DNA of 64,000 nucleotides from NCBI GenBank assembly GCA_036506975.1, contig DASXQW010000384.1:125-64124 (forward strand), given 5' to 3'. The notes under the pieces are model-generated. The model saw nothing but the letters and a program-made list of their open reading frames with translations, was not told the DNA's origin and did no database searches. Positions 1-64,000 of this stretch are shown here, piece after piece. This DNA is from Casimicrobiaceae bacterium. GTDB taxonomy: Bacteria; Pseudomonadota; Gammaproteobacteria; Burkholderiales; Casimicrobiaceae. Made by a program: the position numbers and the translations under genes. The stretch's first letter is position 1. The number at the start of each line of letters is the position of its first letter.

Positions 1-57
1 ACCCGGCGCTGCCAGAAGCGCGTCGGAGCTCCTTGCAACTCAAATCCGGAGGAAAAC

Positions 58-660
58 GTGGCCTATCATCTCGAAGGACGGCTGCTCGAAGTTTGCAACT
101 GTCGCGTGCTCTGCCCGTGCTGGATCGGCGAAGATCCGGATTTCGGCACCTGTGACACTATCGTTTCCTGGCATTTCGACAAAGGCACAATCAACGGCGT
201 CGACGTCTCCGGGCGCACGATCTCACTGATCGCTCACATCCCCGGCAACATTCTCCAGGGCAACTGGCGCGCTGCGGTTTATCTCGACGACAAGGTGACG
301 CCGCAACAGGAGGAAGCGATCCTCGGCGTCTACACCGGCAAGCTCGGAGGCCCGGTCGCCGACCTCGCCAAGCTGATCGGCGAGGTCGTCTCTGTCGAAA
401 AGGTGCCGATCCAGTTCGATGTTCAGGGCGCCAAGGGAACGCTCAAGGTCGGCAGCGCCGGCTACGCCGAGCTCGAGCCATATCAGGGTCCGTCCGGCAA
501 GGGCACGACACTGAGGGACACCGTTTTCTCGACGGTCCCCGGCGCTCCGGTCTTTGTCGGGAAGAGCCCGCGCTATCGCTCGAAGAACGAGAAGCTGGGA
601 ATCAACCTGGACATGAGTGGCCACAACGCGCTGCAAAGCACGTTCGTGTTCGACGCGTGA
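58..660 (+). CDS. DUF1326-like cysteine-rich protein
   Basis: 200-aa ORF with the N-terminal CNCRVLCPCW motif typical of DUF1326. It is followed directly by a DUF2182-type membrane partner, a pairing I recall as recurrent. Confidence 0.7.
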   Translation: MAYHLEGRLLEVCNCRVLCPCWIGEDPDFGTCDTIVSWHFDKGTINGVDVSGRTISLIAHIPGNILQGNWRAAVYLDDKVTPQQEEAILGVYTGKLGGPVADLAKLIGEVVSVEKVPIQFDVQGAKGTLKVGSAGYAELEPYQGPSGKGTTLRDTVFSTVPGAPVFVGKSPRYRSKNEKLGINLDMSGHNALQSTFVFDA

Positions 661-1543
661 AACGGGCCCGGCTGACCCGAGCGTAGCGACTCCCGCCGTG
701 GCTGCGTCAGGCCCCGAAGCGAGCGCGCCGGTAATCGCTGGCGCTAGTCGACCGGCGCGCGTGCTTGACCGGCACGCGCTGCGTTTGGGACTGATCGTCG
801 CGCTCTCCGCCTTCGCGTGGGCCGCGCTCGCCCTCTGGAGCGCGAGCCCTTATGGGCGCTATCTCGAACACGCAGGCTGGGGCGATCCCGGTCTGCTTGC
901 CGCGCTATGTCGCAGCGTACCGCAGGGCGAGCTCCTGATCCCGGCGCTGCTCTACGCCTCGGCGTGGCTGTTGATGATCGCGGCGATGATGTTACCCACG
1001 ACGTTGCCGCTCCTCGGCATCTTCAGTCGCATCACCACGTCCCGGCCCGAAGCCGGCGGGCTGTTGAGGCGCGTCGTCCTGGGCTACGCGGTCGCATGGC
1101 TGGGATTCGGTCTCCTCGCTCACGGCCTCGACAGCGCGCTTCACGTCGCCGCCGCAGATACCAGTTGGCTTGTGGCGCGCGGCTGGCTCATCGGCGCATT
1201 GATCCTGGCCGGCGCCGGGGCGTTTCAATTCAGCGCGCTGAAGTATCGCTGCCTCGAGCGCTGCCGTACGCCGTTTGCTTTCGTCAACGCGCGCTGGCAC
1301 GGTCACAAGCCATACCGCGAGGCATTTCGCATCGGCTTCGATCACGGCGTGTTCTGCGTCGGCTGCTGCTGGGCGCTGATGCTCGTCATGTTCGTCGTCG
1401 GCATGGGTAACCTGGGCTGGATGCTCCTCGTCGCCGCTGCGATGGCCGCCGAGAAGAACCTGTCCTGGGGCCGACGGCTCCGCACTCCGCTCGGGCTGGG
1501 ACTGATCGCCTGGGCCGGCGCACTCGCCGCCGTCAACCTCTGA
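617..1543 (+). CDS. DUF2182-like predicted metal-binding integral membrane protein
   Basis: Multi-TM ORF with HGVFCVGCCWALM near the C-terminus. The start is uncertain: ATG 617 overlaps the upstream gene by 44 nt, and in-frame GTG 761 (VLDRHALRLG...) is an alternative. Confidence 0.65.
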   Translation: MATTRCKARSCSTRETGPADPSVATPAVAASGPEASAPVIAGASRPARVLDRHALRLGLIVALSAFAWAALALWSASPYGRYLEHAGWGDPGLLAALCRSVPQGELLIPALLYASAWLLMIAAMMLPTTLPLLGIFSRITTSRPEAGGLLRRVVLGYAVAWLGFGLLAHGLDSALHVAAADTSWLVARGWLIGALILAGAGAFQFSALKYRCLERCRTPFAFVNARWHGHKPYREAFRIGFDHGVFCVGCCWALMLVMFVVGMGNLGWMLLVAAAMAAEKNLSWGRRLRTPLGLGLIAWAGALAAVNL

Positions 1544-1667
1544 GCCGGCGGGGGTGGGCCGAGCGCGGCTTTGGACCATTGCGCCCGCGCCACTTCCCCG
1601 CGGCCGGGCTCGTCCGTCAAATCGCTCGCATCGCGAGCCTGCGCGGTGCACAATGCGGCCCTAGCGA

Positions 1668-1704
1668 GGGGTGTGGCCTCCGGCCTGACACCCCGCTTTC
1701 TTTT
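1668..1704 (+). terminator. GC-rich hairpin plus T-run (intrinsic terminator or leader attenuator)
   Basis: GGGGTGTGGCC-TCC-GGCCTGACACCCC is followed by GCTTTCTTTTGG. It lies about 125 nt after the DUF2182 stop and 18 nt before the decarboxylase ATG. Confidence 0.4.
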
Positions 1705-1721
1705 GGCGCAGGAGCAGTTGC

Positions 1722-4025
1722 ATGAAATTCCGTTTCCCCATCGTCATCATCGACGAAGATTTCCGCTCCGAAAACGCTTCGGGGCTGGGCATTCGCGCCC
1801 TTGCCGCGGCGATCGAGAAGGAGGGCATGGAAATCCTTGGTGTAACAAGCTACGGCGATTTGTCGCAGTTCGCCCAGCAGCAGTCGCGCGCTTCGGCGTT
1901 CATCCTGTCGATCGACGACGAAGAGTTCACGCCGGGTCCAGAGCTCGACCCGGCAGTGCTCAAGGTGCGCGCCTTCATCGAGGAAATCCGGTTCAAGAAC
2001 GCCGAAATCCCGATCTACCTGTACGGAGAGACGAGAACCTCGCGGCATATCCCGAACGACATTCTGCGCGAGCTGCACGGTTTCATTCACACGTTCGAGG
2101 ACACGCCCGAATTCGTCGCGCGCCATATCATCCGCGAGGTGAAGGCGTATCTCGACTCGCTGGCGCCGCCGTTCTTTCGCGCGCTGGTCGACTACGCACA
2201 GGACGGCTCGTACTCGTGGCATTGCCCGGGTCACTCCGGCGGCGTCGCGTTCCTGAAGAGCCCCGTCGGCCAGATGTTCCACCAATTCTTCGGCGAGAAC
2301 ATGCTGCGCGCCGACGTCTGCAACGCGGTCGACGAGCTGGGCCAGCTGCTCGACCACACCGGCCCCGTGGGCAAGGCCGAGCGCAACGCGGCGCGCATCT
2401 TCAACGCCGACCACTGTTTTTTCGTCACCAACGGCACGTCGACGTCTAACAAGATGGTGTGGCACGCCAACGTCGCGCCGGACGACATCGTCGTGGTCGA
2501 TCGCAACTGCCACGTGTCGATCCTGCACGCGATCACGATGACCGGTGCGATTCCCGTATTTCTGATGCCCACGCGCAATCATCTCGGCATCATCGGCCCG
2601 ATTCCGCTCGACGAGTTCAAGCCCGAAAGCATCCGGCGGCGGATCGAGGCCAACCCGTTCGCGCGCGCGGCCAAGAACAAGAAGCCGCGCATCCTCACGA
2701 TCACGCAGAGTACGTACGACGGCGTCGTCTACAACGTCGAGATGCTCAAGCAAACGCTGAACGGTACCATCGAGACTTTGCACTTCGACGAAGCATGGCT
2801 GCCGCACGCGGCGTTCCACGAGTTCTACAAGGACATGCACGCGATCGGCAAGGACCGGCCTCGCAGCAAGGACTCAATGATCTTCGCCACACACTCGACG
2901 CACAAGCTGCTGGCTGGCATCTCGCAGGCGTCACAGATCCTGGTGCAGGAATCCGAGACGCGCAAGCTCGACCGGCACATCTTCAACGAGGCGTATCTGA
3001 TGCACACCTCGACATCGCCGCAGTACGCGATCATCGCCTCGTGCGACGTGTCCGCGGCGATGATGGAGCCGCCGGGCGGCACGGCGCTGGTCGAGGAGTC
3101 GATCACCGAGGCGCTCGACTTCCGCCGCGCGATGCGCAAGGTCGACGACGAGTGGGGCAAGGATTGGTGGTTCAAGGTCTGGGGACCCGAAAAACTCGCG
3201 GCCGAGGGCATGGGCAAGCGCGACGACTGGATGCTGAAGGCGAACGAGAAGTGGCACGGCTTCGGCAACCTCGCGCCCGGCTTCAACATGCTCGACCCGA
3301 TCAAGGCGACCGTGATCACGCCGGGACTCGACGTATCGGGAAAATTCGCCAAGACCGGCATCCCGGCGTCGATCGTCACCAAGTACCTGGCCGAGCACGG
3401 CGTCATCGTCGAGAAGACCGGCTTGTACTCGTTCTTCATCATGTTCACCATCGGGATCACCAAGGGTCGGTGGAACACGCTGGTGACTGCGCTGCAGCAA
3501 TTCAAGGACGACTACGATAAGAACCAGCCGCTGTGGAAGATCCTGCCCGAGTTCTGCGCGCAGCAGCCCTCCTACGAGCGCGTGGGCCTGCGCGACCTGT
3601 GCCGGCAGATCCATGACATGTACAAGGCGAACGACGTCGCGCGCGTGACGACGGTAATGTATCTGTCCGATATGCTCCCGGCGATGAAGCCCTCGGATGC
3701 CTTCGCCTGCATGGCGCATCGCGAGATCGACCGCGTCGAGATCGATCGGCTCGAAGGCCGCGTGACCAGCGTCCTCTTGACGCCGTATCCACCGGGCATT
3801 CCGCTGCTGATTCCCGGCGAGCGGTTCAACCGCACCATCGTGCAGTTCCTGCAGTTCGCGCGCAGCTTCAACCAGCAGTTCCCCGGATTCGACACCGACA
3901 TCCATGGTCTCGTCGAGGAAAACGATGGCGGGAAGCTTCGCTATTTCATCGACTGCGTCAGACCGCCGGCAGAGGTGTCGATGGGTCGTAAGCCTGCCAA
4001 GGTGACTGCAGGTGAGAGCCTCTAA
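1722..4025 (+). CDS. Large PLP-dependent Orn/Lys/Arg decarboxylase (wing domain plus major domain)
   Basis: 767 aa. N-terminus MKFRFPIVIIDEDF (response-regulator-like wing domain). PLP-lysine motif FATHSTHKLLAG. Length and layout match the AdiA/LdcC/SpeF family. Substrate cannot be called from the sequence. Confidence 0.9.
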   Translation: MKFRFPIVIIDEDFRSENASGLGIRALAAAIEKEGMEILGVTSYGDLSQFAQQQSRASAFILSIDDEEFTPGPELDPAVLKVRAFIEEIRFKNAEIPIYLYGETRTSRHIPNDILRELHGFIHTFEDTPEFVARHIIREVKAYLDSLAPPFFRALVDYAQDGSYSWHCPGHSGGVAFLKSPVGQMFHQFFGENMLRADVCNAVDELGQLLDHTGPVGKAERNAARIFNADHCFFVTNGTSTSNKMVWHANVAPDDIVVVDRNCHVSILHAITMTGAIPVFLMPTRNHLGIIGPIPLDEFKPESIRRRIEANPFARAAKNKKPRILTITQSTYDGVVYNVEMLKQTLNGTIETLHFDEAWLPHAAFHEFYKDMHAIGKDRPRSKDSMIFATHSTHKLLAGISQASQILVQESETRKLDRHIFNEAYLMHTSTSPQYAIIASCDVSAAMMEPPGGTALVEESITEALDFRRAMRKVDDEWGKDWWFKVWGPEKLAAEGMGKRDDWMLKANEKWHGFGNLAPGFNMLDPIKATVITPGLDVSGKFAKTGIPASIVTKYLAEHGVIVEKTGLYSFFIMFTIGITKGRWNTLVTALQQFKDDYDKNQPLWKILPEFCAQQPSYERVGLRDLCRQIHDMYKANDVARVTTVMYLSDMLPAMKPSDAFACMAHREIDRVEIDRLEGRVTSVLLTPYPPGIPLLIPGERFNRTIVQFLQFARSFNQQFPGFDTDIHGLVEENDGGKLRYFIDCVRPPAEVSMGRKPAKVTAGESL

Positions 4026-6366
4026 ATACGGGCGGTTCGGCAGCGGACAGTCGGTGCTCCGCGTCGAGGACGACCGGCTTCTCAGCGGAACGGGGACCTT
4101 TGCCGACGACGTATCCTCGCCGGGCCAGGCGCAGGTTTGTTTCTTAAGATCGCCGCATCCGCACGCGCGGATTCTCGGCATCGACAAGACCGCCGCCGCA
4201 GCGTTGCCGGGCGTGCTTGCGATCGTCACCGGCGACGATCTCGTTCGCGCGCAGGTGAAGCCGCTGCCGTCGTCGACGGACTTCAAGCGCGCGGACGGTT
4301 CGCCGAGCGCTTCGCCGCCGCGGCACGCGCTTGCGGTGGGCGCGGTGCGCTTCGTCGGCGAAGCCGTCGCCGCAGTAATCGCAGAGAGCGCCGCACAGGC
4401 GCGTGACGCCGCGGAGGCCATCGACGTCCGTTACGAAACGCTGCCGATGGTCGCCGACACCGTCGATGCAATCGCCAAGGATGCCCCGCTGGTATGGCCG
4501 GCAGCGCCGGGCAACATCGCGGCCGAGATTCGTCACGGCAGCGCGGGCGCTGCTGCGGCCGCATTCGACAAGGCCGCGCATGTCGTCTCGCTGGATCTCG
4601 TCAATCAACGCGTCGCGCCGTGCCCGATCGAGCCGCGCGCGGTTCTGGCGAGTTACGACGCCGCGACCGATCGCATCACCCTGCGCGTGAGTTGCCAGTG
4701 CCCGACGGGACTGCGCGACGACTTGTGCAACGAAGTGCTCGGGATACCGCCGGAAAAGGTGCGCGTGCTGGTCGGCGACGTTGGCGGCGGTTTCGGCATG
4801 AAGACGAGCCTTTATCCGGAAGATGTCGTGCTCGCGTTCTGCGCGCGCGAGCTCAAGCGCCCGCTCAAGTGGTGCGCCGAGCGCATCGAGGAATTCCTCG
4901 CGGCGACGCATGGGCGCGATCTGACGAGCAAGGCCGAGCTTGCGCTCGACGCCTCCGGGCGCATCCTCGCGCTGCGCGTTTCCTCGCTTGCGAACCTCGG
5001 GGCGTACGCCACGCCCGCGGGGGTGGTCATCCAGTTGATGATCGGACCGTGGGTGTCGACCAGCATCTATGACATCGGCACCATCGACATCTGCATCCAG
5101 GGCGTGCTCACGCACACCGCACCGACCTCCGCGTACCGCGGCGCGGGCCGCCCCGAAGCGATCTACATCATCGAGCGGCTGATGGACGCGGCCGCGCGCA
5201 AGACCGGCATCGATCCGGTGGAGCTCCGCCGGCGCAACATGATCCGCCCCGAGCAGATGCCGTACAAGAACGCGATGCACAAGACCTACGACAGCGGACA
5301 GTTCGAGCTGGTAATGAACAAGGCGATCGCGCTTGCCGAGTGGGACGGCTTTGCCGCGCGCGCCGCCAACGCGAAAAGGCGCGGACGCCTGCGCGGGCGA
5401 GGCATGGCGACGTTTCTCGAATGGACCGGCGCCGATGTCTTCGAAGAACGCGTCACGGTCACCGTGAGCAGCGAAGGAGAGATCGAGATCTTCAACGCGC
5501 TGCAAGGGATGGGTCAGGGGCTCGCGACCACGTTTGCGCAAGTGGCCGTCGACGTCTTCGGCGTGCCGATCGACAAGATCAAGATCGTCCAAGGCGACAC
5601 CGACCGCGGCACCGGATTCGGCAGCGCCGGCTCGCGCTCGCTGTTCGTCGGCGGCTCTGCGGTGCGTGTCGCCGCCGAGCGAACGGTTGACAAGGCGCAG
5701 CAGTTGGCCGGTGCCGAGCTCGAGGCGGCGGTTGCCGACATCGAATATGCCGACGGCTTCTTCAGCATCGCGGGAACCGACCGATCGATCGGCTTGTTCG
5801 AGGTCGCGCGCAGACAGCCGTCGCGGCAGATTGTCCTCGACTCGACGAGTTCCGTCGCCGGTCCGACGTGGCCCAACGGCTGTCATATCTGCGAAGTCGA
5901 GGTCGACCCGGACACCGGCGCGGTCGAGGTCGCGGCGTACTGGTCGGTCAACGATGTCGGCCGGGTCGTCAATCCGATGATCGTCATCGGGCAGCTCGAA
6001 GGCGGTGCGGCGCAGGGCATCGGGCAGGCGCTGTGCGAGCGCTTCGTCTACGACCGCGAATCCGGCCAGGCGCTGACGGCGAGCTTTCTCGACTATGCCA
6101 TTCCGCACTCCAAGATGATCCGGCATTTCGCGATGACGATGGACGAGTCGACGCCCTGCGTGAACAATGCGATGGGGGTGAAAGGCGTCGGCGAGCTCGG
6201 GACGATCGGAGCCACACCCGCGGTGGTCAATGCCGTGATCGACGCGCTCGCGCGCGACGGCTTGGGAAGCCGCGCGCAAGCGCTGCAAATGCCGCTGACT
6301 TCCGAGCGGGTCTGGCGTGCTCTGCACGAAGCGGGATCGGCGGCCGACGCGCAGGCGAAGCGTTGA
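4012..6366 (+). CDS. Xanthine dehydrogenase/aldehyde oxidase family molybdopterin-binding large subunit (CoxL form-II-like), orphan
   Basis: 784 aa. N-terminus GQSVLRVEDDRLLSGTGTFADD. Active-site loop reads AYRGAGR, not the CODH AYxCSFR. GTG start overlaps the decarboxylase by 14 nt. No FAD (CoxM) or 2Fe-2S (CoxS) subunit genes are adjacent. Confidence 0.85.
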   Translation: MRASKYGRFGSGQSVLRVEDDRLLSGTGTFADDVSSPGQAQVCFLRSPHPHARILGIDKTAAAALPGVLAIVTGDDLVRAQVKPLPSSTDFKRADGSPSASPPRHALAVGAVRFVGEAVAAVIAESAAQARDAAEAIDVRYETLPMVADTVDAIAKDAPLVWPAAPGNIAAEIRHGSAGAAAAAFDKAAHVVSLDLVNQRVAPCPIEPRAVLASYDAATDRITLRVSCQCPTGLRDDLCNEVLGIPPEKVRVLVGDVGGGFGMKTSLYPEDVVLAFCARELKRPLKWCAERIEEFLAATHGRDLTSKAELALDASGRILALRVSSLANLGAYATPAGVVIQLMIGPWVSTSIYDIGTIDICIQGVLTHTAPTSAYRGAGRPEAIYIIERLMDAAARKTGIDPVELRRRNMIRPEQMPYKNAMHKTYDSGQFELVMNKAIALAEWDGFAARAANAKRRGRLRGRGMATFLEWTGADVFEERVTVTVSSEGEIEIFNALQGMGQGLATTFAQVAVDVFGVPIDKIKIVQGDTDRGTGFGSAGSRSLFVGGSAVRVAAERTVDKAQQLAGAELEAAVADIEYADGFFSIAGTDRSIGLFEVARRQPSRQIVLDSTSSVAGPTWPNGCHICEVEVDPDTGAVEVAAYWSVNDVGRVVNPMIVIGQLEGGAAQGIGQALCERFVYDRESGQALTASFLDYAIPHSKMIRHFAMTMDESTPCVNNAMGVKGVGELGTIGATPAVVNAVIDALARDGLGSRAQALQMPLTSERVWRALHEAGSAADAQAKR

Positions 6367-6387
6367 GGCAGCTCCGCGTGGCAACGA

Positions 6388-7905
6388 TCAGCCGAACCGG
6401 CTGGTCACGATCGGCTGGGCGATGATCCACAGGCTCAGCATCGTATAGCCGACCATGAGCGCGAGCATCGGCCATTGGCTGCGCACCGCCGCGCGGCGCC
6501 CGGCGAATTCCCGCAACGAGAGCAAGTGGGCGAGGTAGAGCGCGGCCACGTGGCCCGTCACGATCGCGGTTACCGACACGTACCAGACGAGCCGCGCATC
6601 GACGAGACCCGGGCCGATGAAACGATTCGCAGTCCCGAAGAGGTTCCAGCCCAGGCCGAGCGGATCGGAGGCGAGCGCGATGAAGTATTGGCCGGCCATC
6701 GCCAGGAAGGAGAAATAGTGGGCGACCTGGTAGGCGATGGCGATCGGCACCAACGTGAAGACGAAGAGCCCAGCGACCCGCTTCGCGGATACGCCCCCGT
6801 CGCGCGATCCGCTCGAGCGGCCGCACCACGCGATAAGGCCGCAGAAGACTCCATAGATCGCAAAAAACAGAAGTGATGCGGCCAGTAAGCCCAGCGTCTG
6901 CGTCGCGACATGAAAATCCGGCTTGCCCGCATCACGGGCCGTCATCGAGGCGAAGGTTTCGGCGATCGCGGCCCACGCGGGCGTTTCCATGAAACCGTCG
7001 AAGCTGACCGCCGCGAGCATGAGAAGGATCAAAGCGATCTCGGAAGGGCCGACCGGCTCGCGCGCGAGGAGGCCGACCGCGTAGGGGCGCAATTCCAATT
7101 CGGCAACGCGTCCATTCTCGATGCGAATCCGTGTGGGAGCGAAGCGCGCAAGGACCCCGAAGACGCGGTTGAAGACCTCCCCCGCATCAAGCCAGTGCGA
7201 CCGGCCGAAGGCGAACATCCCGGTCCACGTCAGGGCAGAATAGCCGAGGATCGCGGCCGCAAGGCGGGCAGGGTGATCGCTCTCTTCCCACGCTATTTCC
7301 ATCCAAAGGAAGACGAGAAAGAGTCCGACGGCGGGCCACGCACCCACCCATTCGGCAAGGGTCCAGGCCGGGCCGAAGGATTTTCCGGGACGCCAACGCG
7401 AATGCAGGCGCTCGACCGCCATGAAGATCGAATCGATCGGGTTCACGAGCTTCCATACGTCGCCGAACAGCGCCGAAACGTATCCCATGCCTACCCACCA
7501 CAGCGCCCAAATCGTGACGGGCGTGATGTTCTTGAGAGGGCTCTGGTTTCCGAAGAGGCCCGCGACGACAACAAGAACATAGAGCGCGACCCCGACGATT
7601 CGCAAGCCCGCAAGGAGCAGCGGTGCGACGAGCGCACGCCCCGGGGTCGACCGCCGCAGAGCGAGGACCGCCGCGATGCCGCCTGCCGGGGCTGCGCGCA
7701 CGAAGACGACCAGCATCACGCAGGAGATGGCGACCGTGATCGCCGCGCCACCGATGTAGAGCGAGAGAGGAATCGGCAGATCGTAGCGCTGGCCGAAACC
7801 GTGCGCCTGCGCCGAAGCCGAAATCGCCGCTGCCGCGGATGCGAATCCCGAGAAGACGACTTGCCGCGAACGCGGCGTGCGAGCATTCGCGGCGCGGGAC
7901 GTCAC
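6388..7905 (-). CDS. Polytopic membrane protein of unknown function with cleavable signal peptide
   Basis: 505 aa with about 12 hydrophobic segments. Predicted signal cleavage ASAQA/HGFGQRYD would leave an N-terminal His. There is a 4-nt overlap with the upstream cupredoxin-like gene. Confidence 0.6.
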   Translation of the reverse strand: MTSRAANARTPRSRQVVFSGFASAAAAISASAQAHGFGQRYDLPIPLSLYIGGAAITVAISCVMLVVFVRAAPAGGIAAVLALRRSTPGRALVAPLLLAGLRIVGVALYVLVVVAGLFGNQSPLKNITPVTIWALWWVGMGYVSALFGDVWKLVNPIDSIFMAVERLHSRWRPGKSFGPAWTLAEWVGAWPAVGLFLVFLWMEIAWEESDHPARLAAAILGYSALTWTGMFAFGRSHWLDAGEVFNRVFGVLARFAPTRIRIENGRVAELELRPYAVGLLAREPVGPSEIALILLMLAAVSFDGFMETPAWAAIAETFASMTARDAGKPDFHVATQTLGLLAASLLFFAIYGVFCGLIAWCGRSSGSRDGGVSAKRVAGLFVFTLVPIAIAYQVAHYFSFLAMAGQYFIALASDPLGLGWNLFGTANRFIGPGLVDARLVWYVSVTAIVTGHVAALYLAHLLSLREFAGRRAAVRSQWPMLALMVGYTMLSLWIIAQPIVTSRFG

Positions 7906-8333
7906 TCCGGAAGGACTTCGAGGTAGAATAGGGTGGGCTCGCGAAAGTGTTTGCGCGCCGGGGCCGTGCTCGTGGATGAATCGTGGATATGCGCGGTGAC
8001 CGGAAATCGGCCGGCGAAACGCGCTGCGATCGCCATCGTCGCAGTCATTCCCGGAATCAATGGCGTTTCGATGTCGTATCCGTGCACGTGAACCGTCATC
8101 GGCTCGTCTGAAGTCAAGCGTAGCGTCGCCTTCTCGCCTCGAACGAGCCGTATGGTTTCTAAACCGCCTTCGACGCGCCGCGCGACGATCCGCAACTCGA
8201 TCGCGCGGCCCGCGTCGGGGGCATCAATCCCCGCGGCGAATGCGTCGATCAACAGCAGCGCTGCGCAGGTCGCGAACGCGAGGTCGCGCATCGCAGGCCC
8301 GGACCATTTGCGCTCGCTCCTTCGGAGGTTCAT
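7902..8333 (-). CDS. Small exported cupredoxin-fold-like protein (no Cys ligand)
   Basis: 143 aa with a signal peptide and a beta-rich pattern (LRIVARRVEGG...VRGEKATLRLTSDEPMTVHVHGYD...FPVTAHIHD). His-rich, resembling EfeO-type cupredoxin-like domains. Assigned by eye only. Confidence 0.45.
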   Translation of the reverse strand: MNLRRSERKWSGPAMRDLAFATCAALLLIDAFAAGIDAPDAGRAIELRIVARRVEGGLETIRLVRGEKATLRLTSDEPMTVHVHGYDIETPLIPGMTATMAIAARFAGRFPVTAHIHDSSTSTAPARKHFREPTLFYLEVLPE

Positions 8334-8390
8334 AGTTTACATCTCTCGCCGCCGCTCGCTCGGGCGGCCGAATTTTCCCGGAGGACGATC

Positions 8391-9575
8391 ATGAGACTCA
8401 CTTTCGAACTGCAACGGTGCGCGGCGGCGGCGCTTCTGATCCTGCCCGGATTCGCGTTCGGCCAGATTCACGCGATGCTCAATTATGAGACGAAGTCGCC
8501 GGAATCGCTGAAGGTGCTCAAGACGCCGGTGGCCACGGGCGAGCGCAAGGAAGGCATCGCGGTCATCGACGTCGACCCGAAATCGAAGACGTACGGGCAG
8601 ATCGTAGAGGACATACCGCTACCCGCCGACCTCGTGGCGCATCACATCTTCTACAACCGCGATCAGAGCAAGGCCTATGTCACCGCTCTCGGCAAGAGCG
8701 AGCTGCGCATGATCGACATGAAGAAGCAGCCTTACACCCTCAAAGTGATCGAAGTCCCGGGCTGCAATGTCGGCGAAGACGTGGTGTTTTCCGAAGACAA
8801 CAAGAAGTGGTACCTGAGCTGCATGGGTACGCAGACGATGATCGTCGGCGACGCCGTCGCGGACAAGCCCTTGGGCAACGTAAAGGTGGCCGCTCCCTAT
8901 CCGCATGGCATTGCGATCCATAACGGCATCGACCGGATCCTGCTCACGAGCACGGTGCGGGCTTCGGACCTCGGCGACGCCGGGGAAGTGATCAGTGCGG
9001 TGGAAGCAAGCAGCGGAAAGGTGCTCGGCACCTACAAGGTCTCGAAGAAGCCGTCGCCGTCGGGAGAGGCGCCGGTGGAGATCCTTTTCGTTCCAGGCGC
9101 GAATCCGCCGGTGGCCTACGTCACCAACATGTACGGCGGCACGCTATGGACGGCCACGTGGAATCCGGCGAAAAAGGACTTCGAGGTCGCGCAGGCCTAT
9201 GACTTCTCCACGCAAAACGCGGGCGTTCCGTTGGAGATCTACTTCAACAAGAAAGCGGATCGCATGTACGTCACTACCGCGAAGCCGGGACATCTTCACA
9301 TCTTCGACCTGAGCGCCGGGCCGTCGCAGCCGAAGCTCGTCAAATCGATCGCCACGGCCGAGGGCGCGCACCACGTTGCGTTCACCAAGGACTGGCGCTA
9401 CGCCTTCGTGCAGAACGCTCTCCTCAACCTGCCGGGAATGAGCGATGGATCGGTAACCATCGTCGATTTGAATACGGAAGCCGTGGTCGGCAGCATGGAC
9501 ACGCTCAAGATGAAGGGCTTCAACCCCAACAGCATGGTGCTGCTGCCGCAGTGGAACGATCTCGCGGGGCATTGA
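8391..9575 (+). CDS. Secreted beta-propeller protein (YVTN/lactonase-like repeats)
   Basis: 394 aa with a signal peptide (LLILPGFAFGQ). Repeated motif of the type 'hydrophobic-Y/F-V-T/S-N' (AYVTAL, WYLSCM, ILLTST, AYVTNM, MYVTTA, YAFVQN). Confidence 0.55.
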   Translation: MRLTFELQRCAAAALLILPGFAFGQIHAMLNYETKSPESLKVLKTPVATGERKEGIAVIDVDPKSKTYGQIVEDIPLPADLVAHHIFYNRDQSKAYVTALGKSELRMIDMKKQPYTLKVIEVPGCNVGEDVVFSEDNKKWYLSCMGTQTMIVGDAVADKPLGNVKVAAPYPHGIAIHNGIDRILLTSTVRASDLGDAGEVISAVEASSGKVLGTYKVSKKPSPSGEAPVEILFVPGANPPVAYVTNMYGGTLWTATWNPAKKDFEVAQAYDFSTQNAGVPLEIYFNKKADRMYVTTAKPGHLHIFDLSAGPSQPKLVKSIATAEGAHHVAFTKDWRYAFVQNALLNLPGMSDGSVTIVDLNTEAVVGSMDTLKMKGFNPNSMVLLPQWNDLAGH

Positions 9576-9664
9576 AGGCCTCGCTCAACCCGGCTTGAGA
9601 GACAGGAACAGGAATGCTTGGTCGATGCGGGCGAGGAGCAGTGCCCCGGCCTAAGGTTCCCTAA

Positions 9665-10651
9665 CTAGGCGGCGACGCCGACGACGGCCGCGGCGGACGG
9701 CTGAGGCTTCTGCTCAGCGGTGCCCGCGGCGGCGCGCGGCACGTGCGCGGCAACCAGCGACGCCAGCACGCAGGCGGCCATGCGGACCTCCATCGATTCG
9801 CCGCGGCTGGACAAGACAACAGGGACTGTCGCGCCCAAGGTCACACCGGCCGCGAGCGCGCCAAACATGCCGGTAATCGCGCGCAGCAGCAGCGCGCCCG
9901 CCTCGAGCCCGGGCACGATAAGCACATCCGCGTGGCCGGCAACCTTCGACTCGACGCCGTTGGCGCGCGCCGCGGCGAGGGAAATCGCGCTGTCGGCAGT
10001 CAGCGGCCCGTCGACGGCTCCACCAGTGATCATGCCTTGCGCCGCCATCTTAGCGAGCGCTGCGGCATCCCCGGTAGCCGGCAGCGCCGGCGTCACGCCC
10101 TCAACCGCGCTTAAGACCGCGACCTGCGGTGTCGTGATACCAAGTGCGTGCGCAAAATGGATCGCGTTCTGGACGATGTCGCGCTTGGCAGCGAGCGTTG
10201 GCGCGATGTTCAGCACCGCGTCGGAGAGCACGAACGCGCGCGGGTAGCCGGGCACGTCGATGAAGAACGCGTGCGTCAGCCGACGCTCGCCGCGGAGCCC
10301 TGATTCGGGCGTGGCCACCGCGCGCATGAGGTCGTCGGGATAGAGGCTGCCCTTGATGAGCGCGCGGACTTCGCCGCTCTTGGCCAGCGCCACCGCGCGT
10401 TGTGCTGCCGCAAAGGGTTCGTCCGGGGTGTCGATGAGGTCGATTCGGGAAAGGTCCAGTCCCGCCTGCGCCGCGGCGTCGGCGATACGTTTTTCCGGCC
10501 CGACCAGCACCGGCGCCAGATAACCCGCAAATCGGCCCGACAACGCGATCTGCAGCGAATCGCTGTCGCAGGGGTAAACCATGGCCGCGGGTAGCGGCGG
10601 CAAGTTCCGCACCCGATCGACGAGCTTCTGGAAATGCGGGCGAACGACCAT
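9665..10651 (-). CDS. pta: Phosphate acyltransferase of the PTA_PTB family (phosphate acetyl/butyryltransferase-like), last gene of the taurine operon
   Basis: 328 aa. Matches the PTA_PTB core (GSLYPDDLMRAV..., LSDAVLNIAPT, ADVLIVPGLEAGALL). Lies downstream of tauC in the same orientation. Confidence 0.75.
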   Translation of the reverse strand: MVVRPHFQKLVDRVRNLPPLPAAMVYPCDSDSLQIALSGRFAGYLAPVLVGPEKRIADAAAQAGLDLSRIDLIDTPDEPFAAAQRAVALAKSGEVRALIKGSLYPDDLMRAVATPESGLRGERRLTHAFFIDVPGYPRAFVLSDAVLNIAPTLAAKRDIVQNAIHFAHALGITTPQVAVLSAVEGVTPALPATGDAAALAKMAAQGMITGGAVDGPLTADSAISLAAARANGVESKVAGHADVLIVPGLEAGALLLRAITGMFGALAAGVTLGATVPVVLSSRGESMEVRMAACVLASLVAAHVPRAAAGTAEQKPQPSAAAVVGVAA

Positions 10652-10793
10652 CCAGTGAGCGTGGCAAATGGAGGCGAGGCTGTCAACCCTGCGCCGATGA
10701 CCGGCGCACGGCGGCGGGCAGCCGTCGTCCCGCGGCGTGTTCCGCCGGGGCGTTTGCGCTCCGAGGACTCGCTAACCGACCCCCGCTCGCTGC

Positions 10794-11627
10794 TCACACC
10801 TTCCCCTTCCACGGTACGACGAGGTGCTCGACGTAACGCATCAGCAGGTCGAAGAGGTAGGCGACCGCGCCGATGACCACGATGCCCATGATGACGATGT
10901 CGGTGCGCAGGAAGTTCGACGCATTGAGCACCATCTGCCCCAGGCCCTTCGTGGCCGCGACCATTTCCGCGGCGACCAGCGTGGTCCAGCCGAAACCGAT
11001 CGCGATGCGCATCGCGGTCAGAATCTCGGGCATCGCCGCCGGGACGATGACGTGCCGGATCACCTGCCATTTCGACGCGCCCATGGAATACGCGGCCTGG
11101 ATCTGCTCCTGCGCTACCGAGCGGACGCCAGCGCGAGCGCTCATCGCCAGCGGAGCGAAACAGGCGAGATAGATCAGCAGCACCTTGGACAGCTCGTCGA
11201 TACCGAACCAGATGACGATCAGCGGCAGATACGCAAGCGGCGGCAGCGGCCGGTAGAACTCGATCGGGGGGTCGAAGACGCCGCGCGCGATGCGCGATAC
11301 GCCCATCGCGATGCCGACGGGAATGGCGGTGACGCAAGCGGCGATAAACGCGGTAAAAACCCGGAATATGGACCAGCCGAAATGTTCCGCCAGCGGCGCA
11401 TCGGTCAGCTTGCCGAGCGCGGATTCGTACAAACGCTCGAACACCGTTTCCGGCGTCGGCAGGAACAGCGGCGGCAGCCAGCGGAAATGGCTGGCGAGCC
11501 ACCACAGCGCGACGATGGCGACCATCGTCAACACGCTGATCGCCTTGGCCGATCCCTCGCCGAGCGTTGCGAACCTGGAAGTCTTGGGGCGCTCGTTGCC
11601 GGCGCCGGCTTCTTCGGCCGTCGTCAT
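10794..11627 (-). CDS. tauC: Taurine/sulfonate ABC transporter permease
   Basis: The real start is MTTAEEAG... within the 501-aa track ORF. ATGA overlap with the tauB stop. EAA-like loop ([22 protein letters not shown]) and BPD_transp_1 topology. Confidence 0.85.
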
Positions 11628-12427
11628 GCGTCGAGTACGGCAGCCGCGGCATCGGGCTCGCGATGCTGTATGACGGCGAGCACCTCCTCGCGTACGCCGA
11701 TGAAATCGGGCGCCGACTTGATCGCCCGGGCGTTGCGCGTGTCGATAAAGCGCCGGCCGAAGTCGATGCGGTATTCGTGCGAGATGCGGCCCGGGCGCGG
11801 CGTCATGACGACCAGATGCGTCGCGAGGAACAACGCCTCCTCGACCGAGTGGGTGATGAAGAAGACCATCTTGCCGGTGCGATGCCAGACGTCGAGGATC
11901 AGCTCCTGCATCGATTCGCGCGTGAACGCGTCGAGCGCGCCCAGCGGCTCGTCCATAAGCATCAGCTCGGGATCGGAGGCGAGCGCCCGGGCGATGCCGA
12001 CGCGCTGCTGCATCCCGCCGGAGAGCTCGTAGATCGCACGCTCGGCGAAATCCTCGAGGCCGACGAGCGTGAGCTTCTCCAGCGCGACCTGGCGCCGCGA
12101 GGCGGCGTCGACCCCGCGCATGCGCAAGCCGAATTCCACGTTGTCGATGACATTGAGCCAGGGCATCAGCGCATGCTTCTGGAACACGACGCCGCGGTCG
12201 GCGCCCGGACCGGTCACGGGCCTGCCATCGAGCTCGATCGTGCCTGCGGTGGCGGGCAGGAAGCCGGCGATGCAATTGAGCAGCGTCGTCTTGCCGCAAC
12301 CCGAGGCGCCGATGGCGACGACGAATTCCCCGGCCTGCATGACAAGGTTGACGTCGGAGAGCGCCTCGACCGTGCCGGTCTTGGTCGCGTAACGGACGCC
12401 GAGATGACCGATGTCGAGCTGGGGCAA
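11624..12427 (-). CDS. tauB: Taurine/sulfonate ABC transporter ATP-binding protein
   Basis: Walker [10 protein letters not shown], signature [15 protein letters not shown], Walker B LMLMDEP. Length is typical of the NitT/TauT family. Confidence 0.9.
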
Positions 12428-12470
12428 GTCAATATCCCGAGGTAGGTATCAGCGAGGCGGACTGTCCTTC

Positions 12471-12493
12471 GTAGGTGCGAATTTATTCGCACC
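12471..12493. repeat. REP-like palindrome GTAGGTGCGAAT-TT-ATTCGCACC
   Basis: Read directly from the sequence. Same family as the copies at 12679-12726 and 16858-16953. Confidence 0.7.
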
Positions 12494-12632
12494 TCGGCGT
12501 GAACACAAATCGGCGCCGCCTCCGCCGCGCGCGCCCGTTCATAGACGCACGCAGCTACAGGTTGCGCGCGGCCGGCCTCCTCCGGCGGTCACGAGCTTCG
12601 CTCTTCCGCGCTCCGGAGGCCGTAATTCGGCC

Positions 12633-12664
12633 AGAAAAACGGCGGCGCACTTCGCGCCGCCGTT
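12633..12664 (-). terminator. Intrinsic terminator between tauA and tauB
   Basis: The minus strand reads AACGGCGGCGC-GAAGT-GCGCCGCCGTT followed by TTTCTGG, an 11-bp GC stem plus T-run. It lies about 60 nt after the tauA stop and about 200 nt before the tauB start. Confidence 0.6.
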
Positions 12665-12678
12665 GGTGTATCGACGCC

Positions 12679-12726
12679 GTAGGTACGAATTCGCACGCGG
12701 CGCGGGCCGAATAAATTCGGCCCTAC
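12679..12726. repeat. Two REP-like palindromes
   Basis: GTAGGTACGAATTCGCAC is a partial copy. GGGCCGAATAAATTCGGCCCTAC is a full copy in inverted orientation, and it contains the TAG stop codon of tauA on the minus strand. Confidence 0.7.
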
Positions 12727-13724
12727 TTCGCCTTGGTCACCCACTCGGTGGTGACGTTCTTGCTGAAGTCGGGCGCGACCGAAGTGAGCCGTCCCTGCTC
12801 CTTGAGGAAGTTTGCCTGCTGCGCGAGCGCCTTGGTCGCCGCGCCGTTGGCGCCGCCGCCGAGCCATGCCGGGGAGGCCTGTTCCTGCAAACTCGGGAAG
12901 CCGTAGAGCGCCATCGAATCGGGGACATCTTCGGGCTTGGCGCCCGACCACTTGGCGACTGCGGCGACCTTGGCTGGATCGGCGGTCCATCCCTTGGGAT
13001 TGGCGCGATAGTCCGCATCGGCCTTCGCGAGCGCTTTCACCAGCGCGACCATGAACTCCGGGTTCTCCTTGGCGAATTTCTTGGTCACGATCAACCCGTC
13101 GAACGTGCACGCGCCTTTCTTGCAGATGTCGCCCGAGGTCATCAGCACCTTGCCGGTTTTCTTGACTTGGGTCAGTACCGGATCCCAGATGAATGTCGCA
13201 TCGAGGTCCCCGCGCCCCCACGCCGCGGCGATCTCCGGCGGCCGCATGTTGAGCACCTGTGCATCCGTTGCCTTGAGCCCCGCCTGTTGCATCGCATAGA
13301 GCAGTTGGAAATGCGAGGTTGACACGAACGGCGTGCCGATCTTCTTGCCCTTGAGATCGGCGATCGTATTGACGCCGCTCCCGTTGCGGGCAACCAGCGC
13401 TTCCGCCGCGGCGATGTCCTCGAGAATCCAGAACAGGTCGACGTCCATGCCCTGGCTGATCGCGGTCGCTATCCCCGTAGAGCCGACCTCGCCCAACTGC
13501 ACGTCGCCCGAAGCCATCGCCCGGATCACGTCGCCGCCGCCGCCGAACTGGCGCCAGTTGATCTTGAAGCCGGTCGCTTTCTCGATTTCCTGGCTCTGCT
13601 GCACCCAGCGCCATGGATTCATCATGTCCTGATAGGCGAAGGTCACGGTCTTTTGCGCCCACGCAGGCGCTGCAGTCATCACCGTTACCGCCACGAAAAT
13701 CAGTCCTGCCAGCAAGCGTTTCAT
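12723..13724 (-). CDS. tauA: Taurine/sulfonate ABC transporter periplasmic binding protein
   Basis: The real start is MKRLLAGLIFVAVTVMTAAPAWAQ (signal peptide) inside the 432-aa track ORF. NMT1/TauA-like body (TVTFAYQDMMNPW..., GDVQLGEVGSTG). Confidence 0.85.
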   Translation of the reverse strand: MKRLLAGLIFVAVTVMTAAPAWAQKTVTFAYQDMMNPWRWVQQSQEIEKATGFKINWRQFGGGGDVIRAMASGDVQLGEVGSTGIATAISQGMDVDLFWILEDIAAAEALVARNGSGVNTIADLKGKKIGTPFVSTSHFQLLYAMQQAGLKATDAQVLNMRPPEIAAAWGRGDLDATFIWDPVLTQVKKTGKVLMTSGDICKKGACTFDGLIVTKKFAKENPEFMVALVKALAKADADYRANPKGWTADPAKVAAVAKWSGAKPEDVPDSMALYGFPSLQEQASPAWLGGGANGAATKALAQQANFLKEQGRLTSVAPDFSKNVTTEWVTKAK

Positions 13725-13774
13725 GCTCCCTCCATCGGTTGATCCCATCGCCCGTTTTTCCGGTGCCGGTGACG

Positions 13775-15118
13775 CTAGACGGCAGCCAGAGTTGTGCGCA
13801 AGCATTCGACGATCCTGTCGACGTGCTGCTTTTCCGCGATCAACGGCGGCGCAACGATCGCCGAGTCGCCCGTCGTCTTGAGATGCAGTCCGTTGTCGAA
13901 AAGCTTCTTCTGCAGCAGATGGCCGCGCACACCGGGTCCGCCCACGGGATGCAGCTCGATCGCTGCCAGCATGCCGTACCCGCGAAGATCGGCGACGGCG
14001 GGCAGGTCCTTGAGCGTCCACAGGCCGTCGAGGAAATAGGGAGACAAGGCCGCGCCGCGCTCGAACAATCCCTCGTTTCGATAGATGTCGAGAGTCGCCA
14101 AAGCCGCCGCGCAGGGCGCGGGATGCCCCGAGTACGTGTAGCCGTGAAAGAACTCGATCGCGCCTTCCTGCGCCGCGGCGACGATCGTGTCGTGAATGCG
14201 CTCGCTGATCGCAACCGCGCCCATCGGCTGCGCGCCGTTAGTGAGGCCCTTGGCCATGGTCATGACGTCGGGCGTGACGCCGAAGCTCTGCGCCGCGAAC
14301 GCTTTGCCCGTGCGGCCGAAGCCGCAGATCACCTCGTCGAACACGAGCAAAATGCCGTGCTGGTCGCAGATCTCGCGCACGCGATTCAAGTAACCCTTGG
14401 GCGGCACGAGGCAGCCCGTCGATCCCGCAATCGGCTCGATGAAACAGGCGGCGATATTCTCGGCGCCATAGAGCGCAACGAAGCGCTGCAGATCGTCGGC
14501 GAGCTCCGCGCCCTGGAGAGCTTCGCCCCGGGTGAAATAGTTTTCCTTGAGGTGCGTGTGACGCATGTGCGCGATGCCAGGCAGGGTCGGGCCGAACTTG
14601 CGCCGGTTGTTGACGATGCCGGACAGCGCCACGCCGCCGAAGTTGACGCCGTGATAGGCGCGCTCGCGCGAGACAAACATGTTGCGGCCACCCTGGCCGC
14701 GCGCCTGGTGGTAGGCCAATGCGACCTTCATCGCCGTGTCCACCGCTTCCGACCCGGAGTTGACGAAGAAGATGCGGTTCAGATCGCCGGGTGTCAGCTC
14801 CGCGATCCGCCCGGCGAGCTCGAAGCTCTTCGGATGCGCGCGCAGGAACGGCGCGATAAAGTCGAGCTCCAGGAGCTGCCGGTGCACCGCATCGGCAATC
14901 TCCTTCCGGCCGTGACCCGCGTTGACGCAGAACAGGCCCGACGACGCGTCGATGAGCTTCTCGCCGCGATCGTTCCAGTAGTACATACCTTCGGCCCGCA
15001 CGACCATCTTGGGGTCTGACTTGAAGTCGCGGTTCGGCGTGAACGGCATCCAGTACTCGTCGAGCGAGATCCGGCGCGGTTGCAGCTGGTCGCGAAGCGT
15101 GAATTCGGCATGGCCCAT
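13775..15118 (-). CDS. tpa: Class-III (omega) aminotransferase, taurine:pyruvate aminotransferase candidate
   Basis: Start MGHAEFTLRD preceded by a GGAGGA RBS. Motifs DEVICGFGRTG and PLP-Lys MTMAKGLTNG. Resembles omega-amino-acid:pyruvate aminotransferases. First gene of the tau operon, divergent from tauR. Confidence 0.8.
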   Translation of the reverse strand: MGHAEFTLRDQLQPRRISLDEYWMPFTPNRDFKSDPKMVVRAEGMYYWNDRGEKLIDASSGLFCVNAGHGRKEIADAVHRQLLELDFIAPFLRAHPKSFELAGRIAELTPGDLNRIFFVNSGSEAVDTAMKVALAYHQARGQGGRNMFVSRERAYHGVNFGGVALSGIVNNRRKFGPTLPGIAHMRHTHLKENYFTRGEALQGAELADDLQRFVALYGAENIAACFIEPIAGSTGCLVPPKGYLNRVREICDQHGILLVFDEVICGFGRTGKAFAAQSFGVTPDVMTMAKGLTNGAQPMGAVAISERIHDTIVAAAQEGAIEFFHGYTYSGHPAPCAAALATLDIYRNEGLFERGAALSPYFLDGLWTLKDLPAVADLRGYGMLAAIELHPVGGPGVRGHLLQKKLFDNGLHLKTTGDSAIVAPPLIAEKQHVDRIVECLRTTLAAV

Positions 15119-15337
15119 CGTGGTCTCCTCCTGCGGCAAGAGCCGGGGCGGCCGAGAGCTCGGCCGCGGGACAGCCCCTTTGTAGCCCCAATGCGCCGTC
15201 GCGGCTAGAGCCAGTTGTCGGCGCAGCGGTGGGCCAGGGCCGGCGATTTGCCGAGTCGGACGCACATGCGGCATGATGCACCGACGCCGGAACGGCTAGT
15301 CTTAGCCGCGAATCTAGCCCCAGCCCGCTCGCCTCGC

Positions 15338-16852
15338 ATGTCACGCTCTCAAGCACCGATGTGGAACCAGCTGATCCAGCTCACGTTCAAGAGCCAGATC
15401 AGCCTGCAGGCACAGATTCGCGAAATGCTAGTCGCGGCGATCCTCGACGGACACATCCCGGTCGGAGTGCCGCTGCCTTCGACGCGTGCGCTCGCCCAGC
15501 AGCTCGGAGTCGCCCGCAACACGGTCGCGCTCGCCTATGAATTGCTCGTCAACGAGGGCTATCTGCGGACCAAGAGCCGCAGCGGCCACTTCGTCAACGC
15601 CGAAATCCTCGCCGGCCGTGCGGCGCCGCGTCCCCGGCCGGCGGCGCTGCTGGACGCGCCCCCGGCGGCCGCTTGGGAAACGAGAATGCGCTTCTCGGTT
15701 TCGCGTCAGCGCAACATCGTCAAGCCCAAGGATTGGCAGAAATACCCGTATCCGTTCATCTACGGCCAGTTCGATCCGGCGCAGATACCTGTCCCCGGCT
15801 GGCGGGAATGCAGCATGCAGGCGTTGTCGACGGTCGAAGTCCGCGGCTGGGCCGGCGATCTTATCGACGGCGACGATACGCTGCTGGTCGAGCAGATCCA
15901 GACGCGGCTTCTCGGCCGGCGCGGCGTCTGGGCGGCGCCGGACGAGATCCTGGTCACCGTTGGCGCGCAGCATGCACTGTTTCTGCTCGCGACGCTCTTG
16001 GTCGGTACCGCGACAACCGTCGGCGTCGAGGATCCGGGCTATCCCGACGCGCGCAACATCTTCGCTGCGCGCACGCCCAGCGTTGTTGCGTTGCCGCTCG
16101 ACGGCGACGGTCTGGCGCTCTCGGCGGGACTCGACGCCTGCGAGTACGTGTACGTCACGCCTTCGCATCAATGCCCGACGAATGTGACCATGCCGCTCGA
16201 GCGGCGCGCGGCTTTGCTCGACTGGGCCGAGCGTCGAGACCGCGTATTGATCGAGGACGACTACGAGATCGAGCTGGGGTTCGAAGGGCGCGCGCAACCG
16301 GCGTTGAAGAGCCTCGATCGGACTGGCCGCGTTCTCTACGTCAGCAGCCTGTCGAAGACGCTGGCGCCCGGCATCCGGCTGGGATACATCGTCGCCAGCC
16401 GCGAGCTCATCCGCGAGTTGCGGGCTCTGCGGCGCTTGATGCTGCGCCACCCTGCGGCGAACAATGAGCGCTCGGTCGGGCTGTTCCTGGCGATGGGGTA
16501 TCACGATGCCTTGCTCCGCCGCCTCAAGCAGACCTACGCCGAGCGCGCGCCGGCGGTCGCTTCTGCGCTGGCAAGGCACCTGCCGGACGTGGCGTTCCGG
16601 ACTGTGGCCGGGGCGTCGTCGTTCTGGCTCAGATTCCCCGACGATGTCGATACCCGGGCGCTCGCGGCGGCCGCTGAGCGCCATGGCGTTTTGATCGAGC
16701 CGGGAGACGTGTTTTTCGCTACCGACCGACCGCCAAGAAACTACGCGCGTCTGGGCTTTGCATCCATTGCGAACGAGCGCATCGAGCCGGGCCTCGCTGC
16801 ATTGGCGGCGGCCTACGCGCAGGTCACCGCGACCCACGCTGCCGCGCGGTGA
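15338..16852 (+). CDS. tauR: MocR/GntR-family PLP-domain transcriptional regulator (TauR-like)
   Basis: N-terminal wHTH (STRALAQQLGVARNTVALAYELLVNEGYL) fused to an aminotransferase-like domain with SSLSKTLAPGIRLGY. The start may be ATG 15338 or 15359. Confidence 0.8.
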   Translation: MSRSQAPMWNQLIQLTFKSQISLQAQIREMLVAAILDGHIPVGVPLPSTRALAQQLGVARNTVALAYELLVNEGYLRTKSRSGHFVNAEILAGRAAPRPRPAALLDAPPAAAWETRMRFSVSRQRNIVKPKDWQKYPYPFIYGQFDPAQIPVPGWRECSMQALSTVEVRGWAGDLIDGDDTLLVEQIQTRLLGRRGVWAAPDEILVTVGAQHALFLLATLLVGTATTVGVEDPGYPDARNIFAARTPSVVALPLDGDGLALSAGLDACEYVYVTPSHQCPTNVTMPLERRAALLDWAERRDRVLIEDDYEIELGFEGRAQPALKSLDRTGRVLYVSSLSKTLAPGIRLGYIVASRELIRELRALRRLMLRHPAANNERSVGLFLAMGYHDALLRRLKQTYAERAPAVASALARHLPDVAFRTVAGASSFWLRFPDDVDTRALAAAAERHGVLIEPGDVFFATDRPPRNYARLGFASIANERIEPGLAALAAAYAQVTATHAAAR

Positions 16853-16857
16853 TCACC

Positions 16858-16953
16858 GTGCGAATCAATTCGCAGCTGCCAGATTCCGAACGGCCCTCGT
16901 AGGGCGGAATTTATTCGGCCGCGGCGGCTGTGTGCGAATGACTTCGCATCTAC
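16858..16953. repeat. Cluster of three REP-like palindromes in the tauR/ahpD convergent spacer
   Basis: GTGCGAATCAATTCGCAG (16858-16875), GTAGGGCGGAATTTATTCGGCC (16899-16920) and GTGCGAATGACTTCGCATCTAC (16932-16953). The last copy carries the ahpD stop codon. Confidence 0.7.
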
Positions 16954-17498
16954 GGGGTCGCGACCGCTTCCGGCGTTTCGACGCGCTCAACCGCCAAAAC
17001 TTGGGCGACAGCGTTGACGACGGCGGCGATGCGTCCGACATCGCGCAGTTGCTCCGTGCTGAAGCCGTTTTCGCGCAGCAGCTTGTAGTGCGACTGGATG
17101 CAGAACTCACACTTGCCGACGATCGACGCCGCAAGCGCGTAGAGCTCGAAGCTCGGCCTGTCGACACCGCCGTGCGTAGCGTAGGCGTTCATGCGCAGTT
17201 CCGGCCGCACTGTCTTCAGCGCGGGGTCGGCCGCCATTTCTACATACGGATACCAGACGTTGTTCATGCCCATGAGTGCGGCGGCGGTCAGTGCGGCCTG
17301 TGCCTGCGCCGGGTCGGATGCGCCGTCGCGCAAGGCCGCAACCAGCGACGCCGATTTCGCCGCAAAAGCTGCAGCCAGCGCCGCGCCGTTCGCCTGCGCC
17401 GGCGTCAAGCTCGAGCGGTTGAGCACCGCGTCGAGGTTGAGCCGCAGATCCTTGGCATAGTCGGGGATGCGATCCTTGATCGATTGCAAGGTTTCCAT
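16950..17498 (-). CDS. ahpD: Alkyl hydroperoxide reductase AhpD (carboxymuconolactone decarboxylase fold)
   Basis: 182 aa. CxxC motif GKCEFCIQSH. Lies downstream of ahpC. Confidence 0.9.
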   Translation of the reverse strand: METLQSIKDRIPDYAKDLRLNLDAVLNRSSLTPAQANGAALAAAFAAKSASLVAALRDGASDPAQAQAALTAAALMGMNNVWYPYVEMAADPALKTVRPELRMNAYATHGGVDRPSFELYALAASIVGKCEFCIQSHYKLLRENGFSTEQLRDVGRIAAVVNAVAQVLAVERVETPEAVATP

Positions 17499-17562
17499 GA
17501 GTAGTCCTTGGTTGGATGCGATTCTTTATCTACGAGGCGCCTTGGAAAGCGTAACGAGCGGG

Positions 17563-17648
17563 CCGGGTGCAAGGCGTCCCGCAGCGAGCCGCGAGACAGT
17601 ACAGAGACGTACGGCGAGCGGCGAGCGAGGAAACAACGCCGCACCCGG
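17563..17648. repeat. Long-range inverted repeat in the ahpC-ahpD spacer
   Basis: CCGGGTGC ... GCACCCGG encloses GCGAGC-type short tandem units and the GTAC-N6-GTAC element (GTACAGAGACGTAC). The spacer of about 164 nt is unusually long. Confidence 0.45.
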
Positions 17649-17662
17649 CACGCGCAGTAGCT

Positions 17663-18211
17663 TTACAAGGTGCCGCCGCCGACTGTCCGGTTGCAGGGGC
17701 ATAGCTCGTCGGTTTGCAGTCCATCGAGCACGCGCAGCACTTCCTCGGGGCTGCGGCCGACATTGAGGTTGTTGACCGAGACGTGCTGGATCACGTTGTC
17801 GGGGTCGACGATGAACGTCGCGCGCAACGCTACGCCTTCCTTCGGATCTCGCACCCCGAGTTGATCGACCAGCGATCCGGTCACGTCGGCGAACTGCCAT
17901 TGGTTAAGGCTCTTCAGCTCCGCGTGATCGCGGCGCCACCCAAGCTTGGAGAACTCGTTGTCGGTCGAACCGCCGAGCACGACCGCATCGCGATCCTCGA
18001 AGTCCTTGGCGAGCTTGGCGAAGCCGACGATCTCGGTCGGGCAGACGAAAGTGAAGTCCTTGGGATAGAAGTAGATGACCTTCCATTTGCCCGGAAAGGA
18101 CCTTTCGTCGATCGGCGCGAAGGCCGATTCGCCGTTTTCCTCGTGGCGGTTGAAGCCGGGTTTCACACCGACGACGTTGAACGACTCAAGTTTCTGACCC
18201 ACGGTTTTCAT
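17663..18211 (-). CDS. ahpC: Peroxiredoxin AhpC (AhpD-dependent type)
   Basis: 182 aa with peroxidatic Cys motif DFTFVCPTE. Confidence 0.9.
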   Translation of the reverse strand: MKTVGQKLESFNVVGVKPGFNRHEENGESAFAPIDERSFPGKWKVIYFYPKDFTFVCPTEIVGFAKLAKDFEDRDAVVLGGSTDNEFSKLGWRRDHAELKSLNQWQFADVTGSLVDQLGVRDPKEGVALRATFIVDPDNVIQHVSVNNLNVGRSPEEVLRVLDGLQTDELCPCNRTVGGGTL

Positions 18212-18269
18212 GCGTTGCTCCTATCGTGGGCGGTGCCTGCGAAGGCGCCGCCGGTTGTCCAGGTTCTGG

Positions 18270-18360
18270 TAATGAGAACGATTCGTATATTATGGCGTTG
18301 CTAATGATAATTCAATTTGTTTATTATGATGACCTCATTAAGCATTCTTTATGAGCTTGC
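18270..18360. promoter_or_regulatory. AT-rich divergent promoter/operator region between ahpC and ald
   Basis: The stretch GTAATGAGAACGATTCGTATATTATGGCGTTGCTAATGATAATTCAATTTGTTTATTATGATGACCTCATTAAGCATTCTTTATGAG stands out against the GC-rich background. Confidence 0.5.
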
Positions 18361-18421
18361 TGCGGGCGCTAGTTAAACGCGCGACTTCGCGTTACCTTGT
18401 GGTGCAGCGGAGGAGAGCGAC

Positions 18422-19534
18422 ATGCGCGTCGGTGTGCCGAAGGAAGTCAAGGTATTGGAGAACCGGGTCGGATTGACGCCTGGAAGCGTGCGCGAAGCCG
18501 CTCATCTCGGCCACGAAGTGATCGTCGAGCACAATGCCGGGCAAGGCATCGGGATGGACGATGAGGCGTACCGCCGCGCGGGCGGCAGGGTCGTCGACAC
18601 CGCAGCGGAGGTATTCGCCGCCGCCGACATGATCGTCAAGGTCAAGGAGCCGCAGGCGAGCGAACGCAAGATGTTGCGCCAGGGCCAGGTGCTGTTCACA
18701 TACCTGCATCTGGCGCCCGATCCCGAACAGGCGAAGGACCTGATCGCCAACGGTGCGGTATGCATCGCGTACGAAACGGTGACCTCGCCGTCGGGCGGCC
18801 TACCGCTGCTCGCGCCGATGTCGGAGGTCGCCGGTCGCATGGCGGTCCAGGCAGGCGCGTACTACTTGGAAAAGCCGCACGGCGGGATCGGCATACTGCT
18901 CGGCGGCGTGCCGGGCGTCGATCCAGCTAAGGTGGTTATTCTCGGCGGCGGGGTGGTCGGCTCGCACGCCTGCCACATCGCGCTCGGCATGGGCGCCGAT
19001 GTGTGGGTCCTGGACCGCAGCGTCGACGTGCTGCGGGCGCTGTGGCGGCAGTTCGGCCGGCCGCTGAACACGGTCTATTCGACGCGCGACGCCGTGGAGC
19101 AGCACGTGACGACTGCCGATCTCGTCATTGGCGGCGTGCTCATCCCCGGGGCTTCGGCGCCAAAACTCGTCTCGCGCGAGCTGATCGCGCGGATGAAACC
19201 GGGCGCAGTTGTCGTCGACGTGGCGATCGATCAGGGCGGTTGTTTCGAAACGTCGCGACCCACGACGCATGCCGATCCGGTGTACGTCGTCGACGGCGTG
19301 ACGCATTACTGCGTGGCCAACATGCCGGGCGGCGTGCCGCGCACGTCGACGTTCGCGCTCAATAACGCCACGTTGCCGTTCGTGCTCGCGCTGGCGAACA
19401 AGGGCTGGCAGAAAGCGCTCGCCGACGACCGTCACCTCAAGAACGGCCTCAACGTCGCCTTCGGCAAGGTGACGTGCAAACCGGTGGCCGAGGCGCTGGG
19501 CTACAAATACGTCCCGCCGGAAGCGGTCATGTAG
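18422..19534 (+). CDS. ald: L-alanine dehydrogenase
   Basis: 370 aa. [20 protein letters not shown], Rossmann motif [31 protein letters not shown]. Classic Ald sequence. Confidence 0.95.
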
Positions 19535-19653
19535 CCCGGGTTGAGCGCCCTTCGACTTCGCTCTGGGCAGGCTTCGCGATACCTGGAGCGGCATCGCAGC
19601 GGAGCGTGCCCCCGGGCATCCCCTGGATCAAGTCCGGGATCAGCCCGGGCTAC
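19531..19653. repeat. MITE-like repeat, copy A (123 bp) with 14-bp terminal inverted repeats
   Basis: GTAGCCCGGGTTGA...TCAGCCCGGGCTAC. The ends are near-identical to copy B. The left TIR contains the ald TAG stop. Confidence 0.8.
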
Positions 19654-19755
19654 ACTGGCGACGCTGGCACTAACTGCGACCGTAGGCTGGCACCAGCCCG
19701 AGCCGCGACGCGCGGCGACAATGCAATCTGCAGCGGATCTTTGCGAGGAATCGAT

Positions 19756-21558
19756 ATGAACACCATGACTGAAACCAGGAATCTCGCGGTCGCCGGCAGG
19801 CAAAAGATGACGCCCTCGGAAGCGTTCGTCGAAACGCTCGTCGCGCAGCGCGTGACGGACGTATTCGGGATCGTGGGCTCCGCGTACATGGATGCGCTCG
19901 ATCTCTTTCCGCTGGCGGGAATACGCTTCATCTCGGTGGCGCACGAGCAGGGCGCGGGGCACATGGCCGACGGCTACGCCCGGGTGTCGGGCCGCCACGG
20001 CGTATGCATCGCGCAGAACGGGCCGGGCGTCACGAACTTCGTCACCTCGACCGCGGCGGCGTACTGGGCGCACTCGCCGGTGGTCGTCGTAACACCGGAG
20101 ACCGGGTCGACGACGCTCGGCCTGGGCGGATTCCAGGAGACCGAACAGCTGCCAATCTTCTCGAAGATCACCAAGTATCAGGCGCACGTGAACAACCGCG
20201 CGCGGATGGCCGAGCTGACGGCACGTGCCTTCGATCGCGCGCGGCTCGAGCTGGGGCCCACACAGCTCAACATCCCGCGCGACTTCTTCTACGGCGATAT
20301 CGAGTGCGAGATTCCGCGTCCGGTCGCCATCGAGCGCGGCGCTGGCGGAGAGCAGGCATTGAACGCGGCGGCCGAGCTTCTCGCCACAGCGCAGTTTCCC
20401 GTGATCCTCTGCGGCGGCGGCGTGATCATGGCCGATGCGCTGGCCGAAGCGATCCGCCTTGCCGAATTGCTGCAGGCACCCGTTTGCAATTCGTATCTGC
20501 ACAACGACTCGTTCCCGGCGGGGCACGCCCTGTGGTGCGGCCCGCTCGGCTATCAAGGCTCCAAGGCGGCGATGAAGCTGATCGCAAAGGCCGACGTCGT
20601 GCTCGCGCTGGGCACGCGGCTGGGTCCGTTCGGTACGCTGCCGCAACACGGCCTCGACTACTGGCCGAAGGATGCGCAAATCGTTCAAATCGACGCCGAC
20701 GCAAAGATGCTGGGCCTGGTCAAGCCGGTTTCGGTGGGCATCTGCGGCGATGCGAGGGCCGCGACGCTGGCGTTGATCGCGCGGCTGAGCGGCAGAACCC
20801 TCGCGTGCCAGGCGAACCGGGACACCCGCCTCGACGCGATCAGATGCGAGAAAGCCACGTGGGAGGCCGAGCTCGACGGCTGGTCGCACGAGACGGATGC
20901 GTGGTCGGTCGAAGTCGCGAAAGACTCGAGCCATATGCATCCGCGCCAGATGCTGCGCGAGCTCGAGCGCGCGATGCCCGATAACGCCATGGTATCGACC
21001 GACATCGGTAACATCTGCTCGGTCGCGAATTCGTATCTCCGCTTCGAGCGCCCGCGCTCGATGCTCGCGGCGATGAGCTTCGGCAACTGCGGCTACGCGT
21101 TTCCGACCATCGTCGGTGCCAAGGTGGCCGCGCCCGAGCGGCCGGCGATCGCCTACGTCGGCGACGGCGCGTGGGGCATGAGCTTCGGCGAGTTGCAGAC
21201 CTGTGTCCGCGAAGGCATTCCGGTCACCGCCGTCGTCTTCAACAACGGCCAATGGGGCGCGGAAAAGAAGAACCACGTCGATTTCTACGCCAAGCGCTTC
21301 GTCGGCGTGAATCTCGACAAGCAGCCGTCCTGGGCTGCCGTGGCGAAGGCGATGGGGGCGGACGGTCAGCGCGTCGACGCCCTGTCGGACGTCGGGCCGG
21401 CGTTGCGTGCTGCGGCCAAGGCACAGGGCGAGGGCAGGACGACGGTGTTGGAGATGATGGTCACGCGCGAGCTCGGCGACCCGTTCCGCCGCGACGCGCT
21501 GGCACTGCCGACACGGCATCTCGCGAAGTACAAGTCGACCGCGGCGCAGGCGGCGTAG
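19756..21558 (+). CDS. xsc: Sulfoacetaldehyde acetyltransferase (ThDP-dependent)
   Basis: The real start is MNTMTETRN (600 aa) within the 694-aa track ORF. N-terminus MTPSEAFVETLVAQRVTDVFGIVGSAYM..., QNGPGVTNF, ThDP motif GDGAWGMSFGELQ...VVFNNGQWG. Close to remembered Xsc sequences. Confidence 0.9.
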   Translation: MNTMTETRNLAVAGRQKMTPSEAFVETLVAQRVTDVFGIVGSAYMDALDLFPLAGIRFISVAHEQGAGHMADGYARVSGRHGVCIAQNGPGVTNFVTSTAAAYWAHSPVVVVTPETGSTTLGLGGFQETEQLPIFSKITKYQAHVNNRARMAELTARAFDRARLELGPTQLNIPRDFFYGDIECEIPRPVAIERGAGGEQALNAAAELLATAQFPVILCGGGVIMADALAEAIRLAELLQAPVCNSYLHNDSFPAGHALWCGPLGYQGSKAAMKLIAKADVVLALGTRLGPFGTLPQHGLDYWPKDAQIVQIDADAKMLGLVKPVSVGICGDARAATLALIARLSGRTLACQANRDTRLDAIRCEKATWEAELDGWSHETDAWSVEVAKDSSHMHPRQMLRELERAMPDNAMVSTDIGNICSVANSYLRFERPRSMLAAMSFGNCGYAFPTIVGAKVAAPERPAIAYVGDGAWGMSFGELQTCVREGIPVTAVVFNNGQWGAEKKNHVDFYAKRFVGVNLDKQPSWAAVAKAMGADGQRVDALSDVGPALRAAAKAQGEGRTTVLEMMVTRELGDPFRRDALALPTRHLAKYKSTAAQAA

Positions 21559-21678
21559 CCCGGGCCGAGCGCCCTTCGACTTCGCTCAGGACGGGCTTCG
21601 CGCGATGCCCGGGGCGACATCGCAATGAAACGCAGCCCGGGCATCCCCCGGATCAAATTCGGGGTCAGCCCGGGCTAC
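21555..21678. repeat. MITE-like repeat, copy B (124 bp)
   Basis: GTAGCCCGGGCCGA...TCAGCCCGGGCTAC. The left TIR contains the xsc TAG stop. The centre has diverged from copy A. Confidence 0.8.
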
Positions 21679-21680
21679 AC

Positions 21681-21710
21681 CAGAACACGTGGCATGGCAC
21701 AATTGTTCTG
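21681..21710. promoter_or_regulatory. Inverted repeat CAGAACA-N16-TGTTCTG upstream of the sauS-like operon
   Basis: Read directly from the sequence. It sits between repeat copy B and the sauS-like gene. Candidate operator; the regulator is unknown. Confidence 0.3.
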
Positions 21711-21828
21711 CTCCGCTCCGAAATCAACGAGAGACGTTCGATGACCCGCGCCCGCGCCACCGTTTTCTTGTTTCTCTCGGCGCTCCTGTGCGCAAGTCCG
21801 GCGCTCGCGAAGATCAAGGCTGAATGAC

Positions 21829-23289
21829 ATGGGCGGCAAGGACCGGCTACCGGTGACCGGCGATGCGGCGGCGACCATCGCCGCGCTCGTTGCCCGCGCG
21901 CGCGCCGCGCAGGCGACGGTCGACGCCGCGACGCAGGACGAGGTCGACGAGATCGTCACCGCAGCGGGCTGGGCAATCGTCGATCCGGAGCACAACCGCG
22001 CGCTCGCCGAGCTTGCGGTGACGGACACGGGGCTCGGCAACGTCAAAGACAAGATGGCGAAGAACCGCCGCAAGACGATGGGCCTCTTGCGCGACCTCGC
22101 GGGCGTCAAGTCAGTGGGCGTCATCGCGGAACTGCCTGAGAAAGGTCTCGTCGAGATCGCCCGGCCCGTCGGCGTCGTCGCGGCGATCACGCCTTCGACG
22201 AACCCCGCAGCCACTCCGGCCAACAACATCATCAACGCGCTGAAAGGTCGGAACGCGATCATCGTCGCGCCCTCGCCCAAAGGGGCGTCGACGCTGTCGC
22301 TGCTGCTCGCGTACATCCATGCCGAGCTCGACCGCGTCGGTGCGCCGCTCGATCTCGTGCAGCAGGTACCCTCGCCGGTGACGCGCGAGATGACCGCGGA
22401 GCTGATGCGCCAGGCCGACCTGGTCGTCGCCACGGGCTCGCAGACCAACGTGCGCGCGGCTTACGCGAGCGGCACGCCGGCGATCGGTGTGGGCGCCGGG
22501 AACGTCGCGGTCATCGTCGACGAGACCGCCGACCTCGCGGATGCGGCGGACAAGATCGCGCGCTCCAAGACTTTCGACAACGCGACCAGCTGCTCGTCGG
22601 AGAACAGCGTTATCGCCGTCGAAGAGATCGCGGATGCCCTGCTTGCCGCGCTCTCTGCCACAGGCGGTGTCGTGCTCGACGAAGGCGAAGCGCGTCAGCT
22701 CGAGCGCGCGATGTTCGCCGCCGGCCGGCCCGGGTCGACGTTCGTTGCCCAGGACGCACCGGCGATCGCTCTGCGCGCCGGGCTTGCGCGCCCCGCGCTG
22801 CTGGACGCGCGTTTCCTGATCGTTGCCGAGACCGGGGTCGGCGAGGCGCATCCTTTTTCGGGCGAGAAGCTCTCGCCCGTGCTCACGTTCTACCGCGCCG
22901 CCGACTTTGCCGCCGCTACGGCGTTGGCGGAGCGGCTGCTGCGCTATCAGGGAGCCGGTCATTCCATCGGGCTGCATACGCGCGATGAAAAGCGCGCGCT
23001 CGCACTGGGACTCACGCTGCCGGTATGCCGCGTGATCGTCAATCAGGCGCACTGCTTCGCGACGGGAGGCTCGTTCGACAACGCGTTGCCGTTCTCGCTG
23101 TCGATGGGCTGCGGAACCTGGGGCCGCAACAGCATCTCGGACAACCTGAATTACCGGCACTTCCTCAACATCACGCGGGTCGTGCGGCCGCTCGCGCCCG
23201 AGCTCGTGAGCGAACCGACCGAGGAAGCCCTGTTCGGCACCTATCTGCGCAAGTACGCACGCAAATCCGGGCGCCGCTCCGGCGCTTAA
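21829..23289 (+). CDS. sauS: CoA-acylating aldehyde dehydrogenase, sulfoacetaldehyde dehydrogenase (acylating) candidate
   Basis: 486 aa, SucD/PduP/EutE-like (VVAAITPSTNPAATPANNIINALKGRNAII). Catalytic Cys in FDNATSCSSENSV. Position is directly after xsc and before an AMP-forming ligase. Confidence 0.7.
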   Translation: MGGKDRLPVTGDAAATIAALVARARAAQATVDAATQDEVDEIVTAAGWAIVDPEHNRALAELAVTDTGLGNVKDKMAKNRRKTMGLLRDLAGVKSVGVIAELPEKGLVEIARPVGVVAAITPSTNPAATPANNIINALKGRNAIIVAPSPKGASTLSLLLAYIHAELDRVGAPLDLVQQVPSPVTREMTAELMRQADLVVATGSQTNVRAAYASGTPAIGVGAGNVAVIVDETADLADAADKIARSKTFDNATSCSSENSVIAVEEIADALLAALSATGGVVLDEGEARQLERAMFAAGRPGSTFVAQDAPAIALRAGLARPALLDARFLIVAETGVGEAHPFSGEKLSPVLTFYRAADFAAATALAERLLRYQGAGHSIGLHTRDEKRALALGLTLPVCRVIVNQAHCFATGGSFDNALPFSLSMGCGTWGRNSISDNLNYRHFLNITRVVRPLAPELVSEPTEEALFGTYLRKYARKSGRRSGA

Positions 23290-23305
23290 AGCAGCGCGAG
23301 GCACG

Positions 23306-24826
23306 ATGCGTACGTTCCGCGATGCGATCGACGCGCACGCCGTCGCGCGCCCCGACGCGCCTTGCGTCATCGCCCCGGAGCCCGAAGCAGTCCTGACCTA
23401 CGGCGATCTCGCGCGAATCGGCGCAGAGCTCGGCGCCTTCCTGGCGCAGCAGGGGATCGCGCCGGGAACGGTCGTATCGTTCATGCTGCCCAACGGCGTG
23501 GCGGCCGCGAGCATTTTCCTGGGCGCAATGTATGCGGGTTACATCATCTCGCCGGTCAACCTGCTCGCGCAGGACACGCAGCTCGAATATACGCTTGCGC
23601 ACTCGGGCACGCGGCTCATCTTCGCCGCGCCGGAATTTGTCGACCGGTTACGCGCGCTGCTTCGCCGCACGAACCATCCGGCGCTCGTGCACGCGACCGG
23701 CGCCGACCGCCTGGAGCTGTCGGAGGAGCCGGCGGCGCCGCTCGCCGCAGTCGATCCGCACACGCCGGCGATGCTCATGTACACCTCAGGCACGACCGGA
23801 GAGCCGAAGGGCGTACTGCTGTCGCACTGGAACCTGATCTACGCCGGGCGCGTCGTCGCCGAAGCGCTGGCGCTGCGCGCGGAAGATCGCGTGCTTTCTT
23901 CCTTGCCGCTTTATCACATCAACGGCCAAAGCATCGCGACGGTCAGCCCCGTCGTGTCGGGCGGCAGCATCGTGATGCCGCACCGGTTCAGCGCGTCGCA
24001 GTGGTGGCCGCTGGTCGAGCGTTATCGTCCGACCTGGCTCAACATGGTGCCGACGATCATCGCCTATCTCCTCAACGGCCCGGAGCTCACGCCGTCGCAG
24101 GCCGGGGCGTGTCGTGCGCTTCGCTTCGGCCGGACGGCTTCCGCGCCGCTGCCGCTCGAGCAGCACCGCGCGTTCGAGGCGCGCTTTGGAATCTCGGTCA
24201 TCGAGGCGATGGGGCTGACCGAGACCGCCTCGATCGCGTTCGCCAATCCACTCGATCCCAAAAAGCGAAAATACGGCTCCGCCGGTGTGCCGTTGGGGGT
24301 GGAGGCGCGCGTTGTCGCCGCCGATGGCGCCGTGCTCGGCGCGGGCGAGCAGGGCGAGATCGAGCTCCGCGGTGAGGCCGTGATGACAGGCTATTACCGC
24401 AACGCGGAGCTCACCGCCCAGGTGCTCTCGCCCGACGGCTGGCTTGCCACGGGCGATCTCGGCTATCGGGACGGCGATGGTTTTTATTTCATCACCGGCA
24501 GGCGCAAGGAGCTGATCATCAAGGGCGGCGAGAATATTGCGCCGCGCGAGATCGACGAGGCGCTGCTCTCCCACCCGGCGGTACTCGAGGCCGCGGCGGT
24601 CGGCATTCCCGATTCGAATTACGGCCAGGACATCCTCGCCTGCATCGTCCTCAAACCGGGGGCATGTTGCGACGAAGCGGAATTGCGCGCGCATTGTCTG
24701 ACGCAACTCGGACGGTACAAGACGCCGCGTCTGCTCCGCTTCGTCGCCGCGCTGCCCAAGGGTCCCTCGGGCAAGGTGCAGCGCCTGAAGCTCGCCGCGC
24801 TGAGAGGAGAAGGCGATGACGAATGA
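23306..24826 (+). CDS. sauT: AMP-forming acyl-CoA ligase, sulfoacetate-CoA ligase candidate
   Basis: 506 aa. AMP-binding motif LMYTSGTTGEPKGVLLSH, GDLGYRDGDGFYFITGRRKELII, C-terminal PKGPSGKVQR. Confidence 0.65.
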   Translation: MRTFRDAIDAHAVARPDAPCVIAPEPEAVLTYGDLARIGAELGAFLAQQGIAPGTVVSFMLPNGVAAASIFLGAMYAGYIISPVNLLAQDTQLEYTLAHSGTRLIFAAPEFVDRLRALLRRTNHPALVHATGADRLELSEEPAAPLAAVDPHTPAMLMYTSGTTGEPKGVLLSHWNLIYAGRVVAEALALRAEDRVLSSLPLYHINGQSIATVSPVVSGGSIVMPHRFSASQWWPLVERYRPTWLNMVPTIIAYLLNGPELTPSQAGACRALRFGRTASAPLPLEQHRAFEARFGISVIEAMGLTETASIAFANPLDPKKRKYGSAGVPLGVEARVVAADGAVLGAGEQGEIELRGEAVMTGYYRNAELTAQVLSPDGWLATGDLGYRDGDGFYFITGRRKELIIKGGENIAPREIDEALLSHPAVLEAAAVGIPDSNYGQDILACIVLKPGACCDEAELRAHCLTQLGRYKTPRLLRFVAALPKGPSGKVQRLKLAALRGEGDDE

Positions 24827-25961
24827 AGACACCGAAAAGATCGAACTCCATCGCGGGCTCAAGGGGGTGTACTTCGATCGCTCGCGCGTCTGCTTCATCG
24901 AGGGGCGCAGGGGCGAACTGCTCTACCGCGGCTATTCGATTCACGATCTCGCCGAGCGCTCCACCTTCGAGGAGGCCTGCTATCTGCTGCTCAAGGGGGA
25001 ATTGCCGGAGCGGGCCCAGCTCGAGGCCTTCGAGGCCGAGTTGAAGTCGGCGCGCATGCTGCCCGCGGCGGTGTACGACATCATCGGCACGGTGCAGCGC
25101 GCGCACCCGATGGACGTGCTGCGCACGGCGGTGTCGGCGCTCGCCGCCTTCGACCCGGAGGTCGCGGACAAATCGCCGGAAGCGACTCTGCGCAAGGGGG
25201 TGCGGCTCACCTCGCAGGTGCCGATGATCGTCGCTGCGCACGAACACATCCGCAACGGCCGCGCGCCGGTGCCGCCCGAACCGAGTCTCGGGCACGCCGC
25301 CAATTTCCTCTACATGTTGAAGGGCAAGGCGCCGAGTGCCGACGCTGCACGGCTGATGGATACCGACATGATCCTGCACGCCGAGCACGGCTCGAACGCA
25401 TCGTCGTTCACTGCGCGCGTGGTAGCCGGCACCGAGGCCAACCTGCACGCCGCCGTCACTGCGGCGATCGCAGCGCTCTCCGGACCGGCTCACGGCGGCG
25501 CGGCCGAGAACGTAATGCGCATGGCGCAGGAGATCGGCGACGCCTCGAAGGCGGGCGATTACGTGCGGCGCAAGCGTGCCAACAAGGAGCCGGTGATGGG
25601 GTTCGGCCACCGCGTCTACCGCGCTGAGGATCCTCGCGCGCGTCACATGCGCGCCGGCGTGGAGCGGCTTTCCCATGAAATGGGCCAGCCGCAGTGGTAC
25701 CAGATTCTCGAGGCGCTGGTCGAGGCGATGAAACCCTACGCGCGCCACGGCGTTAACGTCAACGTGGATTTCTACGCCGGGGTGGTCTACTTTCTGAACG
25801 ACATCGCCGCGGACCTGTTCGTTCCGATCTTCGCCGTCGGCCGCGTGCCCGGCTGGACGGTGCAGGTGCTCGAGCAGATGGAGAACAACATTCTGATCCG
25901 TCCGCTCACGCTCTACAGCGGCCCCGGGCCCCGCGCCTACGTGCCGATCGAAAAGCGCTAG
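24816..25961 (+). CDS. Citrate synthase / 2-methylcitrate synthase family enzyme (short type)
   Basis: 381 aa. Catalytic-triad contexts are present (SGPAHGGAAE, GFGHRVYRAEDPR, NVDFYAG). The 11-nt overlap with sauT implies translational coupling. Confidence 0.85.
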   Translation: MTNEDTEKIELHRGLKGVYFDRSRVCFIEGRRGELLYRGYSIHDLAERSTFEEACYLLLKGELPERAQLEAFEAELKSARMLPAAVYDIIGTVQRAHPMDVLRTAVSALAAFDPEVADKSPEATLRKGVRLTSQVPMIVAAHEHIRNGRAPVPPEPSLGHAANFLYMLKGKAPSADAARLMDTDMILHAEHGSNASSFTARVVAGTEANLHAAVTAAIAALSGPAHGGAAENVMRMAQEIGDASKAGDYVRRKRANKEPVMGFGHRVYRAEDPRARHMRAGVERLSHEMGQPQWYQILEALVEAMKPYARHGVNVNVDFYAGVVYFLNDIAADLFVPIFAVGRVPGWTVQVLEQMENNILIRPLTLYSGPGPRAYVPIEKR

Positions 25962-25967
25962 GTCTGC

Positions 25968-26870
25968 TCAGGACTGGGCGAGAACGATCGCGGCGGTGGC
26001 GACGATGTCCTCCACGCTCGCGCCGCGTGACAGGTCGCTCAAGGGTCGCGCAAAGCCCTGCAGCACCGGTCCGATGGCTTGCGCTCCGCCCAGGTACTGG
26101 CTGAGCTTGTAGGCGATATTGCCGGCATCGAGGTCGGGGAAGACGAGCACGTTCGCCCTTCCCGCGACCGGCCCGGCTTCCTTCAGCTTCTTCGCCGCGA
26201 CTGAGGGAATCAGTGCCGCATCGGCCTGCAGCTCGCCGTCGATCGCGAGCGAAGGTGCCCGACGGCGCGCAATCTCCAACGCGCGAACCACCTTCTCGAT
26301 GTGAGGGTGCTTGGCGCTCCCTTTGGTGGAGAACGAGAGTAGCGCGACGCGCGGCTCCTCGCGCAGCAGCCGGCGGCAACTTTCCGCCGACGCCAGCGCG
26401 ATGTCGGCGAGCTGCTCGGGGGTCGGGTCGGCGTTCACCGCGCAATCGGCAAAGACGAGGACCCGGTCCCGAAAGACCATGAGGAAGAAGCTCGAAGGCG
26501 TGTCGATACCCGGCGCAAGACCGATCGTCATCATCCCCGCCTCGATCACCCGCGCGGTCGGGGCCGCGACCCCGGCCACCATGGCATGCGCATCGCCCGC
26601 CTTCACCATCAGCCCGGCATGAAACAGCGGCTTCGCGGCCAGCCGCCGCGCCACCTTCGGGTTCGTGTCCGGACGGTGCTGCAGGTAAAGCGCAGCATAC
26701 GCATCGAGCCGGTCGCTCGATTCCGGGTTCGCCGGAAGAATCGGGTCGGCGAGGTCCTCGTCGCGCAGGCGGCGTGCCGCGGCGAGGATCCGCTCGTCCT
26801 CTGCTTCCGGGAACACGACCCGTAAGCCGCGGCCTCGGATCTGCGCCAGACAGGTTTCGACAATACTCAT
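25968..26870 (-). CDS. pta: Phosphate acetyltransferase (short Pta)
   Basis: 300 aa. [58 protein letters not shown]. Convergent with the xsc-sauST operon. Confidence 0.9.
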
Positions 26871-26932
26871 GGAAAAGCAGATTCCATGCAGAGCCGTATG
26901 AGCGACTTTGTTGCTCGGCCTCTCTCGGGAGG

Positions 26933-27643
26933 CTAGGCCGCTATCTTGCGCGAGCGCTCGCGCAGGATCTCCCGAATCGCTTCCTGCGATCCGGTAACGA
27001 GCTGTCGCATCGCCTGTTCGGCCATCGCGGTATCCCGCGTCTCGATCGCGCGAACGAGCCGCCTCCAGCCCTGCGCCGATTTGCGGCGCCGCTCGACGCC
27101 GCGCAGCGACAGCCGCGTGTAGCGCGCGACCTGTTCCGAAAACGAACGGATCAGCGCTGCGAGCCGCTCGCTGCCGGCGCCTTCGGCGATCAACTGCGAC
27201 AGCGCGTACACCGCCTCGAAATATCTGCCGTGGCTCGCGTCGGACGTGTGTTGCACGGCTTGGGCGAGCAGCGTTCGTGCCTCATCGAGCAGACCAGGAT
27301 CCGCCCGGGCGGCGACGCGCCGTGCCGCGACGGCGAGCAGGCTCGCCCGGATCTCGTAGAGGTCGTCGACCTCGTCGGCCGATAGCTGGGTGACGCTCGC
27401 GCCGCGGCGCGGTTCGATCCACACCAGCCCGCGCTTGTCGAGAAGACGAAGCGCTTCGCGGATCGACGCGCGACTGACACCGTACATCGTCGCCAGATCC
27501 ACCTCCTTGAGCCTGGCGCCCGAGGCAAACCGCTCGTTCAGGATCTCGTCGGCGATGCGCTGCGCAACCTGCTCGGAGAGCGTGAGGAACAGCGCCGTGT
27601 CGGCCGCCACGATCTGAACATCGGGCGCTTTTCGTCTTGGCAT
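26933..27643 (-). CDS. GntR-family (FadR/FCD subfamily) transcriptional regulator
   Basis: The likely start is MPRRKAPDV (236 aa) inside the 275-aa track ORF. w[28 protein letters not shown] plus an all-helical C-terminal domain. Confidence 0.85.
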
Positions 27644-27743
27644 CGTCGTCCTGTCCGTGAGCGTTCCGCCGACCGACGGCCGGCTTGCGTCGTGCGCGTT
27701 CCAGCCGGCAACGCCACGAGCCTGCGCAAGTCGACCCGATTTC

Positions 27744-27766
27744 TGTATGAATGTCGACATTATACA
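27744..27766. promoter_or_regulatory. Candidate GntR operator
   Basis: Perfect 12-bp palindrome AATGTCGACATT (27750-27761) flanked by TGTATG/ATACA. It fits the GT-N-AC core of GntR/FadR operators and lies in the divergent GntR/dctP spacer. A TATAGT -10-like hexamer follows. Confidence 0.5.
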
Positions 27767-27822
27767 CCCAGCGCAGTATAGTGGGCGCTCAAACGCGTCA
27801 GTCCGCTAGAGAGGAGAACGTC

Positions 27823-28869
27823 ATGAAGCAGCTCAAATCCCTGTTGCCGATGGTCGCGCTCGCCGCGTTCGTGATCGCCGGCGTCGATGACGCAGGCGCG
27901 CAGCAGCCGGTGCGCCTGACCGCCGCGACCGGCATCGCGCCCACGGTGCCGACGGCTTGGTGGTTCAGCGATTACATCGGGCCCAAGCTCAAGGAATACT
28001 CCAGCGGACGGATCGCGCCGAACGTCCAGATCAATGGCACGCTGTGCAACGAGCACAAGTGCGTCGAGCAGGCTCGGCTCGGTCAGATCGACATCGGGTC
28101 GGTCTCGGGCGGCAACATCGGCTCGTTCGGACACACGTTCGACATCCTCAACCTGCCCTACATCTTCAAGGACGATGCCGCGGCTGAGAAGCTGATCAAC
28201 GGCTGGCTCGGCGAGGAGCTCAAGAAGCGCGCGGAAAAGGAGATGGGCCTGCATGTGCTCGCGATCATTCCTTCGTACAGTTTCCGGAATATCGACAACT
28301 CGAGGCGCGAGATCCGCGTCCCGGGTGACATGGCGGGCATCAAGTTCCGAGTCACCAAGACGGAAGTCGAGCTGACGCTGATCAACACCTGGGGGGGCAC
28401 CGCGGTCCCGTACGACTGGGGTCAGCTCTACGAGGGGCTGCAGACCAAGGTCGTCGACGGCATGTACATCCCGGACGCCTACGTCGCCGCGCAGAAGTTC
28501 TACGAGGTCGCGCCGTATATCACGAAGACGGGCGGCGGCTGGAACTCCCACATCATCTTCATGGACCTCAAGCGCTACCAGCAGCTTCCCGACTGGGCGC
28601 GCCAAGTCGTCGATCGCGTCGGCAAGGAAGTCGAGGCACGCGGCTTCGCGGTCGATGCCGAATGGATGGCGAAGTATACGAAGCAGCTCGAAGGCAAGGT
28701 GAAAGTCTACACGCCCACGGCGAGCGAGCTCAGTCTGTGGTATGCCGGCGCGCCGCCGGCGTGGCGTGCCGTGAGGAATACATACGACCCGGCGCTCGCA
28801 CGGCGCGCGCTGCAGGACCAGGGGCAGCAGGAGCTGATCGCGAAGCTCGAGCGGGTTGGCGCGCTCTAA
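27823..28869 (+). CDS. dctP: TRAP transporter substrate-binding protein (DctP family)
   Basis: Start MKQLKSLLPMVALAAF (signal peptide) after a GAGGAG RBS. DctP-like body, including an Arg in the conserved position (SYSFRNID) that binds substrate carboxylate in this family. Confidence 0.85.
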   Translation: MKQLKSLLPMVALAAFVIAGVDDAGAQQPVRLTAATGIAPTVPTAWWFSDYIGPKLKEYSSGRIAPNVQINGTLCNEHKCVEQARLGQIDIGSVSGGNIGSFGHTFDILNLPYIFKDDAAAEKLINGWLGEELKKRAEKEMGLHVLAIIPSYSFRNIDNSRREIRVPGDMAGIKFRVTKTEVELTLINTWGGTAVPYDWGQLYEGLQTKVVDGMYIPDAYVAAQKFYEVAPYITKTGGGWNSHIIFMDLKRYQQLPDWARQVVDRVGKEVEARGFAVDAEWMAKYTKQLEGKVKVYTPTASELSLWYAGAPPAWRAVRNTYDPALARRALQDQGQQELIAKLERVGAL

Positions 28870-28877
28870 GTAGACTG

Positions 28878-29396
28878 ATGTTCATCGCGGAGTCGACCGC
28901 CGACGCGGCGGCAGCACAGGCATTCTCGCTCGCGCATCGCGGGGCGTGCGAGCTGTTCGCGGAGCCGCAGAGGACTCACTGTCTCGCGCTCGTGTCGGAC
29001 GCGAGCGGCGACGAAGCCGCGTGGACGTTTACGCCGGTCCAGCCGCTGTTCGAAGGCGGACGCCACGGTCCCGGCGCAGGCGAATGGCTGCTCTGCGTCG
29101 GCCTGTGGGTGCCCGCCGATCAGCGCGGCGAGTTCCTCGCGTGGTACAAGCAGGAGCACCTACCCATTCTGCTCGAGTGCCCGATGTGGGACGGCTGCCG
29201 TTTCGTCGAGGCGCCGCACGCGCAGGGCTGCCAGTTCTTCGCGCTGCATCAGCTCTCGGACCGGGCGGCGCTCGACTCTGCCGAGCGCGCACGCTCACGC
29301 GCAACTCCGTGGTTCCGGCGGCTCAAGCGATTCGAATGGTTCGACGAACCGTTCACCCGCATACTGTATCGCCGTGTCGAGAGCAACGAATCCTGA
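28878..29396 (+). CDS. Hypothetical protein (about 172 aa)
   Basis: In-frame ATG 9 nt after the dctP stop. No family recognised. The C-terminal half (FLAWYKQEHLPILLECPMWDGCRFVEA...) may adopt a ferredoxin-like alpha/beta fold. Coding is inferred from the tight operon spacing. Confidence 0.45.
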   Translation: MFIAESTADAAAAQAFSLAHRGACELFAEPQRTHCLALVSDASGDEAAWTFTPVQPLFEGGRHGPGAGEWLLCVGLWVPADQRGEFLAWYKQEHLPILLECPMWDGCRFVEAPHAQGCQFFALHQLSDRAALDSAERARSRATPWFRRLKRFEWFDEPFTRILYRRVESNES

Positions 29397-29874
29397 CGCG
29401 CATCGTGGCTGCAGCGCCGGCGCCGCTTCGTTGCGTCGCGATGCGATAACACTGCCGCTGCCGCCGCACCTTCGCCCCGAGCTGCGGGGGATTGCAGGCG
29501 AATACTGGCGCGGCGCCGCTCGCGGCGAGTTGCGGCTTCCGCGCTGCCGCAGCTGCGCGTCGCTCACATGGCCGCCGAGAAGCGGCTGCCCGGTCTGCGG
29601 TGCGAGCGAGATCGAGTGGGTGTGCGCGTCCGGCCACGGTGTCGTCCACACGTTTACCGTCGTCAGGCAGGCCGCCGACCCCTACTTCAACGCCAGGCTT
29701 CCTTACGTGGTTGCGATGGTGCAGCTCGACGAAGGCCCGCGTCTGATGAGCAACATCACGGATTGCGACGTCGAGGCCGTTCACATCGGTATGCCGGTCG
29801 CGGTCGCGTTCGTCGACGCCGGCGACGGTCTGGCGGTGCCCGTGTTCACGCCGTCTAGCGCGCCTACGCGATGA
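29374..29874 (+). CDS. DUF35 OB-fold/zinc-ribbon protein (thiolase-fold partner)
   Basis: Zn-ribbon CRSC...CPVC followed by an OB-fold segment (GHGVVHTFTVV...PYVVAMVQLDEGPRLMSNI). ATGA overlap with the downstream thiolase-fold gene. The start is uncertain (GTG 29374 or TTG near 29431). Confidence 0.8.
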   Translation: MSRATNPDAHRGCSAGAASLRRDAITLPLPPHLRPELRGIAGEYWRGAARGELRLPRCRSCASLTWPPRSGCPVCGASEIEWVCASGHGVVHTFTVVRQAADPYFNARLPYVVAMVQLDEGPRLMSNITDCDVEAVHIGMPVAVAFVDAGDGLAVPVFTPSSAPTR

Positions 29875-31004
29875 CCGCACCGCCGCTCGCAGGACGCGTG
29901 GCGATCGCAGGTGCTGCGACCGCGGGCATCGGGTGGTCGACCGAGGCCACGCCCGTCGAGCTGATGGCCCAGGCGACACGCGCCGCGCTGGCCGATGCCC
30001 GGCTGCGCCTCGCGGAGGTCGACGCGGTGTTCGCGGTGACACCGTATTACTGGATGCCGTCGATAGCCCTAGCCGACGAACTCGGAATCCGGCCGCGCGT
30101 CACCGACTCGACTAACATCGGCGGCGCATCGGTCGTCGCGCACGTCGGCCATGCGCTGCGCGCGATCGTGACCGGCGGCGCCGACGTCGCGGTAATCGCT
30201 TACGCGAGCACGCAGCGATCGGATAGCGGTCGGCTGGTGACACGGGCCGAAGTGCCGCCATACGAGCAGCCATACGGCGCGCTGTTCCCGATCTCGGCTT
30301 ACGCGATGGTAGCGCAGCGCCACATGCACGAGTACGGCACGACACGCGCGCAGCTCGCGCAGGTTGCGGTGGCCGCCAGCCAATGGGCTTCGCTCAATCC
30401 CGAGGCGCTGCGCCGCGAGCCGCTGACGATCGATGACGTGATCGCGTCACCGGCGGTGAGCGATCCGTTGCGCAAGCTCGACTGCTGCCTGGTGACCAAC
30501 GGCGGCGGCGCGATCGTGTTGACCGCCGCCGAGCGCCGCACGCGCAAGCCGGTGAAGGTTCTCGGGGTCGGGGAGTCGCACAGCCACTGCTACGCGTCGA
30601 GCATGCGCAGCTTCACGCGCACCGACGCTGTCGAATCGAGCCACGCGGCGTACGAGATGGCGGGCACGGGCCCGGAGGACATCGACGTCGTCCAGGTCTA
30701 CGATGCGTTCACGATCAACGTCGTCGTCGGACTCGAGGACACGGGGTTTTGCGCCAAAGGCGACGGCGGCAGGCTCGTCGAGCGAGGCATCGGACCCGGC
30801 GGCGCGCTGGCAGTCAACACCTCGGGCGGCGGGCTGCGCTACTGTCACCCGGGGATGTTCGGCATCTTCCTGCTGATCGAGGCGGTGCGGCAATTGCGCG
30901 CTGAAGCCGGCGAGCGCCAGGTGATGAAGGCGCGGCGCGCGCTCGTCCACGGCTACGGCGGCATCTTCGCCGGCAACGCGACCGTCGTCCTCGGTCGCGG
31001 CTGA
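29871..31004 (+). CDS. SCP-x/Ltp-type thiolase-fold protein, apparently lacking the N-terminal nucleophilic Cys
   Basis: 377 aa with thiolase-like architecture (LDCCLVTNGGGAIVL, NTSGGGLRYCHPG). Where thiolases carry C(A/S)(S/T)G, this protein reads TNIGGASVV. That alignment was made by eye. Confidence 0.8.
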   Translation: MTAPPLAGRVAIAGAATAGIGWSTEATPVELMAQATRAALADARLRLAEVDAVFAVTPYYWMPSIALADELGIRPRVTDSTNIGGASVVAHVGHALRAIVTGGADVAVIAYASTQRSDSGRLVTRAEVPPYEQPYGALFPISAYAMVAQRHMHEYGTTRAQLAQVAVAASQWASLNPEALRREPLTIDDVIASPAVSDPLRKLDCCLVTNGGGAIVLTAAERRTRKPVKVLGVGESHSHCYASSMRSFTRTDAVESSHAAYEMAGTGPEDIDVVQVYDAFTINVVVGLEDTGFCAKGDGGRLVERGIGPGGALAVNTSGGGLRYCHPGMFGIFLLIEAVRQLRAEAGERQVMKARRALVHGYGGIFAGNATVVLGRG

Positions 31005-31026
31005 CCCGTCGATCGGAACGTAGGCC

Positions 31027-32559
31027 ATGCCCCAGATCCACCTCATCGATGTCACGATGCGCGACGGACACCAGTGCCTGTGGTCGACGCGGATGACCAA
31101 CGCCATGATCGCGCCGGTGCTCGATCTAGCCGACGACGCCGGCTTCCACACGATCGACCTCGTCGGCGGCGCCGTCTTCGACGTGTGCGTGCGCTACCTG
31201 CAGGAGAACCCGTGGGCGCGCATGCGAATGGCCGCGCAGCGGCTGCAGCGCACGCCGATCAACGTCTGGATGCGCGGAGCGAGCCTGTTCACGTTCGAGT
31301 ACTTCCCGCACGACGTGGTCGAGCTGACGATCGCTCATCTCGCCGCGAACGGCGTGCACCATCTGACGACCTACGACGCGCTGAACGACAACCGGAACCT
31401 CGCGGGCTCGGTGCAGGCCGCGCGCTCGGCCGGCATCGGCGTCACCGGCGCCGTCGTGTACACGCTGAGCCCGGTCCATACCGACTCGTATTTCCAGGCC
31501 CGCGCGCGCGAGCTCGTCGCGCTCGGCGTCGATCGGATCTGCCTCAAGGATCCGAGCGGATTGCTCACGCCAGAACGCATACGAACGCTTGCGCCCGCGC
31601 TGCTCGCGGCCGCGCCCGGCATCCCGCTCGAGTTGCATTCGCACTGCCTGTCGGGCCTCGCACCGCACGTGTATCGCGACGCGCTGGACGCCGGCATCAC
31701 GTTCTTCCACACGGCGGTGAGACCTCTTGCCAACGGCGCTTCGCTGCCACCGGCCGAAGACTTCAACGCGACGGCGCTCTCACGCGGGTACCGCACGGGC
31801 ATTCGCGCCGAGCGGCTCGACGAGATGTCGGCGTATTTCGCATGGGTCGCGTGGCGCGAGGGCAAGCCCACGGGAAAACCGGCGACGCTTGATCCGCGGA
31901 TGTACGAGCACCAGGTGCCGGGCGGGATGATCTCGAACCTGCGCACGCAGCTTTGCGCCGCCGGCATCGAGCACCGGCTCGATGAGATCCTCGACGAAGT
32001 CGCGCAAGTACGCAAGGATCTGGGCTATCCGATCATGGTGAGCCCGTTCGCGCAGTTCCTGATCACGCAGGCGACACTCAATGTGGTCCAGGGCGAGCGT
32101 TATTGCATGATCCCCGACGAGCTGCGCAAGTACGCGCTCGGCCATTACGGGCGTGCTGCGGGACCTCTCGCGCCCGAGTTCCTCGAGCGCGCGACGCGAG
32201 GCGAGCCTGTCGTGCAGGAGGCGCCGGCCGAGTTACTCCCGCCCGCGCTGCCACGTCTGCGCGCGGAGCGCGGAGCGCACGCGGGCAACGACGAGATCCT
32301 GCTCGCCGCTTATTACGACGATTCGCTCGTGCGGCCGGTGCTCGCACGTACGCGCGATGCGGTGGCGGGGCTGCGATTCCGCACGACGCCGCTGCGCGAG
32401 CTCGTCGCCTATCTCGCCGGGGCGGCGGACATCGAAAAGCTGCGCGTCGCGATCTCGGGCGTCGATCTTGCGCTCGGCAGCGCCGCTGCGGCGAGCGACG
32501 CGGTGCGACCGGCGATGGCGACGACCGCCCCCGATACTGCGAACGGCAATCTGCGATGA
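31027..32559 (+). CDS. 5S-type carboxyltransferase / oxaloacetate decarboxylase alpha-like (DRE-TIM) protein without a biotinyl domain, copy 1
   Basis: 510 aa. IDVTMRDGHQCLWSTRM, ICLKDPSGLL (Lys-Asp), LELHSHC. No (A/V)MKM biotinylation motif at the C-terminus. Roughly half the residues are identical to the 44760-46235 paralog by eye. Confidence 0.85.
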   Translation: MPQIHLIDVTMRDGHQCLWSTRMTNAMIAPVLDLADDAGFHTIDLVGGAVFDVCVRYLQENPWARMRMAAQRLQRTPINVWMRGASLFTFEYFPHDVVELTIAHLAANGVHHLTTYDALNDNRNLAGSVQAARSAGIGVTGAVVYTLSPVHTDSYFQARARELVALGVDRICLKDPSGLLTPERIRTLAPALLAAAPGIPLELHSHCLSGLAPHVYRDALDAGITFFHTAVRPLANGASLPPAEDFNATALSRGYRTGIRAERLDEMSAYFAWVAWREGKPTGKPATLDPRMYEHQVPGGMISNLRTQLCAAGIEHRLDEILDEVAQVRKDLGYPIMVSPFAQFLITQATLNVVQGERYCMIPDELRKYALGHYGRAAGPLAPEFLERATRGEPVVQEAPAELLPPALPRLRAERGAHAGNDEILLAAYYDDSLVRPVLARTRDAVAGLRFRTTPLRELVAYLAGAADIEKLRVAISGVDLALGSAAAASDAVRPAMATTAPDTANGNLR

Positions 32560-34667
32560 CACAGGTGCACCCGCTCGACGCACTGCTACGACCGCGCAGC
32601 ATCGCGATCGCGGGCGCTTCGGACAATCCGGCCAAGCTCGGCTCGCTTCCGCTGCAATTCCTGCGCAAGTTCGCGTACGACGGCGACATCTACCCCATCA
32701 ACGCCAAGCTCGACGAGGTGATGGGCTGCAAATGCTACCCGTCGCTCGCGAGCATCGGCCGGCCGATCGACTTGATGATCGCCGCGGTCGCCGCCGAACG
32801 CATTCCGGCCCTGCTCGAGGACTCGGTGCCGGGTCAGGTCCGCTTTGCGCTCGTGTTGGCGTCGAACTACGCCGAGGCGGGTGCGGAGGGCATGCGCCTC
32901 CAGCGCGAGCTCGTCGAGCTTGCCAACCGCAAGGGCATCCGTCTCGTCGGTCCCAACTCGGTCGGTATCGTCAATCTGTGGGACAAAGCGGTGGCGTCGA
33001 TCAGCCAGGTGTTCGACCGGACCGATCTCGAGCCGGGGCCGGTGGCGTTCGTCACGCAGAGCGGCGCGGTCGGCACCGCGATCACCGCGCTCGCGCACGA
33101 GCAAGGCCTCGGCATCGGATATTTCATCAGCACCGGCAACGAGGCTGACCTCGAGTTCAGCGACTTCTGCGACGCCTTCATCGACGACCCGAAGGTGACG
33201 GTCATCGCGGGCTATCTCGAGAGCGTGCGCGACGGCGCGAAATTCCAGCGCATCGCGCGCCGGGCGCTCGAGGCGGGCAAGCCGATCGTGCTGGTCAAGG
33301 TCGGGACGACCGACGTGGGGGGTCGCGCCGTGCGGTCACATACCGGCGCGCTTGCCGGTTCGGACGACGTCTACCGAGCGGTTTTCGCGGCTCACGGCGT
33401 CGTGCGCGCCGACGGCATCGAGTCGCTGATCGATTATCTGAAGATGTTCGTCGCGTATCCGCGCACCGCGAACCAGGCGGATACAAGCCACGTAGCGGTG
33501 CTGAGCCACTCCGGCGGCGCCGGCGTCATGATGGCAGACGCCGCAGTGAGCCTGGGCCTCGAGATGCCGCCGCCGTCGCCGGGCCTCGTGCGCACGCTGC
33601 AAGCGCGGCTGCCCGCATACGCGGCGCTCAACAACCCGATCGACATGACAGCGAACGTCATCTTCGATCCGCAGGTGATGGCGGGCAGCGTGCTCGATGC
33701 CGCGCAAAGCGGCGAGTACGACGCGGTCATGCTGTGCGTCAACCTGATCTGGCGGCAGGGCGAAGCGCTCGCCGACGCGCTCGCTGCCGCGCGCAGCGCT
33801 ACAGACCGCATGCTCGCCGTCACCTGGATCGCCGCTCTTCCCGGCCCGCTGCAGCGGCTCGCCCACGCCGGTGTCCCGGTGTTCAGCGACCCAATGCGCT
33901 GCGTGCGCGCCGTGGCCGCGCGTCTTCATTGGGAGCGCGCGCGCCGCGTGGCGCTCGATAGCACGCCCGTCACAGTAGCGCCCAAATCCCGCACGGCCGG
34001 CGCCGACGGCTACCTCGGCCAGCAATCGCTACTCGAGCAGCACGGCATCAACGTCGCGCCGTCGCGGCTCGTAAGCAAGCACGAGGACGCACGTCGTCAA
34101 GCGCAGCAGCTCGGCTATCCCGTCGTCGCCAAGCTCATGGCAGCGTCACTGCCGCACAAGAGCGACATTGGCGGCGTCGTCCTCGGCATCGCCACTGACG
34201 ACGCGCTGGCACGCGCCGTCGACAGGCTGTTCAAAATCCCTTGCGAGGGTCGCGAAGGCGTGCTGATCCAGAAGATGGTCGACGACGCCGACGCGATCGA
34301 GCTCTTCGCCGGGTTCACGCAGGATCGCGTGTTTGGGCCCGTGGTGCTGTTCGGGCTGGGGGGCCTGTTTGTCGAGATCCTGCGCGACGTCGTCATGCGT
34401 CCCGCGCCCTTCGGCATCGACGTCGCCACACGGATGATTCGTGGTGCGCGCTTCTTCCCGTTGTTGCACGGCGCCCGTGGCCGCAAACCGTGCGATCTGC
34501 ACGCGCTCGCGCAACTCCTCGCCCGTGTGTCCACGCTCGCCGCCGCGGAACCGTCGCTGCTCACGCTCGATCTCAACCCCGTGCTCGCTTCGCCGCGCGG
34601 CGTGATCGTGGTCGACTTCAAGCTCGAGCTCCGTGGCCAAATGCTGCGCGAGCGATCGCCCGCCTAA
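32556..34667 (+). CDS. ADP-forming (NDP-forming) acyl-CoA synthetase, fused alpha/beta
   Basis: The real start is MTQVHPLDALLRPRSIAIAGAS (703 aa), with an ATGA overlap upstream. Contains a CoA-binding domain, phosphohistidine loop RSHTGALAGSD and a C-terminal ATP-grasp domain. Confidence 0.85.
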   Translation: MTQVHPLDALLRPRSIAIAGASDNPAKLGSLPLQFLRKFAYDGDIYPINAKLDEVMGCKCYPSLASIGRPIDLMIAAVAAERIPALLEDSVPGQVRFALVLASNYAEAGAEGMRLQRELVELANRKGIRLVGPNSVGIVNLWDKAVASISQVFDRTDLEPGPVAFVTQSGAVGTAITALAHEQGLGIGYFISTGNEADLEFSDFCDAFIDDPKVTVIAGYLESVRDGAKFQRIARRALEAGKPIVLVKVGTTDVGGRAVRSHTGALAGSDDVYRAVFAAHGVVRADGIESLIDYLKMFVAYPRTANQADTSHVAVLSHSGGAGVMMADAAVSLGLEMPPPSPGLVRTLQARLPAYAALNNPIDMTANVIFDPQVMAGSVLDAAQSGEYDAVMLCVNLIWRQGEALADALAAARSATDRMLAVTWIAALPGPLQRLAHAGVPVFSDPMRCVRAVAARLHWERARRVALDSTPVTVAPKSRTAGADGYLGQQSLLEQHGINVAPSRLVSKHEDARRQAQQLGYPVVAKLMAASLPHKSDIGGVVLGIATDDALARAVDRLFKIPCEGREGVLIQKMVDDADAIELFAGFTQDRVFGPVVLFGLGGLFVEILRDVVMRPAPFGIDVATRMIRGARFFPLLHGARGRKPCDLHALAQLLARVSTLAAAEPSLLTLDLNPVLASPRGVIVVDFKLELRGQMLRERSPA

Positions 34668-34676
34668 CCTCTGATC

Positions 34677-35963
34677 ATGGAACTGCTGCTTCTCGTCGGC
34701 TCGCTGGTGCTGCTGATCCTCGTCGGCGCCCCGATCGGAGTGACGATGGCGGTGCTTCCGATGATCTATATCGCCTTCACTGGCGATTTGCCACTGAGTA
34801 CCGTGCCGTACCAGATGTATGAAGCGCTCGCGCACGCGCCACTGGTCGCGGTCCCGTTCTTCCTGCTGACCGGCGAACTGATGAACAGCGGTCAGATCAC
34901 CGAGCGGCTGCTCGTGCTCAGTCGCGAGCTGGTCGGTCGCTTTCGCGGCGGGCTCGCTCAGGTCACGATCATGGTGAGCATGCTGTTCGCGGGAATGAAC
35001 GGCTCGGTGGTCGCCGACACGGCGGCCGTGGGCAGCGTGCTGATTCCGCCGATGAAGAAAGCCGGCTATTCCGCCGCGTTCGCGGCCGCCATTACTGCGG
35101 TGGCAGGAACGATCGGCGGCATCATTCCGCCGAGCATCGCGATGATCCTGCTCGCGAGCGGGCTCGGCCTTTCGGTCGGCGGATTGTTCGCCGGCGGCAT
35201 CCTCCCGGGCGTGCTGATCGGGCTCATGCTGATGGCGGTGACGTACGTGATCGCGACCCGCCGCGGCTACGAGCGGCTCGAGGAGCCGTTCAGCCTGCGC
35301 AAGCTGTGGCTTGCCTTTCGCGGCGCGATGCTGCCGCTGACGATCCCGATCATCATCGTCGGTGGCATGGTGTTGGGCGTGTTCACGTCGACCGAGGCCG
35401 GTGCGGTCACCGCGATCGTTGCGGCGCTCATCAGCGCAGTTGCCTACCGCACGCTCAACCGGTCGAACGTTCGCTCGGTGCTCACAAAGTCGGTCGAGAT
35501 GACGGCGTCGGTGTTCATCATCATCGCCGCCGCCGGCCCCTTCAGCTGGCTGCTGAACCAGATCGGTGCACTGCAGGGCTTGGGCGACTGGCTGACGGGG
35601 TTCGCAGGCGATCGCGTCATGTTCATCACTGCGCTGGTCGGCTTCATCTTCGTCGCAGGCATGATCATGGATGCCGTCGCCAACATCATCGTGCTCGGCC
35701 CGACGCTCGTGACCGCCTGCGTTGCCGCCGGCTTTCCGCCGATCCAGGCCGGTCTCGTCGTGACCGTCGGCTTCCTGATGGGAACGGTGACGCCGCCGGT
35801 CGGCATCAGCTATTTCATGGCTTCTTACATCGCCGACGAACGGCTCGAGCGTGTGGCGGTTGCGCTCATTCCGTTCATCCTCGTCGAAGTGGTCGCGCTC
35901 GTGCTGATGCTGCTCTGGCCCGGCCTCACGATGTGGGTTCCGAGCCTGATGGGATTGACATGA
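34677..35963 (+). CDS. dctM: TRAP transporter large permease
   Basis: 428 aa, polytopic, with typical DctM sequence (FFLLTGELMNSGQITERL, MFAGMNGSVVADTAA). Confidence 0.9.
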   Translation: MELLLLVGSLVLLILVGAPIGVTMAVLPMIYIAFTGDLPLSTVPYQMYEALAHAPLVAVPFFLLTGELMNSGQITERLLVLSRELVGRFRGGLAQVTIMVSMLFAGMNGSVVADTAAVGSVLIPPMKKAGYSAAFAAAITAVAGTIGGIIPPSIAMILLASGLGLSVGGLFAGGILPGVLIGLMLMAVTYVIATRRGYERLEEPFSLRKLWLAFRGAMLPLTIPIIIVGGMVLGVFTSTEAGAVTAIVAALISAVAYRTLNRSNVRSVLTKSVEMTASVFIIIAAAGPFSWLLNQIGALQGLGDWLTGFAGDRVMFITALVGFIFVAGMIMDAVANIIVLGPTLVTACVAAGFPPIQAGLVVTVGFLMGTVTPPVGISYFMASYIADERLERVAVALIPFILVEVVALVLMLLWPGLTMWVPSLMGLT

Positions 35964-36475
35964 ACGGCGACGCTACACGTGCGCTGCTCGCGTTCGAGCG
36001 CCGCGCGCAAGGATTCCTGGAGATCCTGTGCAGCGTTTTGCTCGTCGCGATGGTGCTTGTCACCGGCTACACGGTCATCATGAGATACGCGTTCCACAAT
36101 CCGCCATTCTGGGGCGACACGCTGACTATGTTCTGCAACATCTGGCTCGTGCTGATCGCATACGCGATCTCGGTTCGCAAGCGCGATTACATCGCCATGC
36201 AAGGCGTCTACGGGCTGCTGCCGTCGGGCTGGCCTTTCGCGCTCAACTTTATCTGGAACGTGATGACCGCTCTCTTCGGCGCATTCCTCTTCTGGTTCGG
36301 CATCGGCGCCGCGATCAACGTGCCGGGAAGCTATTGGGAGCTGGGCGGGTTGCCCAACAAGGTGCCGATGGCGATCATGCCGATCGCTGGCGCGCTGATC
36401 ATGTTGGCAGCGCTGCGCAACGTCGCAGAGGACCTCGCCGTTCGTCGCGCGAAACGCGAATTGCGGGGGCCGTGA
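35960..36475 (+). CDS. dctQ: TRAP transporter small permease
   Basis: 171 aa with 4 TM segments. ATGA overlap with dctM. The order M-then-Q is atypical. Confidence 0.75.
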   Translation: MNGDATRALLAFERRAQGFLEILCSVLLVAMVLVTGYTVIMRYAFHNPPFWGDTLTMFCNIWLVLIAYAISVRKRDYIAMQGVYGLLPSGWPFALNFIWNVMTALFGAFLFWFGIGAAINVPGSYWELGGLPNKVPMAIMPIAGALIMLAALRNVAEDLAVRRAKRELRGP

Positions 36476-36476
36476 C

Positions 36477-37121
36477 GTGATCCTCCTCGGTCGCTATCGC
36501 TCACCGTTTACCCGCCGCGTGGCGATCAGCCTGCGCTGCCTCGGCATCGACTACGAGCACCGGCCGATCACCGCCTGGACGCAGCTTGACGACGTCCGTG
36601 CCGTCAATCCGGTGGGCCGCATCCCGGCGCTGATCCTCGATTCCGGAGAGCGGCTCTTCGACAGCGCGGCCATTCTCGACTACCTCGATCACCTGGTGGG
36701 CCCCACTCGCGCGCTCGTGCCGGCAGACGAGCCCGAGCGGCGCCAAGTGTTGCGCGTGGTTGCCTGCGCGATGGGCGCACTGGAAAAAGTCGTCGCCGCG
36801 CTGTACGAGCACACGATGCGTCCGGCCGCGAAGGTGCATCAGCCGTGGATCGCGCACAATGAGGCGCAGGCGCGCGGCGGCATCGAATGGCTCGACGCGC
36901 GACCAGGCGAGCGCTGGCTCGCGGCGGACCGCCTGACGCAGGCGGACGTCACGACGACGGCGATGTTCGACTTCACGCGCATCGTCAACCCCGGGCTGGT
37001 CCCGGCAGGCGCGTACCCTCGGCTCGACGGGTTGTCGGCGTATTGCAACACGCTGCCGGCGTTCGCCGAAACGCAGCCGACCAGCGCAGTGGATCGCGCC
37101 AATCCCGGACTGCCGGCGTAG
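36477..37121 (+). CDS. Glutathione S-transferase family protein
   Basis: 214 aa. GTG start 1 nt after the dctQ stop. N-terminal thioredoxin-like motif (YRSPFTRRVAISL, RIPALILDSGERLFDSAAILDYL). Confidence 0.8.
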   Translation: MILLGRYRSPFTRRVAISLRCLGIDYEHRPITAWTQLDDVRAVNPVGRIPALILDSGERLFDSAAILDYLDHLVGPTRALVPADEPERRQVLRVVACAMGALEKVVAALYEHTMRPAAKVHQPWIAHNEAQARGGIEWLDARPGERWLAADRLTQADVTTTAMFDFTRIVNPGLVPAGAYPRLDGLSAYCNTLPAFAETQPTSAVDRANPGLPA

Positions 37122-37126
37122 CCGCC

Positions 37127-37933
37127 TCAGCCCACCGGCTGTCCTTCGACGTCGGCCTGCCTGCTCTCGAACACCTGCTGACGGAGCCAGCGCTTGACCT
37201 CGGCGGCGAGGTGCACGATCGCGGGGTCGGTCGCATCGCGCGGACGCGCGAATTCGACGGACTTGATCTCTTCGACGCGCCCCGGCCGCGGCGCCATGAT
37301 CGCGATGCGGTCGGACAGCTTGATCGCCTCGTCGATGCTATGGGTGACGAAAATCACCGTCTTCGGCTCGCGCTGCCAGATTTTGAGCAGCTCGTCCTGC
37401 ATGTACTCGCGCGTCTGGATGTCGAGCGAGCCAAACGGCTCGTCCATCAGCAGGATCGAAGGGTTGACGGCGAGTGCGCGCGCGATGCTCACGCGCTGGC
37501 GCATGCCGCCGGAGAGCTCTCGCGGGTAGCGCGACTCGAATCCGCGCAGGCCGACGAGGCCGATATAATGCTCGGCGATCCGCCGCTGCTCGGCTTCCGG
37601 CAGGCGTTTGCGCTGCAGCCCGTAGCAGATGTTGTCGCGCACCGTGTACCAGGGAAAGAGCGCGTATTCCTGGAACACGACGGCGCGCTCCCATCCCGGC
37701 TCCGCGATCGGCTCGCCGCCGACGCGAAGCTCGCCGCGCGACGGCTGTTCGAAACCCGCGAGAAGGTTGAGCAACGTCGTCTTGCCGCAGCCGCTTGGAC
37801 CGACGATCGAAAAGAACTCGTTGTTCTCGACGCAGAAGGTGACGTCGAGCAGCGCGAGCAGCGGCTCGCCCTGCATCGAGAAGTGCACCTTGCTGACGTT
37901 GTCGACGCTGACCTGCGACGTGCGCGCGCTCAT
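37127..37933 (-). CDS. NitT/TauT-family ABC transporter ATP-binding protein
   Basis: Walker [10 protein letters not shown], signature [15 protein letters not shown], Walker B LLMDEP. Confidence 0.9.
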
Positions 37934-37943
37934 GGCCGTCGAT

Positions 37944-38828
37944 CTACTTGCCGTGGTACCACGGCATCGCGATGCGCATCGCCTGCCGCATCAGGAAGTC
38001 GAGCACCAGACCGAGAACGCCGATCAGCACCATGCCGAGCAGGATGTAATCGCTGCGGAACAGCGTGCGCGCATTGTTGATCATGAAGCCGAGCCCGCTC
38101 GGCGCCGCGACCAGCTCGCCGGCGACCAGCGCCATCCAGCCGATGCCGAGCCCGATGCGCACGCCGGTGAAGATCTGCGGCAGCGCCGCCGGCAGCACGA
38201 CGGTGCGGAACAGCTCGCCACGGCGCGCGCCGAGGCTCAAGCCCGCGCGAACGAGATACGTGTCGACGTCGCGCGCGCCCGCCATCGAGTTCAGCACGAC
38301 GGGAAAGAACGCTGCGAGGAAGATGATGTAGACGATCTGCATGTCGCCGATGCCGAACCACAGGATCGACAGCGGAATCCAGGCGAGCGGCGGAATCGGC
38401 CGTATGAACTCGAGAACCGGGTCGACAGCGGCGCGGAAGCGCGCCGACCATCCCATCGCTAGACCGAGCGGTACGCCGAGCGCCGTCGCTGCGCCGACGG
38501 CGGCCAGCACGCGCTTGAGGCTGTCGAGGATGTGGGTGAAGAGCACGCCGCGCTGGAACAAGTCGATGGCGGCGGACACGACCGCGGTGGGCGGCGGCAT
38601 CATCACATCGAGCTGCGGATTGATCCGCTGTCCGTAGACGCTGATGACTTCCCAAACGACGACGAATGCCGCAAGCAGCCACCAGTGACCGATGCGTACG
38701 AGCGCACGGCGCCAGCGTGGCTGCGGCGGCGCCACCATCGACGCAGTAATCCGCGCCACCGCGTCGGGCGCCGGCGCCGGACCGGGCTGCGTCGCGGTCC
38801 GCGCGGGCGTCTCGACGACGTGTTGCAT
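37944..38828 (-). CDS. NitT/TauT-family ABC transporter permease
   Basis: 294 aa with a BPD_transp_1 pattern similar to tauC ([19 protein letters not shown]). Confidence 0.85.
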
Positions 38829-38837
38829 GGCGCTCGC

Positions 38838-40214
38838 TTACGGCGTGTACGTCTTGCCCATGAACGTCCACGGCTTCTTCAACTCGCCGGGCTCGGGAAA
38901 CGTAGCCGGTCCGTTCAGCAAAGCGGCCGCGTACGGCTTGTAGGGCAGGTTGCCGACGCCGCCGAAGTCCTTCGGCAGGAACGGCGGGCGTTCGGGCACG
39001 GCCCAGCCGAGCTTGTCGAACGTCGCCTTCATGTAGCTGGTGCGGCGCACGTTCTTCCAGTCGTCGTTCGTCACCTTGTTCTTCGACGCGCCGGTCTCGA
39101 ACGCCCAGTCGCTGATCCGCGACTCCTCCTTCGGCCAGATGCCATTCGCATCGTCGAACGGGTAGTACACAGTCGGCTTCGGCCAGAACAGGTAGCGCTC
39201 AGACATCTTGGTCAACAGCGGCCGCCCGAGCCGCCCATAGGCCGCCTGGCTCAACAGCGCATCGATCGCCTTGTCCGGATTCGCTTTCGCCCACAGTACC
39301 GCTTCGATGAACGCGTCGGTGAGCAGTTGCACGACGTCGGGCGCGTTGTCCTCGATCTCCTGTCGCGCGTAGTAGTAGCCGCTGTAGATGTAATACGGAT
39401 CGAGCGGCTCGAGCAGTCGCGTGACCTTCAGCACTTCGGTCGAGTACGAGACGTGCGGCTCCCAGATCGTGAAGACGTCGATGCCTTTCGGACCCGAAGC
39501 GAGATCGCCGGGTGGCGTACTGCGCAACGTATAGTCCTCGTCCTGCTTGAGCCCCAGATAGTGCGCCGCCGCGATGAAGCCGAAGTGATTCGTCGAGCCG
39601 GTCGTCGTACCGACGACAGCAGGGCGCTTCAGCACCTTCTGCCCCTTGAGATCGGCGAGGCTTTTGAGCGGCGAGTCCAGCGGAACCGTCGCCGCGTGCG
39701 TGAGACCGGGCGAATGCGTGGCGACCGCGCGCGTGGGCACCTTGTTGCTGAGCAGCGCAAGCACGCCGAGCGCGCCGGTGTTCGCGATCTGGATGCGCCC
39801 GGGGATGAACGCCTCGTTCGAGAAGCCGGCGGCAACGAACGTCTGCCATTGAATCTCGATGCCGCGCTTTTCGAGCAGCTTCTGCGTCTGCAGCGTGTTG
39901 CCGATCATCTCCTCGCTCGCCCACACGACGATCCACGCGGCGTTGAGCGGCCACCAACCCTTGCTTTGCAGCCACTGCTTGGACTTCGCCGAGATCTGCT
40001 CGTACGGCAGCGGCCAGCCCCAATCGGTGAACTTCTGCGAGGTGACCGCCGGGGCCGCGGTCTGCGCGCTCGCCGCGCTCGCGGCAGCGAGATCGCCGAG
40101 CAGCAGACCGCCGGCGGCCTTGACGACGGTACTCAGGAACTCACGGCGTGGCAGCGCGGTGGCGGGTTCAGCCGGCACGATCGCGCCGCTGTCGTGCGAT
40201 TTCGAAGCATCCAT
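38838..40214 (-). CDS. NMT1/TauA-like periplasmic binding protein with Tat-type signal
   Basis: The real start is MDASKSHD... (458 aa) after an AAGGAGGA RBS, inside the 836-aa track ORF. Twin-arginine motif PRREFLSTVVKAAGG. Confidence 0.75.
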   Translation of the reverse strand: MDASKSHDSGAIVPAEPATALPRREFLSTVVKAAGGLLLGDLAAASAASAQTAAPAVTSQKFTDWGWPLPYEQISAKSKQWLQSKGWWPLNAAWIVVWASEEMIGNTLQTQKLLEKRGIEIQWQTFVAAGFSNEAFIPGRIQIANTGALGVLALLSNKVPTRAVATHSPGLTHAATVPLDSPLKSLADLKGQKVLKRPAVVGTTTGSTNHFGFIAAAHYLGLKQDEDYTLRSTPPGDLASGPKGIDVFTIWEPHVSYSTEVLKVTRLLEPLDPYYIYSGYYYARQEIEDNAPDVVQLLTDAFIEAVLWAKANPDKAIDALLSQAAYGRLGRPLLTKMSERYLFWPKPTVYYPFDDANGIWPKEESRISDWAFETGASKNKVTNDDWKNVRRTSYMKATFDKLGWAVPERPPFLPKDFGGVGNLPYKPYAAALLNGPATFPEPGELKKPWTFMGKTYTP

Positions 40215-40351
40215 GGCGTCTCCTCCTTGCTCAGTGGGTTTTGATGTAGCTTCGGCTGCTAACGGCTGCCATGACGAAGCCGCGCGCGAACCGGACGAAT
40301 TTTTTGCATGAAAGCTCGAGCAGCGATCCAATATAGCGCAATCGGATACTC

Positions 40352-41101
40352 CTAGCGCGTGAGATAGCCCCCGTCCACCGGAATCGTCGCCCCGTTGACG
40401 TAACCGAGCGCATCCGAGGCGAGCAGCGCGACCGTGGACGCGATATCGTCCGGTACGGCGAAACGGCCAGCCGGGATTGCGGCAAGCACATCGCGACGGC
40501 GCTCGGGCGTGAGCAGCGGGCCCGTCATCCCGGTCTCGGTCACGCCGGGTGCGATCGCATTGACGTTGATGCCATGCGGCGCGAGCTCGCGCGCGAGGCC
40601 CTTCGTGAGGGCGACCACACCCGCCTTCGTCGTGCCGTACAGCACGTTGCCGAACGAGCCGCCACCCTTCGCCGCGGATACCGAAGCAATGTTGACGATC
40701 TTGCCGTAGCGTTGCGCGATCATCGCCGGCAGCACCGCCTTGCAGCAGTAATAAACGCCCGAGAGGTTCACGCGGCAGACATCGTCCCAGTCGGCGATGG
40801 TCGCCTCGGCGACTGGCCCCGTCTTCAGAATCCCTGCATTGTTGACCAGGATATCGATGCGGTTGCGCTCGCGCACGACCCGCCCGACCGCGTCGGCCGC
40901 CGCACTGGCGACGCCGACGTCGAGCGCGATCGGATAACCAAGCCCCCGACACTCGGCAGCGACTTTGCTCGCCGCAGCGACATTGGTGTCGCCCAGGTAC
41001 ACGGTGCAGCCGTGGACGGCGAGTGTGGTCGCAATGGCGGCACCGATGCCGCCGCCGGCACCGGTCACCAGCGCGATCTTCCCGCCGAGTTTCAAATCCA
41101 T
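40352..41101 (-). CDS. Short-chain dehydrogenase/reductase (FabG-like)
   Basis: TGAGGGIG, NNAG, S...YGTTK catalytic motif. Confidence 0.9.
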   Translation of the reverse strand: MDLKLGGKIALVTGAGGGIGAAIATTLAVHGCTVYLGDTNVAAASKVAAECRGLGYPIALDVGVASAAADAVGRVVRERNRIDILVNNAGILKTGPVAEATIADWDDVCRVNLSGVYYCCKAVLPAMIAQRYGKIVNIASVSAAKGGGSFGNVLYGTTKAGVVALTKGLARELAPHGINVNAIAPGVTETGMTGPLLTPERRRDVLAAIPAGRFAVPDDIASTVALLASDALGYVNGATIPVDGGYLTR

Positions 41102-41113
41102 CGAAGCTCCTGT

Positions 41114-41947
41114 TCAGTGGACCGGAGGCAGCCCGAGAATCTGCCGCGCTTCCGCCGGCGTGGCCGGCCGGCGGCCGTAGTGCGGACACGCATCGACGAT
41201 CTTGCGCACCAGCTCGGCGTTGCTCGCCGCGAGCCGGTCGGGCTCGATGCGCAGATTGTCCTCGAGTCCCGTGCGGCAATGCCCGCCCGCCTCCAAGCAC
41301 CACTGGTTGACCTCCCATTGATGGCGGCCGACGCCTGCGGCGACCCACGTCGCACCGGGCAGCACCGCCTCGAGCTCCGAGCGCAGGAAGTCGAAGATCG
41401 TGCGGCGCGCAGGCATCGCATTCGGCACGCCCATGACGAACTGCACGTGCGGCCGCACGTTGACGAGTCCCTTCTTCACGAGATTCGCCGCGTTATAGAG
41501 CATCGCGAGATCGAACACCTCGATCTCCGGCTTGACACCGTGTTCGAGCATCGTTTGAGCGAGCGCCGCGATAAAATCGGGCGGGTTCTCGTAGATGCCG
41601 TTCGGGAAGTTGACCGAGCCGGTTGCCAGCGACGCCATATCGGGCTTCAGGTGCAGCATCGCACCGCGCATCGCGTGCTCGCGGCCGCGGCCGCCGGTGG
41701 AGAACTGCACGATCATGCCGGGGCAGTGCTTGCGCACGCCCTCGCACACGCGCGCGTAGAGTTCCGGATCGGAGCCGGGCGACTCGTCGGGATTGCGCAC
41801 GTGGATGTGCACGAGCGACGCGCCCGCCTCGAATGCCTCGTGCGTCGATGCGATCTGCTCTTTGGGCGTCACCGGCACCGCCGGGTTGTCCTTCTTGCGC
41901 GGCAATGCGCCGGTGATCGCGACCGTGATGATGACGGGCTCCGTCAT
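41114..41947 (-). CDS. BKACE-family beta-keto acid cleavage enzyme (3-keto-5-aminohexanoate cleavage enzyme-like, DUF849)
   Basis: 277 aa. IITVAITGALP, zinc-ligand context LVHIHVRNPDE and RTGLEDN. Confidence 0.9.
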   Translation of the reverse strand: MTEPVIITVAITGALPRKKDNPAVPVTPKEQIASTHEAFEAGASLVHIHVRNPDESPGSDPELYARVCEGVRKHCPGMIVQFSTGGRGREHAMRGAMLHLKPDMASLATGSVNFPNGIYENPPDFIAALAQTMLEHGVKPEIEVFDLAMLYNAANLVKKGLVNVRPHVQFVMGVPNAMPARRTIFDFLRSELEAVLPGATWVAAGVGRHQWEVNQWCLEAGGHCRTGLEDNLRIEPDRLAASNAELVRKIVDACPHYGRRPATPAEARQILGLPPVH

Positions 41948-42807
41948 GCGGCAATCCGTTTGGTTCGTGCCGCCTGCGTCTTCGGAAGCGGCGCCGGGAC
42001 GCTCGCGCCCGCCGGCACCAGCATGGCCGCGATCGCTTGAGCCGCTTCACGCATCGCCGGCAGAAAGGTATAGCTCCTTTTCAGCGTCATCCGCGGCGCC
42101 GGCCCGTGCACGGCAATCGCCGCGCACATCCGTCCGCGCGGATCGCGCACCGGCACGGCGAGGCACACCGATCCGTCGAGGAACTCGCCGGCGTCGGTGG
42201 CCACGCCGGTCGCGCGGACCTTCGCGAGCTCTCGCTCGAGCGCATCGACGCTCACGATCGTGCGCTCGGTGTAGCGCGCCAGCGGCCCCGGGCCGAGCAA
42301 CCGCCGCCGCTGTTCGTGCGACATGTCGGAGAGCAGCAGCTTGCCGCTCGCCGTGCAGTGCAACGGCACCCGCGAGCCGGCCTTCATGTGCAGACGCACG
42401 TTCGCCGATGTCTCGACGCGATCGACATAGACGACCTCTCGGCCGTCGAGCATCGTGAAGTTGCACGTCTCGCCGATCGCTTCGACCAGCCGCGCGAGGA
42501 TCGCGTGCCGCTCACGTCGCCGCGGCCAGCGCATCTGCACGGCGAGCGACAGCGTGCACAGGCGGGCGCCGATCGCGTAGCGCTTGTCGTGCACTTCACG
42601 CTCGACGAGCCCGCCACACATCAAGAGCCGCAGGATCCGGTACACGGTGGGCTTCGGCAGCCCGGTCGCGCGCGTCAGCTCCTCGAGCGTGGGCGGCTCG
42701 TCGGCCGCCGCAATCCGTTCGAGCAGCGCAAAGGCACGTAGCGCCGACGACGGGGCCCCGTCAGGACCGGGGGACACGGCACGTAATTTCATTGAGCGAA
42801 ATGCCAC
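41944..42807 (-). CDS. IclR-family transcriptional regulator
   Basis: wHTH LEELTRATGLPKPTVYRILRLL plus an IclR effector domain. ATGA overlap with the BKACE gene. The start is GTG 42807 or ATG 42792. Confidence 0.9.
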   Translation of the reverse strand: MAFRSMKLRAVSPGPDGAPSSALRAFALLERIAAADEPPTLEELTRATGLPKPTVYRILRLLMCGGLVEREVHDKRYAIGARLCTLSLAVQMRWPRRRERHAILARLVEAIGETCNFTMLDGREVVYVDRVETSANVRLHMKAGSRVPLHCTASGKLLLSDMSHEQRRRLLGPGPLARYTERTIVSVDALERELAKVRATGVATDAGEFLDGSVCLAVPVRDPRGRMCAAIAVHGPAPRMTLKRSYTFLPAMREAAQAIAAMLVPAGASVPAPLPKTQAARTKRIAA

Positions 42808-42916
42808 GTTTCATTATTGCAATGTTTTTCCTGCCGTGCAATGATGGCCGCGGTCGGCGCGATGCCGGCGGCGGGACGTTGGCGCGCGCCCGCCACGCCT
42901 CTTCCCGGAGTTTCGC
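42808..42916. promoter_or_regulatory. Divergent control region (iclR operon / biotin-carboxylase operon) with repeated TGCAATG and TTTCATT motifs
   Basis: GTTTCATTATTGCAATG-N14-GTGCAATGATGG contains the 8-bp palindrome ATTGCAAT. A second TTTCATT copy lies just inside the 5' end of iclR. Confidence 0.4.
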
Positions 42917-43399
42917 TTGGCCCACGACAATCTCACGTACGACGACCTGCTGCGAATCGTCGAGCTGATCAAGACTTCGGAGCAGTTTTCCGAGTTCCGG
43001 CTGAAGATCGGCGAGATCGAGGTCGAGCTGCGCCGCCGTGGTGCGGCGGGCGCGCCGGCGCCACTAGCGTCGTCGAGCCCGCCGGCGCCGGTTGCGCAGC
43101 CCGCCGAGCCGGTGCCGGCGCGCGAGGCGCCGAGCTGGCCCGAAGGCTCGATCGTCATCCGCTCCCCGATGGTCGGAACGTTCTATCGCGCCCCCGAGCC
43201 GGGCGCGCGGCCGTTCATCGATGTCGGCCAAGCCGTGGAACCCGACACGACGGTGTGCATCATCGAGGTCATGAAGCTGATGAACTCGATTCCCGCCAGC
43301 GCATGGGGGACGGTCATGCAAATCCTCGTCCAGGACGCGGCCGCGGTCGAAGCCGGGCAGCCGCTGATCGTGCTGCAGCCGGAAGCCGAGCCGGAATGA
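42917..43399 (+). CDS. Biotin carboxyl carrier protein (AccB-like)
   Basis: 160 aa with a TTG start. Ala/Pro-rich linker. Biotinyl-Lys motif IIEVMKLMNSIPA. Confidence 0.85.
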   Translation: MAHDNLTYDDLLRIVELIKTSEQFSEFRLKIGEIEVELRRRGAAGAPAPLASSSPPAPVAQPAEPVPAREAPSWPEGSIVIRSPMVGTFYRAPEPGARPFIDVGQAVEPDTTVCIIEVMKLMNSIPASAWGTVMQILVQDAAAVEAGQPLIVLQPEAEPE

Positions 43400-44763
43400 A
43401 GACCACCACACGTCCTTTTCGCCGCATCCTCGTCGCGAACCGCGGCGAAATCGCTCTTCGGATCATTCGCGCCTGTCACGAGGTTGACATCGAGGCGATC
43501 CAGGCTTACTCCGAGGCTGATCGCGATTCGCTTCCGGTACGGCTCGCCGACGGCTCGATCTGCGTCGGACCGCCGCCGCCGAGCCAGAGCTACCTCAGGA
43601 TCGATGCGTTGATCGCCGCGGCGCGCATGGCGAAGGCCGACGCGATCCACCCCGGCTACGGTTTCCTCTCCGAGAACGCGGCGTTTGCCCGGGCGTGCGA
43701 CGACGCCGGCATTGTGTTCATCGGTCCGCCCGAGCGCGCGATTGCGCTGATGGGCGACAAGGTGGCTGCGCGGCGAATGGCGGCGGAGGCAGGGGTGCCC
43801 GTCACGCCGGGATCGCCGGGAACGCTTCCGCACGCCGCGGCCGCGCGCGAGGTCGCAGCCACACTCGGTTACCCGGTGCTCCTCAAGGCGGCCGCCGGTG
43901 GGGGCGGGCGCGGCATGCGGGTGGTGCACGACGAAGCGCAGCTCGCGGCGCGCTTCACCGACGCCGCACGCGAGGCGCAAGCGGCGTTCGGAGACGGCGG
44001 CCTTTACGTCGAGAAGTTTCTCGAGCGCGTCCGCCACGTGGAGATCCAGGTGCTTTCCGACGGCGAGACCGTGTTGCACCTCGGCGAGCGCGACTGCTCG
44101 ATCCAGCGCCGCAATCAGAAGCTCGTCGAGGAAAGCCCGTCACCCGCGCTCGACGACGCCATGCGCGCGCGGATGGGCGAGGCGGCGGTGCGTGTCTGCC
44201 GGCATGTCGGATATCGCAGCGCCGGCACGATCGAGTTCGTCGTCGACGCTGCGAGCGGGGCCTTCTACTTCATGGAAATGAACACGCGTGTGCAGGTCGA
44301 ACATCCGGTCACCGAACTCGTCACCGGCATCGATATCGTCAAGGCGCAGATTCGCATCGCGCAGGGCGAGCGGCTGCAGATCGCGCAGGGCGACGTGCGG
44401 CTCACCGGCCACGCGCTCGAATGCCGGATCAACGCGGAGGATGCCGCGCGCGACTTCGCGCCCTCGCCCGGCGAGGTGCGCGCGCTGCGCCTGCCCGGGG
44501 GACCCGGCATCCGCATCGACTCGCATCTGTTCGCCGGGTATCGTGTTCCGCCCTACTACGATTCGCTGCTCGCGAAGGTGATCGCCTGGGGCCGCGACCG
44601 CGACGAAGCAATCGCGCGCATGCGCCGCGCCATCGGCGAGATGCAAGTCGAAGGCGTGCACACGACGCTGGCGTTCCACGCGCGGCTGCTCGCCGACGAG
44701 CGCTTCCGCCGCGGCGACGTGCATACGCGTTTTGTCGAAGACGAGCTTGCGAGGACAGCATGA
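43396..44763 (+). CDS. Biotin carboxylase (AccC-like)
   Basis: The real start is MKTTTRPFRRILVANRGEIALRIIRAC (455 aa), with an ATGA overlap with the BCCP gene. Also KAAAGGGGRGMRVV and MEMNTRVQVEHPVTE. Confidence 0.95.
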   Translation: MKTTTRPFRRILVANRGEIALRIIRACHEVDIEAIQAYSEADRDSLPVRLADGSICVGPPPPSQSYLRIDALIAAARMAKADAIHPGYGFLSENAAFARACDDAGIVFIGPPERAIALMGDKVAARRMAAEAGVPVTPGSPGTLPHAAAAREVAATLGYPVLLKAAAGGGGRGMRVVHDEAQLAARFTDAAREAQAAFGDGGLYVEKFLERVRHVEIQVLSDGETVLHLGERDCSIQRRNQKLVEESPSPALDDAMRARMGEAAVRVCRHVGYRSAGTIEFVVDAASGAFYFMEMNTRVQVEHPVTELVTGIDIVKAQIRIAQGERLQIAQGDVRLTGHALECRINAEDAARDFAPSPGEVRALRLPGGPGIRIDSHLFAGYRVPPYYDSLLAKVIAWGRDRDEAIARMRRAIGEMQVEGVHTTLAFHARLLADERFRRGDVHTRFVEDELARTA

Positions 44764-46235
44764 AGGCACGCAACGACGCCTCCGGAAGCGCTCCGCGCTT
44801 CGATTTCATCGACGTCACGCTGCGCGATGCGCACCAGTGTCTGTGGTCGACGCGGATGACCACCGCGATGATGACGCCGATCCTCGGCGCGATCGACCGC
44901 GCCGGTTATTCGTTCATCAACATCCTCGGCGGCGCCGTGTTCGACGTGTGCGTGCGCTACCTGCAGGAGAACCCGTGGGAACGCGTCGGCCTGCTCTGCG
45001 AGCGGCTCGCCACACCGTGCGACGGCCTCACCCGCGGGCAGAGCCTGTACACATTCGAGCTCTTTCCCGACGACATCGTCGCGCTCAACTCGCACGCGCT
45101 CGCCCGTCGCGGCATCGAGGTACTGACTGTCTACGACGCGCTGAACGACAACCGCAACATCGCCTCGTCGGTGCATTCGGGGCACGAGGCGGGGATGAAG
45201 GTCAACGCGATGATGACCTACACGCTGTCGCCGGTGCACACCGACGCCTACTATGTCGATTGCACGCGCGAGTTGGTCGCGCTCGACGTCGACTTCATCT
45301 CGATCAAGGATCCGACCGGCCTGCTCACTCCCGAGCGCGGCCGCACGCTGTTCCCGGCCGTCGTGCACGCCGCGGGCGGCATTCCGCTGCAGCTGCATTC
45401 GCATTGCCAGTCGGGGCTCTCGCCCGAGGTCTACGAGATCGCGATGCAAAGCGGGTTCCGGCTCGGCTATACGGCGAGCGAGCCGCTCGCCAATGGCGCC
45501 TCGTTGCCGGCGACCGAGGACGTGCTCGCGCGTGCGCGCCGGCTCGGTTTCGCGACGTCGATGAACGACGCGGCGCTCGCCGAGATCGCGGGCTACTTCA
45601 ACTGGGTGTGCGAGCGCGAGGCCAAGCCGCGCGGCGAGATCGCCGCCTACGACCCCGCGCTCTACGAGCACCAGATCCCGGGCGGAATGATCTCGAATCT
45701 GCGTTATCAGCTGGAGACGATGAAGCTCGAACACCGGCTGCCCGAGATCCTCGAGGAGGTTGCGCGCGTGCGGCAGGACCTCGGTTACCCGATCGTCGTG
45801 AGCCCGTTCGCGCAGTACATCGTCACGCAGGCGACGCTGAACGTCGTGCAGGGCGAGCGCTACAAAACGATCCCCGACGAGATCCGCAAGTACGCGCGCG
45901 GCTACTATGGCCGGCTCGCCGCGAAACCTTCGGACGAGTTCCTCGAGCGCGCGAACATCCGCGACTCGGAGTACGTGACCGAGGCGCCTGCAGCGCACCT
46001 CGAGCCGTGGGTCCCGCGCCTTCGTGCCGAGCTCGGATCGGCGGCGGGCGATGAAGACGTCCTGCTCGCGGCGTTCTATGCTCGCAAGCTGATCGAGCCG
46101 CTGCGCAATCCGGCGCCCGAATGCCGCTTTCGCACCACGCCGCTCACCGAGCTCGTCGGCTTCCTCGCGAGACGCACCGACATCGGCTACGCGCGCATCC
46201 GTTTCGCGGGCGCCGATATGATGGTTTCGGCGTAG
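44760..46235 (+). CDS. 5S-type carboxyltransferase (DRE-TIM) without a biotinyl domain, copy 2
   Basis: Start MKARNDASG (491 aa), with an ATGA overlap with the biotin carboxylase gene. IDVTLRDAHQCLWSTRM, ISIKDPTGLL, LQLHSHC. Shares an identical run of about 40 nt (TTCGACGTGTGCGTGCGCTACCTGCAGGAGAACCCGTGGG) with copy 1. Confidence 0.85.
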   Translation: MKARNDASGSAPRFDFIDVTLRDAHQCLWSTRMTTAMMTPILGAIDRAGYSFINILGGAVFDVCVRYLQENPWERVGLLCERLATPCDGLTRGQSLYTFELFPDDIVALNSHALARRGIEVLTVYDALNDNRNIASSVHSGHEAGMKVNAMMTYTLSPVHTDAYYVDCTRELVALDVDFISIKDPTGLLTPERGRTLFPAVVHAAGGIPLQLHSHCQSGLSPEVYEIAMQSGFRLGYTASEPLANGASLPATEDVLARARRLGFATSMNDAALAEIAGYFNWVCEREAKPRGEIAAYDPALYEHQIPGGMISNLRYQLETMKLEHRLPEILEEVARVRQDLGYPIVVSPFAQYIVTQATLNVVQGERYKTIPDEIRKYARGYYGRLAAKPSDEFLERANIRDSEYVTEAPAAHLEPWVPRLRAELGSAAGDEDVLLAAFYARKLIEPLRNPAPECRFRTTPLTELVGFLARRTDIGYARIRFAGADMMVSA

Positions 46236-46245
46236 CGGTTCGCGC

Positions 46246-46968
46246 TTGGACCTCGTCACGCTGACGGCAGCGGCCACGATCGCCGGCATCGCGGGCGTCG
46301 TGCGCGGGATCACGGGCTTCGGCGGCGCGCTGGTGATGTCGCCGCCGCTCGCGCTGCTGCTCGGCCCGCGGCTCGCGGTTCCCGTCGTGCTGCTGCTCGA
46401 GTCGGTCATCGCCGCGCCGATGCTCGTGCACACGCGCCACCTCGTGCACTGGCGTGTGATCGGCGCAATCCTCGCAGCCGCCTGCGCGACGGTGCCGCTC
46501 GGCACGCTCATCCTGGTCGCCACCGATCCGCAGATCATCCGGCGCGCGATCGCGGCGACGGTGATCGTGTTCGCGTTTGTGCTGCTGCGCGGCTGGCGCT
46601 ACACGGGCCGGCCGCGGCTCGTCACGTCGGTCGGGCTCGGCGCGGCGAGCGGGGCCATGCTCGGCGCGACGAGCGTCGGCGGCCCGCCGGTGATCCTCTA
46701 TCTGCTTTCCGGTCCCGACCCCATCGAGACCACGCGCGCGAATCTCACGCTGTACGTCACCGTCACCTCGCTCGTCGGCATCGTCATGCTGTGGCGCCAT
46801 GGCGTGTTCGACGCGCGCGCCGCGTGGACCTCATTGTGGCTCGCGCCGGCCTACTACGCCGGGCTCGGCGCCGGCGTGCGCCTGTTTCCGCGCTTCAGCG
46901 ACACGCGCTTCCGGCAGCTGACGCTGTCGCTGCTGATCGGCGTGTCGATCGTGATTCTGCTCGCGTGA
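46246..46968 (+). CDS. tauE: TauE/SafE-family anion (sulfite) exporter-like permease
   Basis: 240 aa with a TTG start and 7-8 TM segments. Internal duplication with G-rich motifs (GITGFGGALV, GATSVGGPPV) typical of DUF81/TauE. Confidence 0.75.
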   Translation: MDLVTLTAAATIAGIAGVVRGITGFGGALVMSPPLALLLGPRLAVPVVLLLESVIAAPMLVHTRHLVHWRVIGAILAAACATVPLGTLILVATDPQIIRRAIAATVIVFAFVLLRGWRYTGRPRLVTSVGLGAASGAMLGATSVGGPPVILYLLSGPDPIETTRANLTLYVTVTSLVGIVMLWRHGVFDARAAWTSLWLAPAYYAGLGAGVRLFPRFSDTRFRQLTLSLLIGVSIVILLA

Positions 46969-47018
46969 TCGATGCGGCCGGCTTGCCTTATGCGCATCCG
47001 TGACGCTACATTTGTTGC

Positions 47019-47453
47019 ATGAAGGTACTGGTCACCGGCGTCATCGGTTCCGACACGCATATCGTGGGCAACCGCATTCTTTCGATGGCGCTGGAACAGG
47101 CGGGATACAAGGTCATCGCCCTGGGCGCGCTGACTCCCGCCGACGAATTCATCAAGGCGGCGGTGGAAACCAACGCCGACGCGATCATGGTGTCCTCGCT
47201 CTACGGTCAGGGCGAGCTCGACTGTCGTGGCTTCCGTGACATGTGCGTCGAAGCCGGGCTCGACCACATCCTGCTATACATAGGTGGCAATCTCGTCGTG
47301 GGCAAGCAGTCGTGGCCCGAGGTGGAAAGGCGATTCCTCGACATGGGCTTCGATCGGGCTGCGCCGCCGGGGACGAGGATCGAGACAGTGCTCGCGTGGC
47401 TCGCGCAGGATTTCGCCTCGCGCGAGCGAGCGATGCAGGGTGGCGGGGATTGA
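47019..47453 (+). CDS. glmS: Glutamate mutase (methylaspartate mutase) sigma subunit, B12-binding
   Basis: 144 aa. [18 protein letters not shown] contains the DxHxxG cobalamin His-ligand motif. Length and sequence match MutS/GlmS of clostridial glutamate mutase. Confidence 0.9.
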
Positions 47454-47457
47454 CGCG

Positions 47458-48876
47458 ATGGAGAGCGCTGCGCTTCTGATCGACTTCGGCAGCACGTACA
47501 CCAAGCTGCGCGCAGTCGATCTCGATCGGCGTCGCATCCTCGGAGCCGGTCAGGGTCCCTCGACGGTCACCTCGGATATCATGGTCGGCATGAAAGCCGC
47601 GCTGCTGGATCTGGAACGGCGCCTGGGTGGTTTGCCCCGCTTCCGGTACCGGCTCGCATCGAGCAGCGCCGCGGGCGGACTGCGGATGGTGACTGTAGGT
47701 CTGGTCCGCGAGCTCACTGCGGAGGCGGCGCGCCGCGCCGCGCTGGGTGCTGGCGCGAAACTGGTCGGCACGTTCGCGCAGCGCCTCACTCAAGGCGACG
47801 TCGGGGCCATCGTGACGCGGGCGCCGGATATCCTTTTGCTGGCGGGCGGCACTGACGGCGGCAACAGCGACGTCATCCTGCACAACGCAGCCGCGCTCGG
47901 CCGAAGCGCCCTCTCGTGCCCGATCGTGCTCGCCGGCAACCGCAGCGCGACCGACGCCGCGCTGGCGCTGCTCGCGGGCAAGGACGTCATCGTGACCGAG
48001 AACGTCATGCCGGAGTTCAACGTCCTCAACATCGAGCCCGCGCGCGCGGCGATTCGCCAGGTGTTCATCGACCGCATCGTGCACGCCAAGGGCATCGACC
48101 GGGCGCAGGCCGAGTTCGATCAGATGCTGATGCCTACGCCCGCGGCCGTGTTGGAAGGAGCGCGGCTGCTCGCCGACGGCTGCGAAGGCGTGTCAGGCCT
48201 CGGGCCGCTGCTGGTGATCGATCCGGGCGGCGCAACCACCGACGTGCACTCGATAACAAGCGGCGAACCGTCGCTGCCCGGGGTCATCGTCCAGGGGCTG
48301 CCCGAGCCACGCGTCAAGCGCAGCGTCGAGGGCGACCTCGGCATGCGCCACAACGCGGCCAATATCGTGGAGGTTGCCGGGCTCGAAGCGATTGCAGCCG
48401 ATGCCGGGCTCGCGCCGGCGCGGGTCGCTGTCTTGGTCGCGGAGATCGCGCAGGATGTGGAACGCCTGCCACGGGCGACCGAGGAGATCGCGCTCGATCA
48501 GGCGCTGGCGCGGGCTGCGGTCGCTCAGGCGGTGATGCGGCACTGCGGCACGGTGGAAACGATTTACACGGTCGTGGGACCGGTCAGCGTGCAGCACGGC
48601 AAGGACTTGTCGATGGTCGGCACGGTCATCGGCACGGGCGGCGCTCTCGTACACAGCAGTGACCCGAAAGCGGTGCTGGCGATGGCGCTGGCCGAACCCT
48701 CGGCGCCGCAGTCGCTGCGACCCAGACGACCGAAGCTGTTGCTCGACCGCGGCTATCTGCTCTATGCCTGCGGCCTGCTCGGCGCCGTCGATCCCCCTGC
48801 CGCGCTCGGCCTCGCCTTGGCGAACCTCGAGCCGCTCGATGCGGAGCAAGCCCTTGAACGCACCCGCATCGCCTGA
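47458..48876 (+). CDS. glmL: Glutamate mutase accessory/reactivating protein (MutL/GlmL)
   Basis: The real start is MESAALLIDFGSTYTKLRAVDL (472 aa). Also SSSAAGGLRMVTVGLVRELTAEAARRAALGAGAK, LLAGGTDGGN, IDPGGATTDVHS. Strong resemblance to the remembered MutL sequence. Confidence 0.85.
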   Translation: MESAALLIDFGSTYTKLRAVDLDRRRILGAGQGPSTVTSDIMVGMKAALLDLERRLGGLPRFRYRLASSSAAGGLRMVTVGLVRELTAEAARRAALGAGAKLVGTFAQRLTQGDVGAIVTRAPDILLLAGGTDGGNSDVILHNAAALGRSALSCPIVLAGNRSATDAALALLAGKDVIVTENVMPEFNVLNIEPARAAIRQVFIDRIVHAKGIDRAQAEFDQMLMPTPAAVLEGARLLADGCEGVSGLGPLLVIDPGGATTDVHSITSGEPSLPGVIVQGLPEPRVKRSVEGDLGMRHNAANIVEVAGLEAIAADAGLAPARVAVLVAEIAQDVERLPRATEEIALDQALARAAVAQAVMRHCGTVETIYTVVGPVSVQHGKDLSMVGTVIGTGGALVHSSDPKAVLAMALAEPSAPQSLRPRRPKLLLDRGYLLYACGLLGAVDPPAALGLALANLEPLDAEQALERTRIA

Positions 48877-50350
48877 AGCTACCCGTACGCCGCTCTCCGA
48901 GGATCGCATCCCGGACGACGTGTTCGCCGTGATGCGCCGGGAGAATCTGGCGCGCTGGCCTTCAGGCGCCGCGGTCGATTTCGATGCCGCCGTCGACCTG
49001 CAGCGCGAGCTTCCGCGGCACAAGCAGCTCGGCTGGACGATGCGCCGTGCAGTCGCCGAGCGGCGCTGCCTGACGCAGCCGCGCGGCGGCTTCGCGACCT
49101 TCGAAATGCAGCGGGCGCTGATGGTGACGCTCGATCGCGAAGGGCTCGCCGACATCGTGCCGACCACCACCGACAGCTACACCCGCAACGAGCAGTGGCA
49201 GCTCGCGCAGAAGGGAGTCGAGGAGTCGGAGCGCGCCGGCCGTTCGATGCTCAACGGCTATCCGATCGTCAATTACGGGGTCGACTGCGCGCGCCAGCTC
49301 ATCGCCGCGATCGACAAGCCCGCGATCATGCTGACCGGCACGACGATGCCGAAGCTCACCAGCGAGATTGCCTTTGCCGGCGGCTACTCCGGGTATCTCG
49401 GGTCCGGCATCGCCTATACGACCTCGTATATCAAGGAGCTCTCGATCGAGGACGGGATCCGCAATTACCAGTATCTGGATCGCCTGGCCGCGCTCTACGG
49501 CGAGCACGGCGTCGAGCTGCACCGACGCCAGCCGGGTTTTCTCACCGGGACCAATATCCCTCCCTGCATCGCGATTGCCACGTGCGTCCTCGACTGCCTG
49601 CTCGCGGCGGCGCAAGGCGTCAAGAATTACGGCCTAGAGATGGGCGAGACGCTGCACCTCATCCAGGACGCCGCGGCCGTTGCGGCGTGCGGCGAGCTCG
49701 CCCAGGAGTATCTCGCCACAAAGGGCTACCACGACGTCTTCACCGCGGTGACGCTGCTGCATTGGATGAGCGCGTGGCCGCAGGACGACGCCCAGGCGGC
49801 GGCGCTGATCAGCTACGGCGGCACGCTCGCGGCGATCAGCGGCGCGGCGAGCGTGACCACCAAGAGCACTCACGAGGCGTTCGGCATCCCGACGCCGCAA
49901 GCCAATGCCGAAGGGCTGCGGATGACGCGCATGGCGATCTATCTCGCGCGCAACATCCGGCTCGACGGGCTGCCCGCGTACGAGCAGGAAAAAGCGCTGA
50001 TCGGGCGCGAGGTGCGCGCGATCGTCGACAAGGTCCTCGAGATGGGCGACGGCGATGTCGCCGTCGGCGCCGTGCGCGCGTTCGAGGCGGGGGTGCTCGA
50101 TGTTCCCTGGTCGCCGAATCGCCACTGTCGGAGCCGAGTCCTGCCGGCGCGCGATGTCGACGGTTACCTGCGCATCCTCGATCCGGGGCTGATGCCGTTT
50201 CCACGCGACATCATGGAGCTGCACGCCGAGCGACTGCGTAAACGCGCCGAGCGTGACAAGATCGCCTTCGGTCCGGACCTCGCGGTGAGCAGCGTGTACG
50301 AGATTGGGGAGCCCATCGGCAAGCTCCTGCCCGACAACTGGGCGCGCTAG
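48839..50350 (+). CDS. glmE: Glutamate mutase (methylaspartate mutase) epsilon subunit
   Basis: TQPRGGFATFE, TTDSYTRNEQW, ERAGRSMLNGYPIVNYGV and TKSTHEAFGIPT parallel the clostridial GlmE. The ATG 48839 start (38-nt overlap with glmL) is the only in-frame ATG upstream of the conserved N-terminus. Confidence 0.9.
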   Translation: MRSKPLNAPASPEATRTPLSEDRIPDDVFAVMRRENLARWPSGAAVDFDAAVDLQRELPRHKQLGWTMRRAVAERRCLTQPRGGFATFEMQRALMVTLDREGLADIVPTTTDSYTRNEQWQLAQKGVEESERAGRSMLNGYPIVNYGVDCARQLIAAIDKPAIMLTGTTMPKLTSEIAFAGGYSGYLGSGIAYTTSYIKELSIEDGIRNYQYLDRLAALYGEHGVELHRRQPGFLTGTNIPPCIAIATCVLDCLLAAAQGVKNYGLEMGETLHLIQDAAAVAACGELAQEYLATKGYHDVFTAVTLLHWMSAWPQDDAQAAALISYGGTLAAISGAASVTTKSTHEAFGIPTPQANAEGLRMTRMAIYLARNIRLDGLPAYEQEKALIGREVRAIVDKVLEMGDGDVAVGAVRAFEAGVLDVPWSPNRHCRSRVLPARDVDGYLRILDPGLMPFPRDIMELHAERLRKRAERDKIAFGPDLAVSSVYEIGEPIGKLLPDNWAR

Positions 50351-50393
50351 GAGCCGACCGCGCCCATCGTTCGGGACGCGACATCATCCGCGC

Positions 50394-51515
50394 ATGCAGC
50401 ACCTCGACAAGGTCACGGTATACCGCCTGCGCGTGCCGCTGGTAAGGCCGTATCGTCTGGCGTTCGGGGCGGTCGAACATTACGACACGATCGTCGTGGA
50501 GGCCATGCGCCCTGATGGGCAGCGGGGGTTCGGCGAGGCGACCGTGCTTACCGGCTACACCGATGAAACCATCGAGGATAGCTGGAGCGTCGCCCGTGAG
50601 TTCGCAGCCGAGCTGGCGGGTGTCGGCTGCGACAGCGCGGCCATCAAGGTAGCGCAGCTCGGGCTGAAGTTCCCGTTCACCGCGACGGCCTTCGGCACGG
50701 CGCTCGAGATGCTGGCGGGTAGCGAGACGCTCAAGGTCGGCGCCGGAACACGCGTTCCGCTGGTCGGGCTGCTGCACACCGAAGACGAGGGCGCGATGGC
50801 GGCCGAGTTCGAGCGGCTGCTCTGCGAGGGCTACCGGACGATCAAGGTGAAGGTCGGCTTCGACGTCGGCGCCGATCTGCGCCGCGTGCACCGCGTGCAG
50901 CGCGTCGCGGCAGGGCGCGCCCGGATTCGCATCGACGCCAACCAGGGGTACACGGCAGACGAAGGTCGTGCGTTCGCGACCGCGCTCGATCCGGCCGGCA
51001 TCGAGCTCTTCGAGCAGCCTTGCGCAGCGGGAGACTGGGACGCGCACCTGGCCGTGGCTCGCGCCTCGCCGGTGCCGATGATGCTCGACGAATCGATCTA
51101 CGGGCTGGCCGACATCGAGAAGGCCGCGGCGCTCCGCGCGGCGAGCTACATCAAGGTCAAGCTCATGAAGCTGGTGACGCTCGAGCGCCTGACCCAGGCG
51201 ATCGAGCGCATCGCCGCGCTGGGGATGCGGGCGGTGCTGGGCAACGGGGTCGCGTGCGATCTCGGCTGCTGGATGGAAGCGTGCGTCGCCGCGCGCCACA
51301 TCGACAACGCGGGCGAAATGAATGGCTTCTTGAAGGCGCGCTCCGGGCTCCTGACCGACGAGCTCGCAGTCGCCGGGGGCGCGATCGCGCTCAGCTCCGA
51401 CTTCGCGCCGCAGCTCGATCCGCAAGCGCTTGAGCGCTATCGCGTCGATTCCGTCAGTGGGGCGGCGCCCCCTGCACGCACCGCCGCAGCATGGACCGGG
51501 CCGGCGAGCGAATGA
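50394..51515 (+). CDS. Enolase-superfamily enzyme, MLE subgroup (dipeptide-epimerase/racemase-like); not methylaspartate ammonia-lyase
   Basis: 373 aa. KxK motif TIKVKVG. Metal-ligand contexts RIDANQGY, ELFEQP, MLDESI. Second catalytic Lys in YIKVKLMK. Confidence 0.85.
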   Translation: MQHLDKVTVYRLRVPLVRPYRLAFGAVEHYDTIVVEAMRPDGQRGFGEATVLTGYTDETIEDSWSVAREFAAELAGVGCDSAAIKVAQLGLKFPFTATAFGTALEMLAGSETLKVGAGTRVPLVGLLHTEDEGAMAAEFERLLCEGYRTIKVKVGFDVGADLRRVHRVQRVAAGRARIRIDANQGYTADEGRAFATALDPAGIELFEQPCAAGDWDAHLAVARASPVPMMLDESIYGLADIEKAAALRAASYIKVKLMKLVTLERLTQAIERIAALGMRAVLGNGVACDLGCWMEACVAARHIDNAGEMNGFLKARSGLLTDELAVAGGAIALSSDFAPQLDPQALERYRVDSVSGAAPPARTAAAWTGPASE

Positions 51516-52498
51516 AGGCGATCGCCATCGCCCGATTCGGTGGCCCCGAGGTCCTTAAGCTGATCGAGGTCCCTGACCCCGTCCCAGCCGCGGGTGAAGC
51601 GCTGGTGGCGCTCGAATACGCCGGCGTCAACTTCATCGATGTGTACATGCGCAGTGGCCACTATGCGCGCTCACACACGTATCGGACGGCTCTGCCGATG
51701 ACGATAGGTATGGAAGGTGGCGGTACGGTCGCAGCGCTGGGCGAAGGCGTGGCCGAGCTTGCCGTAGGCGATCGCGTCGCCTACTGCATCGTCCGCGGGA
51801 GCTATGCGCAATCCGCGGCCGTGCCGGCATGGCGGCTGGTCAAGATCCCGCCGCAAATACCGACGCCGGCGGCAACGGCGTTGATGTTGCAGGGTCTCAC
51901 CGCGCACTACCTGAGCCACTCCGCCTATGTGCTGGGACCGGGAAAGAGTTGCCTCGTGCATGCGGGAGCGGGTGGCGTGGGACAGCTTCTGATCCAGCTC
52001 GCCAAGCTGCGCGGCGCGACGGTTTTCGCCACCGTCGGCAGCGACGAAAAGGCTGTCGTCGCCCGGCAGCGCGGCGCCGACCATGTCATCCTTTACCGCG
52101 ACCAGGACTTTCGCGATGAGTTGATGCGCATCACCGGAGGCAAAGGCGTTGATGTCGTCTATGACGCGGTGGGAAAGGACACGATTGCACGCAGCGTCCG
52201 CTGCCTCGCCCGACGCGGCTTGTGCGTAAACTTCGGCGGCGCCTCCGGTCTGGTGCAGACCATCGACCCGCTGGAGCTGGCCGAGGCGGGGTCGGTGTTC
52301 TTTACGCGACCGCATCTTGCGGATTACATTGCCACACGTGCGCAACTGGTCGATCGCGCGGCCGACCTTTTTGCCGCGTACACCGCCGGCAAGCTCACCG
52401 TGACCATCGACTGCGAGTTTCCGCTCGAAGCCGCCGAAGAGGCGCATCGCCGTCTCGAAGGCCGCAGCACCCAGGGCAAACTGCTATTGCGAGTTTGA
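51512..52498 (+). CDS. MDR-family NAD(P)H:quinone oxidoreductase-like protein (zinc-free)
   Basis: 328 aa. ATGA overlap with the enolase gene. Rossmann motif VHAGAGGVGQLLIQLAK. C-terminal GRSTQGKLLL. Confidence 0.85.
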   Translation: MKAIAIARFGGPEVLKLIEVPDPVPAAGEALVALEYAGVNFIDVYMRSGHYARSHTYRTALPMTIGMEGGGTVAALGEGVAELAVGDRVAYCIVRGSYAQSAAVPAWRLVKIPPQIPTPAATALMLQGLTAHYLSHSAYVLGPGKSCLVHAGAGGVGQLLIQLAKLRGATVFATVGSDEKAVVARQRGADHVILYRDQDFRDELMRITGGKGVDVVYDAVGKDTIARSVRCLARRGLCVNFGGASGLVQTIDPLELAEAGSVFFTRPHLADYIATRAQLVDRAADLFAAYTAGKLTVTIDCEFPLEAAEEAHRRLEGRSTQGKLLLRV

Positions 52499-52566
52499 TT
52501 CGCGTCGAGTGCTTACCAAGAAAGCGCATCGGCGTTCGGAGACGATCACAGCCAAGGAGGTTCACG

Positions 52567-53535
52567 ATGAGACTTGCCTATCTACAGCAGCTGGGGCTGC
52601 GCGGTTTGCTGGCATTCCTGCTTGCGCTTGCAGGCGGTATCGCGGCCGCGCAGGAGAAATACCCGTCGCGTCCGATCGAATTCATTGTGCCCTGGGGCCC
52701 CGGAGGCGGAGCCGACCAGGTCGCCCGCAAATCCGGCAAGATGATGGAGGAAGACCTCAAGGTTTCCTTCCCGGTCGTCAACGTGCCTGGCGCGACGGGC
52801 AACACCGGCATGGCGAAGCTGCTGGCGGCTCCCGCCGATGGCTACTCGATCTCGGTGATGACCTGGGACACTTACGCGCTGCTTGCGACGACTAATACGC
52901 GCTGGAGTCTTAAGGACATCATCCCGGTCGCGCTGATGATCAAGCAGCCCTCCGCGTTCCTGTCCGCCACCAACAGCAACCTCAAGACCTGGGCCGATGT
53001 CGAGCGCGAAGCCAAGGCGCGGCCGCTCAAGGTCGCGATCACCGGGTTCGGCAGTCCGGACGACATCACGGTGAATTTCTTCGTGGCGCGCGGGCTGAAG
53101 CTGATCGCGGTGCCGTTCGCAAACCCGGGCGAGCGCTACACCTCGGTCCTCGGCGGGCATGCGGATCTGCTCTACGAGCAGCTCGGTGACGTAAGGAGTT
53201 TCCTCGACAGCAAGCAGATCCAGCCGGTGATCATCTTCGCGGCGAAACGCTTCGGCGTCTTCCCCGACGTTCCGGCGTCGCAGGAACTGGGCTACGACAT
53301 CACCCTGCCGCAGCGCCGCGCGGTGATCGTGAAGGCCGGAACCGATCCCGCGAAGGTCAAGGTGATCTCCGAGGCGCTGGCGAAGGTCGCCGCAAGCGCC
53401 GAGTACAAGGCCTATCTCCAGGAACAATACGCGACGGACGACAGCTACTTCGCGGCGCAGGACGCGGCGAAGATCATGGAGGAGGATCTCGACCAGATGA
53501 AGCGCATCGCAGGGCAGGCACCGGCGAAGAAGTAA
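52567..53535 (+). CDS. tctC: Tripartite tricarboxylate transporter substrate-binding protein (Bug/TctC family)
   Basis: Start MRLAYLQQ after an AAGGAGG RBS, with a signal peptide. YPSRPIEFIVPWGPGGGADQVAR is the hallmark Bug N-terminus. Confidence 0.85.
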   Translation: MRLAYLQQLGLRGLLAFLLALAGGIAAAQEKYPSRPIEFIVPWGPGGGADQVARKSGKMMEEDLKVSFPVVNVPGATGNTGMAKLLAAPADGYSISVMTWDTYALLATTNTRWSLKDIIPVALMIKQPSAFLSATNSNLKTWADVEREAKARPLKVAITGFGSPDDITVNFFVARGLKLIAVPFANPGERYTSVLGGHADLLYEQLGDVRSFLDSKQIQPVIIFAAKRFGVFPDVPASQELGYDITLPQRRAVIVKAGTDPAKVKVISEALAKVAASAEYKAYLQEQYATDDSYFAAQDAAKIMEEDLDQMKRIAGQAPAKK

Positions 53536-53597
53536 TCGGGCGCCAAGCGGCGGATCGGGGTACCAGTGGCAGGCAAGCGCATGCTCGGAGAACCGGC

Positions 53598-54158
53598 TTG
53601 CTAGCTCGCCTGCGCAAAATCGTGCCGTACGTGATCGTGCTGGCGGTTGCGGCGTTTCTGTACCTGCTCGCCAACCGGATCGAGTTCGTCGCGCCCGGCG
53701 GCCGCATCGGACCGGACTTCTGGCCGAAGGCGATCCTGCTCCTCGCGATGGCGACGTGCGCGTACGAGATCGTCAAGACATTGTTCCTCGGCCGCCCCGA
53801 TCAGGAGGTCGCGGGCGTGCTGGAAAGCATCATCGAGGAAGCGCCGGCTGACACCGAGGCGCAGCAGCCCCCGGCAAGATCCTATCTTCACCTGCTGCTG
53901 ATCGGCGTGGCCATGACGATCGCGTATGTGGTGCTGATCGAGCGGCTCGGGTTCTTTCTCTGCACTTTCCTCTACCTTGCTGGTTTCACGTGGGTCGGTC
54001 GCTATCGGCGGCTTGGCATCGTGCTCGCGAGCAGCCTCCTGGGCAGCCTCGTTTTCATGTTCGTCTTCATGAAGATCGTGTACGTCTCGTTGCCGCTGGG
54101 CCAGGAGCCGTTCTCGCAAGTATCGTTCCTGCTGATGCGGCTGATGAGCATTCGCTAG
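53598..54158 (+). CDS. tctB: Tripartite tricarboxylate transporter small membrane protein TctB
   Basis: 186 aa with 4 TM segments, positioned between tctC and tctA. TTG start is uncertain. Confidence 0.65.
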   Translation: MLARLRKIVPYVIVLAVAAFLYLLANRIEFVAPGGRIGPDFWPKAILLLAMATCAYEIVKTLFLGRPDQEVAGVLESIIEEAPADTEAQQPPARSYLHLLLIGVAMTIAYVVLIERLGFFLCTFLYLAGFTWVGRYRRLGIVLASSLLGSLVFMFVFMKIVYVSLPLGQEPFSQVSFLLMRLMSIR

Positions 54159-54167
54159 GGAAGTTCC

Positions 54168-55691
54168 GTGCTCGGGGTCGCGCAACAATTTGCCGCGGGC
54201 TTTCTGACCGTATTCGAGCCCATCAACCTGACGGCTCTGGTCATCGGGCTCGTTGTCGGCATGCTCGTGGCGGTGCTGCCGGGGCTGACGCTGGTCATGG
54301 GCGTCGTGCTGGCGCTGCCGTTCACCTATGGCATGCCGATCGCGCCGTCGATCATTCTGCTCACCGCGATGTACATCTCCGGCACCTACGGGGGAGCATT
54401 CACCTCGATCCTGTTCCGGATTCCGGGGGAGCCGCTCGACGTGCCGCTGTTGTGGGACGGCTACGCGATGGCGCACAAGGGCCAGCCGGCCAAGGCGCTC
54501 GGCTGGACGCTGTTCGCGGCCCTGACCGGCGGCTTGGTGTCCACACTCGCTGCGGTCACCATGGCGCACCCGTTCGCGACGTTCGCTCTCAAGTTCGATT
54601 CCCCCGAGTACTTCTCGATCATCCTGTTCGGGCTCACCAGCGTGGTTGCGCTCAGCGGCGCTTCGATCGTGAACGGCTTCATCAGCCTGTTCCTCGGACT
54701 GATGCTCGCGTGCGTCGGCGTCGATTCGATCTACGGCGCCGAACGCTTCACCTTCGGCGTACCCATGCTTGCCGACGGCATCGAGTACCTGACCGTGATG
54801 GTCGGCGCCTATGGCCTCGGCGAGGTGCTCGTGCGTCTGGAGCAGGGGTTTCAGACACCGCCCCTGCAGGCGGGCGGCAAAGTGGCCACGCGATTCCCGT
54901 CGCTGAAGGAAGTATGGGCGATCAAGCCCACGCTTGCGCGAAGCACGATCCTTGGCATCATTCTCGGGATCATCCCCGGCGCCGGAGCGACGATCGCGTC
55001 TTTCGTCTCCTACGGCACCGAAGCGCAGTACTGCAAGCGGCGCAACGAGCTCGGCAGCGGCATCGCCGAGGGCATCGTCGCGCCGCAAACCGCCTCGACC
55101 GCGACTGTCGCCGGCCATATGGTGCCGTTGCTCACGCTCGGCATACCCGGCAGCGGCGCGACCGCAGTCATCCTCGGTGCATTCCTGCTGCACGGGATGC
55201 AGCCGGGCCCGCAGGTGTTCATGCACAACCCGGGTCTGGTTTACGCGATTTTTGCTTCGCTGTTCGTGGGTGTGATCGGCATGTGCCTGATGGGCTACTT
55301 TGCGATCAAGGCGTTGATCAAGGTCCTGTACTTGCCGGAAGCGGTGACCTCGGCCTTCGTCGTGCTGTTCTGCTTCATCGGGGCGTTTTCCCAGCGCAAC
55401 AACGTCACCGATCTGTCGATGATCGTGATATTCGGCATCGTCGGTTACCTCTTCGAGAGGTTCAAGTTCCCGATTGCGCCGATGGTGCTCGGGTGCATCC
55501 TCGGCACGCAGGCGGAAAGCTCGTTCATGACCAGCATGATCAGTTACCAGAACGACTGGACCGTCTTCTTTACGCGGCCGATCAGCGGCGTGGTCATGGT
55601 GCTCGTCGTTGTCGCGCTCGTCTTCCCCCTCGTCCGCCATCTTCGCCACCGCTACGGGAAGCGGCTGCCGGCATCACACACCGGGGCTTGA
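54168..55691 (+). CDS. tctA: Tripartite tricarboxylate transporter large permease TctA
   Basis: 507 aa, polytopic. VLPGLTLVMGVVLALPFTYGM and IIPGAGATIASFVSYG are typical of TctA. Confidence 0.9.
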   Translation: MLGVAQQFAAGFLTVFEPINLTALVIGLVVGMLVAVLPGLTLVMGVVLALPFTYGMPIAPSIILLTAMYISGTYGGAFTSILFRIPGEPLDVPLLWDGYAMAHKGQPAKALGWTLFAALTGGLVSTLAAVTMAHPFATFALKFDSPEYFSIILFGLTSVVALSGASIVNGFISLFLGLMLACVGVDSIYGAERFTFGVPMLADGIEYLTVMVGAYGLGEVLVRLEQGFQTPPLQAGGKVATRFPSLKEVWAIKPTLARSTILGIILGIIPGAGATIASFVSYGTEAQYCKRRNELGSGIAEGIVAPQTASTATVAGHMVPLLTLGIPGSGATAVILGAFLLHGMQPGPQVFMHNPGLVYAIFASLFVGVIGMCLMGYFAIKALIKVLYLPEAVTSAFVVLFCFIGAFSQRNNVTDLSMIVIFGIVGYLFERFKFPIAPMVLGCILGTQAESSFMTSMISYQNDWTVFFTRPISGVVMVLVVVALVFPLVRHLRHRYGKRLPASHTGA

Positions 55692-55792
55692 GAATCTCCG
55701 GCAGGCGCTTGGGGATCCTGTCGCGCGTCAGGCATCAGGGACCCGTCGCGTCCCAACCGGGTTGACCCGGCGCCGCGGTCGAGCTCGCGCTA

Positions 55793-57622
55793 CTAGATGA
55801 AGTGGTGCACGGGAAGCTTCGACATCTGCCAGGCTCCCGTATTCGCGTCGTACCGCGACCCCGTGAACACGTGCCATGCGTCATCGTCGAGCTTCGGATG
55901 ATCGGCGCGGTAGTAGTAACCGGGCCAACGCGTCTCCTCGCGGAACAGCGTATGCCGTGCGACCGATTCCGCCGTCACTATCCGGTGGTGCAGCTCCCAA
56001 GCGCGCTGCAGCTGGTGCAGGTCCTCCGCACCGAGCTGTTGTGCATCTCGCTTCAGGTCGTCGAGGAGCTCCAGCGAGCGGTTGAGCAGCGGCTCGTTCG
56101 TCACGTAGAACATGCTGTAGCCGCCGACGTATTCGTCCATCAGCTTCTCCAGCCGTTGCAGGCCCTGCAGCGGGGTGATGAAATTCGGTGAAACGGTACC
56201 GGCGACGAACTCGTTGCGTCCGATTCGGTGGTTCTCCAACGGCTTGAAGACCGTCTCCTCGAGCTTGCGCGCGTTCGCCTCGTCGACGTGCGGCGCGTCG
56301 TTCTTCATGTCGAGGACGTAGCGGACGGCCGCCTTGCCCGCGAGCCGTCCCTCGGTGAACGATCCCGCGGAGAATTTGTGCGCCGATCCGCCGATCGTGT
56401 CGCCCGCGCCGAAGAGCCCGTTCACGGTAGTCATCCGGTTGTAGCCCCACTGGTAGTCGGTCGGCGCGCAATCCTCGGGACCGCTCGCCCACGCGCCCGA
56501 GCACGTCGCGTGCGAGCCCATGATGTACGGCTCCGAGGTCGTCAGCTCGGACGGCTGCTCCTTCGGGTCGATACCCTGCGCAGCCCAGACCACCGCCTGG
56601 CTGATCGTCATGTCGAGGAAGTCCTCCCAGCCAATCTCCTCCTTTTCCGCCGTGTCGAGCACCTTCTGCGTATGCATGTAGATCGGGCCCTTGCCCGCCT
56701 TGACCTCCTCGATCAGCGAGTGGTTGCGGAGGCATGTCGGCATCGGATGCAGCTCGGCGTACTTGCCGACGCGCGCCTTGATCTCGTCAAAGCGTGCGGC
56801 CTCATAGAGCTCACCCGCGGCATTCGTGACCTGCGCCTTCAGCAGCAGGAACCACGCCCCAACCGGACCGTACCCGTCCTTGAAGCGCGTCAGGACGATC
56901 TTGTTCTCCATCTGCGTCATCATTGCGCCCGTCGGTATCAGCAGGCCATAAGCGGACGCTGTGCTCCACGGAGCGTACCAGGTACGCCCCATGCCCTCGC
57001 CGACGGACCGCGGACGATAAATGTGCGAACCGCCGCCGGCGCCGACGATGACTGCCTTCGCGCGGAACACGTAGAACTCGCCGGTGCGCACATGGAAACC
57101 AACGGCGCCCGCGATGCGGTTCGCCTTCTCGCTGTCCATCAGCAGGTGCGTCACCATGATCCGGTTGTAGACCTCGGTGACGGACTTGCGTGCGGCCTCG
57201 GCGACGATCGGCTTGTAGCTCTCGCCGTGGATCATGATCTGCCACTTGCCTTCGCGCAGGTAGCGGCCGGTCTCCGGATTCTTGATGATCGGCAGGCCCC
57301 ATTCCTCGAACTTGTGTACCGTCGAGTCGACGTGGCGGGCGATGTCGTAGACCAGGTCCTCGCGCACCAGACCCATGAGGTCGCCGCGCGCGTAGCGCAC
57401 GAAGTCCTCGGGCTGGTTCTCGTTCCACTGCATGCCCATGTAGCAGTTGATCGCGGAGAGACCCTGCGCGACGGCCCCGCTACGCTCGATATTCGCCTTC
57501 TCCACGAGGACGATCTTGAGATCCCGGCCCCAGAAGCGCGACTCGTACGCCGCGCCGCACCCGCCGAAGCCGCCGCCTACGATCAGGATGTCCGAATCGA
57601 CGAAGCGAGTTCTTCTCGCCAT
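55793..57622 (-). CDS. aprA: Adenylylsulfate (APS) reductase alpha subunit
   Basis: 609 aa. FAD motif ILIVGGGFGGCGAA. The sequence is AprA-like throughout (GAVAQGLSAINCYMG, WQIMIHGESYKPIV, REETRWPGYYYRADHP). Confidence 0.9.
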   Translation of the reverse strand: MARRTRFVDSDILIVGGGFGGCGAAYESRFWGRDLKIVLVEKANIERSGAVAQGLSAINCYMGMQWNENQPEDFVRYARGDLMGLVREDLVYDIARHVDSTVHKFEEWGLPIIKNPETGRYLREGKWQIMIHGESYKPIVAEAARKSVTEVYNRIMVTHLLMDSEKANRIAGAVGFHVRTGEFYVFRAKAVIVGAGGGSHIYRPRSVGEGMGRTWYAPWSTASAYGLLIPTGAMMTQMENKIVLTRFKDGYGPVGAWFLLLKAQVTNAAGELYEAARFDEIKARVGKYAELHPMPTCLRNHSLIEEVKAGKGPIYMHTQKVLDTAEKEEIGWEDFLDMTISQAVVWAAQGIDPKEQPSELTTSEPYIMGSHATCSGAWASGPEDCAPTDYQWGYNRMTTVNGLFGAGDTIGGSAHKFSAGSFTEGRLAGKAAVRYVLDMKNDAPHVDEANARKLEETVFKPLENHRIGRNEFVAGTVSPNFITPLQGLQRLEKLMDEYVGGYSMFYVTNEPLLNRSLELLDDLKRDAQQLGAEDLHQLQRAWELHHRIVTAESVARHTLFREETRWPGYYYRADHPKLDDDAWHVFTGSRYDANTGAWQMSKLPVHHFI

Positions 57623-57626
57623 GACG

Positions 57627-58076
57627 TCAGGCCGACTTTATGGCTGTGAGTTGCGGAAGCGCTTCGATGTGAAGCGCCTCCGGCTCGTGCGCAAGCATCT
57701 GCGAGCCGAGCGCGCTCGCCGGCGGCGCCGCATAGTCGCTCGGCGCCTTGATCGATCCCCATGGCGTGGTCCGGATGGGAAACGTGAATTGCTTTTCGCG
57801 CCCGTCGCGGTATCTGATCTTCCACGAGACCGAGCCCTTTTCCGGCTCACGAAGCACGCGCACCTTGTGCCCGAGCGGCGCGAAGTCCGCGTAGCCGCGC
57901 ACATCGATCGCCTGCTGCGGGCAGTACTTCACACACGAGTAGCATTCCCAGCAGAAGTTCGGCTCGATGTTGTACGACCGCCGATAGACGGGGTCGATGT
58001 GCATGATGTTCGATGGACAGATATCCACGCATTCGCCGCAACCGTCGCAGCGGCTCATGTCGGCATAGGTCGGCAT
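57627..58076 (-). CDS. aprB: APS reductase beta subunit (2x[4Fe-4S])
   Basis: 149 aa. MPTYADMSRCDGCGECVDICP and CWECYSCVKYCP cluster motifs, plus the C-terminal tail typical of AprB. Confidence 0.9.
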   Translation of the reverse strand: MPTYADMSRCDGCGECVDICPSNIMHIDPVYRRSYNIEPNFCWECYSCVKYCPQQAIDVRGYADFAPLGHKVRVLREPEKGSVSWKIRYRDGREKQFTFPIRTTPWGSIKAPSDYAAPPASALGSQMLAHEPEALHIEALPQLTAIKSA

Positions 58077-58080
58077 GTCG

Positions 58081-58842
58081 TCAGCTCCTCACGATGAAAT
58101 TCTGGGTTGACGGCCTCGGCAGGTCCGAGGAGCCGTTCGCTTCCTCCACGCGGCGCTGATACGCCATTGCCGGCTTGAAGAACATATGTGCGAATTTCGA
58201 CCACGGCACGCTGACGAAGAGCAGCGTCGTGAAGAACATGTAGATGCCGAACAGGATGTAGGCCGCGGTCGAGCCCGGATAATTGGTCTGTCCGAAATGC
58301 CAGATGAGCGCAAACGCCATCGCCGCGATCAGCGAGCCGACGAAGAGATCGGCGCGTCCCAGATGCCACGGCGGGTCGCCGTCGTACGCGACGTTCGCGC
58401 GCAGGAAGAAGAAAAACCAGAGGCCGCCGACGAGCACCATTGCCGCGCCGAGCATCCACAGCGTAGAGACGATTGGCGGCGTGGCGGCTGCGGTCGGATA
58501 CACGAACACCATCAGAAAAGTCGTGATCATATTGATCAGAAAGCCGTACATCATCAGCAGGTGCGATATGCGACGGCGCGTCTTGTCGAACTCGCCCGAG
58601 ACGGCGGCTTCGGCGATCGTTGCAAGCGCGAGCGAAAAGGCTTCTCCGCTGCCGAGCGGATTGCGCGCGGACGCCTTCGATTTTTCGCGCCGTTGCGCGA
58701 AATAAATCCCGCTACCTTTGTGCCAAACATCGAACAGCGTTCCGATGATGACCGCGAGGATCATCAGAACGATGTAGACCTTCATGGCAAGCGGCGACCA
58801 GAACTCGGCCACCGCGGCGAAGGGATTCGTGCCCATCATCAT
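58081..58842 (-). CDS. aprM: APS reductase membrane anchor AprM-like protein
   Basis: 253 aa with 5-6 TM segments, immediately upstream of aprBA (4-nt gap). No qmoABC is present. Assigned by position and topology. Confidence 0.65.
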   Translation of the reverse strand: MMMGTNPFAAVAEFWSPLAMKVYIVLMILAVIIGTLFDVWHKGSGIYFAQRREKSKASARNPLGSGEAFSLALATIAEAAVSGEFDKTRRRISHLLMMYGFLINMITTFLMVFVYPTAAATPPIVSTLWMLGAAMVLVGGLWFFFFLRANVAYDGDPPWHLGRADLFVGSLIAAMAFALIWHFGQTNYPGSTAAYILFGIYMFFTTLLFVSVPWSKFAHMFFKPAMAYQRRVEEANGSSDLPRPSTQNFIVRS

Positions 58843-58949
58843 CTCCGTGTGAAGTCGCCCGGGCCAGTGGGTCGGGCGGGAAGTTGCATGCTAGCGCGGC
58901 AATCTGCCGTGTGCTCGATGACTTTGCCAATTCAAGTCGTCTATCCGGT

Positions 58950-59200
58950 GATAAGCCACGCCCCATGCTGCAAAGCACAATTCCAGTCCGGAAGCGGTCG
59001 GCGAAGGGTCTTGGGTTCACGATCATCTCACACGCCGCGGTCGACAAAGAAGCGCGTCTCGGGGACCTCGTGCGGATTCCTCTCGCACCGCGGCTCATCG
59101 GCCATCTTTGGGTTGTGTATCCGAAGGAACGGATTCACGCGGAAGTCGTGAACGAGTTCGTTCGCTTCGCCAAAGGGCGGCTGGCCGCGTCGCGAGGCGC
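58950..59200 (+). pseudogene. 5'-truncated LysR-family regulator remnant (C-terminal effector-domain fragment only)
   Basis: The ORF 58884-59282 translation contains AKGLGFTIISHAAVDKEARLGDLVRIPLAPRLIGHLWVVYPKERIHAEVVNEFVRFAKGRL, a typical LysR C-terminal end. No HTH domain is present, and the upstream space is occupied by aprM. Confidence 0.45.
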
Positions 59201-59259
59201 CGAAATCAACCTGCTCCCTGAACGCCTGATGCGCGTCGCACACGGCGCTCGCCGCGCGC

Positions 59260-60477
59260 CTAGCGCGCAGAGTGCCCGCTGAGCTTCACATCGACCTTCT
59301 CGTGAGCTTCGAGCGACGCGTAGTAGGCGCGCAGGACATCGAGCACTTCGGGTCGGCTGAATTCGGGCGGCACGGGGCTCCCCTCGGAAAGCCATTTGCG
59401 CAGCTTGGTACCCGAGACGAGCAGCCGATCGGCGTCATCATGCGGGCAGATGCGCGCTGACGCCATCCCTTCGCATTTGTAGCACCAGAACGTCCAGTCG
59501 ATCCGCATCGGCCGGATAGCCAGCGCGTCGCGTGGGATTTCATCGAAGATGCGGTGCGCGTCGAAGGGTCCGTAGTAATTGCCGACCCCCGCGTGATCGC
59601 GGCCGAGGATCTGATAGGCGCAGCCGAAATTCTGGCGAAACACCGCGTGCAGCAACGCCTCGCGCGGCCCGGCGTAGCGCATATCGAGGGGGTAACCCGC
59701 CTGCAGCACGGTCCCGGAGCGAAAATATTTCTCGATCAGCACGCCGATCGCGCGCGTGCGGACTTCGGCGGGAATGTCGCCGGGTTTCAGGTTGCCCAGG
59801 AGCGAATGGATCAGGACGCCGTCGCATACCTCGATGGCGACCTTCACCAGGTACTCGTGGGAGCGATGCATGGGATTGCGTGTCTGGAAAGCGGCGACCC
59901 GCGACCAGCCGAGCCGCTGGAATACGGCGCGTGTCTCCATTGGAGTCTTGAACAGCGACCCGTACTTCGACTTGAATCCGCCGTCGCCGAGCACGCGTAT
60001 CGGGCCTGCCAGGTTAACCTCGCCTTGCTCCATCACCATTCGCACGCCCGGATGGTCCGTATCGACCGTCTTGAACACCGACAGGCATTCGTGCGCCTTG
60101 TCGATGCGGTACTTTTCGGTCACCGAAATGACGGCGAGCAGCGCATCGTCATCGGGATCGACGAGCGCAACGTCCTCGCCGACCGCGATCGAGTCGGCGG
60201 CCGTGCGGTCAGTCGAAAGCGTGATCGGGATCGGCCAGAACAAGCCTTCGGAAGTTCGCATCTCGTCACAGACATGTTGCCAGTCCGCGTGGGTCATGAA
60301 ACCCGCGAGCGGCGTAAATCCGCCAATGCCCAACATCACGACATCGCCCTTCTCCCGCGACGTGATGCGTAGCTTGCGGAGCGTTTGCGCTCGGCGCTGC
60401 TCCTCTGCACGTGCATCGCTCTCGAGTTGCAGCGGCCGCAGGTCGCGGCCCCCATGGGGCGGTACGAGTCCGGTCAT
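59260..60477 (-). CDS. sat: Sulfate adenylyltransferase (ATP sulfurylase)
   Basis: 405 aa. [13 protein letters not shown] and [10 protein letters not shown] motifs. Confidence 0.9.
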
Positions 60478-60634
60478 GGCGAAAAGTTTGGCCTTCAGGT
60501 GACAGCCGTTAACGCTAGCTTACGCGCCTACGGGCGGCCGATGAAATTGCTGATGGGGTTATAAGCGTTGTCGATGCCGGGCGTCCAAAGCCAGATGGCG
60601 CCGCCAGGACGCATTGAACCGCGTGCGTTATGAT

Positions 60635-61153
60635 ATGGCGATGAAGCTATGCGTCGTCTCGGACAGTCACGACCGCGCGGATCCGCTGGCGGAAGCGGTG
60701 CGCAGCGGCGCAGCCGAAGGCGCCGACGTCGTGATCCATTGCGGAGACATCATAGGCACGCAAACGCTGCGCGCCGCGATGAGCGTCGGTTTGCCCATGC
60801 ACGTCATTCACGGCAACAACCTTGGTGACCCCATCTCCCTCAGCCGCTGGGCGCGGGACAGCAGCGGAATGCTCTGCTATCACGGTGCCGACGCCCGGCT
60901 CGATCTGGCGGGAAAGCGCGTTTTCGTCGTTCACTATCCGGAATACGGATACGCGATGGCGTGCACCGGCGACTGGGATCTCGTGTGCTGCGGCCACTCC
61001 CATGTTGCCGGCATCGAGCAGGTGCCCAACGTCAAGAGCGGCGTGACGTGGCTCGTGAATCCGGGCACGGTAGCCGGTCTTGCCGCGCCCGCCACGTGGA
61101 TCCTCGGCGACCTCGCCGAGATGCGATTCGACATCCGGATCGTAAATGCGTAG
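60635..61153 (+). CDS. YfcE/MJ0936-type metallophosphoesterase
   Basis: MKLCVVSDSHD, IHCGDI, GNN, GHSH motifs. The start may be ATG 60635 or 60641. Confidence 0.8.
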   Translation: MAMKLCVVSDSHDRADPLAEAVRSGAAEGADVVIHCGDIIGTQTLRAAMSVGLPMHVIHGNNLGDPISLSRWARDSSGMLCYHGADARLDLAGKRVFVVHYPEYGYAMACTGDWDLVCCGHSHVAGIEQVPNVKSGVTWLVNPGTVAGLAAPATWILGDLAEMRFDIRIVNA

Positions 61154-61265
61154 GCAGCACGGTCTTGACGGCGCCGTCGGGGAACTTGCAGAGTGACCAT
61201 TTGCTGGCCGTATAACCCACGTCATCATAAACAGGGGCCTGGTGCTCGCCCCGTGCTTACGTAGC

Positions 61266-64000
61266 ATGACTCGCGAAATTCCCCTCGAAGATCATTCGCG
61301 CCAGCAGACCAAGTTCACGACCTGCTACATGTGCGCGTGCCGCTGCGGGATCAAGGTCACGCTCGAAGACGGCAAGATCCGCTTCATCCAGGGCAACCGC
61401 AATCATCCGGTCAACCAGGGCGTGCTCTGCGCCAAGGGCGCGGCCGGGATCATGAAGCAGTACTCGCCCGCGCGATTGCGCAAACCGCTCGTGCGCCGCA
61501 CCGGGAGCGATCGCGGCGCGGGCGATTTCGTCGAGATCGAATGGGACGAAGCGCTCGACGTCCTGACCCGGCGCCTCGCGAAAATCCGCTCGACGAATCC
61601 CGCCGAGCTCGCGTTCTTCACCGGCCGCGACCAGATGCAGGCGCTGTCCGCTCTCTGGGCTCAGCAGTTCGGCACGCCGAACTGGGCCGCGCACGGCGGC
61701 TTCTGCGCGGTCAACATGGCGGTTGCCGGGCTGTATACGATTGGCTACTCATTCTGGGAATTCGGCGCGCCCGACTGGGATCATGCGAAATATTTTCTGC
61801 TCTGGGGCGTTGCCGAAGACCATTCGTCGAATCCGATCAAGATCGGGCTGGACAAGCTGAAGGGCCGGGGCGCGAAATTCGTCTCGATCAACCCGGTGCG
61901 CACCGGCTACTCCGCGATCGCCGACGAGTGGATCCCGATCCGGCCCGGCACCGACGGACTGTTCGCCCTCGCGCTCGTGCACGTGCTCATCAAACGAGGC
62001 CTGATCGACTGGGAATTCCTGATCAAATACACCAACGCACCCTGGCTGGTGGTGCAGACCCCTGGCATGCCGGGCGACGGCCTGTTCGCGCGCAACAGCG
62101 ACGGTAATCCGCTCGTCTGGGATACGCTCGACCACCGCTTCGCAAATGGCAATCTGCCCGACATTGCGCCGGCGTTGCTCGCGACCGTGGATCTGCCCGA
62201 CCGCCGGCGCGCCAAGACCGTGTTTTCCTTGGTCACCGAGCGTTATCTCGACGATCGTTATGCGCCGGAAACCGTCGCCGCCGAGTGTGGCGTGCCCGCC
62301 GGGACGATCCATCGCATCGCGCTGGAGATGGCGCAGATCGCGTTCAACGAGACGGTCGAGCTGCCGATCCGCTGGACCGACATGCACGGCCGCACGCACG
62401 ACAAGGTCATCGGCCGGCCGGTGGCGATACATGCCATGCGCGGCGTTTCCGCGCACTCCAACGGCTTTCACACCTGCCGTGCGCTGCACCTGCTGCAGAT
62501 GCTGCTCGGCGCGCTCGATGGACCGGGCAACTTCCGCGCGCGGGCGCCCTATCCGCGGCGCATCCCGATGCGCACGCTGCCCGAGAACGACCCCGCGGTC
62601 ATCTTCGCGCCCGATACCGCGCTCAATCGCACGACTTACGGTTACCCGACGCGGCCCGAAGAGCTCGTGATCGACAAGGACGGCAAGCCGCTGCGCATCG
62701 ACCGTGCTTATTCGTGGGAGTCGCCGCTCGCGGCGCACGGCATGATGCACATGGTGATCACCAACGCCGTCAACCGCGATCCTTATCCCATCGATACGCT
62801 GCTGCTCTTCATGGCCAACATGGCGTGGAACTCGACCATGAACACCGGCGAAGTGCGTGAGATGCTCGTCCGGAAAGACCCGGGCGGGGAGTACGTGATT
62901 CCGTTCATCGTCGTCGTCGATGCGTTCCATTCCGAGACGGTGGGCTTCGCCGATCTGGTGCTGCCGGACACGACCTATCTCGAGCGGCACGACACGATCT
63001 CGCTTCTCGACCGGCCGATCTCCGAGCCCGACGCCGCCGCCGATGCGGTACGCGTTCCTGTGCTCGAGCCCGACCGCGATGTGCGCCCGTGGCAGGAAGT
63101 GCTGGTCGAGCTCGCGTCCAGGCTCAAGTTTCCGGCGTTCACGCGAGCCGATGGCTCGCGCAAATTCAAGGACTACAAGGATTTCGTGGTCAACTACGAA
63201 AAGGTGCCGGGCGTGGGCTTTCTTGCGGGCTGGCGCGGCGCGGACGGAGAAAAGTCGTTGCGCGGCGAGCCCAATCCCCACCAGTGGGAGCGCTACGCCG
63301 AGAATCAGTGCTTTTTCACGTATCCGTGGCCGGAAAACATGCGCTACTACCGCTACGCGAACAAGGACTATCTCGAGTTCGCGGAAAAGCATGCGCTGTT
63401 CGGCACGCCGCCGGTGCAAGTGGTCCTGCAGATGTATTCGGAGCCGCTGCAGAAGTTCCGCCTCGCGGGGCAGGGACTCTACGACGGCCCGCAGCCGACC
63501 GCGCTCGTCGATTGCGAGCGGCTGGCGAAATACTTCGATCCCTTGCCCTTCTGGTACGCGCCGCTCGAGGGCGCGCAGGCGCAGATCGGCGCGGGCGGAG
63601 CGCTCGGGCGCACCATCGCCGAAGACTACCCGCTGCACGCGATCACGCAGCGGCCGATGATGATGTACCACTCGTGGGATTCGCAGAACGCGTGGCTCCG
63701 GCAGATACTCTCCGAGAACAGCTTGTACATGAATCGCGGCACGGCGCGCGAGCTCGAGCTCGAGGACGGCGACTGGATCTGGGTAGAGTCACACCACAGC
63801 CGGATCCGCTGCCGGCTGAAGACCATGGAAGGCGTCGAAGCACGCACCGTATGGACCTGGAACGCGGTCGGCAAGCAGCCGGGTGCATGGGGCCTTTCGC
63901 CCGACGCATCCGAGGCGACCGCCGGCTTTCTACTGAACCATCTCATCTCCGAGCTCCTGCCGTCGAGCGTGTCGGATGCGCGACGGCTCACCAATTCCGA
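61266..64000 (+). CDS. soeA: Cytoplasmic molybdopterin (bis-MGD) oxidoreductase catalytic subunit, SoeA-like (sulfite:quinone dehydrogenase candidate); 3' end beyond the window
   Basis: Not in the ORF track because it has no stop in the window. My hand translation of the 5', central and 3' portions of the frame found no stops (a short stretch near 62.1-62.5 kb was only read through once, quickly). N-terminus MTREIPLEDHSRQQTKFTTCYMCACRCGIKV...LCAKG (4Fe-4S CxxCxxxC...C) with no twin-arginine signal. C-terminal MGD-binding beta-barrel segment (GDWIWVESHHSRIRCRLKTMEGV). The family call is strong; the SoeA function is inferred from context. Confidence 0.75.
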   Translation, partial: MTREIPLEDHSRQQTKFTTCYMCACRCGIKVTLEDGKIRFIQGNRNHPVNQGVLCAKGAAGIMKQYSPARLRKPLVRRTGSDRGAGDFVEIEWDEALDVLTRRLAKIRSTNPAELAFFTGRDQMQALSALWAQQFGTPNWAAHGGFCAVNMAVAGLYTIGYSFWEFGAPDWDHAKYFLLWGVAEDHSSNPIKIGLDKLKGRGAKFVSINPVRTGYSAIADEWIPIRPGTDGLFALALVHVLIKRGLIDWEFLIKYTNAPWLVVQTPGMPGDGLFARNSDGNPLVWDTLDHRFANGNLPDIAPALLATVDLPDRRRAKTVFSLVTERYLDDRYAPETVAAECGVPAGTIHRIALEMAQIAFNETVELPIRWTDMHGRTHDKVIGRPVAIHAMRGVSAHSNGFHTCRALHLLQMLLGALDGPGNFRARAPYPRRIPMRTLPENDPAVIFAPDTALNRTTYGYPTRPEELVIDKDGKPLRIDRAYSWESPLAAHGMMHMVITNAVNRDPYPIDTLLLFMANMAWNSTMNTGEVREMLVRKDPGGEYVIPFIVVVDAFHSETVGFADLVLPDTTYLERHDTISLLDRPISEPDAAADAVRVPVLEPDRDVRPWQEVLVELASRLKFPAFTRADGSRKFKDYKDFVVNYEKVPGVGFLAGWRGADGEKSLRGEPNPHQWERYAENQCFFTYPWPENMRYYRYANKDYLEFAEKHALFGTPPVQVVLQMYSEPLQKFRLAGQGLYDGPQPTALVDCERLAKYFDPLPFWYAPLEGAQAQIGAGGALGRTIAEDYPLHAITQRPMMMYHSWDSQNAWLRQILSENSLYMNRGTARELELEDGDWIWVESHHSRIRCRLKTMEGVEARTVWTWNAVGKQPGAWGLSPDASEATAGFLLNHLISELLPSSVSDARRLTNS

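Follow-up and report, generated by a model that had tools for sequence, protein, structure and literature searches.

An iclR-BKACE-SDR-ABC importer operon and a divergent operon for a three-subunit biotin carboxylase form a conserved, probably catabolic module

The window analysed in this work is a stretch of 64,000 nt from a Casimicrobiaceae bacterium (GCA_036506975.1 DASXQW010000384.1:125-64124), in which the feature under study occupies positions 37127-42807. The six genes named in a preliminary description, encoding an IclR regulator, a beta-keto acid:acetyl-CoA cleavage enzyme (BKACE), a short-chain dehydrogenase (SDR) and a three-part ABC importer, were all found there on the minus strand (Table 1). 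As described, the BKACE gene begins within the end of iclR (ATGA, 4 nt in common), and the spacer ahead of the binding-protein gene measures 137 nt. The SDR gene follows BKACE after a gap of 12 nt. The gap of 109 bp between iclR and the BCCP gene is obtained when measured from the GTG; the ATG at 42792 is more likely to be the iclR start than this GTG at 42807.

Table 1. Features of the two divergent operons and of the region between them
Feature	Position	Strand	Remarks
IclR-family regulator	41944..42807	-	ORF from GTG at 42807; HTH_IclR and IclR_C domains
BKACE (DUF849), Zn-dependent beta-keto acid:acetyl-CoA cleavage enzyme, carboxylase-linked clade	41114..41947	-	PF05853, NF053568
FabG-like short-chain dehydrogenase (SDR)	40352..41101	-	adh_short and adh_short_C2 domains
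Spacer, 137 nt	40215..40351	-	between SDR gene and binding-protein gene
Tat-exported substrate-binding protein, 458 aa, SsuA/TauA fold	38838..40214	-	twin-arginine signal RREFL
ABC permease, TauC/SsuC/NtrB-like	37944..38828	-	BPD_transp_1
ABC ATPase, nitrate/sulfonate/taurine class	37127..37933	-	ABC_tran
Shared control region	42786..42845	strand-neutral	palindrome and putative face-to-face promoter boxes
Stand-alone biotin carboxyl carrier protein (BCCP)	42917..43399	+	Biotin_lipoyl; TIGR00531 130.8 bits vs cut-off 115
Biotin carboxylase (BC)	43399..44763, start approximate	+	NF006367 683.5 bits
BCCP-less carboxyltransferase (CT), HMGL/PYC_OADA type, ketone-carboxylase-like motifs	44760..46235, start approximate	+	
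TauE/SafE (TSUP) anion permease	46246..46968	+	PF01925 95 bits; in module at at least 14 loci

The regulator matches IclR_C with E = 2e-41 and the dehydrogenase matches adh_short with E = 6e-55. The regulator stays below the cut-offs of the BhcR, PcaR/PcaU and KdgR models; its placement in the PcaR/PcaU/PobR subfamily was rejected at 150.7 bits on TIGR02431 (cut-off 284.75), its general membership of the IclR family being retained. The SDR reaches no NCBIfam equivalog cut-off, and its proposed role is that of a dehydrogenase converting a secondary alcohol to a ketone.

Between the two operons, a 17-bp palindrome, ATTTCATTGAGCGAAAT, lies over the iclR ATG (42786-42802). The control region further carries TTGCAA (42817-42822), a 17-nt spacer and TGCAATGAT (42837-42845), and the TTGCAA and TGCAATGAT boxes are read as putative face-to-face divergent promoters. 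A consensus scan called no promoter in the control region because the boxes match at 8/12 positions (hand count), slightly under the scan threshold. The palindrome and the boxes are kept in 27/27 divergent regions extracted, including those of loci at which IclR identity is 63-70%. The earlier proposal of a control region shared with a BCCP-BC-CT-glutamate mutase operon thus stands for the divergent region, which is conserved, but not for the glutamate-mutase-like genes. These lie outside the conserved module; this window and one near-identical locus (L001) are the only places where they border it.

The neighbourhoods of related genes were compared across about 50 loci. BKACE of at least 77% identity adjoins IclR and BCCP-(BC)-CT in every locus with sufficient flank, and homologues of about 60% identity sit in other contexts. 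The iclR gene adjoins BKACE in 27 loci. The families recurring among 50 loci are the binding protein (30), IclR (27), CT (27), BKACE (26), the permease (25), the SDR, as orthologues (21), the ATPase (20), BCCP (18), TauE (14) and an MFS protein (13). Apart from the SDR, the only enzyme recurring beside BKACE or the carboxylase at these approximately 50 loci is a SauS-like dehydrogenase, at 4 loci. In its smallest form (L058) the module consists of IclR-BKACE divergent from BCCP-BC-CT-SDR, and in another class (L059) a BKACE of 52% identity is accompanied by a DctM gene and by BCCP-BC-CT with a CT of 48%. Together with the divergently transcribed BCCP-BC-CT and TauE genes, the iclR-BKACE-SDR-ABC operon makes up a conserved catabolic module of two operons. 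The idea, put forward in the preliminary description, of an IclR-controlled catabolic unit in which BKACE and SDR are joined by a nitrate/sulfonate/taurine-class importer holds.

BKACE matches PF05853 with E = 9e-98 (327.3 bits against a gathering score of 24.8; profile positions 1-274), and its closest solved structure is 3no5 (351 bits over the full length). It keeps HIHVRN, PEIEVFD and RTGLEDN, in which the Zn ligands and the fifth-strand catalytic Glu reside; the roles of Glu and Zn are described in PMC11961710. The HIHVR and GLEDN contexts noted earlier are present, and they are invariant in the 38 aligned relatives spanning those segments. In the alignment, the clade, 3no5 and 3chv all retain the His-x-His pair, both strand Glu, FD and the GLED core without variation.

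With NF053568, the model for 3-oxoadipate:acetyl-CoA acetyltransferase, BKACE scores 466.7 bits, above the curated cut-off of 350. Proteins of this type (Cupriavidus necator H16 type; PDB 3no5, 3chv, 3fa5) have the same fold and belong to the same family, and BKACE retains their Zn ligands (HxH plus the GLEDN glutamate) as well as the glutamate of EIEVFD. BKACE and its relatives of at least 77% identity nevertheless form a separate clade, which in the alignment differs systematically at five strand-end positions from 3no5, 3chv, L048 and L050. The clade lacks the NFPxR Arg and the MGxKN Lys and has gained GRGR and PxRR. Where the clade has ITGA, STGGRGR(E/D), NFPxG/N, MGxPN..RR and HQWE, the 3no5/3chv-type set has ITGS, STGGRSGAG, NFP(T/S)R, MGxKN..DR and HQLT. 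Published members of the NF053568 type occur in pca/cat operons, whereas the clade is always next to biotin carboxylase and never there. Since the match above cut-off points to an anionic-substrate group, the substrate is expected to be anionic and a quaternary amine is unlikely. Of the two kinds of charged substrate suggested earlier, a sulfonate is plausible and a quaternary amine is disfavoured by the NF053568 score.

The carboxylase of the other arm is made of three separate subunits, BCCP, BC and a CT without a BCCP domain. CT1 and CT2 share QCLW, KDPxGLL, HxHC, (S/T)PFAQ and (F/W)E with kinase-linked Hpe/Acv-type CTs, the references for which were picked by the gene order PPDK_N gene, BCCP, CT. 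This order is seen in L060, and a PPDK_N-domain gene lies beside CT in L061 and L062. Pyruvate carboxylase, oxaloacetate decarboxylase and 5S have QSLx, KDMAxxL, HxH(A/S), TP(T/S)SQ and GYRHY instead and form a separate clade; in the tree, the module CT and the kinase-linked Hpe/Acv-type CTs are grouped apart from them. An assignment of CT to the pyruvate carboxylase/oxaloacetate decarboxylase type was rejected, the protein having KDPTG, TFELF and SPFAQ and no BCCP domain, which in that type is usually fused to the CT. In its derived motifs, CT sides with the kinase-linked acetyl-group carboxylases rather than with pyruvate carboxylase. It is about 35% identical to Hpe/Acv-type CTs and no nearer to them than to PC-B. 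It retains RDAHQ, RGQ, HxH and the metal ligands, and because RDAHQ, RGQ and the metal ligands are kept, an alpha-keto acid may still be its substrate.

HpeCBA carboxylates an acetyl group to yield a beta-keto acid (PMC9618137). Together with AcvCDE and XccBCA, it belongs to the three-subunit biotin-dependent carboxylases that act on the acetyl groups of phosphorylated hydroxyphenylethanones (PMC9618137) and that, like the module, have BCCP, BC and a BCCP-less CT (about 490 aa) as individual proteins. Their beta-keto acid product is subsequently cleaved, as in the route proposed here, by CoA ligase plus hydrolase or thiolase in the Hpe/Acv/Xcc systems and, as we propose, by BKACE in the module. 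Unlike those systems, the module is without a CreHI-type kinase, a NagD-type phosphatase and an aromatic context, and no CreHI-type kinase or phosphatase gene was found in any module locus among the approximately 50 loci. The conserved partner of the BKACE clade is the divergent BCCP-BC-CT, and therefore the beta-keto acid is likelier to arise from carboxylation of a ketone than from oxidation of a beta-hydroxy acid by the SDR, as had been suggested before.

The assignment of the importer as a Tat-signal NMT1/TauA-like binding protein, a permease and an ATPase of the nitrate/sulfonate/taurine family is supported by RREFL, the fold, BPD_transp_1 and ABC_tran. Sequence matches of the binding protein are weak (SsuA_fam 69.6 bits, cut-off 163.5; NMT1 17.9 bits). 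Its AlphaFold model (pLDDT 74) is nearest to SsuA/TauA (Foldseek E = 2e-15, TM 0.72-0.78 on target), the top matches being 2x26, 6ssy and 3uif with probability 1.00. The permease reaches 194 bits on the TauC model (cut-off 342) and the ATPase 250 bits on SaoA and 245 bits on TauB, both under cut-offs (357 for TauB). With all three parts well under cut-offs, a TauABC/SsuABC equivalog was rejected. TauABC/SsuABC importers share the fold of the binding protein (2x26, 6ssy) and the ABC class of the permease and ATPase, but the binding protein here is Tat-exported and has a conserved C-terminal extension that makes it about 130 aa longer. It constitutes a family of its own with two paralogous branches (40% identity); of the members identified in this work, nearly all are encoded near module genes.

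Within the 137-nt spacer ahead of the importer genes, the conserved element GATTGCGCTATATTGG (40343-40328) may act as an internal promoter, and AAGGAGG serves as a ribosome-binding site ahead of the binding-protein gene. The element is also present upstream of stand-alone ABC genes in L012, and in L002 and L006. No terminator-like site was found in the spacer, and a comparison with Rfam gave no match. The ABC genes are a movable accessory of the module. In other loci they lie within the carboxylase operon, stand alone or are swapped for other transporters; a fused TRAP permease replaces them in L056, and MFS and EamA genes are also present in clusters. In L012 the orthologous ABC genes are alone, next to an aminotransferase, so the importer may not carry the pathway substrate.

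We consider the chances somewhat better than even that the carboxylase of the module adds CO2 to a small anionic ketone and that BKACE splits the product to acyl-CoA and acetoacetate. This reading builds on what was observed, namely the identities of the genes, a strict linkage of BKACE to the carboxylase, a conserved control region and a CT that has motifs in common with acetyl-group carboxylases; we infer the order of steps and the substrate. The ABC system would import a small anionic secondary alcohol or ketone; in other genomes, genes for MFS, TRAP or EamA transporters are located within or next to the cluster. The SDR would convert the alcohol to a methyl ketone, though the position of this step in the route is a guess. 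With ATP and bicarbonate, the three-subunit carboxylase would then carboxylate the carbon adjacent to the carbonyl to yield a beta-keto acid that bears a negative group at its distal end, from which BKACE and acetyl-CoA would form acetoacetate and an acyl-CoA. By binding the 17-bp palindrome that covers its start codon, IclR would govern both divergent promoters.

Direct oxidation of an imported beta-hydroxy acid by the SDR, followed by BKACE cleavage, with the carboxylase used for something else, for instance anaplerosis or product handling, is rather unlikely. Such SDR-BKACE logic is established for deoxyribonate (bioRxiv 10.1101/205583); only 12 nt separate the BKACE and SDR genes, and CT still has pyruvate carboxylase's RDAHQ, RGQ and metal ligands. 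However, the constant BKACE-carboxylase adjacency, even in another class, and the conserved operator common to both operons would be left unexplained. Moreover, the substrate/biotin-pocket motifs of CT differ from those of pyruvate carboxylase and match acetyl-group carboxylases, and the SDR of L058 sits in the carboxylase operon, not in the BKACE operon. Deoxyribonate and carnitine clusters resemble the module in combining dehydrogenase, BKACE and transporter in one regulated cluster, with acetoacetate and acyl-CoA as products. Unlike the module, they obtain the beta-keto acid by oxidation alone with no carboxylase, and their BKACEs fall into different active-site groups, those for polar or cationic substrates.

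It is improbable that BKACE is simply the known 3-oxoadipate:acetyl-CoA acetyltransferase, at the exit of the protocatechuate pathway or acting on imported beta-ketoadipate to give succinyl-CoA and acetoacetate. The NF053568 score agrees with it, pcaHG and pcaD are present on contig C370 of the genome, with a PcaI/ScoA-type transferase on C51, and the IclR protein resembles PcaR/PcaU (150 bits, under cut-off). BKACE genes also replace pcaIJF in Methylobacterium and occur in the cat operon of Cupriavidus (PMC8963497, PMC6449761). Against this, no pca/cat gene was found at any module locus or among the families recurring in the approximately 50 loci, PcaD was not found in 3/11 module genomes, all 98-100% complete, and the clade departs from 3no5, 3chv, L048 and L050 at the five strand-end positions. 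The carboxylase and TauE would also be left unexplained. The preliminary description had allowed that a subgroup of defined specificity might account for the whole operon; BKACE does fall in a named subgroup, but 3-oxoadipate from aromatic catabolism leaves the operon unexplained. Highly improbable is an acetoacetate loop, in which 3-hydroxybutyrate would give acetoacetate, carboxylation 3-oxoglutarate, and BKACE malonyl-CoA with regenerated acetoacetate: the SDR of variant loci is of 3-hydroxybutyrate dehydrogenase type (NF009093, 316 bits vs cut-off 258) and published groupings include BKACEs acting on negatively charged substrates (PMC4922564), but the SDR of the window has only 162 bits on the 3-hydroxybutyrate dehydrogenase model, the net conversion of acetyl-CoA to malonyl-CoA is already done by ordinary acetyl-CoA carboxylase, and the several importers and IclR-controlled catabolic layout would be without reason.

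For the route through ketone carboxylation, two candidate substrates are considered. About half of the weight of this model falls on a C3 ketosulfonate, in which sulfoacetone would be converted to 4-sulfoacetoacetate and then sulfoacetyl-CoA, handled by SauS, Xsc and TauE. On the side of a sulfonate are the TauT-class transporter, the SsuA/TauA-fold binding protein and the presence of TauE in the module. The window also encodes genuine SauS (734 bits) and Xsc (940 bits) proteins, and SauS lies at most 8 kb from the module in L011/L057, L031, L032 and L037. SauS is found in 11/11 module genomes, including the distant G372, in 33/301 of the order sample and in 0/2 genomes with only the BKACE of about 60% identity, a co-occurrence confounded by kinship, SauS being common in the same families. 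Sulfoacetone and 2-hydroxypropanesulfonate were not found in the literature as known natural metabolites, and the core module has no desulfonating enzyme. About a third of the weight falls on levulinate or 4-hydroxyvalerate, which would lead through 3-oxoadipate to succinyl-CoA. Three observations count for levulinate: BKACE matches the 3-oxoadipate model, the MFS protein is a member of the metabolite:H+ symporter family, and variant loci have the NF009093-type SDR. Levulinate accounts for neither TauE nor SauS.

The six genes are only half of a conserved breakdown pathway, and the neighbouring biotin carboxylase is its other half.

The preliminary description of a six-gene minus-strand unit, with ATGA coupling, a 137-nt spacer and a Tat-signal binding protein, was confirmed by ORF listing and translation, and the families of the six genes were borne out by Pfam and NCBIfam. 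The source organism is a soil Casimicrobiaceae MAG, and L001, one of the loci compared from other genomes, is 99% identical.

Features of the iclR-BKACE-SDR-ABC unit in the window
Feature	Coordinates	Strand	Basis or remark
IclR gene	41944-42807	minus	ORF listing and translation
BKACE gene	41114-41947	minus	ATG overlaps iclR TGA by 4 nt
SDR gene	40352-41101	minus	ORF listing and translation
Gap from SDR to binding protein, 137 nt	40215-40351	minus	ORF listing
Binding protein, 458 aa, RREFL twin-arginine signal	38838-40214	minus	ORF listing and translation
Permease	37944-38828	minus	ORF listing and translation
ATPase	37127-37933	minus	ORF listing and translation

Loci were compared through the binding protein (37 loci), and further ones through BKACE. 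In every locus with enough flank, a member of the BKACE clade has IclR and a biotin carboxylase of three subunits as neighbours, the latter consisting of a stand-alone BCCP, a BC and a BCCP-less CT of HMGL/PYC_OADA type. BKACE homologues of ~60% identity lie in unrelated contexts. When all ORFs of 50 loci were clustered, the recurring families were the binding protein, IclR, CT, BKACE, permease, SDR, ATPase, BCCP, TauE and an MFS metabolite:H+ symporter. Beyond these, a SauS-like dehydrogenase (4 loci) was the sole enzyme family to recur in the vicinity. The ABC genes are located 3' of CT, inside the carboxylase operon, in L023-L030, and a fused TRAP permease takes their place in L056. The module of L058, in which an EamA-family gene adjoins BKACE, consists of no more than IclR-BKACE divergent from BCCP-BC-CT-SDR, while L059, from another class, carries BKACE (52% identity), a DctM gene and BCCP-BC-CT (CT 48%). 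Many soil Burkholderiales MAGs share the coupling of carboxylase and BKACE, and its conservation extends to at least one class besides. Among the matches listed, in a search dominated by metagenome-derived sequences, at least 120 relatives had BKACE identity of at least 83%.

Glutamate-mutase genes, earlier placed in the same unit as the carboxylase, lie downstream of TauE only in the window and in the near-identical L001, being absent there in every other locus, and are therefore not counted as part of the unit. The GlmS/GlmL/GlmE-like genes of the window (47019-51515) exceed the NCBIfam methylaspartate mutase cut-offs; the gene that follows them belongs to the enolase superfamily and is not methylaspartate ammonia-lyase, and they have no synteny with the module outside this species. 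At L012 (6240-11113) an orthologous binding protein (83% identity), permease and ATPase occur alone, divergent from a class-III aminotransferase, and no BKACE or carboxylase was found within 8 kb of them.

The region between iclR and BCCP was strikingly conserved in 27/27 divergent regions extracted, including those of loci with 63-70% IclR identity. Over the iclR ATG lies a palindrome of 17 bp (window 42786-42802; consensus ATTTCGCTGAGCGAAAT). TTGCAA, a 17-nt spacer and TGCAATGAT can be read on both strands as -35 and extended -10 boxes of predicted face-to-face promoters. Conservation of this control region supports the suggested co-regulation of the iclR-BKACE and carboxylase arms. The spacer between SDR and the binding protein holds GATTGCGCTATATTGG, also present 5' of the stand-alone ABC genes in L012 and in L002 and L006, and this recurrence makes an internal promoter possible besides read-through. 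A search for terminator-like sites and Rfam revealed neither a riboswitch nor a terminator in the 137-nt spacer.

Against NF053568 (3-oxoadipate:acetyl-CoA acetyltransferase; curated cut-off 350) the BKACE scored 466.7 bits, and 3no5, 3chv and 3fa5 were the solved structures matching it best. Published groups of NF053568-like enzymes act on beta-ketoadipate or negatively charged substrates and are encoded inside pca/cat operons (PMC8963497, PMC6449761, PMC4922564). Since secondary sources disagree on whether beta-ketoadipate BKACEs belong to ASMC group G3 or G4, only NCBIfam, PDB relatives and motifs served to assign the enzyme. Its clade is tight, with 77-95% identity across several families, and at five strand-end positions it departs from 3no5, 3chv and two homologues of ~60% identity. 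The Arg of NFP(T/S)R and the Lys of MG(V/I)KN are lacking, STGGRGR(E/D) and PxRR are gained, and the Zn and catalytic motifs are unaltered. The loops carry several Arg and Lys residues. By position, counted from the Zn histidines, Ala or Leu would stand at the place of the amine-binding Glu of Kce. A quaternary-amine (carnitine-like) substrate, one of the options raised in the preliminary description, is unlikely because the NF053568 match, the solved relatives and the published anionic groups place the enzyme among those for anions, and the residues at the presumed Glu position and in the loops point the same way. The NCBIfam name is here given to a clade which is unlike its nearest solved relatives in context and pocket loops, and the 3-oxoadipate label should not be carried over to this BKACE without a test.

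The only other BKACE of the genome (L054; G000:C132:16848-17735) is 32% identical, with a ~16-aa insertion after the NF motif, and forms a separate SDR-BKACE unit, because its gene comes after SDR and ABC ATPase genes. A distant second BKACE, of a family present in 4 loci, is encoded at L009:778-1944 (ORF of 389 aa; 202 bits on PF05853), a few kb from the module and adjoining an SDR with 59% identity.

The module CT, CT1 (44760-46235, start approximate), retains RDAHQ, RGQ, the carbamylated-Lys position and the HxH metal ligands. Compared with pyruvate carboxylase (PC), KDM is replaced by KDP, GYRHY by TFELF and TP(S/T)SQ by SPFAQ. Three genomes have a PPDK_N-domain gene adjacent to a BCCP-less CT (in L060 in the order PPDK_N gene, BCCP, CT), a layout matching that of hpeHICBA and acv. 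HpeCBA adds a carboxyl group to the acetyl moiety of 4-phosphoacetophenone, forming a beta-keto acid (PMC9618137). QCLW, KDPxGLL, HxHC, PFAQ and (F/W)E are common to the PPDK_N-linked CTs, CT1 and CT2, the second BCCP-less CT of the window, and in a quick tree these group together, apart from PC, oxaloacetate decarboxylase and 5S subunits. On these motifs, the module carboxylase would work like the acetyl-group type; however, because identity to the Hpe/Acv-type CTs is only ~35% and none of the Hpe/Acv kinase and phosphatase partners accompany the module, it is not a member of that clade. CT2 (window 31027-32559) is 58% identical to CT1 with the same ketone-carboxylase-like motifs; its operon comprises TRAP, thiolase-like and ADP-forming CoA ligase genes, has no BC or BCCP of its own, and is met again close to the module in L005 and L016-L019.

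The preliminary interpretation, in which SDR oxidises a beta-hydroxy acid and BKACE cleaves the product, stands in part: the unit is real and regulated, but it is only one arm, that with the BKACE, of a carboxylase-BKACE module. In the route proposed here, a secondary alcohol would be converted to a methyl ketone, the ketone to a beta-keto acid, and this to an acyl-CoA and acetoacetate. This is the simplest reading, because an SDR, an ATP-dependent alpha-carbonyl carboxylase and a beta-keto acid cleavage enzyme occur together with interchangeable anion transporters, and we regard the general mechanism as moderately probable. A PcaI/ScoA-type CoA transferase, present in the genome, could activate the acetoacetate. 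BKACE and acetyl-group biotin carboxylase are each known; the module is uncharacterised in the literature searched, and a full-text search for a pathway joining the two gave only a synthetic CO2-fixation design.

Two substrate candidates, levulinate and a sulfonate analogue, fit this mechanism. With levulinate/4-hydroxyvalerate, 4-hydroxyvalerate would be converted to levulinate, then to 3-oxoadipate and succinyl-CoA. This fits the HMM label of the BKACE and the metabolite:H+ symporter identity of the MFS family. A second kind of SDR in variant loci fits it as well, being of 3-hydroxybutyrate dehydrogenase type (L023:10830-11666; NCBIfam 316 bits, cut-off 258); this kind is also carried by L029, L031, L032 and L037, after the ABC ATPase gene. 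The window SDR is FabG-like, scoring 162 bits on the PHB_DH model, and PDB and NCBIfam gave only generic FabG-like matches as to its specificity. Literature searches for levulinate carboxylase or sulfoacetone metabolism gave nothing relevant.

With a sulfonate, 2-hydroxypropanesulfonate would be oxidised to sulfoacetone, which a biotin-dependent ketone carboxylase would turn into 4-sulfoacetoacetate. A specialised BKACE would split the latter into acetoacetate and sulfoacetyl-CoA, from which SauS and Xsc would release sulfite for export by TauE. The importer is of the TauT class. Sequence matches of the binding protein to SsuA and NMT1 models are weak, but its AlphaFold model (20 relatives, pLDDT 74) is nearest to SsuA (2x26) and TauA (6ssy), and a C-terminal extension of ~130 aa is conserved. 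The length of the protein had raised the option of a CmpA/NrtA-type bicarbonate importer serving the carboxylase, which is unlikely, as SsuA/TauA were the top Foldseek matches and NrtA/CmpA align poorly (rmsd 9-10 Å). TauE lies in the module, and the window forms a sulfonate island that holds genuine Xsc (940 bits) and SauS (734 bits) at 19366-24826, 16-21 kb from the operon, and an AptA-type aminotransferase, Ald and Pta. In four other genomes SauS lies no more than 8 kb from the module, and it is present in 11/11 module genomes (that of the window, G022, G072, G098, G104, G166, G191, G235, G290, G291 and the distant G372), compared with 33/301 in the order sample and 0/2 genomes with only a ~60% BKACE. 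PcaD, by contrast, was not found in 3 of the 11 module genomes. However, relatedness inflates this co-occurrence, and no natural sulfoacetone-type ketosulfonate is known in the literature searched. For these two reasons we commit to the general carboxylase-BKACE mechanism rather than to one substrate. That the module is a novel way of desulfonating a C3 keto- or hydroxy-sulfonate is a tentative and rather unlikely reading. In G098 (C12:15342-16795) the SauS gene falls into two neighbouring frames, which cover model positions 2-331 and 311-463, beside an intact Xsc, the cause being either a frameshift or an assembly error.

To our knowledge, neither a biotin carboxylase nor a BKACE acting on sulfonates has been described. 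Were the sulfonate reading true, action of both enzymes on sulfonates would be new, and the module would provide a new entry to the SauS/Xsc desulfonation funnel. Since it occurs in many soil MAGs and in another class, and close BKACE relatives are abundant, the module is likely a common soil route for a small organic anion.

Follow-up and report, generated by a model that had tools for sequence, protein, structure and literature searches.

A variant GlmS/GlmE-type mutase co-inherited with an MLE-subgroup enolase-superfamily enzyme and probably acting on a substrate other than glutamate

Results and discussion

The mutase operon at positions 42917-55691 of the window (the whole 64,000-nt stretch of DNA analysed here) probably encodes something other than a glutamate mutase, because its GlmE subunit lacks both R149 and E171, the residues with which glutamate mutase binds the glycyl carboxylate and amine (PMC10947579). 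Judging from this variant pocket, the enzyme would be a member of a large and uncharacterised family of GlmS/GlmE-type mutases that depend on adenosylcobalamin and have a substrate other than glutamate. The conserved unit consists of glmSLE and an MLE-subgroup enolase-superfamily enzyme (ENO), usually together with a TctCBA importer and a lineage-dependent redox partner; no description of such a variant mutase-enolase system was found in the searchable literature.

Organisation of the operon

The operon comprises 12 genes, all on the plus strand and without internal stops in their translations, which overlap by 4-38 nt or are otherwise separated by gaps of at most 68 nt. An IclR-family regulator (41944..42807, minus strand; Pfam HTH_IclR and IclR_C) is encoded divergently, across an intergenic region of 109 nt. 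The operon opens with a free-standing biotin carboxyl carrier protein (BCCP, 42917-43399; Pfam Biotin_lipoyl; TIGR00531, 130.8 bits against a cutoff of 115.2), an ATP-grasp biotin carboxylase (BC, 43396-44763; Biotin_carb_N/CPSase_L_D2/Biotin_carb_C; PRK08591, 683 bits) and a 5S-type carboxyltransferase (44760-46235; PYC_OADA domain; PRK09282, 423 bits against a cutoff of 402) that has no BCCP domain of its own, with the latter two starts each joined to the preceding gene by an ATGA overlap. A TauE/SafE (TSUP) anion permease follows (46246-46968, gap 10 nt; Pfam TauE, 95 bits), and then the mutase genes: a GlmS-like B12-binding subunit (47019-47453, gap 50 nt; PRK02261), a GlmL/MutL-type accessory, reactivase-like protein (47458-48876, gap 4 nt; Pfam MutL, 516 bits; NF040745, 561 bits) and a GlmE-like catalytic subunit of a variant subfamily (48839-50350, overlap 38 nt; 42% identity to 1CCW/1CB7 chain B). 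ENO (50394-51515, gap 43 nt; Pfam MR_MLE_C) precedes a quinone-oxidoreductase-type MDR (51491-52498, overlap 25 nt; ADH_N/ADH_zinc_N; PRK10754, 271 bits), for which an alternative start at 51512 would give an ATGA overlap with ENO. The operon ends with TctC (52567-53535, gap 68 nt), TctB (53598-54158, gap 62 nt) and TctA (54168-55691, gap 9 nt), each with its Pfam domain of the same name; by domain content, TctCBA (52567..55691) is a tripartite tricarboxylate-type (TTT) importer. Every domain assignment in the operon is backed by Pfam and NCBIfam, a metagenome contig from a separate assembly (L001) yielded identical gene calls, and between the operon genes there were no terminator-like sites above chance expectation. 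The gene inventory, strand and close spacing given in the original prediction are thus confirmed.

The variant mutase

GlmS, GlmL and GlmE all score above the cutoffs of the NCBIfam methylaspartate mutase equivalogs (GlmS: 190 bits against a cutoff of 110), and in the GlmS translation the DxHxxG motif reads DTHIVG. Residues of GlmE are numbered here as in C. cochlearium, the alignment to 1CCW/1CB7 chain B being gap-free across the relevant stretch. GlmE retains R66, T94, R100, N123, Y177, Y181, K326 and E330, such that the site for the acrylate moiety and the cofactor (R100, Y177, K326, E330) is intact, and the glycyl-binding residues are substituted (R149L, H150T, N170Y, E171L). The same substitutions occur in 44/44 enolase-linked GlmE homologues and split the sequence set into 90 variant and 32 canonical GlmE proteins, with about 15 further clade-specific positions (including A67G, I95T, Q101N, N212H and I248Y); no new Arg or Lys for an extra anionic group was found in the variant pocket. 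The variant clade is discrete, with at least 61% identity inside and at most 44% to all other sequences. These residues show that the variant mutase keeps what is needed for B12 binding, for generation of the adenosyl radical and for holding an acrylate-type -CH2-CH2-COO- moiety. In the pocket for the migrating glycyl group, only one of two arginines is left, and the glutamate that binds the amine is gone.

Canonical GlmE proteins are found in the company of methylaspartate ammonia-lyase (MAL), mesaconase and either citramalate-lyase or CoA-transferase genes, the order being glmSLE-MAL-mesaconase-citramalate lyase in anaerobes and glmS(L)E-MAL-CoA transferase-CoA ester lyase-fumarase on Ensifer and Gemmobacter plasmids; GlmE proteins adjacent to MAL retain R149 and E171. 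That the window holds no MAL-like ORF was stated originally and proved correct: the Pfam MAAL domain is absent from all annotated ORFs, and tblastn of the window with three MAL proteins gave a best E-value of only 0.24. Nor was any MAL found around variant glmE in about 165 variant loci.

The enolase-superfamily partner and the distribution of the module

The position of MAL is held by ENO, as predicted, and this pairing is conserved far outside the window. The catalytic and metal-binding set of ENO (KxK/D/E/D/K: K151, K153, D181, E207, D232 and K256) is invariant among the homologues compared. MR_MLE_C is its only Pfam domain, all NCBIfam matches are under cutoff, and among PDB structures AEE epimerases score highest, at ~83 bits; comparison with MAL revealed no relationship (hhalign probability 0.1%, no MAAL domains). 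Orthologues from different phyla are 37-40% identical to one another and ENO is at most ~25% identical to any characterised enzyme. Since its closest relatives are epimerases and racemases, ENO may not be a lyase.

The module is present in hundreds of genomes from Burkholderiales, Firmicutes, Chloroflexota and sediment, with a gene order that varies by lineage. Among Burkholderiales-type loci with good flanks around ENO (n=36), GlmS is found in 33/36, GlmE in 30/36, MDR in 26/36 and TctA in 24/36. Variant GlmE is also paired with ENO in Desulfitobacterium, Peptococcaceae, Chloroflexota and one unassigned contig, and in well-flanked variant loci from sediment metagenomes (n=13) ENO is present in 9/13 and TctC in 12/13. 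Pairwise identities of ENO and GlmE are correlated (r = 0.88). TctC of the window type tracks the mutase across phyla (48-52% identity in Peptococcaceae and Chloroflexota loci), and at ENO loci without the mutase TctC is just 23-25% identical to that of the window. The variant mutase is thus co-inherited with one specific MLE-type enzyme and usually with a specific TTT importer. ENO and MDR without the mutase were also seen, adjoining a TauD-like dioxygenase and sauST.

The redox partner is less constant. Among known structures, MDR comes nearest to those of M. tuberculosis Qor, 2-haloacrylate reductase (1wly, 233 bits) and E. coli QOR; it is probably an NAD(P)H-dependent enzyme that reduces C=C bonds (enoate/enone). 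MDR is absent from about a quarter of the well-flanked loci, and in modules of other lineages it is replaced by an OYE/2-enoate-reductase-like protein, an FrdA/TfrA-like flavoprotein or a LUD-domain protein, the last occupying its place in sediment lineages. The partner for C=C or hydroxy-acid redox chemistry is hence drawn from different protein families in each lineage.

The carboxylase trio and TauE

The module had been described as fused to a three-part biotin carboxylase and TauE, and this does not hold as a general feature: in the 36 well-flanked loci, BC and TauE each occur once (1/36), BCCP is near ENO in 1/80 related loci, and TauE is near the module in 2/80 loci only (L010 and L053 (= L006)). 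The full BCCP-BC-5S trio is confined to the window and the closest MAG (L010), with carboxylase parts reappearing sporadically in other loci. In the PDB, the carboxyltransferase is most similar to the beta subunit of a two-subunit pyruvate carboxylase (5ks8_C, 284 bits), and ordinary carboxylation of pyruvate is therefore more parsimonious than the proposed link from 2-oxobutyrate to 3-methyloxaloacetate. The trio is most readily explained as an anaplerotic accessory that resembles pyruvate carboxylase, comes in three pieces and is mostly lineage-confined. A second carboxyltransferase paralogue (57% identity) is encoded 12 kb upstream, next to genes for a thiolase-like protein and an NDP-forming acyl-CoA synthetase.

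Sulfonate context and a proposed pathway

Downstream of the operon, on the minus strand, lie aprA, aprB, a QmoC/AprM-like membrane protein with a weak QmoC match, and sat (55793..60519; FAD_binding_2/Succ_DH_flav_C, APS-reductase_C, ATP-sulfurylase), a cluster predicted to oxidise sulfite via APS to sulfate. Upstream, xsc, sauS and a sauT-like AMP-forming ligase (19795..24826, plus strand; TIGR03457, 940 bits; NF047625, 734 bits against a cutoff of 600) would form a sulfoacetate/sulfoacetaldehyde pathway, and TauE is a candidate sulfite or sulfonate exporter. TTT systems import sulfolactate and sulfoacetate (PMC5812351, PMC10413351). By tblastn, SauS neighbours the module in 26/80, SauT in 15/80 and Xsc in 8/80 loci; de novo clustering placed an Xsc-type gene in 9 loci, in five of them directly upstream of ENO, and a TauD-like dioxygenase is near the module in 7/80 loci. 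Desulfitobacterium has a DHPS-type glycyl radical enzyme within the module operon, nine sediment loci from several genera carry a ComA phosphosulfolactate synthase equivalog and PPDK, and L056 and L041 have a NitT/TauT-type ABC transporter where other loci have the TTT importer. Three variant loci (L091, L092 and L094) have no recognisable sulfonate gene and carry an SSADH-like or MMSDH aldehyde dehydrogenase or PFOR. With differing sulfonate genes in independent lineages, the link to sulfonate and sulfite, the most speculative of the earlier ideas, is the one best backed by comparative context.

We consider the chances about even that the module encodes a non-glutamate B12 mutase-enolase-reductase pathway with TTT import, probably acting on a sulfonated carboxylate. 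Its steps are modelled on glutamate mutase followed by MAL: TctCBA would import an anionic carboxylate X-CH2-CH2-COO-, the mutase would shift X by a radical 1,2-shift, putting a leaving group beta to the carboxylate, ENO would take the alpha-proton and eliminate this group, and MDR would reduce the resulting 2-enoate. The genomic company of the module points to a short-chain sulfonated carboxylate as the substrate and sulfite as the leaving group, which in the window could be exported by TauE or oxidised by AprAB-Sat. Against a sulfonated substrate, enolase chemistry by itself could beta-eliminate sulfite from abundant 3-sulfopropionate or sulfolactate; the requirement for a mutase would therefore imply a gamma- or alpha-sulfo acid, and we know of none that is abundant in nature. 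A migrating -CH2-SO3- would moreover be a poorly stabilised radical, the variant pocket has gained no Arg or Lys, L091, L092 and L094 lack sulfonate genes, and the proximity of sulfonate genes elsewhere could reflect catabolic islands, not one common pathway.

An alternative that we think unlikely is a sulfur-free oxygen analogue of the methylaspartate pathway. Here the mutase would convert 2-hydroxyglutarate to 3-methylmalate and back, or do the same with a different pair of C5 dicarboxylates (such as 2-methyleneglutarate/3-methylitaconate or glutarate/methylsuccinate), ENO would be a dehydratase (3-methylmalate dehydratase/mesaconate hydratase), the reductase would act on mesaconate or itaconate, and TctCBA would import the dicarboxylate. 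The loss of E171 with retention of R66, R100 and Y177 fits an amine-free di-anionic C5 acid, elimination of a beta-hydroxyl is the commonest enolase-superfamily reaction, glutamate mutase is reported to turn over 2-hydroxyglutarate slowly, and di- and tricarboxylates are typical TTT cargo. Furthermore, enzymes with 2-oxo acids, pyruvate or propionyl-CoA as substrates are repeatedly encoded nearby (PFOR, a PC-like carboxylase, PEPC, PrpB/PrpC/PrpF-like proteins, MMSDH and family III CoA-transferases), and L091, L092 and L094 are free of sulfonate genes. However, loss of R149 is unexpected with the alpha-carboxylate still in place, no catabolic purpose is obvious for reducing mesaconate to methylsuccinate, and the recurrent company, irrespective of lineage, of SauS/SauT/Xsc, TauD-like dioxygenase, TauE, AprAB-Sat, ComA and the DHPS-type radical enzyme is left unexplained.

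It is rather improbable that ENO is instead a racemase or epimerase supplying the correct stereoisomer of the variant mutase's substrate or product, as methylmalonyl-CoA epimerase does beside methylmalonyl-CoA mutase, with desulfonation or cleavage carried out by the mutase (radical elimination) or by downstream SauT/SauS/Xsc. Its nearest characterised relatives (L-Ala-D/L-Glu epimerases, N-succinylamino-acid racemase, N-acetyl-D-Glu racemase) perform 1,1-proton transfer, both lysine bases are invariant, and many loci have sauST divergently adjacent or xsc directly upstream of ENO, with mutase-less ENO and MDR again beside the dioxygenase and sauST. Yet an enolate beside a beta-sulfonate would be expected to lose sulfite and not just to racemise, the ene-reductases are left without a role, and MLE-subgroup members with the same residues include dehydratases (OSBS).

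The main reading of the original prediction, a genuine glutamate mutase whose 3-methylaspartate is handled by an alternative enolase-superfamily lyase or epimerase and to which the biotin carboxylase links 2-oxobutyrate/3-methyloxaloacetate (or 2-oxoglutarate/oxalosuccinate), is now very improbable. The equivalog scores and the co-oriented carboxylase genes with their ATGA overlaps agree with it, and MAL is itself an enolase superfamily member; however, positions 149 and 171 are Leu in all variant members, true enzymes of aerobic Proteobacteria retain R149/E171 and MAL, nearly all related loci are without the carboxylase trio, whose carboxyltransferase is nearest to pyruvate carboxylase beta, and the operon has neither aminotransferase nor glutamate dehydrogenase. 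That the genes are mere catabolic-island neighbours, with TctCBA a SauXYZ-like sulfoacetate importer serving sauST/xsc and mutase, ENO and MDR unrelated, is barely credible: the window is rich in sulfonate genes and B. wadsworthia SauXYZ, a TTT sulfoacetate importer, nearly always adjoins SauS (PMC10413351), but glmSLE, ENO and tctCBA are interleaved in varied orders on one strand with minimal spacing in four phyla, the module persists without sau genes, and its type of TctC follows the mutase, not ENO.

Comparison with known systems

The operon shares with the glutamate mutase of Clostridium cochlearium/tetanomorphum (1CCW, 1CB7, 1I9C, 6H9E) the S-L-E three-gene architecture, the DxHxxG motif in S and an E subunit of 42% identity over its full length, but differs in the four glycyl-site substitutions, in the clade-specific positions and in having no MAL neighbour. 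Like methylaspartate pathway operons, it has an enolase-superfamily gene immediately alongside a B12 mutase; here, however, the partner is an MLE-subgroup protein, and mesaconase and citramalate-lyase genes are missing, with a TTT importer and an ene-reductase instead. The catalytic set of ENO matches that of the L-Ala-D/L-Glu epimerase B. subtilis YkfB (1JPM/1TKK) residue for residue, although its structural and NCBIfam scores, the latter far under cutoff, set it apart from the MLE-subgroup enzymes (AEE epimerase, N-succinylamino-acid racemase/OSBS, DgcA, muconate cycloisomerase), whose neighbours belong to murein-peptide, menaquinone or aromatic-catabolism pathways, unlike the B12 mutase and TTT system found here. 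The best PDB relatives of MDR, 2-haloacrylate reductase CAA43 (1WLY) and NADPH:quinone oxidoreductases (1QOR, 4RVU), score 232-235 bits; their reaction is the reduction of C=C bonds, and a free 2-substituted acrylate is among the compounds reduced. MDR, however, stays under the PRK10754 cutoff (271 vs 348 bits). The carboxyltransferase is closer to the beta subunit of two-subunit pyruvate carboxylase (Methylobacillus flagellatus, 5KS8) than to oxaloacetate decarboxylase alpha (2NX9) or transcarboxylase 5S (1RQB), and BC and BCCP are likewise present, but BCCP is here a separate third piece and the genes lie inside a mutase operon. Finally, as with the TTT sulfonate importers SlcHFG (sulfolactate) and SauXYZ (sulfoacetate), a TctCBA-type transporter adjoins SauS/SauT/Xsc, but its genes are interleaved with glmSLE and ENO and are kept in lineages without sau genes.

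Organisation of the operon

The twelve genes at 42917-55691 proved to be real, intact and encoded on the same (plus) strand, with the domain content that the original prediction had given them: BCCP, biotin carboxylase (BC), 5S-type carboxyltransferase, TauE/SafE permease, GlmS, GlmL, GlmE, an enolase-superfamily protein with an MR_MLE_C domain (ENO, 50394-51515), a quinone-oxidoreductase-type MDR protein, TctC, TctB and TctA. Adjacent genes overlap by 4-38 nt or are separated by gaps of at most 68 nt, and an IclR regulator gene lies divergently 109 nt upstream. A terminator scan revealed no terminator-like site above chance between the genes, with neither this nor a promoter scan providing anything informative. 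All three components of the tripartite (TTT) importer are present, with Pfam scores of 82.7 (TctC), 56.3 (TctB) and 441 bits (TctA). An independently assembled JGI contig contains this 19-kb stretch with identical gene calls, and the closest genome, a Casimicrobiaceae MAG (L010), displays the same gene order and an ENO of 92% identity. Two outer regions of the window appear unrelated to the operon: one encodes a large Orn/Lys/Arg decarboxylase and a molybdenum hydroxylase large subunit (glyceraldehyde dehydrogenase/CODH-like; 1689-6366), the other a molybdopterin oxidoreductase (61197-63998).

Substrate pocket of the mutase

All three mutase subunits score above the curated cutoffs of their families (GlmS: PRK02261, 190 bits, cutoff 110; GlmL: NF040745, 561 bits, cutoff 475; GlmE: TIGR01503, 438.8 bits, cutoff 390.1), and the base-off/His-on B12 motif DxHxxG of GlmS is present as DTHIVG. 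GlmE shares 42% identity with GlmE from C. cochlearium (1CB7/1CCW chain B; E = 1e-108 for 1CB7_B), and the alignment is gap-free across residues 7-214. In C. cochlearium numbering, R66, T94, R100, N123, Y177, Y181, K326 and E330 are kept, including the adenosyl-ribose and acrylate-site residues R100, Y177, K326 and E330; the exchanged residues are R149 (Leu), H150 (Thr), N170 (Tyr) and E171 (Leu). In glutamate mutase, R66, R149 and E171 bind the substrate's glycyl moiety, E171 through a hydrogen bond to the amine, and R100 and Y177 bind its acrylate fragment (PMC10947579). Of the alpha-carboxylate ligands R66 and R149 and the amine ligand E171, the window GlmE thus retains R66 only. Taken together with these published roles, the residue pattern indicates that the "glutamate"-defining half of the site has been rebuilt, with the radical and acrylate half left intact, and identifies the window GlmSLE as a B12 mutase that is, by prediction, catalytically equipped and altered in the pocket for the migrating group.

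This pocket is not peculiar to the window: L149/L171 is common to all 44 GlmE homologues that adjoin ENO, and both exchanges occur in 90/90 variant sequences compared with none of 32 canonical ones, all of which keep R and E. These two sets differ at approximately 20 clade-specific positions, and the comparison did not reveal any newly gained Arg or Lys in the variant enzymes. A search of 1.84 billion representative proteins returned one full-length representative of the window GlmE clade (66% identity) together with fragments, the next match outside the clade being a canonical enzyme at 42%. R100, N123, K326 and E330 are nearly invariant among 120 full-length GlmE-family representatives, only about one third of which carry the canonical glutamate signature; on these residues, the family probably contains many unassigned mutases. 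Within the family (P0121-P0270), positions 66, 149, 150, 170, 171, 177 and 181 vary widely, and some members carry a fused B12 domain at the C- or N-terminus.

The enolase-superfamily protein and MAL

The assignment of ENO to the enolase superfamily with a KxK/D/E/D set was borne out: when aligned to YkfB, the catalytic residues K151/K153 (KxK), D181, E207, D232 and K256 show no variation among 16 orthologues, providing the KxK motif, the three acidic metal ligands and the second Lys base of the MLE subgroup. ENO nevertheless falls below the cutoff of every characterised MLE-subgroup family (AEE, OSBS/NSAR, DgcA, MLE and c3LHyp dehydratase), the best scores being 96 (cutoff 130.55), 87 (334.95), 76 (500), 70 (400) and 59 (500). 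A divergent methylaspartate ammonia-lyase (MAL) was rejected, as MR_MLE_C is the only Pfam domain of ENO and MAAL_N/MAAL_C are missing, hhalign gave a probability of 0.1% for a relationship with MAL and BLAST gave no match at E <= 1e-5; by sequence comparison, ENO is unrelated to MAL beyond the superfamily level. The window was also correctly described as containing no MAL ORF, since MAAL domains are absent from it and tblastn with three MAL queries reached no E-value below 0.24.

In control loci with canonical GlmE, MAL adjoins the mutase in 3/3 cases examined: on an anaerobe contig together with mesaconase and citramalate lyase, and on Ensifer and Gemmobacter plasmids together with CoA-transferase, CoA-ester lyase and fumarase. 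Beside the variant mutase, MAL was found in 0 of approximately 165 loci. On this correlation and the replacement of both R149 and E171 by Leu, a true glutamate mutase, as which the operon enzyme had originally been read, was rejected as improbable. A tblastn search of plasmids gave only canonical or NRPS-linked GlmE.

Distribution of the mutase-ENO module

A search for ENO homologues gave matches in 541 GTDB species genomes, of which the top 80 belong nearly all to uncultured Burkholderiales, Casimicrobiaceae or other Betaproteobacteria, and relatives of the variant GlmE are encoded on 517 metagenome stretches, with the variant clade spanning four phyla. Thirty-six loci extend for 6 kb or more to both sides of ENO; of these, GlmS was found in 33, GlmE in 30, MDR in 26 and TctA in 24, with BC, TauE and BKACE in one each. 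Gene order varies (glmSLE-ENO-MDR-tct, ENO-MDR-glmSLE, ENO-glmSLE-MDR and tctCBA-ENO-glmSLE). One carrier, Pelomicrobium sp. G1, is a cultured bacterium, with ENO-glmSLE at its locus (L071). The L149/L171 signature also reaches large clades in other phyla, where the variant loci combine glmSLE and TctCBA with an ENO orthologue of 37-40% identity over its full length. Carriers outside the Burkholderiales include Desulfitobacterium, Peptococcaceae, Chloroflexota and one unassigned contig, TctC from the Peptococcaceae and Chloroflexota loci being 48-52% identical to the window TctC; sediment and wetland metagenome contigs usually exhibit the order tctCBA-glmS-glmL-glmE-LUD-ENO. Pairwise identities of ENO and GlmE correlate with r = 0.88 (66 loci), which fits co-inheritance, although shared phylogeny alone would give the same correlation. 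In gene content, the variant mutase is firmly coupled to one specific enolase-type enzyme and importer. In one Peptococcaceae MAG (L092, 1-2789), a PrpF-like isomerase, a second MutL/GlmL-type protein and a PrpB/dimethylmalate-lyase-like protein are encoded upstream of the variant cluster, an arrangement that recalls the 2-methyleneglutarate mutase (nicotinate fermentation) or methylcitrate clusters.

A redox enzyme is nearly always found inside the module, with its family differing by lineage. The MDR protein of the window scores 271 bits with PRK10754 (cutoff 348), and the structures nearest to it in the PDB are Qor, QOR and CAA43, the last being a 2-haloacrylate reductase, which reduces a free 2-substituted acrylate. 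Desulfitobacterium has an OYE/2-enoate-reductase-like flavoenzyme as redox partner, L100 an FrdA/TfrA-like flavoprotein, and 31 sediment loci a LUD-domain protein. Such replacement by non-orthologous families argues for a C=C (or hydroxy-acid) redox step in the pathway. The LUD (lactate-utilisation) protein, of approximately 210 aa with a C-terminal Cys-rich motif, is encoded between glmE and ENO (L099-L178; L135, 6544-7224) and holds the place that MDR has in Burkholderiales.

Sulfonate and sulfite genes around the module

Upstream of the operon, the window contains a taurine/sulfoacetate island (9665-25961) encoding Pta (-), a TauB-like ABC ATPase (-), a Tpa-like omega-aminotransferase (-), a MocR regulator, an AhpD/AhpC-like pair (-), alanine dehydrogenase (Ald), Xsc, SauS and a SauT-like AMP-forming ligase. 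A gene for a PrpC-like citrate synthase II directly follows, and overlaps, the ligase gene. The TauE gene lies inside the operon, and directly after tctA are found aprA, aprB, a gene for a weakly QmoC/AprM-like membrane protein and sat (ATP sulfurylase; 55793-60519, -), by predicted function an indirect sulfite-oxidation set.

Similar company recurs elsewhere. Among 80 Burkholderiales loci, SauS is present in 26, often divergently adjoining ENO, the SauT-like ligase in 15, Xsc in 8 (de novo clustering gives 9, five of which have it immediately upstream of ENO) and a TauD-like dioxygenase in 7; in L056 and L041, a NitT/TauT-type ABC transporter takes the place of the TTT system. Desulfitobacterium combines the module with a glycyl radical enzyme and its activase in one sigma-54-controlled operon, this enzyme being 62% identical to a protein named DHPS dehydratase by PGAP. 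In several sediment genera, whose GlmE proteins are 62-82% identical to one another and whose GC content ranges from 0.43 to 0.58, tctC is preceded by genes for a ComA phosphosulfolactate synthase equivalog, PPDK and a P-loop protein. Genuine genes for Xsc, SauS, ComA, AprAB, Sat and TauE adjoin the module in different lineages, and four different sulfonate/sulfite gene sets in four lineages make coincidence unlikely. Within the module itself there is no known desulfonating enzyme, and no sulfonate or sulfite genes were seen at L091, L092 and L094.

The conserved PPDK/P-loop/ComA trio was observed upstream of tctC in L114, L117, L119, L123, L127, L132, L134, L137, L141, L151 and L152; no family match was obtained for its 325-aa P-loop protein, and the trio might serve to desulfonate sulfolactate, with ComA running in reverse, or to trap sulfite. 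ENO and MDR also occur without the mutase, beside dapA/bamC-type housekeeping genes (L025, L029, L070, L072 and L087); these loci carry a TauD/TfdA-family dioxygenase, SauS and SauT, together with a different TctC (23-25% identical). The dioxygenase is not a strict substitute for the mutase, as L054 and L055 have both.

Proposed pathway

By analogy with the step from Glm to MAL, in which the 1,2-shift places the leaving group beta to the carboxylate, a substrate of the type X-CH2-CH2-COO- would be imported and undergo a radical 1,2-shift by the variant mutase; the enolase-type enzyme would then abstract the alpha-proton, with beta-elimination following, and the resulting 2-enoate would be reduced. 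The leaving group would most plausibly be sulfite. There is a substantial, though less than even, chance that the variant GlmSLE and ENO, together with ene-reductase and TTT importer, constitute a previously undescribed AdoCbl-dependent desulfonation route for short-chain sulfocarboxylates. Candidate substrates would be 3-sulfopropionate, or a gamma- or alpha-sulfo acid that becomes beta-eliminable through the 1,2-shift. TTT systems are known importers of sulfolactate and sulfoacetate (PMC5812351, PMC10413351), and 3-sulfopropionate is a newly recognised product of sulfoquinovose/DHPS fermentation, the bacterial degradation of which had, as of 2024, previously been reported only in a thesis account (PMC11489063).

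On paper, none of the substrates weighed fits one remaining Arg, no amine site, the mutase plus enolase, the ene-reductase and the Sau/Xsc/ComA genes together. The sulfur compounds weighed were 3-sulfopropionate/2-sulfopropionate, sulfolactate (shift of sulfonate or hydroxyl), 4-sulfobutanoate, 2-sulfoglutarate, 4-oxo-5-sulfopentanoate and homocysteate derivatives; the others were 2-hydroxyglutarate/3-methylmalate, 2-oxoglutarate/3-methyloxaloacetate, 2-methyleneglutarate, glutarate/methylsuccinate and N-acyl-glutamates. Beta-elimination from 3-sulfopropionate and sulfolactate would be possible without a mutase. The mutase-elimination logic suits 4-sulfobutanoate and 2-sulfoglutarate, neither being a known natural product, and a -CH2SO3- radical has little stabilisation. 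A sulfur-free pathway, with the mutase acting on 2-hydroxyglutarate/3-methylmalate and ENO as a dehydratase, is compatible with the variant GlmE pocket but at odds with the sulfonate and sulfite genes in the genomic company. ENO may also be an epimerase instead of a lyase. Should the desulfonation reading be true, the route would be new and oxygen-independent, with relevance to the turnover of sulfoquinovose-derived sulfur, and would close a gap in the sulfur cycle across more than 500 bacterial species from soil, groundwater and sediment.

Accessory genes

The biotin carboxylase and TauE were rejected as general components of the module, being present in the window and L010 only, the sole two loci with the complete BCCP-BC-5S trio, and parts of the carboxylase are sporadic elsewhere: BC and BCCP directly 3' of glmE in L156-L160, BCCP-BC-CT approximately 7 kb downstream of glmE in L137, where TRAP and CoA-transferase genes also adjoin the mutase, and BC with an NDP-forming acyl-CoA synthetase immediately 5' of ENO in L022, L038 and L041. 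A synthetase of this same type is encoded at 26933-35963 of the window, interleaved with a GntR regulator, TRAP genes (DctP, DctM), a thiolase-like protein and a second 5S carboxyltransferase (31024-32559) that is 57% identical to the L010 orthologue of the operon carboxyltransferase (44760-46235). PEPC, PPDK, PFOR, PrpB/PrpC/PrpF-like proteins and MMSDH are found beside the module in other lineages, and the carboxylase may provide anaplerotic support for a pathway ending in pyruvate, propionyl-CoA or acetyl-CoA.

Divergent from the operon lies a carnitine-type beta-keto-acid cleavage module (37127-41947, -) of an ABC transporter, whose SBP has no Pfam match, an SDR and a BKACE protein. BKACE is also encoded directly upstream of glmS in L009 (5733-6566)/L018 and at the right edge of L093. 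With BKACE adjoining the module in only 2-3 loci, BKACE/SDR was rejected as part of the pathway, and BKACE is possibly an accessory or a coincidence.

Comparison with known systems

BC, BCCP and the 5S-type carboxyltransferase of the window make up the component set of a multi-subunit pyruvate carboxylase, with the carboxyltransferase closest to pyruvate carboxylase beta. Whilst PycB is a carboxyltransferase-BCCP fusion, the window carboxyltransferase (491 aa) has no biotinyl domain and BCCP is encoded by a separate gene.

In the searchable full-text literature we found no description of the variant mutase-ENO module, and public annotation names its catalytic subunit "methylaspartate mutase subunit E". 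Substrate pocket, obligatory partner enzyme and genomic company contradict this name, pointing to a systematic mis-annotation of a discrete and very widespread clade. We classify the finding as a B12 mutase/enolase-superfamily pair with new specificity and pathway context; the module makes a new B12 enzyme accessible to testing, along with a ready coupled pathway of binding protein, lyase or epimerase, and reductase. To our knowledge, very few adenosylcobalamin carbon-skeleton mutases have been described, each of which defined a pathway, and desulfonation, if true, would add a new substrate class to them.
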